A stretch of DNA of 41,034 nt from Candidatus Pacearchaeota archaeon (lineage in GTDB: Bacteria; Patescibacteriota; Minisyncoccia; Minisyncoccales; GCA-002788555). The translations under genes and the position numbers were made by a program. The stretch spans positions 1 through 41,034 of the forward strand of contig DAOPTN010000002.1 of the NCBI GenBank assembly GCA_035349995.1, written 5' to 3'. Within the stretch, counting starts at the first letter, position 1; the number at the start of each line of letters is the position of its first letter. Positions 1 through 41,034 of the stretch are shown here, piece by piece. Under the pieces are notes generated by a model. It was not told the origin of the DNA. It saw only the letters and a program-made list of their open reading frames with translations, and did not search any database.

Positions 1-4
1 TTTA

Positions 5-1123
5 TTATATTTCTTCTAAGATAACTGTTGCAACTTTTTTCGCTGCATCGGGCATAGCGAAATTTTTACAGCCATTTTTCATCTCCTGAAGTGTTTTTTT
101 ATTTTCAAGAATTTGACTTGCTCTTCCAAATACAAAATTGGGAGTAACATTGCATCCCTCAACTGATATTGTTGCTCCGTATTTTTGAAAACATTGAGCA
201 TTTTTTGATTGGTGATCTTGCGCTCCACCCTGAAGAGGTATTAAAATACTGGGTTTTTCAAGGGCCGCTAGTTCAAATATTGCACCAGCGCCAGCTCTTG
301 AAATAACAAGATCACTTGCCTGGTATGCGTCAGCTAGTTGTTCTTCGTTAAGAAAAGGATATAAATGATAAAAAACTTTTTGCGCATCATCTAAAGCTCC
401 TCTTGTAAAAAGGTCTATATTTTTAAAATTATTAGGACCGCAAATATGAATTATTTCGTATTTTTCAATATATTTTAAAAGGGCATCAAGAAAAAGAGAA
501 TTAATTTGTTCAGATCCCTGGCTTCCTCCCATAATAAGAATAATTTTTCGCTTCCCGTTTAAATTAAAATTTTTTATAGCTTTTTCTTTTGAACCGTAAA
601 ATAATTTTTGTCTGATAGGATTGCCAGTAAGCACTAATTTTCTTTTATGCTTTTTTGGAAAAAAATCTTCTGATTCCTTAAAAGAAATAGCAATTTTTCG
701 GGCAATGGGAGAAGAAAGTTTGCTTGTGGAGCCAGGTACGCTGTCTGATTCATGGATCACGATAGGAATTTGATACAACCAACCTACTAACATCACGGGA
801 AATGAACCAGGTCCTCCCTTGGAAAATATCAAATCAGGCATAATAAGCCACACTTTAAACAAGGCCTGTAAAAAAGAAATTGGAAATTTAAAAATATCAA
901 GAATGTTTTTAAAAGAAAAATATCGTCGCCACTTTACAGTAACAATTTTTTTAAAAGAAATATTTTCTTTTAAAAGGACCTCTGTTTCTTGAGTTTTGCC
1001 ACCTAAAAACTGAAAAAGCGAAGATTTTATTTCTTCTGGGACAAGATTATCAATTTCTCTTTTAACAGCGATAATTGGGAAAATATGTCCCCCACTTCCG
1101 CCGCCGGTAAATAAGATTCGCAT
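5..1123 (-). CDS. murG: MurG, undecaprenyldiphospho-muramoylpentapeptide beta-N-acetylglucosaminyltransferase
   Basis: N-terminus MRILFTGGGSGGHIFP is the MurG glycine-rich motif, and length fits. ATG at 1123 chosen over the upstream alternative start at 1159, which only translates the TTTTGAT repeat. Confidence 0.9.
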   Translation of the reverse strand: MRILFTGGGSGGHIFPIIAVKREIDNLVPEEIKSSLFQFLGGKTQETEVLLKENISFKKIVTVKWRRYFSFKNILDIFKFPISFLQALFKVWLIMPDLIFSKGGPGSFPVMLVGWLYQIPIVIHESDSVPGSTSKLSSPIARKIAISFKESEDFFPKKHKRKLVLTGNPIRQKLFYGSKEKAIKNFNLNGKRKIILIMGGSQGSEQINSLFLDALLKYIEKYEIIHICGPNNFKNIDLFTRGALDDAQKVFYHLYPFLNEEQLADAYQASDLVISRAGAGAIFELAALEKPSILIPLQGGAQDHQSKNAQCFQKYGATISVEGCNVTPNFVFGRASQILENKKTLQEMKNGCKNFAMPDAAKKVATVILEEI

Positions 1124-1133
1124 AAATAAATAG

Positions 1134-1161
1134 ATCAAAAATAAAATATCAAAAATCAAAA
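1134..1161 (-). repeat. Tandem heptads (TTTTGAT on the minus strand), about 4 units with one degenerate, 11-38 nt upstream of the murG ATG
   Basis: Plus strand reads atcaaaa ataaaat atcaaaa atcaaaa. The same motif lies upstream of the CDS starts at 4935 and 7638. Confidence 0.7.
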
Positions 1162-1217
1162 AATTGTTTTTATTTTAACATTACAATGGCCTTGATGCCT
1201 TTGCTATCAAAAAAGCT

Positions 1218-1805
1218 TTAATTTTTTTTCAATATAATAGGCACAGAAAAAATAATCGGGGAAAAAGCAATTATTAACGGTGCCTCAAAAAAGAAAGCAA
1301 AAATAAAGGTTAACAAAAACAAAATACTAGTTAAAAAATCACTTGTTTTAAAATCTTTATTTTTACCCGGTATAGAAAATCTTGATTTTTGTTTTAAAAA
1401 ATAACTTGGCACTGCCGTAATAAAACCAGCTAAAAGAAATGGTATCGGCAAAAGATAAAAAAGATTACCAAAGGTAGTAGCCGCTCCTTTTCCTCCCATA
1501 AAATGAAGAAAGATAGACCAATTATGTCCGATAATTGCAGCAGCTCCAGCCAAGACCATCACCCATCCTTCTCCACCAGACATTCTATCAGCAATGATAA
1601 TTGAAAGTGCTCCTTTGCAAAAATCCATTATTCCTACCAAAGCGCCAGCAAATTTACCAACATTTCTACTGACTGATGCTGTGCCCAATCTGCCGTTTTC
1701 TACCCTTGAGGTGATATCAATTCCCTTATTTTTAGCAATGAGATAAGCAGAGGGAATAGAACCTAAAAAATAAGCAATGATAATTGGAATAATTTTACTA
1801 AACAT
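1218..1805 (-). CDS. plsY: Glycerol-3-phosphate acyltransferase PlsY
   Basis: Polytopic membrane protein. N-terminal FLGSIPSAYLIA and HNWSIFLHFMGGKGAATTFG match the PlsY signature (H..F..F.GGKG.AT). Confidence 0.85.
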   Translation of the reverse strand: MFSKIIPIIIAYFLGSIPSAYLIAKNKGIDITSRVENGRLGTASVSRNVGKFAGALVGIMDFCKGALSIIIADRMSGGEGWVMVLAGAAAIIGHNWSIFLHFMGGKGAATTFGNLFYLLPIPFLLAGFITAVPSYFLKQKSRFSIPGKNKDFKTSDFLTSILFLLTFIFAFFFEAPLIIAFSPIIFSVPIILKKN

Positions 1806-2406
1806 TTTTTTGGCACACTACTTCAACTGATGAGTGAAAAAATCTTTTATAAATTCCTCTCCAATTAAAATAGGTAATTTTAAAATTGTTAAGTTTAAGT
1901 GCTTCTTCAAGATCTTCTTTATCAAAAAGAGCAGCGGGCTTATCAAAATATTTACTGAAAGGAAGATTATAAAATTTTGCTAACGGTTCTCTGAAAATAA
2001 AATAACCACCTGACTTCAATGTTCTACTTACTTCATTTAATGCTTTTTTCCAATCAGGAATATGATGAAGTGTTGCAAACATAAAAATTGCATCAAAAAT
2101 TTCACTATCAAATGGCAGTTGTTGAGCATCAGCAGGTTTTACTTCTGTATTTTTAATTTGTTCTTTTGAAATTCTATTTTGAGCAATTTTTAACGAATCT
2201 GTATCAATATCAACACCAATCATTTTTTGAGGAGCAAAATATTGATTTATAATTGGTAGTGCATAACCATCTTTGCAACCAATTTCAAGAAAATAAGCGT
2301 TTTTAGGAAGATAAATTTTAGAAAAAAAACTTTGAAGTCCTCCCTTTTGAACAATCTTGCCAAAGGTTAAATTATTAAATTTAACTACTGATGATTGAAA
2401 GCTCAT
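1798..2406 (-). CDS. Class I SAM-dependent methyltransferase
   Basis: Motif I-like LEIGCKDGY, a downstream VGVDID acidic loop and a FATLHHIP block typical of the Methyltransf_11/25 fold. Overlaps plsY by 8 nt. Confidence 0.75.
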   Translation of the reverse strand: MSFQSSVVKFNNLTFGKIVQKGGLQSFFSKIYLPKNAYFLEIGCKDGYALPIINQYFAPQKMIGVDIDTDSLKIAQNRISKEQIKNTEVKPADAQQLPFDSEIFDAIFMFATLHHIPDWKKALNEVSRTLKSGGYFIFREPLAKFYNLPFSKYFDKPAALFDKEDLEEALKLNNFKITYFNWRGIYKRFFHSSVEVVCQKNV

Positions 2407-2504
2407 ATTAACAATTCTTAATCTGCTTTATTAGAAAACGGTTTTTAATAAAAAAAATAATTTGCATTAAGGATTTTACCCCCTATCTTTAATTATATCA
2501 TTTT

Positions 2505-3200
2505 TTATCTTAACTGACAAATTTCAAATTTTGGCTTAATTAATTTAATTATTTGAATAAGATCTTCTTTTTTGAGAACTGGCAAGGAAAGGATGTCAGG
2601 TTCAATAATAGCTTTTTGCTCATTCATTTCTTGCAAAAAATATTTTTTTGCCGGGCCTATCCATTGAGCAATATTAATAATGTCTTCTTTTTCTAGTCCA
2701 GGGGCAACAGTAGTTCTAAATTCATAATCAATCCTATTTTCCTTCAAAAGATTAATACTTTTTTCAATCAATGATAAATCTATTTTTTTGTTGGTGTATA
2801 TTTCATATTTTTCTTTTGGTGATTTTATATCCATTGCTATATAATCCACTAATTTTTCATCAATTAATTTTTTTACAATATCCGGATTTGAGCCATTAGT
2901 GTCCAATTTTACCAAAAAACCTAATTTTTTAATCTTTTGACAAAATTGAGGAAGATCCTTGTGGATAGTTGGTTCTCCACCGCAAATACACACACCATCA
3001 AGTAATCCCTTTTTTGATGTTAAAAATTCAAAAAAATCTTTTTCTGAAATTCTTGGTTGGTCTTTTATTTTTTCTAGCAATACAAGTTCTGTTGCATAAC
3101 AAAAGGGGCATCTAAAATTGCACCCAATAGTAAAAACCGTGGCTGCAATGCAGCCAGGATAATCAATAAGAGTGGTTTTTTGAAGACCTCCAATTTCCAT
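2505..3200 (-). CDS. Radical SAM activase, anaerobic ribonucleoside-triphosphate reductase activating protein family (NrdG-like)
   Basis: The N-terminus GGLQKTTLIDYPGCIAATVFTIGCNFRCPFCYA carries the CxxxCxxC cluster and the NrdG-family context. GGEPT motif follows. Confidence 0.8.
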   Translation of the reverse strand: MEIGGLQKTTLIDYPGCIAATVFTIGCNFRCPFCYATELVLLEKIKDQPRISEKDFFEFLTSKKGLLDGVCICGGEPTIHKDLPQFCQKIKKLGFLVKLDTNGSNPDIVKKLIDEKLVDYIAMDIKSPKEKYEIYTNKKIDLSLIEKSINLLKENRIDYEFRTTVAPGLEKEDIINIAQWIGPAKKYFLQEMNEQKAIIEPDILSLPVLKKEDLIQIIKLIKPKFEICQLR

Positions 3201-3206
3201 ATAAAG

Positions 3207-3767
3207 TTAAGAACCTTGAATCTCTTTCTCTTTTTTTTCTTCTATCTCTTCTATCTTTTTTTCATAATCATTGATTAATTCTTGAAGATCGTTTTTTTGT
3301 CTGAATTTTTCATCTTCAGGTATTTCACCTTTCCTTTCCATTTCTTGAATTTTTTTCCAGGATTCCTCACGTGTTTGCCTTAAAGCTACCTTCGCTTTTT
3401 CCATTTTCTGTCTTACCAGTTTTATCATTTTTTCTTTGTCCTCAGCGCTTTGCATAGGAAGAGAAAAAAATATTTTTTCTCCTTCGTTTCTTACACTTCC
3501 TCCAAGATTAGAGGCCTGAAGCGCTTTTTCAATATTGGGAATAGAAGATTTATCCCAAGGTTCAATAGAAATAGTTCGAGCATCAAGTAGAGAAAGCGAA
3601 GCAACTTCTCGAAGGGTAATTTTTTCTCCATAATACTCAACCAAAATTCCATCAATCAACTCAATAGACACTCTTCCTCCCCTGATTATTAATACTTCTT
3701 TTTTGAACCAATCAAGAGTTTTTTCAAAAGAATCTTTTGTATTTTTAAATAATTGATTTGTGTCCAT
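3207..3767 (-). CDS. frr: Ribosome recycling factor
   Basis: 186 aa. Typical Frr blocks are present (RGGRVSIELID.I.VEYYG, ISIEPWD, NLGGSVRNEG, PMQSAEDKEKMIK). Confidence 0.95.
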   Translation of the reverse strand: MDTNQLFKNTKDSFEKTLDWFKKEVLIIRGGRVSIELIDGILVEYYGEKITLREVASLSLLDARTISIEPWDKSSIPNIEKALQASNLGGSVRNEGEKIFFSLPMQSAEDKEKMIKLVRQKMEKAKVALRQTREESWKKIQEMERKGEIPEDEKFRQKNDLQELINDYEKKIEEIEEKKEKEIQGS

Positions 3768-3792
3768 ATTTTTATAATAATTATTTTATTAA

Positions 3793-4935
3793 TTAAAATG
3801 TTTTTTTAACAGAAAGTAAAATAGTATCAGGATCTGCGGGATTAATTTTTATTTTTTCAATCATTCCCCTGGTTGGTGGTTCAATTACTTGCCAATTTTC
3901 TCCATCGTTCTCTGAAAGATAAATCAGATTTCCCATTCCCACATATAATATATTAGAATTTTTTGGGTCAACTGTAAAGGCAGTAATTTTATTTTTTTCT
4001 GACGATGAAACTATCTTCACCAGGTCCATTTCGTTTCGGCTTATTCTAAAAAGATAATAATCTGATATAAGATAGATTCGATTCTGAGAAGGATCAGTAA
4101 TAATATCTTTGATTTCAGGCAATTCACCAATTTCATTTTCTACTTTAGAGGTATCAATTTCTTCTTTGATTAATTTGAAGGTTTCTCCACTATCCACACT
4201 AATTTCTATTTTGCTGGGAAGTCCGTTGGAATAAACATTAAAAGGGTCTCGAGCAATGGCTGATAATAAAATATAAATTTCTCCTGATTGATGAGGATTA
4301 AGCACAATTTTTTCTATGGGTTGAGAAAATTTATATGTTTCTTTCCAAGAATTGCCAAAATCCTCGCTTTTTAAAAAAGATCCTTGTTTCGTTCCTAAAT
4401 AAAGACGATTAGAAAAAAGAAGGTGTCTGGAATAAAACGGATCAATAGCAAATGTTTTTATTTTATCATCATTGCTGGCAATAAAAAGGGGGTGGAAATC
4501 CGCCCCCTTGTTATAAGAAACCAATAGTTTATTTTGACCGACTTCTTCAGAAACAAGATAAAACACATTAGGATTTCGAGGATCAGTGGTAAGATTTGAA
4601 ACAACGGCTGGCTGGCTTTCAGTTTTAAATGTAGTTGTTTTTGCTGTAAATTTTTCTCCTTTGGTTGAACTTTCAAAAACTCCCTTTGCCGAAGCAAGAT
4701 AAAGATTTTGAGAATTTTTAGGATCAAAAACAAGATTTTCAATGCTTGCTTTCTTGTCAGCTTTATCAATAGATTTCAAAGCAACCCATTCTTCTCCCCT
4801 GTCCTCAGAGAGAAAAAGTTGCTCGCCCATGGAAACTTCAACACCGTAATTATTTTCTAAAAAGTTAAAAACACCTATAAAACAAAGATAGGCAACAAAA
4901 AAACTAATTAGTGCTAATCCAAGTTGTTGAAACAT
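3793..4935 (-). CDS. Membrane-anchored BNR/Asp-box repeat (beta-propeller-like) protein
   Basis: N-terminal hydrophobic helix, then repeated SxDxGxxW/F Asp-boxes (SEDRGEEW, SEDFGNSW, SVDSGETF, SENDGENW). ATG at 4935 preferred over the TTG at 4950. Confidence 0.7.
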   Translation of the reverse strand: MFQQLGLALISFFVAYLCFIGVFNFLENNYGVEVSMGEQLFLSEDRGEEWVALKSIDKADKKASIENLVFDPKNSQNLYLASAKGVFESSTKGEKFTAKTTTFKTESQPAVVSNLTTDPRNPNVFYLVSEEVGQNKLLVSYNKGADFHPLFIASNDDKIKTFAIDPFYSRHLLFSNRLYLGTKQGSFLKSEDFGNSWKETYKFSQPIEKIVLNPHQSGEIYILLSAIARDPFNVYSNGLPSKIEISVDSGETFKLIKEEIDTSKVENEIGELPEIKDIITDPSQNRIYLISDYYLFRISRNEMDLVKIVSSSEKNKITAFTVDPKNSNILYVGMGNLIYLSENDGENWQVIEPPTRGMIEKIKINPADPDTILLSVKKTF

Positions 4936-4945
4936 AATAAAAAAA

Positions 4946-4959
4946 ATCAAAAATCAAAA
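4946..4959 (-). repeat. Two TTTTGAT heptads (minus strand) 11-24 nt upstream of the ATG at 4935
   Basis: Plus strand reads atcaaaa atcaaaa. Confidence 0.65.
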
Positions 4960-4979
4960 GAATTTTAAAAATTAATACT

Positions 4980-5999
4980 TTATATGCCGAGCAAAAGGTT
5001 TTCCATTGCTAAAAGCGGATTGGTATTAGAAAAATAAAGGTAATTTTTTGTTTCTTTTATCTTGAAAATAATTTCTTTTAATTTTATTTCAGAAAAATTT
5101 TCTTTTTCCTCTTCCAATTCTTTTTCCTTTGAAAAAAATGAAGGATAGAAAGATGAGAGACCTTGTTTTCTTAAAAGTAAATCTCGAAACCAAAATTCTG
5201 TTAAGAAAAGAAAATCTTGAGTTCTTTCGGTCTTTTCAAGATCTTCAGCTAGCTTTAATCGTTGAAGAATAGACAAATTTCTTATTTTTTTTATCTCCCC
5301 TAATAATAAATTATAATATATTATTTTGTTTTTGTCAATGAGAAATTCTTTGGCAAGGCCTGGCCTGCCCAAGACAAGACCTATTATTTCCTCTTTTTCT
5401 TTTTGATCTGGTTGGTTCTTTAAAAATGCTTCCATTTCAATTCGTGAAAGCGGATAAAATTTAAACATTTCTACTCGGGAAAGGATGGTAGTGGGCAAAT
5501 AATTAGGAGAAGAAGTTAAAAGAAAAAAAATGGTATTGCCCCGGGGCTCCTCAAGTATTTTAAGAAGCGATCCTGTAGCTTCTTCTGTTAATGATTCACT
5601 GTGGTCAATAATAACAATTTTAAATGGATATGGCGAAGAAAGAGAGATTTGCTGTTTAATATCTCTAATTTTTTTAATATGAATTTGGCGATCTTTGACA
5701 AAATTATTATCCTTGACAGAAGATTTTTTTTCTTTTTTTTCCTTGTCTATTGTTATTAGGTCATAAAAATTTTTCTCTTCTATCTGTTTACAAATATCAC
5801 AAGAACAATTGCCCTGAGAAAACTCAAAAAAATTATCAAAAGACGAAGAATGGTCTGTTTCTAAATATTTTGCAATTTCAAGAGCAATTTTTCTTTTACC
5901 AATTTTTTCTGGACCAGCAAATAAAACGGCATGGGGAAACCGATTTTCTGCTATCATTTTAGAAAAAATCTTTAGATTTTTTTGGTGACCAAAGATCAT
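4980..5999 (-). CDS. holB: DNA polymerase III delta-prime subunit
   Basis: HAVLFAGPEKIGKRKIA P-loop-like motif, a Cys-rich zinc module (GNCSCDICKQI) and the IIDHSESLTEEATGSLLKILEEP block. Confidence 0.85.
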   Translation of the reverse strand: MIFGHQKNLKIFSKMIAENRFPHAVLFAGPEKIGKRKIALEIAKYLETDHSSSFDNFFEFSQGNCSCDICKQIEEKNFYDLITIDKEKKEKKSSVKDNNFVKDRQIHIKKIRDIKQQISLSSPYPFKIVIIDHSESLTEEATGSLLKILEEPRGNTIFFLLTSSPNYLPTTILSRVEMFKFYPLSRIEMEAFLKNQPDQKEKEEIIGLVLGRPGLAKEFLIDKNKIIYYNLLLGEIKKIRNLSILQRLKLAEDLEKTERTQDFLFLTEFWFRDLLLRKQGLSSFYPSFFSKEKELEEEKENFSEIKLKEIIFKIKETKNYLYFSNTNPLLAMENLLLGI

Positions 6000-6005
6000 A
6001 TTTAA

Positions 6006-6033
6006 ATTATAAATGATTTTTAAAAAATTTCAA
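6006..6033 (-). promoter_or_regulatory. Sigma-70-type promoter of holB (TTGAAA-16-TATAAT) with only 6 nt between the -10 box and the ATG. Predicted leaderless mRNA.
   Basis: The minus strand reads ttgaaa ttttttaaaaatcatt tataat ttaaat ATG. Confidence 0.55.
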
Positions 6034-6075
6034 AATAAAAATAAAAGTTAGGTTCAAAAATTTAATGCAATATTT

Positions 6076-6126
6076 ACAAATAATAAAACACCAAACAGAA
6101 ATCAGTTGTCAGAAAACAGAAAACAG
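6076..6126 (+). repeat. Left copy of an approximately 50-bp inverted repeat (partner at 14835-14884)
   Basis: Hand alignment against the reverse complement of 14835-14884 gives 46 matches, 4 mismatches and 1 indel over 51 columns. It includes a 19-nt perfect core, agaaatcagttgtcagaaa. Confidence 0.85.
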
Positions 6127-6176
6127 TAGAGAAAATAGAAATCAGAAAACAGATTTTCTCTTATTATTTCTTATAT

Positions 6177-6420
6177 TGTCATCGCGACCCCTCACCACTG
6201 TCATCGCGAGCGAGGTCAAAGACCGAGCGTGGCGATCCCAGGGTATTGCCTCGGGATTGCTTCGTCGCTATCGCTCCTCGCAAAGACAATAAGGGGGACG
6301 AAACTGCTGCACTTCGCTGCGGCTCGTGTCAAAGACAGGCTCTTTTTTGTCATCGCGAGGAGTCCCTCACCTTAGTAAAAGGTGAGTGGACGACGTGGCG
6401 ATCTCGATGCATTGTTGCGT
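6177..6420. repeat. GC-rich structured repeat island (REP-like units)
   Basis: Sampled lines run about 55-63% GC against about 30% background. tgtcatcgcga occurs 3 times (6177, 6199, 6348) and cgtggcgatc twice. 6274-6289 pairs with 6347-6362 (14 of 16 positions). There is an 8-bp hairpin at 6366-6386. Confidence 0.8.
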
Positions 6421-6522
6421 TAAAAATTTGAAACTAAATAAGATCAGGGATTGCTTGCCTTATTTTCTTAGTTTTTTGAAGAGATTTTAGTTAATTCAGA
6501 AACATTGTAGCCCAGTTAAAAT

Positions 6523-6551
6523 TTGACAAAATGCAAAATTTTGAGTATTCT
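6523..6551 (+). promoter_or_regulatory. Sigma-70-type promoter (TTGACA-17-TATTCT) 11 nt upstream of the ATG at 6563. Near-leaderless.
   Basis: ttgaca at 6523-6528, a 17-nt spacer, tattct at 6546-6551. Confidence 0.55.
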
Positions 6552-6562
6552 AAAGAATAAAT

Positions 6563-7594
6563 ATGTTTAATATTAATGATTGCAAACAAACAGTAGATGG
6601 AATTTTAAAAGAGATGCCAGATAGAACTCAAAAGGTATTATCGCGTCGGTTTGGCATTGGTCCTGAAAATAAATCAACAAATAGGTGTTGTGAAACCCTT
6701 GAAAGCATTGGAAAAGATTTTGGCATTACCCGGGAACGAGTGAGGCAGATTGAAAATAGGGGGCTGGAAGAGTTCAAACGTTCTTCATACTTTGCTGATA
6801 TTCAGCGTTTTTTTCTTTTTCTTCGAAGTTTTATTGATGAGCAAGGTGGTTTAAAAAGACAGGATATACTGGAAAAAACCCTTGTACCAGAAGAACAATT
6901 AAGGCCTTATTTATTGTTTATTTTAAAAATTAGTAATTTGTTTTTATTTGAGCCAGAATCATCTTCTTTCTATTCTTCTTGGAAGACCAGAGAAGAGGTT
7001 TCTGATATTGCAGATAGGGTGGTGCGTTTTTTAATTGATTTAATGGAAAAAGAAAAAAGATTGTTTTCAGAAGAAGAATTATTAGAACGAGGCACAAAAG
7101 AAGTCCCAAAATACTTGCATCTTACTATTCCTACTAATCATTTGATTTCTTATATTGAAGCTACAAAAAAAATAAGAAAAGATCAATTTAATAATTATGG
7201 ACCGGTATGGTGGCCAGAAGTTAATCCAAGAGGAAACAGAGATTATGCTTATATGATTTTAAAAATTGAAAAAAAGCCTCTTCATTTTCGGGAAATAGCA
7301 AAAAAGATTGAAGAATCTTTTCAGAAACCCGTTCAAGCAGGCAGTTTGCATAATGAATTAATAAAAAATGATAAATTTGTTTTAGTGGGACGAGGAACCT
7401 ATGGATTAAAAGAGTGGGGTTATAAAAACGGAACTGTTAAGGATATTATTGAAGATATTTTAAAAGAAAACGGACCCTTAACAAGAAATGAGGTTTTGAA
7501 TGAAGTGCAAAAACAAAGAATGGTAAAAAGAGATACAATTCTTTTAAATCTATCAAATTTTAAAAAAACACCAGATGGAAAATACATATTATAA
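6563..7594 (+). CDS. DNA-binding protein with a sigma-70 region-4-like HTH and a C-terminal HARE-HTH-like winged helix
   Basis: ETLESIGKDFGITRERVRQIENRGLEEFK is a region-4 signature. HFREIAKKIEE...DKFVLVGRGTYGLKEWGY matches the HARE-HTH pattern seen in the RNAP delta subunit N-domain. No region-2 motif is visible. Confidence 0.7.
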   Translation: MFNINDCKQTVDGILKEMPDRTQKVLSRRFGIGPENKSTNRCCETLESIGKDFGITRERVRQIENRGLEEFKRSSYFADIQRFFLFLRSFIDEQGGLKRQDILEKTLVPEEQLRPYLLFILKISNLFLFEPESSSFYSSWKTREEVSDIADRVVRFLIDLMEKEKRLFSEEELLERGTKEVPKYLHLTIPTNHLISYIEATKKIRKDQFNNYGPVWWPEVNPRGNRDYAYMILKIEKKPLHFREIAKKIEESFQKPVQAGSLHNELIKNDKFVLVGRGTYGLKEWGYKNGTVKDIIEDILKENGPLTRNEVLNEVQKQRMVKRDTILLNLSNFKKTPDGKYIL

Positions 7595-7637
7595 TCAAAA
7601 ATTAAAAATCAAAAGTTTTGATTTTTGATTTTTGATT
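7594..7637. promoter_or_regulatory. Long AT-rich palindrome built of heptads, spanning from the stop codon of the 6563-7594 gene to the start codon at 7638
   Basis: Left arm aatcaaaaattaaaaatcaaaa, right arm ttttgatttttgatttttgatt. About 21 pairs with one G-U and almost no loop. The right arm is (TTTTGAT)x3. Confidence 0.7.
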
Positions 7638-8915
7638 ATGTCTCTTTATCTTGAAGAATTTTTAAATCTTTTATTATCTCTTTGGTGGTTATGGCTGGCA
7701 ATTTTGCTATTTCCCCTAGCAAAATATTTTTTTGTGTGGGCAAAAAAAGACCATTGGTTTGGATCTCTTAAATATAAAATGCTGGAAATCAAAATTCCAG
7801 AAGAAATAGAAAAAACCCCAAAAGCAATGGAAAATGTTTTTCATTCAATGTGGGGAATGTATGATCCTCCCTCCAACATTAGAGATTATTGGCTGGACGG
7901 AAAGGATATGCTTTATTACAGCTTTGAAATTGTTGGCAGACAAGACGAGGTTCATTTTTATATTATGGCGCCCAATACCCATGTTCAATTGGTAAAATCC
8001 TCTATATGGGCAGAATATCCAGAGGCGGAAATTAAGGAAGTAGAAGATTATATAAATAACTTTGGTAAAGAAGTGCCTAACGAGGATTATGATTTATGGG
8101 GTACAGATTTAAAATTGGCAAAACCAGATGCTTATCCCATTAGAACCTATGATTATTGGGAAACAGAATTAACAAAGGATGAAAAAAAAATTGATCCACT
8201 GGCCGCTCTTTTTGAGGCATTTGGCGATCTTAAAGAGGGAGAAGAAGTATGGGTTCAATTAAAAGTTGCACCTGTAACAGAAGATGAGCACCCCTATCTT
8301 GCAGAAAGTCAAAAAGTGATAAATAAGATAATGAAAAGACCTGAAACTAAGAAAAAAGGCATTTTAGCTCCCTTGGGTCTTTCAAGAATTCCTTCTGATG
8401 TGTGGACAGTTCTTATTGAAGGAAAACCTATTCCACCAGCAATGGAAGAAGAATTGCCAGATGGATTTGATATTGGATTAATGAAATTAAGTCCTGGTGA
8501 AGCAGAGGCCCTGCGAGCAATTGAAGATAATCTAGGAAAATATGTTTATGAAGGAAATGTTCGATTTTTATATATTGCCAAGCACGATATTATTTCAAAA
8601 CCAAGAGGAATAACAACAGTAATGTCTGCGTTTAATCAGTTTGCTACTGTTAATCTAAATTCTTTAAAACCAGACAGAAGTAAAACTTCAGTAATTCCAT
8701 GGTTTTTTGAGGGACGTCGTCTTTATGTTAAAAAGCGCCGTATTTTCAGATATTACACAGGAAGAGCTTGGCCCTGGCATCGATCACCTTATATTTTTTC
8801 TACAGCTGAACTAGCCACAATGTATCATTTCCCTGGAAAAGGAGTTGCGCCTTCAACCGCTGTTCCGCGAGTAGAGATAAAAAGAGGAGAAATACCACCC
8901 AACCTTCCTACTTAA
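7638..8915 (+). CDS. Uncharacterized membrane-anchored protein (N-terminal TM region plus a large soluble domain), partner of the downstream T4CP-like ATPase
   Basis: Long ORF with a hydrophobic N-terminus (LLLSLWWLWLAILLFPLAKYFFVWA). I recognise no catalytic motif. It lies 16 nt upstream of the ATPase gene. Confidence 0.75.
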   Translation: MSLYLEEFLNLLLSLWWLWLAILLFPLAKYFFVWAKKDHWFGSLKYKMLEIKIPEEIEKTPKAMENVFHSMWGMYDPPSNIRDYWLDGKDMLYYSFEIVGRQDEVHFYIMAPNTHVQLVKSSIWAEYPEAEIKEVEDYINNFGKEVPNEDYDLWGTDLKLAKPDAYPIRTYDYWETELTKDEKKIDPLAALFEAFGDLKEGEEVWVQLKVAPVTEDEHPYLAESQKVINKIMKRPETKKKGILAPLGLSRIPSDVWTVLIEGKPIPPAMEEELPDGFDIGLMKLSPGEAEALRAIEDNLGKYVYEGNVRFLYIAKHDIISKPRGITTVMSAFNQFATVNLNSLKPDRSKTSVIPWFFEGRRLYVKKRRIFRYYTGRAWPWHRSPYIFSTAELATMYHFPGKGVAPSTAVPRVEIKRGEIPPNLPT

Positions 8916-8931
8916 AAACTTTAAAAAAATT

Positions 8932-10359
8932 ATGGAAGAAAAAGAAAAAGTTGTTCATTTTGCTAAAACAGTTTATCATGACAGAGAAAAAGAATTTGGA
9001 ATTAAAACCGATGATAGACGGCGTCATATTTATATCGTAGGAAAAACTGGAATGGGAAAAAGCTGTCTTTTGGAGAATATGGCAATTCAGGATATTCAAA
9101 ATGGTCAAGGTGTTGGCATCGTTGATCCCCATGGAGAGTTAGCTGAAAAACTGCTTGATTTTGTACCGAAAAATAGAATCAATGATGTAATTTATTTTAA
9201 TCCAGCAGATCTTGATTATCCTATTGCTTTTAATGTAATGGAAAAAGTAGAATTTACTCACCGTCATTTGGTTTCAGCAGGACTTCTGGGTGTGTTTAAA
9301 AAAATTTGGCCCGATGTATGGAGCGCTCGAATGGAATATATTTTAAATAATACTATTTTATCTCTGCTTGAGGTACCAGGTACTACCCTGCTTGGAATAA
9401 ATAGAATGCTGTCAGATAAGGATTATAGAAAAATGATTGTTGATAGAATTACTGATCCTGCTATTAAATCATTCTGGATAAGAGAATTTGCTCAATATCC
9501 TCCTAAGTTTAGAGAAGAAGCCATTGCTCCTATTCAAAATAAAGTGGGTCAATTTATTTCTTCGCCAATGATTAGAAATATTGTTGGTCAAGTAAAGTCT
9601 ACTATTAATATGAGAGAAGTAATGGACGAGAAAAAAATTCTCATTTTAAATCTTTCTAAGGGTAGAATTGGCGAGGATCCTGCAAAATTATTGGGAGCAC
9701 TGTTGGTTACAAAACTTCAATTGGCGGCGATGTCACGAATTGATATACCAGAAGAAGAAAGAAAAGATTTCTTTTTATATGTAGATGAATTTCAAAATTT
9801 CGCCACTGAAGCGTTTGTAACCATTTTGTCTGAAGCAAGAAAATATCGGCTTTGTCTCACCCTTGCTCATCAATACATTGCACAAATGGAAGAAGTGGTA
9901 AGAGATGCAGTATTTGGTAATGTAGGCACTATTATTGCTTTTCGTGTCGGAGCCCCTGATGCTGAATTTTTAGAAAAAGAGTTTGAACCAGAGATTAATC
10001 TATATAATCTTGTTAATTTACCAAAATATAATATATATTTAAAATTAATGATAGATGGAGTTACGTCCCGGCCTTTTGCTGCGGTTACTCTTCCTCCCCT
10101 TCCAAAACCTGAAAAAAGTTACAAAGAAAAAATTATAAAATTGTCTCGAGAACGATATGGAACAGAAAGAGAAAAAGTTGAACAAAAAATTGCTCGATGG
10201 ATGGGAAATCAAGAAACAAAAAAGATTATTGAAAGAGAGAAAGAAGAGAAAAATCTACAAAAAAAAGAAATTTCTTTAAAAGAATTATCCAACCAAAAAC
10301 GAGAAGAACCTGATAAAAATAAATTAAAAAAAGCGTTAGAGGAAGCAAAGAAAAAATAA
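8932..10359 (+). CDS. Type IV coupling protein-like (VirD4/TraD/TraG, HerA-FtsK superfamily) P-loop ATPase, soluble form
   Basis: Walker A IVGKTGMGKS followed by VDPHGEL. Walker B FFLYVDEFQNF. Arginine-containing LAHQY block. Lys/Glu-rich C-terminal tail. No TM segment. Confidence 0.8.
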   Translation: MEEKEKVVHFAKTVYHDREKEFGIKTDDRRRHIYIVGKTGMGKSCLLENMAIQDIQNGQGVGIVDPHGELAEKLLDFVPKNRINDVIYFNPADLDYPIAFNVMEKVEFTHRHLVSAGLLGVFKKIWPDVWSARMEYILNNTILSLLEVPGTTLLGINRMLSDKDYRKMIVDRITDPAIKSFWIREFAQYPPKFREEAIAPIQNKVGQFISSPMIRNIVGQVKSTINMREVMDEKKILILNLSKGRIGEDPAKLLGALLVTKLQLAAMSRIDIPEEERKDFFLYVDEFQNFATEAFVTILSEARKYRLCLTLAHQYIAQMEEVVRDAVFGNVGTIIAFRVGAPDAEFLEKEFEPEINLYNLVNLPKYNIYLKLMIDGVTSRPFAAVTLPPLPKPEKSYKEKIIKLSRERYGTEREKVEQKIARWMGNQETKKIIEREKEEKNLQKKEISLKELSNQKREEPDKNKLKKALEEAKKK

Positions 10360-10379
10360 AAAGGATAATTATTGATAAT

Positions 10380-10871
10380 ATGTCTGATTATTTTCAAAGT
10401 CCTACTTATGGTAAAATGAGCCTTAATCAAGTTATTGATAGTTTGATCGATTTTATTTTAAAAAACCCTGATGATATTTATCAATTAATTGTGGGTACTG
10501 ATTCTGAGGGAAAAGAAGATCCTGAGTTTGTTACAGCGATTGTTTTGCATCGTAAAGGCAAAGGAGGACGATTTTTCTATCAAAGATCAAGAACTGGAAA
10601 GAAATACACTTTGCGAACTAGAATTTATGAAGAAACAATGAAATCTTTAACATTAGCAGTAAAATTAAGAGAATTATTGGAAAAACATTTACAAAAAAAT
10701 CATCCTCACAACTTAAAAGATCTTGAAATTCATACTGATATTGGGCAGGCAGGTGGCACGAGGGAAATGATTAAAGAAATAGTAGGAATGATAAAAGGAA
10801 ATGGTTTTGAAGTTAAAATTAAACCTGAATCATTCGGAGCAACTTCAGTAGCAGACCGTTGTTTGAGATAA
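10380..10871 (+). CDS. DUF458/YkuK family RNase H-like protein
   Basis: The YkuK-family pattern as I recall it: QSPTYGKMSLNQV, LIVGTDSEG, FVTAIVLHRKGKGGRFFY, EIHTDIGQAGGT, KIKPESFGATSVADR. Confidence 0.8.
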   Translation: MSDYFQSPTYGKMSLNQVIDSLIDFILKNPDDIYQLIVGTDSEGKEDPEFVTAIVLHRKGKGGRFFYQRSRTGKKYTLRTRIYEETMKSLTLAVKLRELLEKHLQKNHPHNLKDLEIHTDIGQAGGTREMIKEIVGMIKGNGFEVKIKPESFGATSVADRCLR

Positions 10872-10885
10872 ATATTAATTAATAT

Positions 10886-11377
10886 ATGAGATTTAATTTT
10901 TTTCAAAAAGATAAGCAATTGCCAGATCAAAAAGAAGTAATTTTTGAATGGAAAAATGATGTTAAAGAAGTTATTGATAAACGATGGCAAATAGGAATAA
11001 GTATTTTTTTAATTATTTGTTTTGTTTTTTTTATAATGGATAAAAATTATTGGGGAGCGGGAATGGTGATTGTTATTAGTTTTTTAATCTTTTTATTCCC
11101 TTATTATCAAAAAGAACAGTCATTTGCTATTTTGAAAAACGGCATTAAAATAGGAAATGAGGTGTTTCCTTGGGATTATCTTGAAAGTTTTTGGATAATC
11201 GAAGAAGAACCATTTGAAATTTACATCAAACATAAAAGAAACTTTCCAGGCAATATTATTCTCCCCTTTAATAAAAAAGATGTTAATAAAATTAAACATA
11301 TTCTTTCAGGTTATTTGCCAGAACAAGAAATTAAAAGAAATTTTATTGATAAAGTTTTTAGAAAAATCGGATTGTAA
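10886..11377 (+). CDS. Small membrane protein, two TM helices plus a C-terminal bPH-like domain (tentative)
   Basis: Two adjacent hydrophobic helices (ISIFLIICFVFFI, MVIVISFLIFLF) followed by a roughly 90-aa soluble tail. Operonic spacing. Confidence 0.6.
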   Translation: MRFNFFQKDKQLPDQKEVIFEWKNDVKEVIDKRWQIGISIFLIICFVFFIMDKNYWGAGMVIVISFLIFLFPYYQKEQSFAILKNGIKIGNEVFPWDYLESFWIIEEEPFEIYIKHKRNFPGNIILPFNKKDVNKIKHILSGYLPEQEIKRNFIDKVFRKIGL

Positions 11378-11380
11378 AAT

Positions 11381-11452
11381 GCCCTCGTAGTTTAACGGAT
11401 AGAACAGGGGCTTGCGGAGCCTCAAATAGGGGTTCGATTCCTCTCGAGGGCA
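11381..11452 (+). tRNA. tRNA-Arg, anticodon GCG
   Basis: Hand-folded cloverleaf. Acceptor GCCCTCG/CGAGGGC, D stem GTTT/GAAC, anticodon stem GGGGC/GCCTC, loop TT-GCG-GA (U33, G37), T arm AGGGG-TTCGATT-CCTCT, discriminator A. CCA is not encoded. Confidence 0.85.
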
Positions 11453-11459
11453 AAATTAA

Positions 11460-11488
11460 ATGATAGGATAATTCCCTATCATTTTTTA
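11460..11488 (+). terminator. Rho-independent terminator after tRNA-Arg
   Basis: atgatagg-ataattc-cctatcat followed by ttttt. Confidence 0.7.
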
Positions 11489-11534
11489 TTTAAGCATCTT
11501 TTAATAAAATTTATTATAGATTATAATAATTATT

Positions 11535-13760
11535 ATGAAACTTGATCAACCAATTGAATCTTTTCGTTATGTGGGACCTGTATATTTAAAACGATTGCAG
11601 CGATTGGGTATAAAAACCATTGGTGATCTTTTTTATCACTTTCCTTTTCGTTATGATGATTTTTCTAATGTAAAAAAGATCAATGAATTAAAGATTGGCG
11701 AAGAAGTAACAATTGAGGGAAAAATAAAAGAGATTAAAACTAGAAGAAGTCCTGTAAGAAAAATGTTTTTAACAGAGGCATTAATAGAAGACGAAAGTGG
11801 AGCAATAAAATGTATTTGGTTCAATCAACCCTATCTTGCTCAAACCTTGCCCAAGGGAACAAAAGCGCGTTTTGCTGGCAAAATAAAAGAATCTAAAAAT
11901 AGTATTTTCTTTTCTAGTCCGGTTTATGAAATAATTGAATCCCCTTCTAATCATTCAAACGAAGCTACTCTTATTCATACCGAAGGTTTGGTTCCAGTGT
12001 ATCCTGAAACAGAAGGAATAAGTTCTCGCTGGTTACGCCGATTAATCTATCAATTATTGCAAAAATATGCTCAAGAAATAGAAGAATTTTTACCGGAAGA
12101 GATATTAAAAAAGAAAGGATTTCCCAAAATCAGTACAGCTTTTTTTCAAATCCATTTTCCTAGAACCAAAGAAGAAGCAGAAATTGCTAAAAAAAGATTT
12201 GCGTTTGAAGAACTTTTTTTAATTCAACTTTTTTACCAAAAACAGAAAAAAAATCTTAAACAAAAATCAGCACCAAAAATTATTCCTAAAATTGAATATA
12301 TTGAAAAATTTAAAACAAACCTTCCTTTTTCTTTTACTGAGGATCAAAAAAAAGTAATGAGAGAAATTTTAGATGATATGCAAAAAGGAGTTCCAATGTC
12401 CCGCTTATTGGAAGGAGAGGTGGGTTCTGGAAAAACTGTAGTAGCGGCCCTTGTCTCTTTTGTAACAGCAAAAAATGGTTATCAAGTAGCTATAATGGCT
12501 CCCACTGAAATTTTAGCAGAACAACATTTCAAAGAACTAATAAAATTATTTAAGGGACTTGACGTTTCTCTTGGATTATTAACTAGCGCTGGCACAAGAA
12601 TATTTGATAAAAATCAGGAAACCTTATTGACGCCCCAGTCAAAAGATGAAAACCTTGATAAAAAAACAAAAGAAGAAGATTTTTTAAAAATGATAAAAAA
12701 GGGGGCAATTGATATTGTGATTGGCACTCATAGTTTGATTCAAGAACGGGTAATTTTTAAAAATCTAGGTTTGGTAGTGATTGACGAGCAACATAGATTT
12801 GGCGTGGAACAACGAGCAAAACTTTTACGTAATCCCAAAATTTTAAATTCTCAATTAAATAACGATTCTTTAAACCAATTAATTCCTCATTCTTTATCAA
12901 TGACAGCGACACCAATTCCTCGTACTTTAGCTTTGGCTCTTTATGGAGATCTTTCAATTTCTCAAATTAAACAATTGCCAAAGGGCAGAAAAAAAATTAT
13001 TACAAAAGTAGTTAGTTCAAGAGATTCAGCAAGAAATAAGGTATATGAATTTTTAAGGCAAGAAGTGAAAAAAGGCCATCAGGGATTTGTGGTGTGTCCC
13101 CTAATCGAAGAATCTAAAAAGTTAGCTCGTCCATCAACAAAATCTCAGTTTGGAGTTTATCTTTCATTAGTAGAGGTAAAAGCGGCAGAAAAAGAATTTA
13201 AACGGCTCAAAGAAAAAATTTTTCCAGATCTTCGGTTAGGTCTTCTGCACGGTAGAATGAAACAAAAAGAAAAAGAAGAAGTAATGAGGGCATTTAAAAA
13301 CGGAGAAATTCAAATTTTAGTATCGACGCCAGTAGTGGAAGTAGGCATTGATGTACCCAATGCTACAGTAATGATTATTGAAGGAGCAGATCGATTTGGA
13401 CTATCTCAATTATATCAATTTAGGGGCAGAGTGGGACGAGGAGAAGAACAAAGTTATTGTTTTCTATTTACAGAATCTTCTGCTAAAAGAACCAAACAAA
13501 GATTAAATGCTATTGTTTCTGCTGAAAATGCTTTCGAATTGGCTGAAAAAGATTTAAAAATTCGTGGACCTGGTGATTTTATCGGAACACGACAATCAGG
13601 AATACCCGATTTGGCAATGGCTTCTTTACTAGATGTTTCCTTGGTAGAAGAAGTAAAAAAAGAAGTTGAAGATATTTTAAAAAAGGACCCTGATTTTAAG
13701 AATTATCCTTCTTTACAAAAAAAGATGGAGGAATTCAAAGAAAAGGTATTCTTAGAATAA
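11535..13760 (+). CDS. recG: ATP-dependent DNA helicase RecG
   Basis: N-terminal wedge/OB region, helicase motif I GEVGSGKT, motif II VIDEQHRFGVEQR and the C-terminal QLYQFRGRVGRG block. Confidence 0.9.
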   Translation: MKLDQPIESFRYVGPVYLKRLQRLGIKTIGDLFYHFPFRYDDFSNVKKINELKIGEEVTIEGKIKEIKTRRSPVRKMFLTEALIEDESGAIKCIWFNQPYLAQTLPKGTKARFAGKIKESKNSIFFSSPVYEIIESPSNHSNEATLIHTEGLVPVYPETEGISSRWLRRLIYQLLQKYAQEIEEFLPEEILKKKGFPKISTAFFQIHFPRTKEEAEIAKKRFAFEELFLIQLFYQKQKKNLKQKSAPKIIPKIEYIEKFKTNLPFSFTEDQKKVMREILDDMQKGVPMSRLLEGEVGSGKTVVAALVSFVTAKNGYQVAIMAPTEILAEQHFKELIKLFKGLDVSLGLLTSAGTRIFDKNQETLLTPQSKDENLDKKTKEEDFLKMIKKGAIDIVIGTHSLIQERVIFKNLGLVVIDEQHRFGVEQRAKLLRNPKILNSQLNNDSLNQLIPHSLSMTATPIPRTLALALYGDLSISQIKQLPKGRKKIITKVVSSRDSARNKVYEFLRQEVKKGHQGFVVCPLIEESKKLARPSTKSQFGVYLSLVEVKAAEKEFKRLKEKIFPDLRLGLLHGRMKQKEKEEVMRAFKNGEIQILVSTPVVEVGIDVPNATVMIIEGADRFGLSQLYQFRGRVGRGEEQSYCFLFTESSAKRTKQRLNAIVSAENAFELAEKDLKIRGPGDFIGTRQSGIPDLAMASLLDVSLVEEVKKEVEDILKKDPDFKNYPSLQKKMEEFKEKVFLE

Positions 13761-13767
13761 AAAAAAA

Positions 13768-13795
13768 CACCCTTTGCGGTCAAGGGGTGTTTTTA
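13768..13795 (+). terminator. Rho-independent terminator after recG
   Basis: caccctt t-gcggtc-aaggggtg is an 8-bp stem with one G-U, followed by ttttt. Confidence 0.7.
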
Positions 13796-13813
13796 ACTAA
13801 TTTAATAAAATAA

Positions 13814-13884
13814 CGGCGCATATGGGAGTCGAACCCATCTTGCCAGATTGAAAGCCTGGTGTCCTGCCGATAGACGAATGCGCC
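13814..13884 (-). tRNA. tRNA-Glu, anticodon UUC
   Basis: The reverse complement folds as GGCGCAT/ATGCGCC acceptor, anticodon stem CCAGG/TCTGG, loop CT-TTC-AA, T arm ATGGG-TTCGACT-CCCAT. Confidence 0.85.
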
Positions 13885-13895
13885 AGTAAAGTATT

Positions 13896-14507
13896 TTACC
13901 TTTTTTGAAATAATTTTACAAGTGTCATACCAGCAAAAAATCCAATAATATGTGCGCCAGTTGCAACATTAGGATCTGTTAAAAAAAATTGGGAAAAGAT
14001 CCAAATAAAAAGAAAAATAATGGCTGGAACTCTAATAGTAGTAAAAAAAAATCCAATAGGAATTAGGGTTCTAATTTGATTTCGTGGAAAAATTACAAAG
14101 TATCCACCTAGTATTCCAGCAATAGCTCCCGATGCACCAATCACAGGAATATTTTTTTCTTCAGTAACAAAACAATAACCAACAGCAGCTAAAACACCAC
14201 ATAAAAGATAAAAAAATAAAAAACGTGCTTTTCCTAAGGTTGATTCTAAATTATCACCAAAAATCCACAAAAACCACATATTGCCAATAAGATGGGCAAA
14301 TCCACTGTGTAAAAACATAGAGGTAAAAATGGTTTGAAGATTTTTTCCTGCCAAAATATCTTGAGGTACCATTCCAAATACTTCAACTACTGTTTCTAGA
14401 TTGAATAAAGTGAAAAGAAAAATGAGAATATTTAAAAAAATTAATCCACTAGTAACAATTGGAGTTTTATGCCTATACTGATGAGTTTCATCATAAAGAG
14501 GAAACAT
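13896..14507 (-). CDS. Rhomboid family intramembrane serine protease
   Basis: Polytopic protein with HSGFAHLIGNMWFLWIFG, catalytic GASGAIAGILGG (GxSG) and a downstream His (GAHIIGFFAG). Confidence 0.9.
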   Translation of the reverse strand: MFPLYDETHQYRHKTPIVTSGLIFLNILIFLFTLFNLETVVEVFGMVPQDILAGKNLQTIFTSMFLHSGFAHLIGNMWFLWIFGDNLESTLGKARFLFFYLLCGVLAAVGYCFVTEEKNIPVIGASGAIAGILGGYFVIFPRNQIRTLIPIGFFFTTIRVPAIIFLFIWIFSQFFLTDPNVATGAHIIGFFAGMTLVKLFQKR

Positions 14508-14574
14508 AAACTTTTATTTTGTAAAAGAAGTTCCAAGATTAAAATTCTAAATACAAAATAAATCTTATTATCGC

Positions 14575-14720
14575 TTGCCGCGCTGCGCTACCGTTTAACG
14601 TCTTACGGTAAACGTTGGCGTTGCGCGTAAACTATTAAATTCCAAATCACAAATTCCAATTTTCAATCAAATTCCAAGCTCAGCGAAGCCGAGCGAAGGG
14701 CGAAAAGAACGAAGTTCTTT
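14575..14720. repeat. Second GC-enriched structured island
   Basis: Local GC is clearly above background. Contains an imperfect hairpin cgtttaacgtcttacggtaaacg, a 7-bp hairpin aaagaac-gaa-gttcttt (14704-14720) and gcgaag/gagcgaag repeats. Confidence 0.6.
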
Positions 14721-14732
14721 AAGCTCTAAATC

Positions 14733-14781
14733 CTAATGTTCAATGGTGTTGTACACTTTTGTTTAGAATTTTGAACATTAG
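14733..14781. repeat. 11-bp perfect inverted repeat ctaatgttcaa / ttgaacattag with a 27-nt spacer
   Basis: Read directly at 14733-14743 and 14771-14781. Confidence 0.75.
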
Positions 14782-14834
14782 AATTTGATTGGTCATTGGT
14801 TATTGGAGCTTGGAAATTTATGTAATAATAATTT

Positions 14835-14884
14835 CTGTTTTCTGATTTCTGACAACTGATTTCTATTTAGTGTTTAGTATTTGT
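14835..14884 (-). repeat. Right copy of the approximately 50-bp inverted repeat (partner at 6076-6126)
   Basis: Reverse complement is acaaatactaaacactaaatagaaatcagttgtcagaaatcagaaaacag, about 90% identical to 6076-6126. Confidence 0.85.
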
Positions 14885-14918
14885 TTGGAATTTGGAGTTT
14901 GGAGTTTGGAGTTTGGAA
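14884..14918 (+). repeat. Tandem heptad microsatellite (TTTGGAR)x5
   Basis: tttggaa tttggag tttggag tttggag tttggaa, directly downstream of the S41 peptidase stop. Confidence 0.85.
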
Positions 14919-14920
14919 AT

Positions 14921-16093
14921 TTATTTAGATACTTCTTCTATTGCTTTTTCAAGTTGAGGATCTCTTCCTGCTTTTACATCATCTTCTGTCATTTCAACTT
15001 CAATATCTGGTGAAATTCCTTTGCCGTCAATTGATTCCCCTGATGGCAATAACCAACCAGCAATTGTTAATTTTAAAGAAGAACCGTCGCTTAAAGGGAT
15101 AAATTCTTGAACTGTTCCCTTGCCAAAACTTGTTTTTCCAATAATAGTGGTAGTGTTAGGATTATTTTCCTTTATGGCTCCTGCTAAAATTTCAGATGCA
15201 GAAGCAGATCCTTCGTTGATCAAAATTATTACCTGAAATTGAGAAAAAGCACCTGGTCCTGATGATAAAATTTCATCTATTCCTGCTCTTCCTCTATCTT
15301 CTTTTAATATCACTTTTCCTCTTTCAATAAATAAATTTCCAATATCAGTTGCCACCGAAAGATATCCTCCTGGATTATTTCTTAAATCAAGAATAATTTT
15401 ATTAGTGCCTGATTTTAATATTTCCTGAGATACTGTTTTAAATTCTGCTGGAGCATCTTCATAAAAATTATAAAGTTGAATATAGGCAATATTATTATTT
15501 AACATTTCAAAGTCCAAGGTGGGAATATCAATTTTTGCCCTGATAACTTTTATCTCTAAAATTTCTTCGTCTCTATTGATTTTAAGATTGACTTCTGTAC
15601 CTGCTTTTCCTCGAATTTTCATTACGGCTTGGGTAAGAGTCATCTCTTCGGTGCTCTCGCCATTGATTTCTAAAATTTTATCACCCGCCATTATACCTGC
15701 TTTTTCAGCTGGTGTGCCTTTAATAGGTGAAATAACAGTTAATATATTATCTCTAATTCCAATTTCAGCCCCAATACCCTCATAACTGCCGCTAAGATCT
15801 TCTTTAAGTTGCAATGATTCTTCAGGTCTTAAAAAATCTGAATAAGGATCGTTTAAGCTTTGGACCATTCCTTCAATTGCACCATAAAGCATTTCTTGCT
15901 TTAATTCTTCTGCTTTCTCTTCAGAAAATTTATAAAATTTATTTTCAATCTGATTCCAAGTTTTAAAAAGAAGATTAAAATTTGCTCCTTGCTGGGCTTC
16001 AATATTTATTTTTTGATTAAAAAAATAGCCACACCAAAACCCACCAACAAGGATTAAAACAAAAATAAAAATTTTTTGCAGATTAATTTTCAT
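14921..16093 (-). CDS. S41 family C-terminal processing peptidase with PDZ domain
   Basis: N-terminal TM helix, PDZ block (PAEKAGIMAGDKILEINGES), catalytic-region INEGSASASEI and TSFGKGTVQ. Confidence 0.9.
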   Translation of the reverse strand: MKINLQKIFIFVLILVGGFWCGYFFNQKINIEAQQGANFNLLFKTWNQIENKFYKFSEEKAEELKQEMLYGAIEGMVQSLNDPYSDFLRPEESLQLKEDLSGSYEGIGAEIGIRDNILTVISPIKGTPAEKAGIMAGDKILEINGESTEEMTLTQAVMKIRGKAGTEVNLKINRDEEILEIKVIRAKIDIPTLDFEMLNNNIAYIQLYNFYEDAPAEFKTVSQEILKSGTNKIILDLRNNPGGYLSVATDIGNLFIERGKVILKEDRGRAGIDEILSSGPGAFSQFQVIILINEGSASASEILAGAIKENNPNTTTIIGKTSFGKGTVQEFIPLSDGSSLKLTIAGWLLPSGESIDGKGISPDIEVEMTEDDVKAGRDPQLEKAIEEVSK

Positions 16094-16168
16094 AGATTAT
16101 AATTTTTAAAGTTAAAGTAATTTAAAACAACCAAACTTTTTACAGCTCTATTCTTAATTTTTTTCTTC

Positions 16169-17107
16169 TTATTTCTCCTCCCCCTCCTCCTCAATAAATG
16201 CGTTTTGGCAAACTGTTTGAATTTCTGAAAAATTCCCTGCTTTTGGCAAAAGGATATAGGCGCCACCATTACTATGTGTTGAATATAAATAATTTGATGT
16301 GTCAAAAACAATTGTTTCAATGTTTTCAATTTCCATAGAGGAAGCCATTTCTATCAGATCTTTTACCTGTGACAAGGGAATATCTGTTTCTATATGCTTT
16401 TCAATGCTGTTAAAAATATTCCAAATTTTATCAGGTCTTGAAAGTAATCCCAATGAAGTTACTTTATCCTTTATAGCAATTAAAACTTTTTGTTGCCGTT
16501 CCATTCTTCCAAAATCAGATCCAATAGTAGCTCGTGATCCTACATAAGCCAGTGTTTCACTGCCAGATAAATTATTTATTCCTGGTCTTATTGTCACATA
16601 ATTTCCATAAAAATCTAAAGAAAAGTATCGATCTTCTTTTACTTCAATTCCTCCTAATGTATCTACAATTTCTTCTAATGCTTCTACGTCTGCGGCAACA
16701 GCAAAATCAATATCAAGACCCGTGATATTTGAAACAATTTCCTTTGCTAATTTTAAACCTCCGCCATCAGAATTATTTTTCTGACCAGCCACATAAGCAT
16801 AATTTATTTTTTCTTTACCATGATCTGGAATATCAACCCATAGATCCCTAGGAATAGAAAAAATAACTACTTTTTTGCTGTCTTTTTCATATGAAAGGAC
16901 CATTATACTGTCTGTAAGACCACCCGTGGGCTGGTGTCCAAGTATTAATATATCCCATCGGTCATCATTTTTAAGAGAAGTTAATGAGTCACTACTGCTA
17001 ATAGCAGAAAAGGTATTTACTCCTTTAAAAAAAATTAATCCTCCCAAAACAATGATTATTCCTATAAAAATTAAAATTATTTTTATAATTTTTTTCATAA
17101 TTTTCAT
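16169..17107 (-). CDS. LCP (LytR-CpsA-Psr) family protein
   Basis: N-terminal TM helix. TDSIMVLS, SIPRDLWVDIP and ERQQKVL blocks are typical of the LCP family. Confidence 0.85.
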   Translation of the reverse strand: MKIMKKIIKIILIFIGIIIVLGGLIFFKGVNTFSAISSSDSLTSLKNDDRWDILILGHQPTGGLTDSIMVLSYEKDSKKVVIFSIPRDLWVDIPDHGKEKINYAYVAGQKNNSDGGGLKLAKEIVSNITGLDIDFAVAADVEALEEIVDTLGGIEVKEDRYFSLDFYGNYVTIRPGINNLSGSETLAYVGSRATIGSDFGRMERQQKVLIAIKDKVTSLGLLSRPDKIWNIFNSIEKHIETDIPLSQVKDLIEMASSMEIENIETIVFDTSNYLYSTHSNGGAYILLPKAGNFSEIQTVCQNAFIEEEGEEK

Positions 17108-17120
17108 TACCTTTTATATG

Positions 17121-17194
17121 TGCGCCCGCCGCGACTCGAACGCGGAACCAATGGCTTAAAAGGCCACTGCTCTACCAAATTGAGCTACGGGCGC
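17121..17194 (-). tRNA. tRNA-Lys, anticodon UUU
   Basis: The reverse complement folds as GCGCCCG/CGGGCGC acceptor, D arm GCTC-AATTTGGTA-GAGC, loop CT-TTT-AA, T arm CCGCG-TTCGAGT-CGCGG. Confidence 0.9.
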
Positions 17195-17240
17195 AATTAA
17201 TATATTTTATTTTAATACAACTTATAATTTTAATTTAAAA

Positions 17241-17270
17241 ATAAAAAAAATCAAGCCCCTTTTTAAAGGC
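17241..17270 (-). terminator. Possible terminator after glmS
   Basis: The minus strand has gcctttaaaaaggggc (imperfect stem with G-U pairs) followed by a long T tract. Confidence 0.4.
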
Positions 17271-17296
17271 AAACCAAAAAAAAGAAAATAGTCCTT

Positions 17297-19129
17297 TTAC
17301 TCAACAGTTACTGACTTTGCTAAATTACGAGGTTTATCAACATCGTATCCACGAGAAACCCCTACATAATAAGCAAATAATTGCAATGGAATTACGCTCA
17401 AAAGAGGGGTAAGCATTTCTAATGTTTTTGGAATATAAATAACATCATCTACTATCTTTTTGATTTCTTCATTTCCTTCGGTCGCTAGGGCAATTACAGG
17501 TCCTTTTCTTGCTTTTATCTCTCTTATGTTTGAAATCATTTTTTCATAAACGCTATCTGATGGCGCAATAGCAAAGGTGGGAAATTTTTCAGAAATAAGA
17601 GCAATTGGTCCATGTTTCATCTCACCAGCCGCATAACCCTCAGCGTGAATATAAGAAATTTCTTTCAGCTTCAGTGCACCTTCTAGAGCAATAGGATGGT
17701 TATATTTTCTTCCAATGAATAAAAAATCATTTACATCTTTGTATTTTGAAGCCAGCTCTTTTATTTGCGGACTTAAAATTAAAACCTTTTTTACTAATTC
17801 TGGAATTATTAAGATCTCTTTCAAAATTCTTTGACCCATTACTAAACTCATATCTCTTTGTCTCCCAAGTAAAACGGTTAAAAGTGCTAAAACCTCAAGT
17901 TGAGAAGTAAATGCTTTAGTGGAAGCAACACCTATTTCAGGACCTGCATGATTATAAACTCCAGCATCTGTTTCCCTGGCTATGGTTGATCCAACGGTAT
18001 TAACAATTCCTAAGGCCAAAACGCCCTTCTCCTTTACTTCTCTGATTGCTGCTAAAGTATCAGCTGTTTCTCCGCTTTGAGAAATAGCAAAAACTGCTGT
18101 TTTTTTATTTAAAATAGGTTTTCGATAACGAAATTCTGAAGCAAGATCAACCTCTACAGGAATCCCAGCGTATTCTTCGATCATATATTCTCCCACTAAC
18201 CCGGCATAGTAAGCAGTTCCGCAAGAAACAAAAATTAATCTTTCAATCTCTCGTAATTTGTCTTTAACATTTTCAAGTCCTCCCAATTTTGCTATTCCCT
18301 CTGAGAGCACAATTCTTCCTCTTTGAGAATCCTTCAAACTGTCGGGCTGTTCCATAATTTCTTTAAGCATAAAATGAGGATAACCGCCTTTTTGTGTTTG
18401 TTCTAACGACCATTCTATTTCAGAAAATTCTTTTTGTTTAATATGATTGTTAAGATCAGTAACAAAAAAATGTCCTGGCTTTAAAACAGCAATTTCTTTA
18501 TCGTCAAGAAAAATTACTTTTTTGGAATGTGTTAAAATAGCTGCTGGGTCCGAAGCGATAAAAATATCCCCATTATTAATAGCAATAACTAAGGGACTGG
18601 AATTTTTAGCAGCCACAATTTTTTCTGGATCATCTTTTGCAATAACCAAAATTCCATATGTTCCTTTTACCAATTTTAATGCCTTTCTTACTGCTTCTTC
18701 CAGGTTCCCTTTAAAAAAATGCTCTATCAAATGCGAAAGCACTTCAGTATCAGTTTCAGAAACAAAACGATGACCCAATGATTCAAGCTTTTGTTTTAAA
18801 ACTTGATAGTTTTCAATAATGCCATTATGAACAACCCAGATATTTTTTTTACAATCAGGATGAGGATGTGCATTAATTTCATTAGGTTCGCCATGAGTTG
18901 CCCAGCGAGTATGAAGAATAAATGGACTGCCAGAAATTTTTGATTTTGAAAACTTCTCTTCTAGTGAAGATATTTTTCCTGCTGCTTTTAAAGAGAATAT
19001 TTCCTTTTTTTCTGGATTAAAAACAGCCATTCCTGCTGAATCATATCCTCGGTATTCTAAACGTTTTAATGCCTCAATACCAATCCAAGGATCTTTTTGT
19101 TCGCCTATATAACCAACAATACCACACAT
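17297..19129 (-). CDS. glmS: Glutamine--fructose-6-phosphate aminotransferase (isomerizing)
   Basis: MCGIVGYIG N-terminal nucleophile, two SIS domains, C-terminal ...NLAKSVTVE. Confidence 0.95.
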   Translation of the reverse strand: MCGIVGYIGEQKDPWIGIEALKRLEYRGYDSAGMAVFNPEKKEIFSLKAAGKISSLEEKFSKSKISGSPFILHTRWATHGEPNEINAHPHPDCKKNIWVVHNGIIENYQVLKQKLESLGHRFVSETDTEVLSHLIEHFFKGNLEEAVRKALKLVKGTYGILVIAKDDPEKIVAAKNSSPLVIAINNGDIFIASDPAAILTHSKKVIFLDDKEIAVLKPGHFFVTDLNNHIKQKEFSEIEWSLEQTQKGGYPHFMLKEIMEQPDSLKDSQRGRIVLSEGIAKLGGLENVKDKLREIERLIFVSCGTAYYAGLVGEYMIEEYAGIPVEVDLASEFRYRKPILNKKTAVFAISQSGETADTLAAIREVKEKGVLALGIVNTVGSTIARETDAGVYNHAGPEIGVASTKAFTSQLEVLALLTVLLGRQRDMSLVMGQRILKEILIIPELVKKVLILSPQIKELASKYKDVNDFLFIGRKYNHPIALEGALKLKEISYIHAEGYAAGEMKHGPIALISEKFPTFAIAPSDSVYEKMISNIREIKARKGPVIALATEGNEEIKKIVDDVIYIPKTLEMLTPLLSVIPLQLFAYYVGVSRGYDVDKPRNLAKSVTVE

Positions 19130-19149
19130 ATTTTTATTATTAATAATCT

Positions 19150-19179
19150 ATTTTAAACCTTTTAAGGGTATAAAGTCAA
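19150..19179 (-). promoter_or_regulatory. Candidate glmS promoter (TTGACT-18-TAAAAT). Short leader of about 14 nt with no SD and no room for a glmS ribozyme.
   Basis: Minus strand reads ttgact ... taaaat agattattaataataaaaat ATG. Confidence 0.45.
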
Positions 19180-19186
19180 GGATTTT

Positions 19187-19987
19187 TTAATATCTTATAA
19201 GAGTGCCAATTGGTTCACCTTTAAGACATTTTTTTAAATTACCTTTTTTTCCACCTATTATGCAAACCTCAACGCCTTCTTTTGCAATTTCAACTGATTC
19301 TTCTACTTTGTGCAACATACCACCTGTCACATCAATTTTATCAGCCCCTTTTAAAAAATTTTTTATTTTAGAAAAATTATCTTTGTTTATTTCTGGAATT
19401 ATTTTTTTATTGCTATCGTAAACACCATCAACCTTGCTCATCATTATAATTTTTTTAGGTTTTAATTTTTTTGCCAAGAAATTAAAAAGTGCTTCTGTGG
19501 ATAATATTGTGCAACCTTTTTTTATATCAATTACTACATCTCCATAAATTACTGGAATCATATCATATTTTAAGTAATATTTAAGGGGCTCCAAATAATA
19601 ACTTTTTATTGTATTGTTATCTGTTAAAAATACTGACGATGGCTGTATGGAAATGGCATTTTCACCAGCCCTTATTAACTCTTCTATCAAAATTCTATTT
19701 AATTTAGCAGCATCATTTTCAACAATACTTATTCCTCGAATACTTTTTTTATTTACTATCCCCTCTTTTGTTTTATATTTTTTGGCTGATATATGAGGAA
19801 ATGATCCCCCGCCGTTGCCCAATAATAATTGAAAATTCATTTTCTGCCTTAATTGATAAATTTCTTTTGCAATTTCTTTTATTTTTAAAAGATGAGGCGT
19901 ATAAGGTTTAGGGGTTGTAATTAAAGCTCCGCCCAATTTCAAAAAAATGAGGTTATTTGAATCATCATTTTTTTTATATGTTTTCAT
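19187..19987 (-). CDS. Isopentenyl phosphate kinase family (amino acid kinase fold) protein
   Basis: LKLGGALIT, GNGGGSFPH, SIQPSS, PVIYGDVVID and DVTGGM match archaeal IPK blocks as I recall them for MJ0044. ATG at 19987 forms an ATGA overlap with the pyrF stop. Confidence 0.75.
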   Translation of the reverse strand: MKTYKKNDDSNNLIFLKLGGALITTPKPYTPHLLKIKEIAKEIYQLRQKMNFQLLLGNGGGSFPHISAKKYKTKEGIVNKKSIRGISIVENDAAKLNRILIEELIRAGENAISIQPSSVFLTDNNTIKSYYLEPLKYYLKYDMIPVIYGDVVIDIKKGCTILSTEALFNFLAKKLKPKKIIMMSKVDGVYDSNKKIIPEINKDNFSKIKNFLKGADKIDVTGGMLHKVEESVEIAKEGVEVCIIGGKKGNLKKCLKGEPIGTLIRY

Positions 19988-20883
19988 ATTTGAAAAGCAC
20001 AAGAAAGATCTTTTTTCATTTTTATTGTTGCCTCTCGAGCTGCCATATCGAATTTTTGTGGACCAAATTTCTCTTTATAAGGACTGCTTTGCCATGCAAA
20101 TATAATTTCACGTGAGTTGTTAATAATTGCTCCTTTTTGATTCTTATCAAAGTTGACCATAACATCTTTGGCACTGCCACCCTGCGCCCCATATCCTGGT
20201 ACTAAAAAAATACTCTTTGGCATTATTTTTCTTAAAATCATTGCTTCTTTTTTGTAGGTGGCTCCTACAACCGCACCAACGACTTGATAACCATTTTTTC
20301 CCTTTGTTCCTCTTCCCCATTGATTTACCATTTTTGCTACTTCTTCATATAACCGTTTTCCATTTTTAAGTATCTTGTCTTGAAAATCTTTTGAAGAAGG
20401 ATTTGAAGTTTTAACTAAAATAAAAACACCTTTTCCATATTTAATAGCTTTTTCAATAAAGGGATTTATTCCATCACTGCCTAAATATGGATTAACAGTA
20501 ATTGCATCAGCATCAAATCCTTCTTTTGTAAGATAGGCATCAGCATAGGCATCAGCCGTAGGACCAATATCATTTCTTTTACCATCTATAATAATAATTT
20601 TTTGTTTTTTTCTTAAATAAAAAATTGTGTTTTCCAGGGCTTTAATGCCTCTTTCTTTATATTTTTCGTAAAAAGCCATTTGTATCTTGAAAACCGGAAC
20701 AATATCACAAGTGGCATCAATGATCATTTTATTAAAATTAAATAATATTTTGTCTATCTTTTCTTCTTTTTTTCTTAAAAAATAAGGAATACCTTCGATT
20801 CTTGGATCAAGACCAATGCAGGTTGGGTTTTTAAATACATTTATTTTATCAAGTAATTTATCAGCAAAATTTTCTTTTCCCAT
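19984..20883 (-). CDS. pyrF: Orotidine 5'-phosphate decarboxylase, type 2
   Basis: CIGLDP motif near the N-terminus, ADAITVNPYLG and VPGYGAQGG blocks. About 300 aa, the long form. Confidence 0.85.
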   Translation of the reverse strand: MGKENFADKLLDKINVFKNPTCIGLDPRIEGIPYFLRKKEEKIDKILFNFNKMIIDATCDIVPVFKIQMAFYEKYKERGIKALENTIFYLRKKQKIIIIDGKRNDIGPTADAYADAYLTKEGFDADAITVNPYLGSDGINPFIEKAIKYGKGVFILVKTSNPSSKDFQDKILKNGKRLYEEVAKMVNQWGRGTKGKNGYQVVGAVVGATYKKEAMILRKIMPKSIFLVPGYGAQGGSAKDVMVNFDKNQKGAIINNSREIIFAWQSSPYKEKFGPQKFDMAAREATIKMKKDLSCAFQI

Positions 20884-20894
20884 AATTGATCATT

Positions 20895-21593
20895 TTAATT
20901 AAGCAATTTTAATTTTTCAATGCCGTATTGTTGAAATTCTTCTTCTACTTTTTGAGCAATTTCTTTTGAGGGATTGTTTTTTTGACAGGCAAGAAATAAA
21001 AGTTCAGGTAGTTTTGACATTTGAAAATAAGGAACACCTTTTTCTTCAACCGACTCTTTTACACTTTTTCCATCAAGCCCCTTTTCCATTCGATTGGTTA
21101 GTCCAATTGCAGCAATAATACTTGCTTCTTTTATTTTTTTAATAGTGTTGATGCTTTCAAGGAGCGAATAGCCAGTGGTAGTTACATCTTCAAGTATGAT
21201 TACTTTTCCTTTGGGAACACCAATAAAAAATCTGTCTTTTTCATCGCCATGATCCTTAGGTTTTCCTCTACCCATTGCAAGAATATGAGAAAAAGGACCA
21301 TAAAAAGGAGATTTTTTTGCCCATTTATACTGAACCAGAATAGCTAATTTTGTTGCCCCTTCTGGTACGCCATAAAAACAATCTGGTTGAAGATTTTTAT
21401 CTTTTACAAAATCAATAACAAAATCTGTTAATCTATCCATTAAAAAAACATCATTGCTTACATTTCGCCAATTAACATAACAATGAGATTTTCTTCCTGA
21501 TTTAAGAGTAATGGGCTGTTGAAAAAAACCAATGACATTATTTTCTATAATAAATTGATTAAATTTTTGTTGGTTGAATTTCTTATTACTCAT
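20895..21593 (-). CDS. pyrE: Orotate phosphoribosyltransferase
   Basis: ITLKSGRKSHCYVNWR, similar to the OPRT F.L.SGR.S.YY block. PRPP-binding loop VIILEDVTTTGYS. Confidence 0.8.
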   Translation of the reverse strand: MSNKKFNQQKFNQFIIENNVIGFFQQPITLKSGRKSHCYVNWRNVSNDVFLMDRLTDFVIDFVKDKNLQPDCFYGVPEGATKLAILVQYKWAKKSPFYGPFSHILAMGRGKPKDHGDEKDRFFIGVPKGKVIILEDVTTTGYSLLESINTIKKIKEASIIAAIGLTNRMEKGLDGKSVKESVEEKGVPYFQMSKLPELLFLACQKNNPSKEIAQKVEEEFQQYGIEKLKLLN

Positions 21594-22516
21594 AAGTGCT
21601 TTTTTATTTCAGATGTAAGATCTATAATCTCTAGATTTTTCATTAATTTATTACTGCAATCATTTATAGGAACAGAATTAGAAAAAAATATTTTAAAAAA
21701 ATTTGCTTTTTCTAGTTTTTCCTTAGCGTTTCCTGACAACACTGGATGTACAGCAGCCAATATTATTTTTTTTGCTCCCATTAAAATTAATTTTTCCTTT
21801 GCTTTAATAATTGTACCTCCTGTGTCTACCATATCATCAAACAAAATCACATTTTTTCCTTTAATGTTACCATAAAAATTAAGAGAAGAAACCATATTTA
21901 TTTTTTTATCAGGGCTCTCTCTTTCTTTTTTAAAAAAAGCGGTCTCAAGACCACCTAGTATTTGGGCAAATTTTTGTCCGTCTTTTCTTGCCCCTTCGTC
22001 TGGAGATACTACTTGCCAATCTCTTTGTTTTTTAATAATTTTTTTCAATTCTTTTGCAAATAAATGATAAACCTTAAGATTTAAAATAGGAATTTTATAA
22101 AATTTTAAAATTAACTCACTATGAAGATGACAGGTAATAATCTTGCCTATCCCTGCTGTTTCATATAAACGAGCTAATAATTTGGCAGAAATGGGTTCTC
22201 TTTTGTCCTTAGTAGTTTTTTTATCTTGTCTTGAATACAAAAGCAGTGGAGAAATCAAAATAATCTTTTTCGCACCGTTTTCTTTTGCAGCGTTTGCCAT
22301 TAAAAGGGTTTCCATTATTATCTCATCAGGATTCTCGTTCGCTGTTTGATAAATATAAACTATTTTTCCCTTTACATCATTCAATAATTGAATATATTTT
22401 TCACCACAAGCAAATTTTTGAATTAAAATATTACCAAAATGAATATGAGATGCTTTGGCTATTTTTTCAGCCATTTTGTCAAAATTAGAAGATCCTGCAA
22501 ATAAAATTTTCTCCAT
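21590..22516 (-). CDS. prs: Ribose-phosphate pyrophosphokinase
   Basis: Two PRT-type domains, VVSPDEGA, ILFDDMVDTGGT. ATGA overlap with pyrE. Confidence 0.85.
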   Translation of the reverse strand: MEKILFAGSSNFDKMAEKIAKASHIHFGNILIQKFACGEKYIQLLNDVKGKIVYIYQTANENPDEIIMETLLMANAAKENGAKKIILISPLLLYSRQDKKTTKDKREPISAKLLARLYETAGIGKIITCHLHSELILKFYKIPILNLKVYHLFAKELKKIIKKQRDWQVVSPDEGARKDGQKFAQILGGLETAFFKKERESPDKKINMVSSLNFYGNIKGKNVILFDDMVDTGGTIIKAKEKLILMGAKKIILAAVHPVLSGNAKEKLEKANFFKIFFSNSVPINDCSNKLMKNLEIIDLTSEIKKHL

Positions 22517-22525
22517 AGTAATATT

Positions 22526-25054
22526 TTATACTAATATATTTATTAATCTTTTGGGCACAAAAATTATCTTTTTAACCTTTTTCCCTTGAAGATATTTTTT
22601 TACATTTTCCCTTTGGAAAATTAATTTTTCAATTTCCTTTTGAGAAATATTTTTATTTACTTCCACTATATCACGTTTTTTCCCATTAACCTGAACAACC
22701 AAAGTTATTTTTTCTTCTTCAACGATCTTTAAATCATATGTTGGCCATTTTTCATCAAATATTGATAAAACCCTTTTAACAGTTTTGTTTTTATAATGTA
22801 ATCGTTGCCATAACTCTTCTGTAATATGAGGAGCCATTGGAGATAATAATTTTATTAATATTTCATAATATTCTTTTGAAATCTCTTTTTCTTTTTCTAA
22901 TTGATTGGTTAAAATCATTAGGCTAGAAACTGCTGTATTAAACCTGAAATTTTCAATATCTTCACTCACCTTTTTTATTGTTTTGTGCAAAAGTTTTTGC
23001 AAATGTTGATTTTGGGTTTTGGATTTTGGGTTTTGGATTTTTTCTTGTAAGTTCCATACTCTTTGTAAGAATCGATAACACCCTACTACTCCCCTATCTG
23101 ACCATTCTGTTGATTGATCAGCTGGTCCCATAAACAGTTCATAAACCCGTATTGTATCAGATCCATATTTTTTGATAATTTCATCTGGTCTAATAACGTT
23201 TCCTCTGGATTTTGACATTTTTGCACCCTTATAATAAATAGTACCTTGATTAAAAAGTTTTGAAAATGGTTCTGAAAAATCAAGATATCCTAGGTCTTTT
23301 AATGCTTTGGTAAAAAAACGTGCGTATAAAAGATGCATTACTGCATGTTCAGCTCCACCGATATAAAGATCCACAGGAAGCCATTTTTTAATTTTGGTTT
23401 TCTCAAATGGTTTTCTCTTATTTTTGGGATCGGTGTATCTTAAAAAATACCAAGAAGAGCAAACAAAGGTGTCAAGAGTATCAGTTTCTCTCTTTGCTTT
23501 TTTACCACATTTGGGACAAATGGTATTAACAAAAGTTTTTGAATTTGTCAGTGGACTTTTTCCATCTCCGCTTGGTTTAAAATCTTTTACTCTAGGAAGT
23601 TTTACTGGCAAATCTTTTTCTGGTACTGGCACCTCACCGCAATCTTTACAATAAATAATTGGTATTGGCGCTCCCCAATATCTTTGACGAGAAACCAACC
23701 AATCTCTTAACCGATAATAAGTTGATTTTTTTGCTTTGCCTATTTTTGCTAAATACTGAGTGATTGCTTGCCGTGCTTCATTTGAAGACAAACCTGTAAA
23801 TATTCCAGAATTAATAAGTATACCATCTTCAATAAAGGCTCCATTTTTACTAATTTTTATGTTTTTTATTTTTGATTTATCTCGAGGAACAATTACTGTT
23901 TTAATGGGCAACTGATAACGATCAGCAAAAGCAAAATCTCTTTCATCATGCGCGGGTACGCCCATTACTGCTCCTGTTCCATATTCCATTAAAACATAAT
24001 CAGCAACAAAAATTGGAATTTCTTTTTTGTTAACAGGATTAATAGCTTTTATTCCTTTTATTTTTATTCCTGTTTTTGTTTTACTTTCAGAGGTTCTTTC
24101 AATTTCTGATTTATTCTTTGATTTTTGAATATAATTTTGTATTTCGTTAAAATTTTCAATTTTTGACTTACACTGTTCAATAAGCGGATGTTCTGGTGCA
24201 ATAACTACATAAGTGCAACCAAAAATTGTATCTGTTCGAGTAGTAAATACCTTAAGTTGCAAATTATTTTTTGTTAATTGAAAACTTATTTCTGTTCCTT
24301 CACTTTTTCCTATCCAATTTTTTTGCATTATTTTTATTTTTTCTGGCCAATCAATTTTATCAAGGTCTTTTAATAATCTTTCAGCGTAATCAGTAATCTT
24401 TAAAAACCACTGTTCCAAATAGCGTTTTTCCACTATGCTTGAACATCTTTCACATTTTTCTTCAATCACCTGTTCATTTGCCAATACTGTTTTACAAGAC
24501 GGACAAAAATTCACAGGTGCTTTTTTCTTATAAGCAAGTCCAGCTTTATAGAGCTGTAAAAACATCCACTGAGTCCATTTATAATATTCTGGTTTACAGG
24601 TAATAATTTCTCTTTCCCAATCATATCCCATTCCAGCAAAAACTAATTGTTTTTTAATATTAGAAATTGCCTTTTTTGTGGTAATGGCAGGGTGAATTCC
24701 TGTTTTAATAGCAAAATTTTCTGCAGGGAGACCAAAAGCATCAAATCCCATTGGATGCAATACATTAAACCCTTCCATTTTTTTCTTCTTTGTAATAAGA
24801 TCAGAAAATGTATACCCCTTTAAATGACCTACGTGTAGTCCATAAGCAGATGGATAGGGAAACATATCCAAACAATAAAACTTCGGCTTTTTTGATGTAT
24901 TTTTAGCTTTAAATGTTCCTTGATTTTTCCAAATCTGCTGCCATTTTTTTTCTATTTGGTAATGAATTTCTTCCCATTCAGAATTTATCTTAACTTTTAT
25001 TTTTTGCTTACTTTTATCTTGATTAAACTTTTTATGATTACATTTTTTCTTCAT
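22526..25054 (-). CDS. leuS: Leucine--tRNA ligase
   Basis: HVGHLKGY (HIGH), KMSKSRGN (KMSKS), CP1 editing region, zinc-type CPSC...CERC. Confidence 0.95.
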   Translation of the reverse strand: MKKKCNHKKFNQDKSKQKIKVKINSEWEEIHYQIEKKWQQIWKNQGTFKAKNTSKKPKFYCLDMFPYPSAYGLHVGHLKGYTFSDLITKKKKMEGFNVLHPMGFDAFGLPAENFAIKTGIHPAITTKKAISNIKKQLVFAGMGYDWEREIITCKPEYYKWTQWMFLQLYKAGLAYKKKAPVNFCPSCKTVLANEQVIEEKCERCSSIVEKRYLEQWFLKITDYAERLLKDLDKIDWPEKIKIMQKNWIGKSEGTEISFQLTKNNLQLKVFTTRTDTIFGCTYVVIAPEHPLIEQCKSKIENFNEIQNYIQKSKNKSEIERTSESKTKTGIKIKGIKAINPVNKKEIPIFVADYVLMEYGTGAVMGVPAHDERDFAFADRYQLPIKTVIVPRDKSKIKNIKISKNGAFIEDGILINSGIFTGLSSNEARQAITQYLAKIGKAKKSTYYRLRDWLVSRQRYWGAPIPIIYCKDCGEVPVPEKDLPVKLPRVKDFKPSGDGKSPLTNSKTFVNTICPKCGKKAKRETDTLDTFVCSSWYFLRYTDPKNKRKPFEKTKIKKWLPVDLYIGGAEHAVMHLLYARFFTKALKDLGYLDFSEPFSKLFNQGTIYYKGAKMSKSRGNVIRPDEIIKKYGSDTIRVYELFMGPADQSTEWSDRGVVGCYRFLQRVWNLQEKIQNPKSKTQNQHLQKLLHKTIKKVSEDIENFRFNTAVSSLMILTNQLEKEKEISKEYYEILIKLLSPMAPHITEELWQRLHYKNKTVKRVLSIFDEKWPTYDLKIVEEEKITLVVQVNGKKRDIVEVNKNISQKEIEKLIFQRENVKKYLQGKKVKKIIFVPKRLINILV
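23010..23037. repeat. Heptad microsatellite (TTTTGGR)x4 inside leuS
   Basis: ttttggg ttttgga ttttggg ttttgga on the plus strand. Encodes QNPKSKTQNQ in LeuS. Confidence 0.85.
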
Positions 25055-25072
25055 AATTGATAAGAAATATTC

Positions 25073-26029
25073 CTATTGAGTAAGGCATTGATTAAAATTA
25101 TTCACCTGTAAATTATAACGAGAAATTAAATCTTCCACTTCTTGGGTAAGATTATTAAATTCTATAATCGATTGATTATATTTTTGTATTTTCAAATTGA
25201 TTTTATCGTTTAACTCTTTTAACCTCTGATTAGCAGCCTCAATTTCTTCATTTATTACTAAATCCTTACCTTGATTATACACCATTTCTTGTTCTTTTTT
25301 AAGGCTCTCTATTTCATCTTCTAAAAGATTTATTTCATTTTGAAGATTATCTAATTCTTTTTCTTTCTCCTTAATGCTTTTTTTAAGTTCTTCGTCAGGT
25401 AATGGACATTTTGATAAAGGAGTAGCAAAAATTTGAACTGCTAAAAAAGTTTTTTCACCATCAAAAATGCCTCGATCGGCAGCAATACCAATTTCTTTGA
25501 ATTTTGAATTTAAAATATTTTCTCTATGGCCCTGACTTGCCATCCAAGCATCAACTAAATCTTTTTCATCTTTAAAATTTCCAAGAGCAAGATTTTCACC
25601 TACCATTAAATATTTATAAGAAAGCCCCTCAACAATATCAGCTGCGCCTATGCCTTCTGGTGAAATATGCTCAAAATATTGTTTTTCAAACATATCTTTT
25701 ATTTTTTGCTGAGCAGCTTGATTTAAAATTTCATTTTCTGTAAGTTCTTGAACATTGTTATTTATTCTGTAAAAATTAGTCCAGAATAAAATTTTTTCTT
25801 TTTCTAGTGCATCAATTTCATTTTGTTTTTCTGATAAAATTAAAGGGGTAGGTAAAATAACCTCTCTTATTGTTAATAACGGATTTTCTATTTTATCTTG
25901 ATTCACATCTTGATTGTTGTTTTGCTGTTCTGTCTGGTTTCTATTTTCAAAATCAAAGACAAAAATAATTAAAATTGCAATCAAAATAAAAAAAATACTC
26001 CATTTAATCTTTTTTGATTTATTTTGCAT
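25073..26029 (-). CDS. Membrane-anchored CAP/SCP (YkwD-like) domain protein with C-terminal coiled coil
   Basis: N-terminal TM helix, CAP-type block AWMASQGHRENILNSKFKEIGIA, then a heptad-rich EKELDNLQNEINLLEDEIESLKKE tail. ATG at 26029 preferred over the TTG at 26044. Confidence 0.75.
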   Translation of the reverse strand: MQNKSKKIKWSIFFILIAILIIFVFDFENRNQTEQQNNNQDVNQDKIENPLLTIREVILPTPLILSEKQNEIDALEKEKILFWTNFYRINNNVQELTENEILNQAAQQKIKDMFEKQYFEHISPEGIGAADIVEGLSYKYLMVGENLALGNFKDEKDLVDAWMASQGHRENILNSKFKEIGIAADRGIFDGEKTFLAVQIFATPLSKCPLPDEELKKSIKEKEKELDNLQNEINLLEDEIESLKKEQEMVYNQGKDLVINEEIEAANQRLKELNDKINLKIQKYNQSIIEFNNLTQEVEDLISRYNLQVNNFNQCLTQ

Positions 26030-26033
26030 AAAG

Positions 26034-28511
26034 CTAAAAAACAATTTCTTTTTTTATCTTTTTTACTTCAAAATTAGCAGGATCAATGGTAATTTTGTCC
26101 CCTTCTTTAATTTCACCAGCAAGGATTGCTTTGGCAATATTATTTTCTAATTTATTTTGGACTACACGTTTCATTTCTCTTGCTCCAAACTCAGGGTTAT
26201 ATCCTATCTCAGCAATTTTTACAACCAATTCTGAATCAAAAGAAAATTCAATATTTTTTTCTAGAAGACCATTTTGAATATCTTTTATCATTAGTGCAGC
26301 AATTTTCTGAAAATGTTCTTTGGAAAGGGGCTTATAAAGAACAACAGCATCAAATCTATTTAAAAATTCTGGTTTAAAAATTCCTCCCATTAAAATTTCA
26401 TTAATAAATTCTTCTTTGTATTCCATTAGGTCCCTACCTTTTAAAACCGCTTGTCGAATTAACTCGGCTCCGGCATTAGAAGTTGCAATAATAATGGTAT
26501 TTTTAAAATCTACTGTTTTACCTGCACCATCAGTTAAGAATCCTTCATCTAAAACCTGTAAAAATAAATTTAAAATACTAGGATGTGATTTTTCTATTTC
26601 ATCAAGCAACACCAATGAAAATGGATCTTCTCTTATTTGCGTGGTAAAGTATCCTGGCTCACGAGCAGTACCAATTAAACGACTAATAGAGCCTAATGTT
26701 TGATATTCTGACATATCAAGTCTTATTATTCTTTTCTCTGATCCAAAATAGATACGTGCAAGACACTTTGCTGTTTCAGTTTTTCCTACACCAGTGGGGC
26801 CAAGAAATAAAAAATTTCCAATAGGTTTTTTTCTTTCTTGAATACCTGCTCGCGCTCTTCTAAGGGCATTTGCAATTTCTGAAACTGCTTCTTCCTGATT
26901 GACCAACCGCTGATGAATAAGATTCTCCAGGTTTAAAAGAATTTCCTTTTCTTGTTGAGCCACCTTGCCTACTGGAATTTCTGTCTTCTCTGAAATAAAC
27001 GCCTCTACCACCTCTGGCTGAATTTTTCTGGTTCTGGCAATTCTTAAAGCATAGATTATTAATTCTTCCAAGAGATCAATTGCTTTTTTAGGAAAAGGTA
27101 TTGTTTGAATATATTTATCAGATAATTCAACAATCTCTTTTATTGAGCGAAATGGAAAAAATACCTGTGCTCTTTTTTCAATTTTTAAAATTTCATCTTC
27201 AACAATTCTTAAAGTTTCTTCTTTAGACGGAGGGTTTACTTCAATTTTTTCAAACTGGCCTTGAAGTTCAGGTACCTTTTCAATAGCACGATGAAACCCC
27301 TCATAAGTAGTAATTCCTATTAACCTAAATCCAGGTATAGAAAGATACTGATTTAAAACAGAAGAAATATCAATTTTTCCTATACTTTCTGCCCCAAACT
27401 CAAAACCAATAAAATTATGAATTTGACGAATAACCAAGATTACATTTCCAGCTTGAATTGCTTCGTTAAATATTATCCTTAAAAATCGTTCTATATCACC
27501 CATCTCTCTTCCCGCAGAAAGCACAGAAGCCATATCAATTTCTACCACTCGTTGATAATTTAGAGAAGGCAAACTCTTGCCTTGATTAATTTTTCTGGCA
27601 AAGTTTTTTATTATTTCCTTGCGCCCCACACCAACCTCTCCTACCAGCAAAGCACAACTTTTTTCTGATTTTATTAAAGCATTTTCTAATTTTTCAAGTT
27701 CCTTTTTGTGAAGGAAAAACGAAGGTAAAAGATTGGGCTTTTCCATTTTTGTAATGTCAATTGAAAAATTGTCTAAGGTAATAGTATATCCAGCAGCCCA
27801 ATCCTGAAAAAGAGCGCTGTGTTTTAAAAGATTTTCCATTTCCCAAAATCTTTTCTCTTTCATTTCCTTTTCTAAAATACTTTCCTGCCATCGACAAACT
27901 TCTTTTACATCTTTTCGAGAAAGTTGAAGAGGGTCAAGAAACTTTTTAAATAGCGGCTCTGTCTCAACTAACGCTCCGAATAGATCAAAAATGGTAATTT
28001 TTCGCCATGTTTCTTTTAGTATCACACTTAATGTTTCTTCAATTTCCTCAGTGTCTTTTTTAGTGCCCTTTAATCTTTTTTTTAACTCTTTTTGCATTTC
28101 TTTTTGGTCTAGTCCCAATCGTTCAAATACAAATGATAATTTTTTTAATGATGCCAAATAAAAAAGCAAAAGCATTGTAAAATCCCCCTTTTTTGTCAAA
28201 GCAAAATTAACAGCCTCAGCTGATTCAAAGTCCAAGAATTCAGCTAGGTTCTCTGGGTTTTTTATTTCCGGGTTTTTTAATTTTTGATTAAAAAAACAAC
28301 GGTAGAGAAAAAACACTCCCCATAGAAGAAAAGACCAATAAGCAATAAGCAATGATAAATGATAATCAAAAATTGAATAAACCTGAATGCTGATTAAAGA
28401 GACAACAAATAAAAGGAAAAAAAATATTTCAAAAAACCTTACAATTCCCAGAGGAAAAACTCTTGATAAGTTTATTGTTTTAAAAATAGGAGCTGATGAG
28501 GGATCAAACAT
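26034..28511 (-). CDS. Membrane-anchored Clp/Hsp100-type AAA+ protein with a degenerate first ATPase module
   Basis: N-terminal hydrophobic helices. D1 aligns to ClpA/B/C, but Walker A is GEVGVGRK and Walker B is ILVIRQIH. D2 is canonical (GPTGVGKT, LLDEIEK, ATSNAG). Confidence 0.85.
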   Translation of the reverse strand: MFDPSSAPIFKTINLSRVFPLGIVRFFEIFFFLLFVVSLISIQVYSIFDYHLSLLIAYWSFLLWGVFFLYRCFFNQKLKNPEIKNPENLAEFLDFESAEAVNFALTKKGDFTMLLLFYLASLKKLSFVFERLGLDQKEMQKELKKRLKGTKKDTEEIEETLSVILKETWRKITIFDLFGALVETEPLFKKFLDPLQLSRKDVKEVCRWQESILEKEMKEKRFWEMENLLKHSALFQDWAAGYTITLDNFSIDITKMEKPNLLPSFFLHKKELEKLENALIKSEKSCALLVGEVGVGRKEIIKNFARKINQGKSLPSLNYQRVVEIDMASVLSAGREMGDIERFLRIIFNEAIQAGNVILVIRQIHNFIGFEFGAESIGKIDISSVLNQYLSIPGFRLIGITTYEGFHRAIEKVPELQGQFEKIEVNPPSKEETLRIVEDEILKIEKRAQVFFPFRSIKEIVELSDKYIQTIPFPKKAIDLLEELIIYALRIARTRKIQPEVVEAFISEKTEIPVGKVAQQEKEILLNLENLIHQRLVNQEEAVSEIANALRRARAGIQERKKPIGNFLFLGPTGVGKTETAKCLARIYFGSEKRIIRLDMSEYQTLGSISRLIGTAREPGYFTTQIREDPFSLVLLDEIEKSHPSILNLFLQVLDEGFLTDGAGKTVDFKNTIIIATSNAGAELIRQAVLKGRDLMEYKEEFINEILMGGIFKPEFLNRFDAVVLYKPLSKEHFQKIAALMIKDIQNGLLEKNIEFSFDSELVVKIAEIGYNPEFGAREMKRVVQNKLENNIAKAILAGEIKEGDKITIDPANFEVKKIKKEIVF

Positions 28512-28546
28512 ATTTTTATGAATATATTTTTTACTTTCAACTTTTA

Positions 28547-28936
28547 TTATAATTTTACAATATTATTAATTCCCTGTGCCAAACAAAAAATTAAAAGGAA
28601 CGGAAAAATTAACCATAAAACAAAACAAACTATACCTGCTACAAAAGCAAATAACTCGCTAATTATACCAATAACAATTGCAAACGATCTTAATATCATT
28701 CCAATAACTCTTGAAAAAGTATTAAAAATAAAATTACCAAACCATTCTTCCAAATCAATTCCCTTTGTTTTTTTTTCAAAATAAATTCTTTTCCAGGGGG
28801 AAAAGAATGATTTTATCAATTCTGTAATTGAAAAATAGTTTTTAAAAAACCAAAGATAATTTGACCAAATACGATAAATCTTTTTGGGAATTTCAACAAA
28901 ATACCAATGAAAAAAAAGAGAAATATTTTGCATCAT
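28547..28936 (-). CDS. Hypothetical small membrane protein
   Basis: 129-aa ORF with a hydrophobic C-terminal half, 35 nt upstream of the Clp-like gene on the same strand. Confidence 0.6.
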   Translation of the reverse strand: MMQNISLFFHWYFVEIPKKIYRIWSNYLWFFKNYFSITELIKSFFSPWKRIYFEKKTKGIDLEEWFGNFIFNTFSRVIGMILRSFAIVIGIISELFAFVAGIVCFVLWLIFPFLLIFCLAQGINNIVKL

Positions 28937-29025
28937 AGTATTTTAATAATCTCGTATCTTATTACCTTAAGAATATCAAATCCTGATTATAATGTAAAGG
29001 AATTTTTAAATGCTATTTTAAATTT

Positions 29026-29054
29026 TTGACAAAATAAACAAATTATTATACTAT
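29026..29054 (+). promoter_or_regulatory. Sigma-70-type promoter (TTGACA-17-TACTAT)
   Basis: ttgaca at 29026-29031, a 17-nt spacer, tactat at 29049-29054. Confidence 0.55.
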
Positions 29055-29090
29055 ATTAATGATTAATGATTTTTAAAAAACAAAGGAGGA

Positions 29091-29186
29091 ACGTTTTGGA
29101 GTAGCCCTTTTGTTTGCTTTTTTAGCAAACAGTAGGGCTACCCTAAGGCGTTGACGTTGTTCGGGCCAAAAAAGGAGCCAAAACGT
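29091..29186 (+). promoter_or_regulatory. Structured 5' leader RNA (riboswitch-like), closed by a 9-bp helix
   Basis: P1 is acgttttgg (29091-29099) pairing with ccaaaacgt (29178-29186). Nested hairpin gtagccc/gggctac (29101-07/29135-41) with inner tgtttgc/gcaaaca (29111-17/29125-31). A perfect SD aaaggaggtg (29187-96) follows immediately. Confidence 0.5.
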
Positions 29187-29200
29187 AAAGGAGGTGAAAA

Positions 29201-29365
29201 ATTATAGACATCACAAAAGCAGCAATATTAATTCTTTTAATTTCTATCTTTCCTTTTTTAGTTTTATCCTTCTTTTTTAAAATAGAACCAAAAAAGAAAA
29301 GAAAATTTAAAAGATTTTTAATTATTTTTTTTATTATTTTAATTGCTGTCCTGGTGTATTTTTAA
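29201..29365 (+). CDS. Candidate small two-TM protein (54 aa) with a non-AUG (ATT/ATA) start
   Basis: The frame is open from 29198 to the TAA at 29363. A perfect 10-nt SD ends 4 nt before the ATT (6 nt from the GGAGG core). Translation IIDITKAAILILLISIFPFLVLSFFFKIEPKKKRKFKRFLIIFFIILIAVLVYF. A 55-codon open frame is unlikely by chance in AT-rich DNA. No canonical start, so it is absent from the ORF track. Confidence 0.4.
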   Translation: MIDITKAAILILLISIFPFLVLSFFFKIEPKKKRKFKRFLIIFFIILIAVLVYF

Positions 29366-29383
29366 GGTGTATTTTTAAATAAA

Positions 29384-29417
29384 AAGGGTAATAGATTATA
29401 TTACCCTTATTTTTTTT
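29384..29417. terminator. Bidirectional rho-independent terminator shared by the convergent units
   Basis: aagggtaat-agattat-attaccctt with T tracts on both strands. Confidence 0.7.
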
Positions 29418-30237
29418 ATAATAGATCCTCCTTAATCAAAAAAACTGCTGATGGTTTAAAAAAATTCCTAATTTTTTTATTTTCTATATCTTTGCCGTTT
29501 ATAAAAAGACGGTGATTTGTTTCTTTTGCCAGCAAATAAAAAGCGAGCCAATTCTTTATTCCTTTTCTATGATAAATATAACCGTCAATCTTTCCTTCTA
29601 TTGTGTTGATCATATCAACAATTATTGGATCCTCACTTTTAACAAATCCTTCCTGATTTAAAAGTAACTGTACTTCTTTACATCTTTTTTTGTCTATCTT
29701 TTTTTCCCGGTGCTTTCTTTGTCCCAGGTGATTGCTAGCACCTATTTTAATAATGGGGTTATTTCCATTATTAAGGTCCTTTTTTTCCAAGGGTAGATAG
29801 GGTAGATATTTTTTTTCATTGCTGTAATATATTTTTTTATAATAGGCGCCGTGATCACTGGATGAAAAATACATTTCTCCTGTTTTAATATTTCCTAAAA
29901 CACTGTATTTAACTTCTTTAGGATAAAATCCTTTTGTTTCCAAAATAACTTCTTTTGGAACAATACTAAATGAAAAAAACGGTTCGTTAATTGGCTCTAA
30001 AAAAACAGTCCAAAGCGGCTCAGTTGTAATTTTTATACCGCCATAGCAAGTATAAACTTTTGCTGGCATACTTGTTTCCCTGTACCAGGAAATTATACTA
30101 CTTTCTATCTTATGACGAAGATGGTTTCTGTTAATATATTTTTTTTCTTCGTCAAGATAAATTCTTCTTGCCTTTTTAAAAAGATCCTCTACGATTCCTT
30201 TTTCAATTAGTTCTTCAAGGTTCACCTCTGCTATCAT
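29416..30237 (-). CDS. Orphan hypothetical protein, 273 aa, Lys-rich, no recognisable motif
   Basis: Long ORF. ATG at 30237 is preceded by aaggaaaggagga tttagc, a good SD at 6-nt spacing. The track's GTG start at 30291 lies inside the leader. Confidence 0.75.
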   Translation of the reverse strand: MIAEVNLEELIEKGIVEDLFKKARRIYLDEEKKYINRNHLRHKIESSIISWYRETSMPAKVYTCYGGIKITTEPLWTVFLEPINEPFFSFSIVPKEVILETKGFYPKEVKYSVLGNIKTGEMYFSSSDHGAYYKKIYYSNEKKYLPYLPLEKKDLNNGNNPIIKIGASNHLGQRKHREKKIDKKRCKEVQLLLNQEGFVKSEDPIIVDMINTIEGKIDGYIYHRKGIKNWLAFYLLAKETNHRLFINGKDIENKKIRNFFKPSAVFLIKEDLL

Positions 30238-30394
30238 GCTAAATCCTCCTTTCCTTCTTTTTTTCTCCTGTTGCCTTACAAAGCCAGACACGGCTTCAAT
30301 TTCTCTTCTTTCTGTCTTTCAATCGCTGTTTCAGGTCTCAACCCCAAACCTGAATTGTTAAAGTACACCTCCTTTAATTAATTTTTTGGGTTGA
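30238..30394 (-). promoter_or_regulatory. Long structured 5' leader of the orphan CDS
   Basis: Contains an orphan perfect SD aaaggaggtg (30375-30366) with no start codon at proper spacing. Hairpin caggt...acctg at 30332-30352 and hairpin aagcc-agacac-ggctt at 30281-30296. The 5' end caacccaaa can alternatively pair with tttggggttg. Confidence 0.45.
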
Positions 30395-30400
30395 TTAATA

Positions 30401-30429
30401 TTAATAGCAATAAATAAAAAATTTGTCAA
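30401..30429 (-). promoter_or_regulatory. Sigma-70-type promoter (TTGACA-17-TATTAA)
   Basis: On the minus strand, ttgaca at 30429-30424, a 17-nt spacer, tattaa at 30406-30401. Confidence 0.55.
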
Positions 30430-31032
30430 TTAAAGATTTAATAAAAACAAAACACCACCGCTAATTAAGGGAATAAATACATTATCATCAAAAATTAATC
30501 TAATAAGATTATTTGGCAGTTTCCCAAAATCAACAATGCTTTCAAAGAATATCGCTGTTAATGCCGCTAAAAATCCTTTCCACAGAGGAAAGAATAAAGC
30601 AATTAAAAATGCCGAGCAAAGAGCGCCTATTATAGCGCTGTCTAAGTGTTTCTTGGGAGACCAGGGGGCTTTGATTCTTCCAAAATATATTCCGTAAAGA
30701 CAGGCAATCGAATCACCTAAAAATAAAGTAATAATTGCTGAGATAGCTATAAACTTTGGAAAAATAATATAACTTAAGATAGAACCAAAAAGAAAAGTAA
30801 GCGCTCCTCGTAAAGGAAAATGGTCAATTTCCTCTTTTCTTTCAAAAGCAAGAATAAACGATGAAATATAAGGAAGTTGATATTTTTTAAAAATAAAAGA
30901 AAAAATAATTCCTAAAAATAAAATCCCTCCCCAAAAAGGAAGGGAAAATAAATCAAAATAAATCAAAATGGAAAATAAAATTCCCAATACAATATGAATA
31001 AATTTTCGGCGAACTTCAAAAGGAAAATTCAT
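30430..31032 (-). CDS. Polyprenol/dolichol kinase or phosphatidate cytidylyltransferase family membrane protein
   Basis: Polytopic. EVRRKFIHIVLG near the N-terminus and GDSIACLYGIYFGRIK match CTP-dependent polyprenol kinase / CDS family motifs. ATG at 31032. Confidence 0.65.
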   Translation of the reverse strand: MNFPFEVRRKFIHIVLGILFSILIYFDLFSLPFWGGILFLGIIFSFIFKKYQLPYISSFILAFERKEEIDHFPLRGALTFLFGSILSYIIFPKFIAISAIITLFLGDSIACLYGIYFGRIKAPWSPKKHLDSAIIGALCSAFLIALFFPLWKGFLAALTAIFFESIVDFGKLPNNLIRLIFDDNVFIPLISGGVLFLLNL

Positions 31033-31037
31033 CTTAT

Positions 31038-31841
31038 CTATTCCTGCTCTGTTTTTACCTGACACACATCGCTGGGTTGATCTTCAGTAAGATCACATAT
31101 CAAATCAGTAAGGGCTTGAGATTCTACTTCTTTAGTATCGTTTTCTCCTGATCCTACTCTATAATACTTACAACCCAAGACAATGGTAGGAACTCCACCA
31201 GTGCTATATTTATCAAAAATTTCTTGATCATCACTTGAATCAATATTTTCGTGAAAAACAATTTTGTCCCCAAATTTTGAAACTACTTCTTTTAATACAG
31301 GTTCTTCCCATTGACAATGAGGGCAACTGTTTGAGCCAAAAAAGTATACTATAGGCTTTCCATCCTCTGTACATATTTCGTCTTCTGTCTCAATAAAATC
31401 ACCAACCACAGTTGTTTCGTCTGACTGATCTTCGTTTTCAGCAGTCACCTCTTCCATATTTATTCCTTGTAAAAACAACATTTTTCCATCACCAGAAACA
31501 TATGAATCAAATTCTTGATCTTCAACTTTAAACTTTACCTCATAAAGACCGTTATTAAGGTATCGACTTTCAACCAGTGAAGCTGTATAACCCTCTGCTA
31601 ACATATTTTGGTTAATAAATTCCAATGTTTTTTGAGCGATTTGGTCTGAACTTTTTAATGTTTTTTGAGCGATTTGGTCTGAACTTTTTAATAAATTTTT
31701 TATTCCAAAACCATCGGTAAATATTGATCCGATTATAAGCATAAATAAAACAATACTTGTGATCATCCAAGGATCAATATGATTTTTTTTCTGCTTTTTA
31801 TTTTCTTCTTGTTTTATGTTCTCTTCTTGTGTTTTTTCCAT
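31038..31841 (-). CDS. Membrane-anchored thioredoxin-fold thiol:disulfide oxidoreductase (CPHC active site)
   Basis: TM helix, then FFGSNSCPHCQWEEP and GGVPTIVLG (cis-Pro loop). ATG at 31841 is preceded by aaggaag at 8 nt. Confidence 0.75.
   Translation of the reverse strand: MEKTQEENIKQEENKKQKKNHIDPWMITSIVLFMLIIGSIFTDGFGIKNLLKSSDQIAQKTLKSSDQIAQKTLEFINQNMLAEGYTASLVESRYLNNGLYEVKFKVEDQEFDSYVSGDGKMLFLQGINMEEVTAENEDQSDETTVVGDFIETEDEICTEDGKPIVYFFGSNSCPHCQWEEPVLKEVVSKFGDKIVFHENIDSSDDQEIFDKYSTGGVPTIVLGCKYYRVGSGENDTKEVESQALTDLICDLTEDQPSDVCQVKTEQE
31624..31689. repeat. Perfect 33-bp tandem duplication inside the thioredoxin-fold gene
   Basis: aatgttttttgagcgatttggtctgaacttttt occurs twice. Encodes LKSSDQIAQKT twice, in frame. 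Confidence 0.9.
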
Positions 31842-31904
31842 AAATTTATCTTCCTTGACAAACGTCAATTAGAAGTTCTTACTTTTTAAATTCAATTATT
31901 ATAT

Positions 31905-32264
31905 TTATTTTTTTTGTTTGGTTGGAGTTTTTATTTTTTTAACAATTTCTGGCCATCTGTCTCTTATCTCTTCAACAATCTCTTTTAAGTCTTCATCTTT
32001 TACCTTTTTTGCTCTTCTGTAAATATCAGACACTTCATCTACTGCTTGATTGTACTTTTCTTTTGTAACTTCGCCCATCTTTTCTAATCTTTTTGCCACT
32101 TCTTTTGCAAACTTATTTTTTTCGAGTCGGTTTTTCAGTTCTTTTCTTGTCTCTTCACCTTTTTTGGGAGCAACCAAAATACCCGCTATCATTCCAGCAA
32201 TAGCTCCAGCCAATAATCCTGCTGCTACTTTTTTTCCTGCGCCTTGTTTTGTTTCTTTTGCCAT
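31905..32264 (-). CDS. YtxH domain-containing protein
   Basis: GLLAGAIAGMIAGILVAPKKGEETRKELK is the YtxH signature. Helical, charged tail. Confidence 0.8.
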   Translation of the reverse strand: MAKETKQGAGKKVAAGLLAGAIAGMIAGILVAPKKGEETRKELKNRLEKNKFAKEVAKRLEKMGEVTKEKYNQAVDEVSDIYRRAKKVKDEDLKEIVEEIRDRWPEIVKKIKTPTKQKK

Positions 32265-32306
32265 AGTTTTTTTAAACCTAAAAATCAAATATGATTTTAG
32301 GTTTGC

Positions 32307-32570
32307 TTATAAATTTTTTTGACCTTTTTTATTTTTCTTTTTTGATTGTGATTCTAATATTTTTTTAATCAATACTGCCATACCTGCTGCAATACCTGAA
32401 AAACTTGTTATTTTTTCTTTCAATTCTTCGCTCGTCTCTTTTAAATTTGAACTAATTTTTTGAAAATTTCTCAATGTCCTTATCCAATAAAACAACACTA
32501 GACACATAAAAATAATTGCTATTCCTAGAAAAACAGAAGCCAAAATGTAAAATACTGTTTCTTCTATCAT
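32307..32570 (-). CDS. Small membrane protein, DUF948-like
   Basis: Single N-terminal TM helix plus a coiled helical tail. Adjacent to the YtxH gene, as in Firmicutes ytx loci. Confidence 0.5.
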   Translation of the reverse strand: MIEETVFYILASVFLGIAIIFMCLVLFYWIRTLRNFQKISSNLKETSEELKEKITSFSGIAAGMAVLIKKILESQSKKKNKKGQKNL

Positions 32571-32632
32571 AATTTATTTTCTAATAATAAATTTAGCAAA
32601 AATATTTTTAAAAGTCAATAGATCCCGGAGAC

Positions 32633-33583
32633 CTAGAATTTTTGACGAGAAATTCTTATCAATCCAGAACAAGGAACAATTTCTATTCTTTCTTTTTCTA
32701 ATTCATCTAAAAATAAATTTACTCCCAAACTATCACTGCTCATATGACCAGCAATTACAATATTAAGATGCGATGCTTCTGCCTCTTTGCGCGATTCTTC
32801 ACTTATGTGCATACCAACAATAGTACCAATTCCTGCCTGAGCCATCTTCTCATAAATTTTTGAAGTAGGTTCCGTGCCACCAGTAATTTCTGTAATGGCA
32901 ATCTTTCCACATCTGCGGTCAGGGCTTCCAGCAAAAATTCTTGGTCCCAGACCCAATTTTATTGCTTCTTTATACTCGGGAATTTTCTTCAAAAAATTCA
33001 TCAGTTCTTCTACTGTTTCAAACTTATTTTTTTCAATCTGCTCTTTTAAAAATTGAGCTGCCAAATTATCACAAGCAGTATGCAAGCACATTAAATTAAA
33101 TCCTAAAATCCTCGCAGCATCTACTGTACGCTGATTATTTAATCCATTAAGCCCTCGTGAAACCTCTTCTATTCTTTCCTTCATTAATCCTTCTGCAATG
33201 TTGATCGGTACACCATAAGTATTTAAAACATCACATTGCAATTCCATTACATCAGACAAGCTACTTAATGCTTTTCCTAAAGGATGATGGCCGATAATTA
33301 AATCTATATTGCCAATTTCCTTTGCCAATAGAATTTCAGCCACTTCAATATCAATACCAACCAGGATTTTTTTAATTTCTTTATCATTGGCAATATGTAA
33401 AATCCGAGAATCCAAAAAAGGGTTTTCTAGAGCTTCCTTATCAAAATCTTTTTTAATCTTTTCTGGAAGATCATTGTATTTTTCCTGTTTTCGTTTCAAA
33501 AATCGTTCCACGCCATCTTTCCCTCTGAAATCTGCTTCAATCCCCATTTTTATGCCCAAATTATGAATTTCTTTTATTGTCAT
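32633..33583 (-). CDS. NIF3 family (dinuclear metal centre) protein
   Basis: DLIIGHHPLG and IAGHMSSDSLG blocks match the NIF3 metal-binding motifs. Confidence 0.65.
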   Translation of the reverse strand: MTIKEIHNLGIKMGIEADFRGKDGVERFLKRKQEKYNDLPEKIKKDFDKEALENPFLDSRILHIANDKEIKKILVGIDIEVAEILLAKEIGNIDLIIGHHPLGKALSSLSDVMELQCDVLNTYGVPINIAEGLMKERIEEVSRGLNGLNNQRTVDAARILGFNLMCLHTACDNLAAQFLKEQIEKNKFETVEELMNFLKKIPEYKEAIKLGLGPRIFAGSPDRRCGKIAITEITGGTEPTSKIYEKMAQAGIGTIVGMHISEESRKEAEASHLNIVIAGHMSSDSLGVNLFLDELEKERIEIVPCSGLIRISRQKF

Positions 33584-33624
33584 AAATAATATGTGATTAA
33601 TGATTTTTAGTATATAGATTTATA

Positions 33625-34524
33625 TTATATGGTCATCTCTCTTAAGGCCTTTATCCGTTCCTCAACTGGTGGATGAGTTGAAAATAATTTTACCAACCAA
33701 TTTTTGGATTGATTGCCTTTAAAAGGAGATGAAATAAAAAGATGAGCATTTGATGTGTTGGCTGTTTTTAATGGCGATGGATCATCTGAAATTTTTTCCA
33801 GCGCCCTTGCTAACCCCTCTGGATATCTTGTTAAAAGCGCTCCGGTAGCATCGGCTAAAAACTCTCTCTTACGAGAAATAGCAAGTTGTAAAAGAGAAGC
33901 TGCAATTGGCGCCAAGATCGCCGCTAAAATACCCAAAGCAAACATTATTATACCGCTCTTTGATTCATCTGAGGAACTTCTTCTTCCTCCCCAAAAACTA
34001 ATTCTTAGAAAAAAATCTGAAAGAATAGCTATGATGCCGACCAAAATTACTACTACTGTGCTTAAAAGTATATCCTTGTTTCCAATATGAGAAAGTTCAT
34101 GAGCAATAACACCTTCAATCTCTGATCTCTCTAATTTTTCCAGCAGTCCTTGCGTAACAACTATTACTGCATGATTTTTATCTCTGCCTGTTGCAAAGGC
34201 ATTGGGCTGAGATTCATTTAAAATATAAATCTTTGGCATTGGCAAACCAGCCGTAATAGAAAGATTTTCAATAATACGGTAAAGCTCAGGATTATCTTTT
34301 TTTTCGATTGGCTTAGCTTTTGTTGTTGAAAGAACAATCTTATCTGAATACCAATAACTAAAGAAACTTTGACAGATTGCTAAAACAGTTGCAATAATCA
34401 AAATAATATAATTATCAAAAATATAACTAAAAAGCCAGCCAAAACCAATCAAAAGAATACAAAATCCTATAATCAATAAAAATGTTTTTTGTGTATTTGC
34501 CTCAGCTTGTGAATACAAACTCAT
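33625..34524 (-). CDS. htpX: M48 family zinc metalloprotease HtpX
   Basis: Two N-terminal TM helices, HELSHIGNKD (HExxH), a later pair of TM helices, C-terminal THPPVEERI. Confidence 0.9.
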   Translation of the reverse strand: MSLYSQAEANTQKTFLLIIGFCILLIGFGWLFSYIFDNYIILIIATVLAICQSFFSYWYSDKIVLSTTKAKPIEKKDNPELYRIIENLSITAGLPMPKIYILNESQPNAFATGRDKNHAVIVVTQGLLEKLERSEIEGVIAHELSHIGNKDILLSTVVVILVGIIAILSDFFLRISFWGGRRSSSDESKSGIIMFALGILAAILAPIAASLLQLAISRKREFLADATGALLTRYPEGLARALEKISDDPSPLKTANTSNAHLFISSPFKGNQSKNWLVKLFSTHPPVEERIKALREMTI

Positions 34525-34536
34525 AAAAAATTATAT

Positions 34537-35160
34537 TTAAAAACTTACTTTCACTGGTTCTTTTTCTTCCTTTTTTTCGATTTCAAACATTTCCATTGGT
34601 TTAAATTTGAACATTGAAGCAATAATATTTGCAGGAAAACTTTCAATTCTAGTATTAAGGTCTCTCACCACTCCATTATAAAATCTTCTTGCTGCCTGAA
34701 TCTTGTCTTCGGTATCACGAAGTTCTCTTTGCAATTCAAGAAAATTTTCAGATGCTTTCAGGTTAGGATAATTTTCTGAAACAGCAAATAACGACTTTAA
34801 TGTTCCAGAAAGAATATTTTCTGCTTCTCCTTTTTCTTTTAAATCCTTTGCTTCCATTGCCTTTGATCGTGCTTGAGTTACTTTTTCTAACAGTTCTCTT
34901 TCATGAATCGCATAGCCCTTTACTGTCTCAACCAAATTAGGAATTAAATCATATCTTCTTTTTAATTGAACATCAATATCTGCCCAGGCCTCTTTTGCCC
35001 GATTGCGTAATTTCACCAGTTCATTATAAATACTGATGCCTCCAAAAATAATCAAAACAATAATAAGCGGAATATTTATATTCCATTCAATGTAACCAAA
35101 AAATCCACTAACAAAAAGCAAAATGATTAATATTATAATAAGCGTATTCCAAATATCCAT
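34537..35160 (-). CDS. lemA: LemA family protein
   Basis: N-terminal TM helix, [27 protein letters not shown] and [13 protein letters not shown] blocks. Confidence 0.9.
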
Positions 35161-35251
35161 AATTTTATAAATTTTATTTATTAAATTTTTTTTCGACCTT
35201 TAAGGGGATAATATTTCACATTATATCCCCTATCTTTTATTATAACATATT

Positions 35252-36679
35252 TTATCCTTTTATTACACCCAAGGGCTTCATTCGCACAACTTTCTTAGCA
35301 AGACCTGCTTTGTCCACTGCTTCAATTACTTGGGTTACATCTTTATAAGCACCAGGCGCTTCTTCAGCAAAACCAGAGAAAGAAGCAGCTCTTGCATAAA
35401 TTCCCTTTTGTTTTAACTCTTCAAGTAGAGACTGGCCCCACCAAATTTTTTTAGCTTTTGTCCTGCTCATTGCTCTGCCAGCGCCATGCGAAGCGCTGCC
35501 AAAGGCAAGATTCATACCTACTTCTGTTCCTTTTAAGACAAAAGAACAAGTTCCCATTGTCCCTCCAATAAGAACTGGTTGACCAACCATACGATAATTT
35601 TCTGGCAACTCTTCTCTTCCTGGACCAAAAGCCCTTGTTGCTCCTTTTCGATGCACCAAAACTTTTTTAAATTCTCCATTGATCTCATGCTTTTCCCAAC
35701 GAGCGGAATTATGGGTCAGATCCCAAAGGGTTTCAACCTTCGCTCCAGGAAAAATTTTTTTAAAACATTCTCTGGTTAAATGAACAATGACCTGACGATT
35801 AGCATAAGAGTAATTTAAGGCACAGAGATTTGCCATAAAATATCTTTGTCCTTCTTTTGAATTGATCGGTGCGCAAACTAATTCTCGATCATTGATCGGA
35901 ATATGATATTTTCGAGACGCTTTAGCCAAAACTTTTAAATAATCAGTTCCGATTTGATGGCCCAATGCCCGTGAGCCACAATGAATGGAAACCAAAATTT
36001 GATTTTTAAAAAGACCAAATTTTTGAGCTGCTTCCTTGTCATAAATTTCATCTATATATTGAATTTCCTCATAATGATTACCAGAACCAAGTGTACCAAC
36101 CTGACCCCTTTCTCTCTTTTTTGCCCGTTCTGAAACGTAATCTGGATTTGCTCCCTCAAATGATCCATTGTCTTCAATATATTCCAAATCATCTTTAACA
36201 CCATATCCATTTTTTAAAACCCATTTTGTTCCTTCTTTTAAAAGATCGTCAGTTTCTTTTTTTGATAAAATAATTTTCCCGCGCGATCCTAAACCACAAG
36301 GCACAGTTTCAAAAAGAGAATCTACCAACTCTTTTATTTTTGATTTTATTTCATCTAAGGTTAAATCAGTTTTTAAAGTTCTAAGACCGCAGCCCGAATC
36401 AAACCCAATTCCTCCAACAGTGATTACACCTTCGTTTTGATCCATTGCTGCGACCCCTCCAATTGGCAGACCATAACCCCAATGACAGTCGGGCATTGCA
36501 AGAGAGGCCTTGAGGATCCCTGGCAGAGAAGCAACATTTTGCACTTGTTCTTTAACTTTTTCGTCCATTTCTTCAACTAATTTTTGATCGCCAAAAATTA
36601 TTCCCGGCACTAGCATTTTTCCGGTTTTTGGAATCTCCCACTGATAATCATTTATTTTACGAAGATTTTTTATTTCCAT
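35252..36679 (-). CDS. rtcB: RNA-splicing ligase RtcB
   Basis: MPDCHWGYGLPIGG, GSGNHY, HCGSRALGHQ, HNSARWE, SASHGAGR blocks. Confidence 0.95.
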   Translation of the reverse strand: MEIKNLRKINDYQWEIPKTGKMLVPGIIFGDQKLVEEMDEKVKEQVQNVASLPGILKASLAMPDCHWGYGLPIGGVAAMDQNEGVITVGGIGFDSGCGLRTLKTDLTLDEIKSKIKELVDSLFETVPCGLGSRGKIILSKKETDDLLKEGTKWVLKNGYGVKDDLEYIEDNGSFEGANPDYVSERAKKRERGQVGTLGSGNHYEEIQYIDEIYDKEAAQKFGLFKNQILVSIHCGSRALGHQIGTDYLKVLAKASRKYHIPINDRELVCAPINSKEGQRYFMANLCALNYSYANRQVIVHLTRECFKKIFPGAKVETLWDLTHNSARWEKHEINGEFKKVLVHRKGATRAFGPGREELPENYRMVGQPVLIGGTMGTCSFVLKGTEVGMNLAFGSASHGAGRAMSRTKAKKIWWGQSLLEELKQKGIYARAASFSGFAEEAPGAYKDVTQVIEAVDKAGLAKKVVRMKPLGVIKG

Positions 36680-36687
36680 ATTGAATA

Positions 36688-36709
36688 ATTTTTATACGAT
36701 TGTATAAAA
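36688..36709. promoter_or_regulatory. Perfect 9-bp palindrome tttttatac-gatt-gtataaaaa between archease and rtcB
   Basis: Read directly. AT-rich stem with a 4-nt loop. Confidence 0.5.
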
Positions 36710-36734
36710 ATTACGATGCTTTATGCAAAAAAAA

Positions 36735-37163
36735 TTACACATCAACAATTGTTTGAGCAATATATTGATTACCCTCTCTTTCAATTTTTAATTGGCTATA
36801 GGTAGCGGCTTTTACTTCTACTTTTGGCTCGTGTTTTTCTGGATTTAATTCTTCTCCCTGAACTACGCCTACAAGCTTATATCCGGGATTAGTTTTTTTG
36901 ATTTCTTTTATTTTAAATTCACCAAATACAAGATTTTCAATTCCTGCCTCTGATAAAAGAGTGTTTAGCCATTCAACAAAAAGCTCTTCTAAATTATCAG
37001 CTTTACACTCAATTTTTATTTCTTTTTTGGGTTCAACTTTTGCTAAATTCACCATTACCTCAAACATTGCTTTGGCGCCATTTTCAAAGGCCTCTTCAAC
37101 TGTTTTGCCATAACCCCTTACGCCTACATCGGCCTTATGCTCAAATTGTTCATATGTTTTCAT
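36735..37163 (-). CDS. Archease (RtcB activator)
   Basis: FEHKADVGVRGYGKTVEEAFENGAKAMF N-terminal signature. 142 aa. Confidence 0.9.
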   Translation of the reverse strand: MKTYEQFEHKADVGVRGYGKTVEEAFENGAKAMFEVMVNLAKVEPKKEIKIECKADNLEELFVEWLNTLLSEAGIENLVFGEFKIKEIKKTNPGYKLVGVVQGEELNPEKHEPKVEVKAATYSQLKIEREGNQYIAQTIVDV

Positions 37164-37785
37164 ATTGAAATAAAATTTTCTCTAGCTCTTTTAAATTGTT
37201 TATAGAAAAATCAATGTTTGGATTGTCTTTTTCTTTTTGATATTTTCCCTCTTTTCGTTTCATTCTAACAGTTATTATTTGAGGAAATTCTTTTTTCACC
37301 GCTGATAACGTTTCCGGATTGTCATCAACAAAAATCGCTTTTTCATTCTTTTTTAATAATTTTTTTAAAACTGATACTTTATTAATATCAGAAGTTATAA
37401 TAATTTTTTCAAAAAATTGAACAATGCCGGTGTTTTCAATTTTTGCTCGCTGAAATGTTTTATCACCGTAAGAGACCAAAAAAAGATCAATGTTTTTTTC
37501 TGTTTTTTTAAAAAAATTTTCTACATCTGGATACAAAAAAGTATTTGCTCTATGTAAAACATTTTTAAAATTTTCTCTTAATAATTTTAAAGAAACCTCT
37601 GGATTATGTTCAATTATTAATTGAAATTGTTTCTCGGGATTATAGGGTTTTTCTTTAGCTGCTTTTTCAAATGTCTCTTTAAACAATTTTTTATTAATGC
37701 CAATTTTTTGAATTTTTTTTTCAAGGGCATTGTAAAATCTTTTTACCGAAAATAATGTATGGTCAAAATCAAAAATAATTTTCAT
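37150..37785 (-). CDS. HAD superfamily hydrolase
   Basis: DFDHTLF motif I (DxDxT). The downstream VDDN motif fits the HAD fold. Confidence 0.75.
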   Translation of the reverse strand: MKIIFDFDHTLFSVKRFYNALEKKIQKIGINKKLFKETFEKAAKEKPYNPEKQFQLIIEHNPEVSLKLLRENFKNVLHRANTFLYPDVENFFKKTEKNIDLFLVSYGDKTFQRAKIENTGIVQFFEKIIITSDINKVSVLKKLLKKNEKAIFVDDNPETLSAVKKEFPQIITVRMKRKEGKYQKEKDNPNIDFSINNLKELEKILFQYENI

Positions 37786-37821
37786 TTTTTTAATTTTAGA
37801 TTTTTATTAAGGTGAGATTGG

Positions 37822-39075
37822 TTAAAGAAGAAAGGTGCGGTCTTTGAGATTCTTTTTAACAACTAAGCTTGGTCCAACATTACAGTTTACACCAATAAAA
37901 ATTCCGGGCATTAAAGAGACATTTATTCCAATATTTGAATTTTCACCTATCACCACCCCTAGTCTTTTAAGTTGAGTTGAAATTTTTTCTCCTTTGACAA
38001 GAGTGCTTATTTCTTTTCTATCTAATCTTTTATTGGCGGTAACAGTGCCAGCACCAATTTTACAATTTTCTCCAAAAATTGAATCGCCAAAAAATCCGGA
38101 ATGAGTATGAGAACCTTCTTCAAAAATAGATCTTGCTATTTCAGCCAAAGCGCCAATTAAAACATTATTTTCCAAGTTTACATATTCTCTTACAATAGAA
38201 TTATTGCCAATAACACAATTTTCTCCAATATAACAGGGACCCTTTATTACAGCTCCCTCAAGAATTTTTACATTATTTTCAATTTGAACCTTTCCCTCAA
38301 TAACCACATTTTTCCCAATTTTTGCATTCTCAGCAATAATTGATTTTAAAAATTTATCCATCAAATATTTTTCCATTAAAAATAAATGCCAGGGATATTT
38401 TAAAGTAGGCGTCTCTTCTTCGGGCTTGTTTAGGATTACTATTCGTGTATCATTTTTTATCATATACAAAGAAAGGGTTTCTTCAAAATTATACATTCCC
38501 TTTTTTGCTTTTTTATAAAATTCAAAAAAACCTGGCTCTAAAAGATAAACCCCAACTATCTTTATGTCTGACGGTTCTTTTCCTGGCTGGGGTTTTTCAA
38601 CAATTTCTAACACCCTATTGCCTTTTAGTTTTGCCATTCCATAAAGTTGGGGGTTTTTTGTTTTTTGGCCAAATAAAATGCCTTTAATTTTAGAATTAAA
38701 ATTTGGAAATTTTAAATTTAAAATTTCATTAACATCTACCCTCTCAGCATTTAAAACCAAAAATTTATCTTTTAACAAATCTTTTGTTCGCCAAAGCGCA
38801 TCGCCCATTCCAATAGGTTTTGGCTGAATCACATATCTTATTTTTAAATTTTGAAATCGATAGTTCTTTAATTCCTTTTCAATATCTTTTGCTTTTCCCT
38901 CAACAATAATTACTTCTTTAATGCCTGATTTTTTTAATCCATTGATAGTATACCAAATTAACGGTTTTCCCATTATTTTAAAAAGGGATTTATGTTTTTG
39001 ATTAAACGGCCAAAAACGAGACGATTCACCGGCTGCTAAAATTACTGCTTGTGTTGGTAAAAATTTTTGAAGCAT
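37822..39075 (-). CDS. Bifunctional sugar-1-phosphate nucleotidylyltransferase/acetyltransferase (archaeal-type GlmU-like)
   Basis: [14 protein letters not shown] nucleotidyltransferase motif plus C-terminal left-handed beta-helix hexapeptide repeats. Confidence 0.8.
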
Positions 39076-39081
39076 ATTTTA

Positions 39082-40059
39082 TCAAAAATTAATAATCTTT
39101 TTTAAAAAAGAAAAAAGTTTTTGCTGGTCATATTTTATTTCTAATCCATCCAACAACAGATCTTCTCCAATAAATTTATTTTTATCCAAATCATTGTTTA
39201 TTATCGGCGGGTTTAAAACGAATTCTTCTTTTTTCTCTTCTTGGTATTTTTTAATTGTGTCTTTTGATGGAATATTATTATTAAAAATTACAAAATCCAA
39301 AGGAACGCCCAAATATTTTTCAATTGCTTCTGTAAAATCCTTTATGGAATAATTTTGAGTTTCTCCCCATTTTGTCATTGCTGGGCAAATAAAGATTTTT
39401 TTAGCCTGAGATTGTGCCATTGCTTCTTTCCATCCTTTGCCTAAAAAACAAGGAATTAAACTAGAATACAAATCACCTGGCCCAATAATGATATTATCTG
39501 CTGTTATTGTCTCGTCTATGGCTTTTTGATAAGCCCTTGCTTTGGGTTTTAAATAAACATTTTTTATTTTCAAATCGCGGTTATGATTTTTCCCAAGATC
39601 AATTTCTTCCTCGCCTTCAATCAAACTGCCATCTTCCAATTCAGCTACCAATTGAACCTTATCTAAAACAGCAGGCAATGCCATTCCCTTTACATTTAAA
39701 AATTGATGACAAATGTTTAATGCTTCTTCAAAATTGCCAAATATACTTTCAAGTCCTGTAATAAAAACGTTGGCAAAATTATGACCAAAGTGTTGAGGAG
39801 AAATTTCTATATCCTTGGCAAAACGAAACTGCCACAATTCTTTTTTCCATTTTTCTCCCTCAGACAAGGCTAATAAGTGCCTCCTGATATCTCCAGCAGG
39901 CATTGTATTGAATTCTTTTCTAAGAGCGCCGGTTGAGCCGCCATTGTCCACCATTGAGGTTATAGAAACAATATCAAAATTAAAGTTTTTAAGAGGCTCT
40001 AAAATTAATTGAGGCATTGCTCCGCCACCACCAAAACAAACAATTTTTTTCTTTCTCAT
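39082..40059 (-). CDS. YvcK/CofD (UPF0052) family protein
   Basis: IVCFGGGGAMPQ and SMVDNGGSTGALR match the YvcK/CofD signatures. Confidence 0.8.
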   Translation of the reverse strand: MRKKKIVCFGGGGAMPQLILEPLKNFNFDIVSITSMVDNGGSTGALRKEFNTMPAGDIRRHLLALSEGEKWKKELWQFRFAKDIEISPQHFGHNFANVFITGLESIFGNFEEALNICHQFLNVKGMALPAVLDKVQLVAELEDGSLIEGEEEIDLGKNHNRDLKIKNVYLKPKARAYQKAIDETITADNIIIGPGDLYSSLIPCFLGKGWKEAMAQSQAKKIFICPAMTKWGETQNYSIKDFTEAIEKYLGVPLDFVIFNNNIPSKDTIKKYQEEKKEEFVLNPPIINNDLDKNKFIGEDLLLDGLEIKYDQQKLFSFLKKIINF

Positions 40060-40127
40060 ATATTAAATTTATAACAGATTTTTTAAAAAAATAAAGGGCA
40101 CTTGGATTTAATTTTTTAATATTAAAA

Positions 40128-40155
40128 CTAGCCCTTGCAATTTTTACAGGGCTAG
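40128..40155 (-). terminator. Rho-independent terminator after the Cys-rich gene
   Basis: Minus strand reads ctagccct-gtaaaaattgca-agggctag followed by ttttaatatt. Confidence 0.65.
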
Positions 40156-40175
40156 TCAAATTTCATATATACCTA

Positions 40176-41034
40176 TTAGTAACAGCCGATCTGAGTAATA
40201 TTAGCACTTACCCCAACGTTAAAACAAACATCGTGGGTAAATCTACAACCTGGATTATAATAACCATCACATACCGCATTTAACGTACACTTATAGTCAT
40301 AATTCGTCCCCCGTCTAGCACAGTACCCCCAAGTAGCAAGGCAAGTTTCCTGGGCAGTATTTGACCAACTATGTCCATTAACAGAACAACATTGGCCGGT
40401 ATTAGCGGTTGTGGTGCTCCAGTTTTTATACTGAAACCAACGTGGAGGACAAGTTGCACGATTAAATCTACAAATCTTTACTGATTGTTCAACAGTTACT
40501 ACTTCTCCACCCCAATTTTCACAATCTTCCTCTGTGTGTTTTCCGTTAACTAAAGGGGTTCCACTTTGAGCACAAATCGCAGCGTCCCATTGATTGGCTG
40601 TAGCTGTACAACAGTTATCATTATAAGCACAAGGGTAACGACAGGTGGGCGGCTCTGGAAAAAATCCTTCTTGTGTTACACAACCCTCATAACTGTTACC
40701 ACATCGGCAAGTGCATGATGCTGAAAACCATCGTCTCATTACTGGAATTGTGCCCTCAGGACAAGAAGGATTTGAACCACTAACGTAAAACATATTTGAT
40801 AATGATACTTCTCCTTCTATGGATCCAATTAAATCATCAACATATTTTTTTGTTGCTACATGATTATCAGCAACAGGATCAGCAGCAGTAATATTACCTT
40901 GAACATTTAATTTTGCTTGAGAATTATAAGGCATTCCAATACCAACATTGCCAGTAATATTAAAATTACCACCAATAGAACTAGTACCACCAGAAGCAAC
41001 AGTAAGGGCAGTGCCTGTTAAACTACTGCCACCT
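40176..41034 (-). CDS. Tail-fibre-like, Gly-rich-repeat surface protein with a cysteine-rich C-terminal domain. Partial: the N-terminus lies beyond the window.
   Basis: The frame stays open upstream of the track's ATG to the window edge (GGSSLTGTALTVASGGTSSIGGNFNITGNVGIG-MPYNSQAKLNVQGNITAADPVADNHVATKKYVDD). The last roughly 200 aa contain about 22 Cys and many Trp. Sampled lines are about 47% GC against about 28% next door. Confidence 0.8.
   Translation of the reverse strand, partial: GGSSLTGTALTVASGGTSSIGGNFNITGNVGIGMPYNSQAKLNVQGNITAADPVADNHVATKKYVDDLIGSIEGEVSLSNMFYVSGSNPSCPEGTIPVMRRWFSASCTCRCGNSYEGCVTQEGFFPEPPTCRYPCAYNDNCCTATANQWDAAICAQSGTPLVNGKHTEEDCENWGGEVVTVEQSVKICRFNRATCPPRWFQYKNWSTTTANTGQCCSVNGHSWSNTAQETCLATWGYCARRGTNYDYKCTLNAVCDGYYNPGCRFTHDVCFNVGVSANITQIGCY

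Follow-up and report, generated by a model that had tools for sequence, protein, structure and literature searches.

The window, by which we mean the whole 41,034-nt stretch of DNA analyzed and not the locus alone, contains a run of five plus-strand open reading frames (ORFs) with intergenic gaps of 43, 16, 20, and 14 nt, followed by a tRNA gene and a terminator-like hairpin (Table 1). These coordinates and gaps reproduce those given in a preliminary description of the DNA, and its tRNA just past the last stop codon, the terminator beyond it, the YkuK-like protein, and a final two-transmembrane (TM) protein, which has hydrophobic segments at residues 32 to 56 and 54 to 75, were likewise recovered. 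The DUF8128 gene has an alternative TTG start at position 7632. The candidate promoter is a consensus match of a kind that is frequent in this AT-rich region (41 sites found versus 28 expected). Since terminator-like sites are not enriched as a class in the region (4 found versus 4.5 expected), it is the spacing of the genes that suggests co-transcription of the five-ORF run.

Table 1. Features of the locus and their positions in the window
Feature	Position	Strand	Basis or remark
Candidate sigma-70-like promoter (TTGACA, 17 nt, TATTCT)	6523..6551	+	12 nt 5' of first gene; 10/12 consensus matches
Core gene 1, 343-aa soluble DNA-binding protein, sigma-70 region 4 + HARE-HTH	6563..7594	+	Pfam
Core gene 2, 425-aa DUF8128 (PF26449) membrane subunit	7638..8915	+	Homologues carry PF26449
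Core gene 3, 475-aa soluble VirD4/TrwB-type ATPase	8932..10359	+	Pfam, Foldseek, BLASTP
163-aa DUF458/YkuK RNase H-like protein	10380..10871	+	PF04308, E=1.3e-47
163-aa two-TM DUF5673 protein	10886..11377	+	PF18923, E=2.1e-6
tRNA-Arg (anticodon GCG)	11380..11453	+	ARAGORN; Rfam RF00005, 62 bits; 2-3 nt past last stop codon
Terminator-like hairpin, 10-bp stem, 7-nt loop, then T-run	11458..11484	+	Best such hairpin

The product of the first gene (the sigma4/HARE-HTH protein) combines an N-terminal sigma-70 region 4 at residues ~7 to 77 (Pfam Sigma70_r4, E=4.5e-11) with a HARE-HTH winged helix at residues 228 to 285 (E=2.4e-11). Both domains were found in 24 of 24 orthologues, the TRERVRQIE motif and the recognition helix of region 4 are invariant among orthologues, and a profile built from the orthologues matches primary sigma factors of the Protein Data Bank (PDB) in their region 4 (E~1e-18).

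The motor, the membrane subunit, and their fused relatives

The ATPase contains the Walker A (GKTGMGKS, residues 37 to 44), DPHGEL (65 to 70), and Walker B (LYVDEFQ, 282 to 288) motifs that had been claimed for it, the key residues of which are invariant in 31 orthologues, and a helical insertion at residues ~108 to 232 between Walker A and Walker B. Its C-terminal tail is K/E rich here, where most orthologues (44 of 66 motors) have a treble-clef zinc finger. The Pfam families TrwB_AAD_bind, DUF87, T4SS-DNA_transf, and TraG-D_C all exceed their gathering scores on this protein; neither FtsK_SpoIIIE nor AAA_10 has a Pfam match on it, and it falls far under every cut-off of the NCBIfam type IV coupling protein (T4CP) equivalogs. 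In Foldseek searches, the ATPase model matched DotL (E=2.7e-8) and TrwB (TM score of 0.51 to 0.57, rmsd of ~5 Å), then Cagbeta, and then HerA; no VirB4 chain was among the 39 matches listed at E<=0.012, and alignment to VirB4-type proteins is confined to the P-loop. No hydrophobic or TM segment was found. The protein is thus, as the preliminary description had it, a motor with the VirD4/TrwB-type coupling-protein fold and without a membrane anchor of its own.

The 425-aa protein encoded directly upstream had no match in local copies of Pfam, NCBIfam, or PADLOC, but its homologues are annotated as PF26449 (DUF8128), a family of which we found no mention in the literature searched. It consists of one N-terminal hydrophobic helix (the hydrophobic N terminus noted earlier, at about residues 7 to 35), alpha/beta domains, and a conserved C-terminal tail (ELATxYHFPG...KKGEPPxxLP). 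The large domain had been called unrecognizable; aside from the DUF8128 assignment made through its homologues, its AlphaFold2 model (pLDDT of 82.9) matched TrwK/VirB4 chains, and these only, among the solved structures of the PDB (Foldseek, E=7e-6). In BFVD the same model matched phage G gp156 (E=7e-18) and also the VirB4-like gp155. The predicted fold resembles that of VirB4 (TM score of 0.33 to 0.38), and the DUF8128 profile has no similarity to two VirB4 N-domains or to TrsD.

Proteins in which both halves occur as a single polypeptide were found in Bacillus phage G (gp156), in the phage family phrog_5156, and in Bacillaceae plasmids, which encode ~885- to 913-aa "DUF87 domain" proteins. 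In hhalign comparisons, DUF8128 aligned with residues 15 to 318 of gp156 (98.3% probability, E=2.5e-14) and with a Bacillus plasmid fusion (98.3% probability), and in BLASTP the ATPase matched the C-terminal half of gp156 (residues 381 to 764, E=5e-45) and that of an 885-aa Bacillus plasmid protein (E=1e-40). The phrog_5156 family spans both genes in order, its N-terminal part matching DUF8128 (E=1.2e-10) and its C-terminal part the ATPase (E=6.2e-63). These alignments indicate that DUF8128 and the ATPase each correspond to one half of a single type of coupling protein, in agreement with the earlier suggestion that the membrane protein is the partner of the ATPase. The plasmid fusion lies directly 5' of genes for Replic_Relax, TcpC, TcpE, and a VirB4 with an AAA_10 domain, which is the slot of a coupling protein next to a Tcp-like T4SS. 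Outside Patescibacteria, the nearest relatives in sequence are these fused proteins, in which both halves are homologous and keep the same order, but they lack the N-terminal hydrophobic helix, are carried on mobile elements, and have no sigma4/HARE-HTH neighbor, their Replic_Relax neighbor being unrelated to that protein. They also differ from the T4CP of pLS20 itself, which is a canonical two-TM VirD4.

The pair can be compared with several other known systems. No structures match the ATPase better than those of VirD4-family coupling proteins (TrwB of R388, DotL, and Cagbeta), which share its Walker motifs and intervening helical insertion, whereas here the motor has no TM domain in its own polypeptide, anchoring falls to a second protein whose predicted fold is different and VirB4-like, relaxase and type IV secretion system (T4SS) genes are not nearby, and the genes are chromosomal, near-universal, and highly conserved. 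The order of a non-ATPase N-domain followed by a motor mirrors VirB4 (TrwK), although the motor is VirD4-like. The adjacent genes for TrsD and TrsE in pSK41/pGO1 provide a precedent for splitting such proteins.

Conservation and neighborhood in Patescibacteria

A survey of the loci of 80 Patescibacteria species, 76 of which were used to count adjacency, identified a conserved unit in which the genes for the sigma4/HARE-HTH protein, DUF8128, and the ATPase follow one another with median gaps of ~21 nt; one surveyed locus shows a 4-nt gene overlap. DUF8128 and the ATPase are adjacent in 70 of the 76 loci. The sigma4/HARE-HTH gene, which the preliminary description had termed regulator-like and left outside its range, is the third invariant component: in 74/76 loci it immediately precedes DUF8128, at a median distance of 21.5 nt. 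At least 585 species genomes encode DUF8128, and the trio is intact even where flanking genes differ. In Minisyncoccus archaeiphilus, and in that genome only, a 1,164-aa glycine-rich protein of the prepilin type (N_methyl) is encoded between DUF8128 and the ATPase. Median identity across species is 64% for the motor and 36% for each of the other two proteins; more than 150 positions of the motor are invariant among orthologues, and the few available comparisons also show it to be more conserved than RecG or LeuRS. Such strong conservation is unusual for conjugative T4CPs and counts against the coupling-protein role favored below.

The genes downstream of the ATPase have a different distribution. 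DUF458 and DUF5673 follow it only in the two closest of the 80 relatives (L005 and L006) and are absent from this position in the other 78 loci, and they are therefore, together with the tRNA-Arg gene, lineage-specific passengers and not core components. The same tRNA-Arg gene lies ~150 nt downstream of DUF5673 in L005, the only relative in which it was seen because the L006 contig ends right after DUF5673. A DUF458 homologue in L075 is located elsewhere, 5' of secD. The gene neighborhood first described was accordingly conserved in its trio and not in its downstream part, and the [quoted passage not shown] proposed for it was supported for the T4CP-type motor with its membrane partner and was not supported for the nuclease.

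The trio is set in a housekeeping context, usually after secD-secF, and no relaxase, T4SS, integrase, or defense context was found around the surveyed loci. In the window, no VirB4, VirB6, relaxase, pilin, integrase, or replication-initiator gene was found among 25 ORFs scanned with Pfam or in two flanking genes compared with the PDB; about 11 smaller ORFs lay outside the Pfam scan. Both results agree with the preliminary view that conventional conjugation is not what this locus encodes, and it is no mobile element either.

Proposed working of the module and alternatives

Orphan T4CPs of this phylum have already been published, as has the widespread occurrence there of chromosomal T4SSs that lack a relaxase. 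Quinonero-Coronel et al. 2025 (PMC12102498) reported 5,713 VirD4-like T4CP homologues in 2,918 of 3,035 Patescibacteria genomes, only 148 of them near virB4, and suggested exaptation. These homologues are almost certainly the same gene population as the ATPase described here. That study does not include the partner membrane protein, the split/fusion relation, or the sigma4/HARE-HTH neighbor, and as far as we searched the partners and the split are unpublished. The three-gene module gives the orphan ATPase concrete partners in hundreds of species of the ultra-small Patescibacteria.

We consider the chances about even that this chromosomally fixed module, with DUF8128 and the motor as a split coupling-protein type, is a membrane-tethered coupling protein or translocase that handles DNA, perhaps acting as a T4SS coupling protein in trans. 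The N-terminal helix would place DUF8128 in the membrane, where its surface and its tail, equivalent to the covalent linker of the fused relatives, would hold the soluble motor in a physical complex. The motor would assemble into a ring, presumably a hexamer, like TrwB and DotL, and use ATP to move or hand over nucleic acid at the membrane. The sigma4/HARE-HTH protein, together with the C-terminal zinc finger of the motor in most species, may select or load the DNA; the link to DNA is suggested because of the invariant recognition helix, the constant HARE-HTH domain, and the prevalence of the zinc finger, although the sigma4/HARE-HTH protein could be a mere co-located transcription factor. The most economical destination would be the relaxase-less T4SS found at another chromosomal site in most Patescibacteria, so that the module would serve as its coupling protein encoded in trans. 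An obligatory partnership is argued against by the wider occurrence of T4CP homologues (96% of genomes, versus 80% for VirB4) and by S. epibionticum, in which, according to published work, T4SS genes are essential and the T4CP homologue is not, though this Saccharimonadia homologue may not be an ortholog of the module.

The same two observations, and the rarity of virB4 nearby, would also suit an autonomous, T4SS-independent DNA translocase resembling FtsK/SpoIIIE in three pieces, with DUF8128 as the anchor, the ATPase as the ring motor, and the sigma4/HARE-HTH protein reading the sequence as the gamma domain of FtsK does. Such a translocase would act either on the chromosome of the cell itself during division or on DNA that passes to or from a host. 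FtsK/SpoIIIE and the soluble SftA belong to the same ATPase superfamily and are chromosomal housekeeping genes like the module, and the combination of membrane tether, ring motor, and DNA-reading helix-turn-helix is alike as a functional analogy. The strong conservation of the motor, the strictly housekeeping, syntenic context, the invariant DNA-binding domains of the partner, and the significant structural match to HerA are all in keeping with such a role. However, the fold of the motor is nearest to VirD4-type coupling proteins such as TrwB and DotL, the FtsK_SpoIIIE domain is missing, and the nearest sequence relatives are in conjugation operons, and we regard this explanation as unlikely, if a serious contender.

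A membrane ATPase that handles proteins or pilins, either as a T4SS effector coupling protein or as a VirB4-like dislocase tied to Sec export, is rather improbable. Its appeal comes from secD-secF, which in 52/67 loci immediately precedes the trio on its strand, with secA farther upstream in at least 18, from the prepilin-type insertion, from the VirB4-like predicted fold of DUF8128, and from the established knowledge, covered in a review, that VirD4-type proteins recruit protein substrates too. The window contains no secDF or secA, yet the trio is intact there; the gap from SecF to the sigma4/HARE-HTH gene (median, 62 nt) is looser than those inside the trio, and old synteny may be all that places secDF beside recombination or repair genes. 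The invariant partner is moreover a DNA-binding protein, and the pilin insertion is confined to a single genome.

The roles first suggested, a translocase with DUF458 as nuclease that takes up and processes DNA, or a HerA/mad8-type defense against mobile elements, are very improbable. The RNase H-fold protein directly 3' of the ATPase, the match of the ATPase to PADLOC mad8 (E=3.3e-16) with weak HerA matches, and the structural similarity of the motor to HerA defense complexes speak for them, but the survey of neighborhoods largely refutes translocase plus nuclease as the core architecture, there being no conserved nuclease partner, and the other four proteins have no PADLOC match below E=1e-3 apart from one to MzaA through the sigma domain. 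Defense against mobile elements is unlikely because, in contrast to defense islands, the module occupies a single locus, is near-universal, and keeps its synteny among housekeeping genes.

That a conjugative element or prophage once integrated here and left this locus as a decayed, chance survivor is scarcely credible: the nearest relatives outside the phylum are on plasmids and phages, and published work has proposed that the phylum's VirB4 descends from monoderm conjugation systems, but the conservation data contradict a remnant, with the same position and gene order in dozens of species at 30 to 40% protein divergence, intact and invariant ATPase motifs, no integrase, relaxase, or repeats found, and unremarkable composition. 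Ancient domestication of a conjugative element or prophage is compatible with the split, DNA-handling coupling protein that we favor.

Gene content of the locus and its surroundings

The first three genes of the locus probably encode a split, chromosomally domesticated VirD4-type coupling protein, made up of a motor lacking any membrane segment (475 aa), a membrane subunit tentatively likened to the VirB4 N-domain (DUF8128, 425 aa), and a sigma4/HARE-HTH partner (343 aa). These genes head a run of five open reading frames (ORFs) whose placement, coordinates, and gaps were reproduced as given in the preliminary description, as was the tRNA gene close behind the fifth ORF. The fourth protein matched DUF458/RNaseH_like (E = 1.3e-47, Pfam), and the fifth, which contains two hydrophobic segments, matched DUF5673 (Pfam). 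Terminator-like sites were not enriched in the region (4 found versus 4.5 expected), so it is the spacing of the ORFs that suggests a single transcript for the operon.

Features of the locus and of other parts of the window mentioned in the text
Feature	Position (nt)	Strand	Remark
Sortilin/BNR-repeat protein	3793-4950	-	
Clamp-loader gene	4980-5999		divergent from the operon
Small ORFs	6065-6431		probably artefacts of the GC-rich island
GC-rich island	6170-6420		intergenic
Inverted partners in island	6274-6292 vs 6344-6362		
Promoter-like site	6523-6551		TTGACA - 17 nt - TATTCT; consensus match in AT-rich DNA
ORF 1, sigma4/HARE-HTH protein	6563-7594	+	
ORF 2, DUF8128 protein	7638-8915	+	gap to ORF 1, 43 nt
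ORF 3, ATPase (motor)	8932-10359	+	gap to ORF 2, 16 nt
C terminus of ATPase	10190-10359	+	lysine/glutamate-rich tail
ORF 4, DUF458 protein	10380-10871	+	163 aa; gap to ORF 3, 20 nt
ORF 5, DUF5673 protein	10886-11377	+	163 aa; gap to ORF 4, 14 nt
tRNA-Arg(GCG)			starts 2-3 nt past the stop codon of ORF 5
Best terminator-like hairpin	11458-11484		
Amino-acid-kinase-family protein, OMP decarboxylase, PRPP synthetase	19187-22516	-	
CAP-domain protein	25073-26044	-	cysteine-rich secretory

The remainder of the window is housekeeping in character, including genes for a clamp-loader subunit, RecG, LeuRS, a Clp-type AAA+ protein, GlmS, RtcB, MurG, PRPP synthetase, OMP decarboxylase, and M48 and S41 peptidases, among others, and its base composition is even. 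No T4SS, relaxase, integrase, or pilin gene was detected among the 25 ORFs of the 41-kb window scanned with Pfam and two flanking genes compared with the PDB, in line with the earlier statement on the window. The genes for an amino-acid-kinase-family protein, OMP decarboxylase, and PRPP synthetase belong to pyrimidine/nucleotide metabolism; nucleotide auxotrophy had been assumed in the preliminary description. If the organism is an episymbiont, the Sortilin/BNR-repeat and CAP-domain proteins may be secreted or exposed at its surface.

The long intergenic region between the clamp-loader gene and the first operon gene contains an island of 50 to 59% GC against a background of about 30%. Three direct copies of TTGTCATCGCGA lie in the island together with inverted partners, and the motif occurs 4 times versus 0.49 expected. 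The RNA fold of the island has an energy of -109 kcal/mol (z = -5.0 versus shuffles), and an Rfam search of the region gave no match, even at E <= 1. The island may encode a structured RNA, or it may be a repeat element of palindromic type.

Conservation of the trio across Patescibacteria

The trio is a tight, vertically inherited unit. A pattern scan found DUF8128 in at least 585 species-representative genomes, all labeled Patescibacteria, including Paceibacterota, the cultured Minisyncoccus archaeiphilus, and the Nealson-, Yanofsky-, Wildermuth-, Terry-, Azam-, Lipton-, Portnoy-, Moranii-, Magasanik-, Komeili-, and Gribaldo-bacteria. The gene neighborhood was surveyed in the 80 best loci, and adjacency was counted in the 76 with enough flanking sequence. 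The ATPase gene lies directly 3' of DUF8128 in 70 of the 76 (median gap, 21 nt), and the sigma4/HARE-HTH gene lies directly 5' in 74 (median gap, 21.5 nt); in one locus outside the 80-locus set, found by protein look-up, there is a 4-nt overlap between the DUF8128 gene and the ATPase gene. Loci without the adjacent motor or sigma4 gene had unrelated housekeeping genes at that position (YceG, G5/DPBB, Fic, or amine oxidase). Compared with the window copies, the motor had a median identity of 64%, and its two partners had 36% each; identities for RecG and LeuRS were 45% (two comparisons) and 54% (one comparison), respectively.

The conserved gene order does not extend to the DUF458-DUF5673 tail of the neighborhood originally described, which follows the ATPase gene only in the two closest relatives (2 of 80 loci), one of which also keeps the tRNA-Arg. 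Genes downstream of the trio vary among loci; they encode, for instance, EF-P, MnmA, PGK, RNase HI, or a DHH-family protein. On the upstream side, 52 of 67 loci have secD-secF immediately before the trio in the same orientation, and at least 18 have secA ahead of these, an arrangement that may reflect either a functional link or old synteny; the trio is intact in the window although the window contains no sec genes. No relaxase or T4SS genes were found within the flanks of 6 kb on either side of the 80 related loci.

Individual relatives show further arrangements. The sec genes upstream of the trio can be seen, for example, in loci L026 (3748-4686) and L082 (86-1540). In the chromosome of M. 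archaeiphilus PMX.108 (L054, 7366-10860), the operon reads SecD-SecF-sigma4/HARE-DUF8128-[insert]-ATPase+zinc finger, where the insert is a 1164-aa protein with a prepilin-type N-terminal methylation motif, a Gly_rich_2 domain, and a weak FGE-sulfatase-like C terminus. One distant species (L075, 867-1346) has a DUF458 homolog with 38 to 39% identity to the window protein; it precedes secD, some 5 kb from the 5' side of the trio, and is a loose recurrence.

The first gene product contains sigma-70 region 4 (residues ~7 to 77) and a HARE-HTH winged helix (Pfam), and among PDB sequences its ortholog profile matched primary sigma factors in their region 4 (E ~ 1e-18). Both domains are present in 24 of 24 orthologs, and the motif TRERVRQIE is invariant; it probably corresponds to the -35-recognition helix within region 4.2 of sigma-70. 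The protein lacks sigma-70 region 2, the rest of it consisting of HARE-HTH and unassigned sequence, and it scored far below the cut-off of all sigma-factor equivalogs in NCBIfam.

The motor, its membrane subunit, and their fused relatives

The ATPase scored above the Pfam gathering cut-offs of TrwB_AAD_bind (40.7 bits; cut-off, 20.5), T4SS-DNA_transf (29.7; 20.1), TraG-D_C (29.3; 22), and DUF87. The Walker A (residues 37 to 44) and Walker B (residues 282 to 288) motifs, invariant in 31 orthologs, and the lack of a transmembrane segment were both confirmed. Because it contains no hydrophobic segment, the ATPase does not have the same-polypeptide N-terminal transmembrane domain of VirD4-family type IV coupling proteins (T4CPs), and DUF8128 would supply a separate membrane anchor.

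The folds closest to the AlphaFold model of the ATPase, which is of moderate quality (pLDDT, 73.7), were DotL, TrwB, and Cagbeta, followed by HerA (Foldseek). The model aligned with TrwB at TM 0.51/0.57 and an rmsd of ~5 A over ~440 columns, and its helices at residues 108 to 232, between Walker A and B, fit the all-alpha domain inserted in the nucleotide-binding domain of T4CPs. No VirB4 or FtsK chain was among the 39 fold matches listed with E <= 0.012. Alignments to VirB4-type TrsE and to a Bacillus AAA_10 protein were limited to the P-loop (hhalign), whereas profile comparison with the VirD4-like TraK of pSK41 aligned the entire nucleotide-binding domain, weakly. On the basis of these fold and profile comparisons, the motor is VirD4-type. 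Pfam gave no match in the ATPase to the AAA_10/CagE_TrbE_VirB signature of VirB4-type motors, and neither Pfam nor NCBIfam gave one to the FtsK_SpoIIIE motor domain or the gamma winged-helix domain. Scores against the curated T4CP equivalogs of NCBIfam (TraD, CD1115, and others) fell far under every cut-off, the best being TIGR03743 (41.6 bits versus 366), with the CD1115 family at 29.1 versus 250. A C-terminal CxxC-x17-CxxC treble-clef zinc finger (PF23477) was found in 44 of 66 orthologous motors. It is absent from the window ATPase, which has a K/E-rich tail instead, and from its nearest relatives.

The membrane subunit had been described as a protein with a hydrophobic N terminus and nothing else recognizable. 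The single N-terminal hydrophobic helix stands, but the protein does belong to a family: local copies of Pfam, NCBIfam, and PADLOC gave no match, and its more than 900 homolog clusters are nearly all tagged PF26449 (DUF8128). An exhaustive profile search with DUF8128 returned 3,809 clusters at 50% identity, and the best 150 representatives were all standalone proteins of 360 to 550 aa. The structural model is confident (pLDDT, 82.9; pTM, 0.80), and its only significant PDB matches were 13 TrwK/VirB4 chains of the R388 T4SS (E < 1e-3; best E = 7e-6), at a TM of only 0.33 to 0.38. Since DUF8128 has no P-loop, its model matched no other P-loop ATPase, and the columns matched in the VirB4-like phage G protein gp155 exceed the size of the gp155 ATPase domain, the resemblance is tentatively placed in the N-terminal domain of VirB4. 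DUF8128 profiles showed no link to the sequences of gp155 or the Bacillus plasmid VirB4, and a profile search of PDB sequences was without any match, so the likeness to VirB4 is one of predicted structure only. Homology with TrsD (TrsD/TraD family, pGO1/pSK41) was rejected (hhalign to pSK41 TrsD, 0.2% probability), a weak negative because the template was a single sequence.

Both domains occur in one polypeptide in proteins of phages and Bacillaceae plasmids, in contrast to their encoding by adjacent genes in the window and its relatives. In gp156 of Bacillus phage G (825 aa), residues 15 to 318 matched the DUF8128 profile (98.3% probability, E = 2.5e-14, hhalign), and residues 381 to 764 matched the window ATPase (E = 5e-45, BLASTP, ~390 residues). 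Small plasmids of Bacillus and Shouchella encode an 885-aa "DUF87 domain" protein with the same arrangement, with residues 54 to 303 similar to DUF8128 (E = 2e-14, hhalign) and residues 331 to 721 similar to the ATPase (E = 1e-40, BLASTP). In phrog_5156, a phage family of 824 positions with no assigned function, positions 27 to 213 correspond to DUF8128 (E = 1.2e-10) and positions 407 to 823 to the ATPase (E = 6.2e-63), and tblastn from DUF8128 to the fused proteins gave E values of 6e-5 to 4e-6. By these alignments, DUF8128 and the ATPase are the two halves of a coupling-protein type that exists elsewhere as a single polypeptide. A hydrophobic helix at the N terminus is missing from the fused proteins, so the membrane anchor looks like an addition of the split form in Patescibacteria. 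In the plasmid transfer operons, the fusion gene comes first, followed by Replic_Relax, TcpC, TcpE, and an AAA_10 VirB4. The place next to the relaxase is the usual one for a coupling protein (review), and the fusion probably occupies the coupling-protein slot. Two further candidates were discarded: the T4CP of pLS20 is not the fusion, as gene 48 of pLS20 is a canonical two-TM VirD4, and the 343-aa protein is not a diverged relative of the neighboring Replic_Relax protein, to which it has no similarity.

Possible roles of the trio

As a split coupling protein, the trio could work as follows. DUF8128 would tether a ring of the motor to the membrane via the surface at which the two parts are covalently joined in the fused proteins, DNA would be selected or loaded by the sigma4/HARE-HTH protein together with the zinc finger, and ATP hydrolysis would move or present the substrate. 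The destination may be a chromosomal T4SS encoded elsewhere, which is slightly favored given that the closest relatives belong to genuine transfer operons, as coupling proteins.

Orphan T4CP-like genes in Patescibacteria are already known from the survey of Quinonero-Coronel et al. 2025 (PMC12102498), which reported 5,713 VirD4-like T4CP homologs in 2,918 of 3,035 Patescibacteria genomes (96%), just 148 of them near virB4, with VirB4 in 2,417 genomes and almost no relaxases. In S. epibionticum, the T4CP homolog was dispensable and the T4SS genes were essential; the authors concluded that exaptation cannot be ruled out (PMC12102498). The T4CP homologs are more widely distributed than VirB4, their essentiality is decoupled from that of the T4SS in the only organism studied, and the motor is conserved to an unusual degree; these observations would also fit an FtsK-like autonomous translocase with no partner channel, which is slightly less favored than delivery to a T4SS. 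In its fullest form, which we consider rather improbable, the trio would be a self-sufficient, T4SS-independent FtsK-like DNA pump of three proteins (a VirB4-N-domain-like anchor, a VirD4-like ring motor, and a free reader of a -35-like sequence), performing an essential step of chromosome handling or host-DNA exchange throughout Paceibacteria-type Patescibacteria. Within the VirB4/VirD4/FtsK ATPase radiation, such a pump would represent a third functional lineage, not recognized before, and the coupling protein of Firmicutes plasmids and phages would be either its source by domestication or its descendant.

Less likely than these two is a role in protein or pilin handling, at which the synteny with sec genes and the prepilin-type insertion in the operon of Minisyncoccus hint. 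The translocase-plus-nuclease module initially proposed holds for its VirD4-type motor with a membrane partner and fails for the nuclease as a core part, and a nuclease-coupled, defense, or anti-mobile-element role is not supported as core architecture: the window ATPase shares DUF87 and HerA similarity with HerA-based systems (HerA-NurA, Sir2-HerA, DUF4297-HerA, and MADS mad8), but their conserved nuclease partner is missing, the sole nuclease-like neighbor, DUF458, being absent in 78 of 80 relatives, and PADLOC gave a mad8/HerA-type ATPase match alone, with no other MADS components and no system context.

Patescibacteria represent a large, poorly understood share of bacterial diversity, and their epibiotic lifestyle has been shown to depend on only a few genes, those for type IV secretion among them. 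The ATPase itself was already published as an unexplained orphan; it now gains a molecular context, in the form of a DNA-binding partner that is invariant and a membrane subunit that would be the N-terminal half it lacks, and these partners, the fusion evidence, and the phylum-scale conservation make the question of its role directly testable. The literature searched contained no mention of DUF8128, and the Minisyncoccus papers contained nothing on the trio. As far as searched, there is no description of the DUF8128 partner, of the sigma4/HARE-HTH protein as third component, or of the split/fusion link to proteins of Firmicutes plasmids and phages.

The 2025 T4SS nomenclature review recognizes two T4CP families, VirD4 and TcpA, and the fused proteins of the Bacillaceae plasmids point to an unrecognized coupling-protein subtype. 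About twenty of these plasmids are typed "non-mobilizable" (MOB-suite) despite a complete-looking Tcp-like transfer operon with the fusion; examples are the Bacillus subtilis and Shouchella clausii plasmids NZ_CP154917.1, NZ_CP012476.1, and NZ_OX419568.1 (L087, L088, and L090). These plasmids may be conjugative and form a family not recognized so far, whose coupling protein and relaxase are both unclassified. In the jumbo phage G (L085, 3258-7400), the gene for the VirB4-like gp155 (P-loop_TraG, AAA_10) adjoins that for the fused gp156, and in phage D6E a related 752-aa protein (ORF23; L086, 4797-7055) is encoded beside a partition gene and an integrase.
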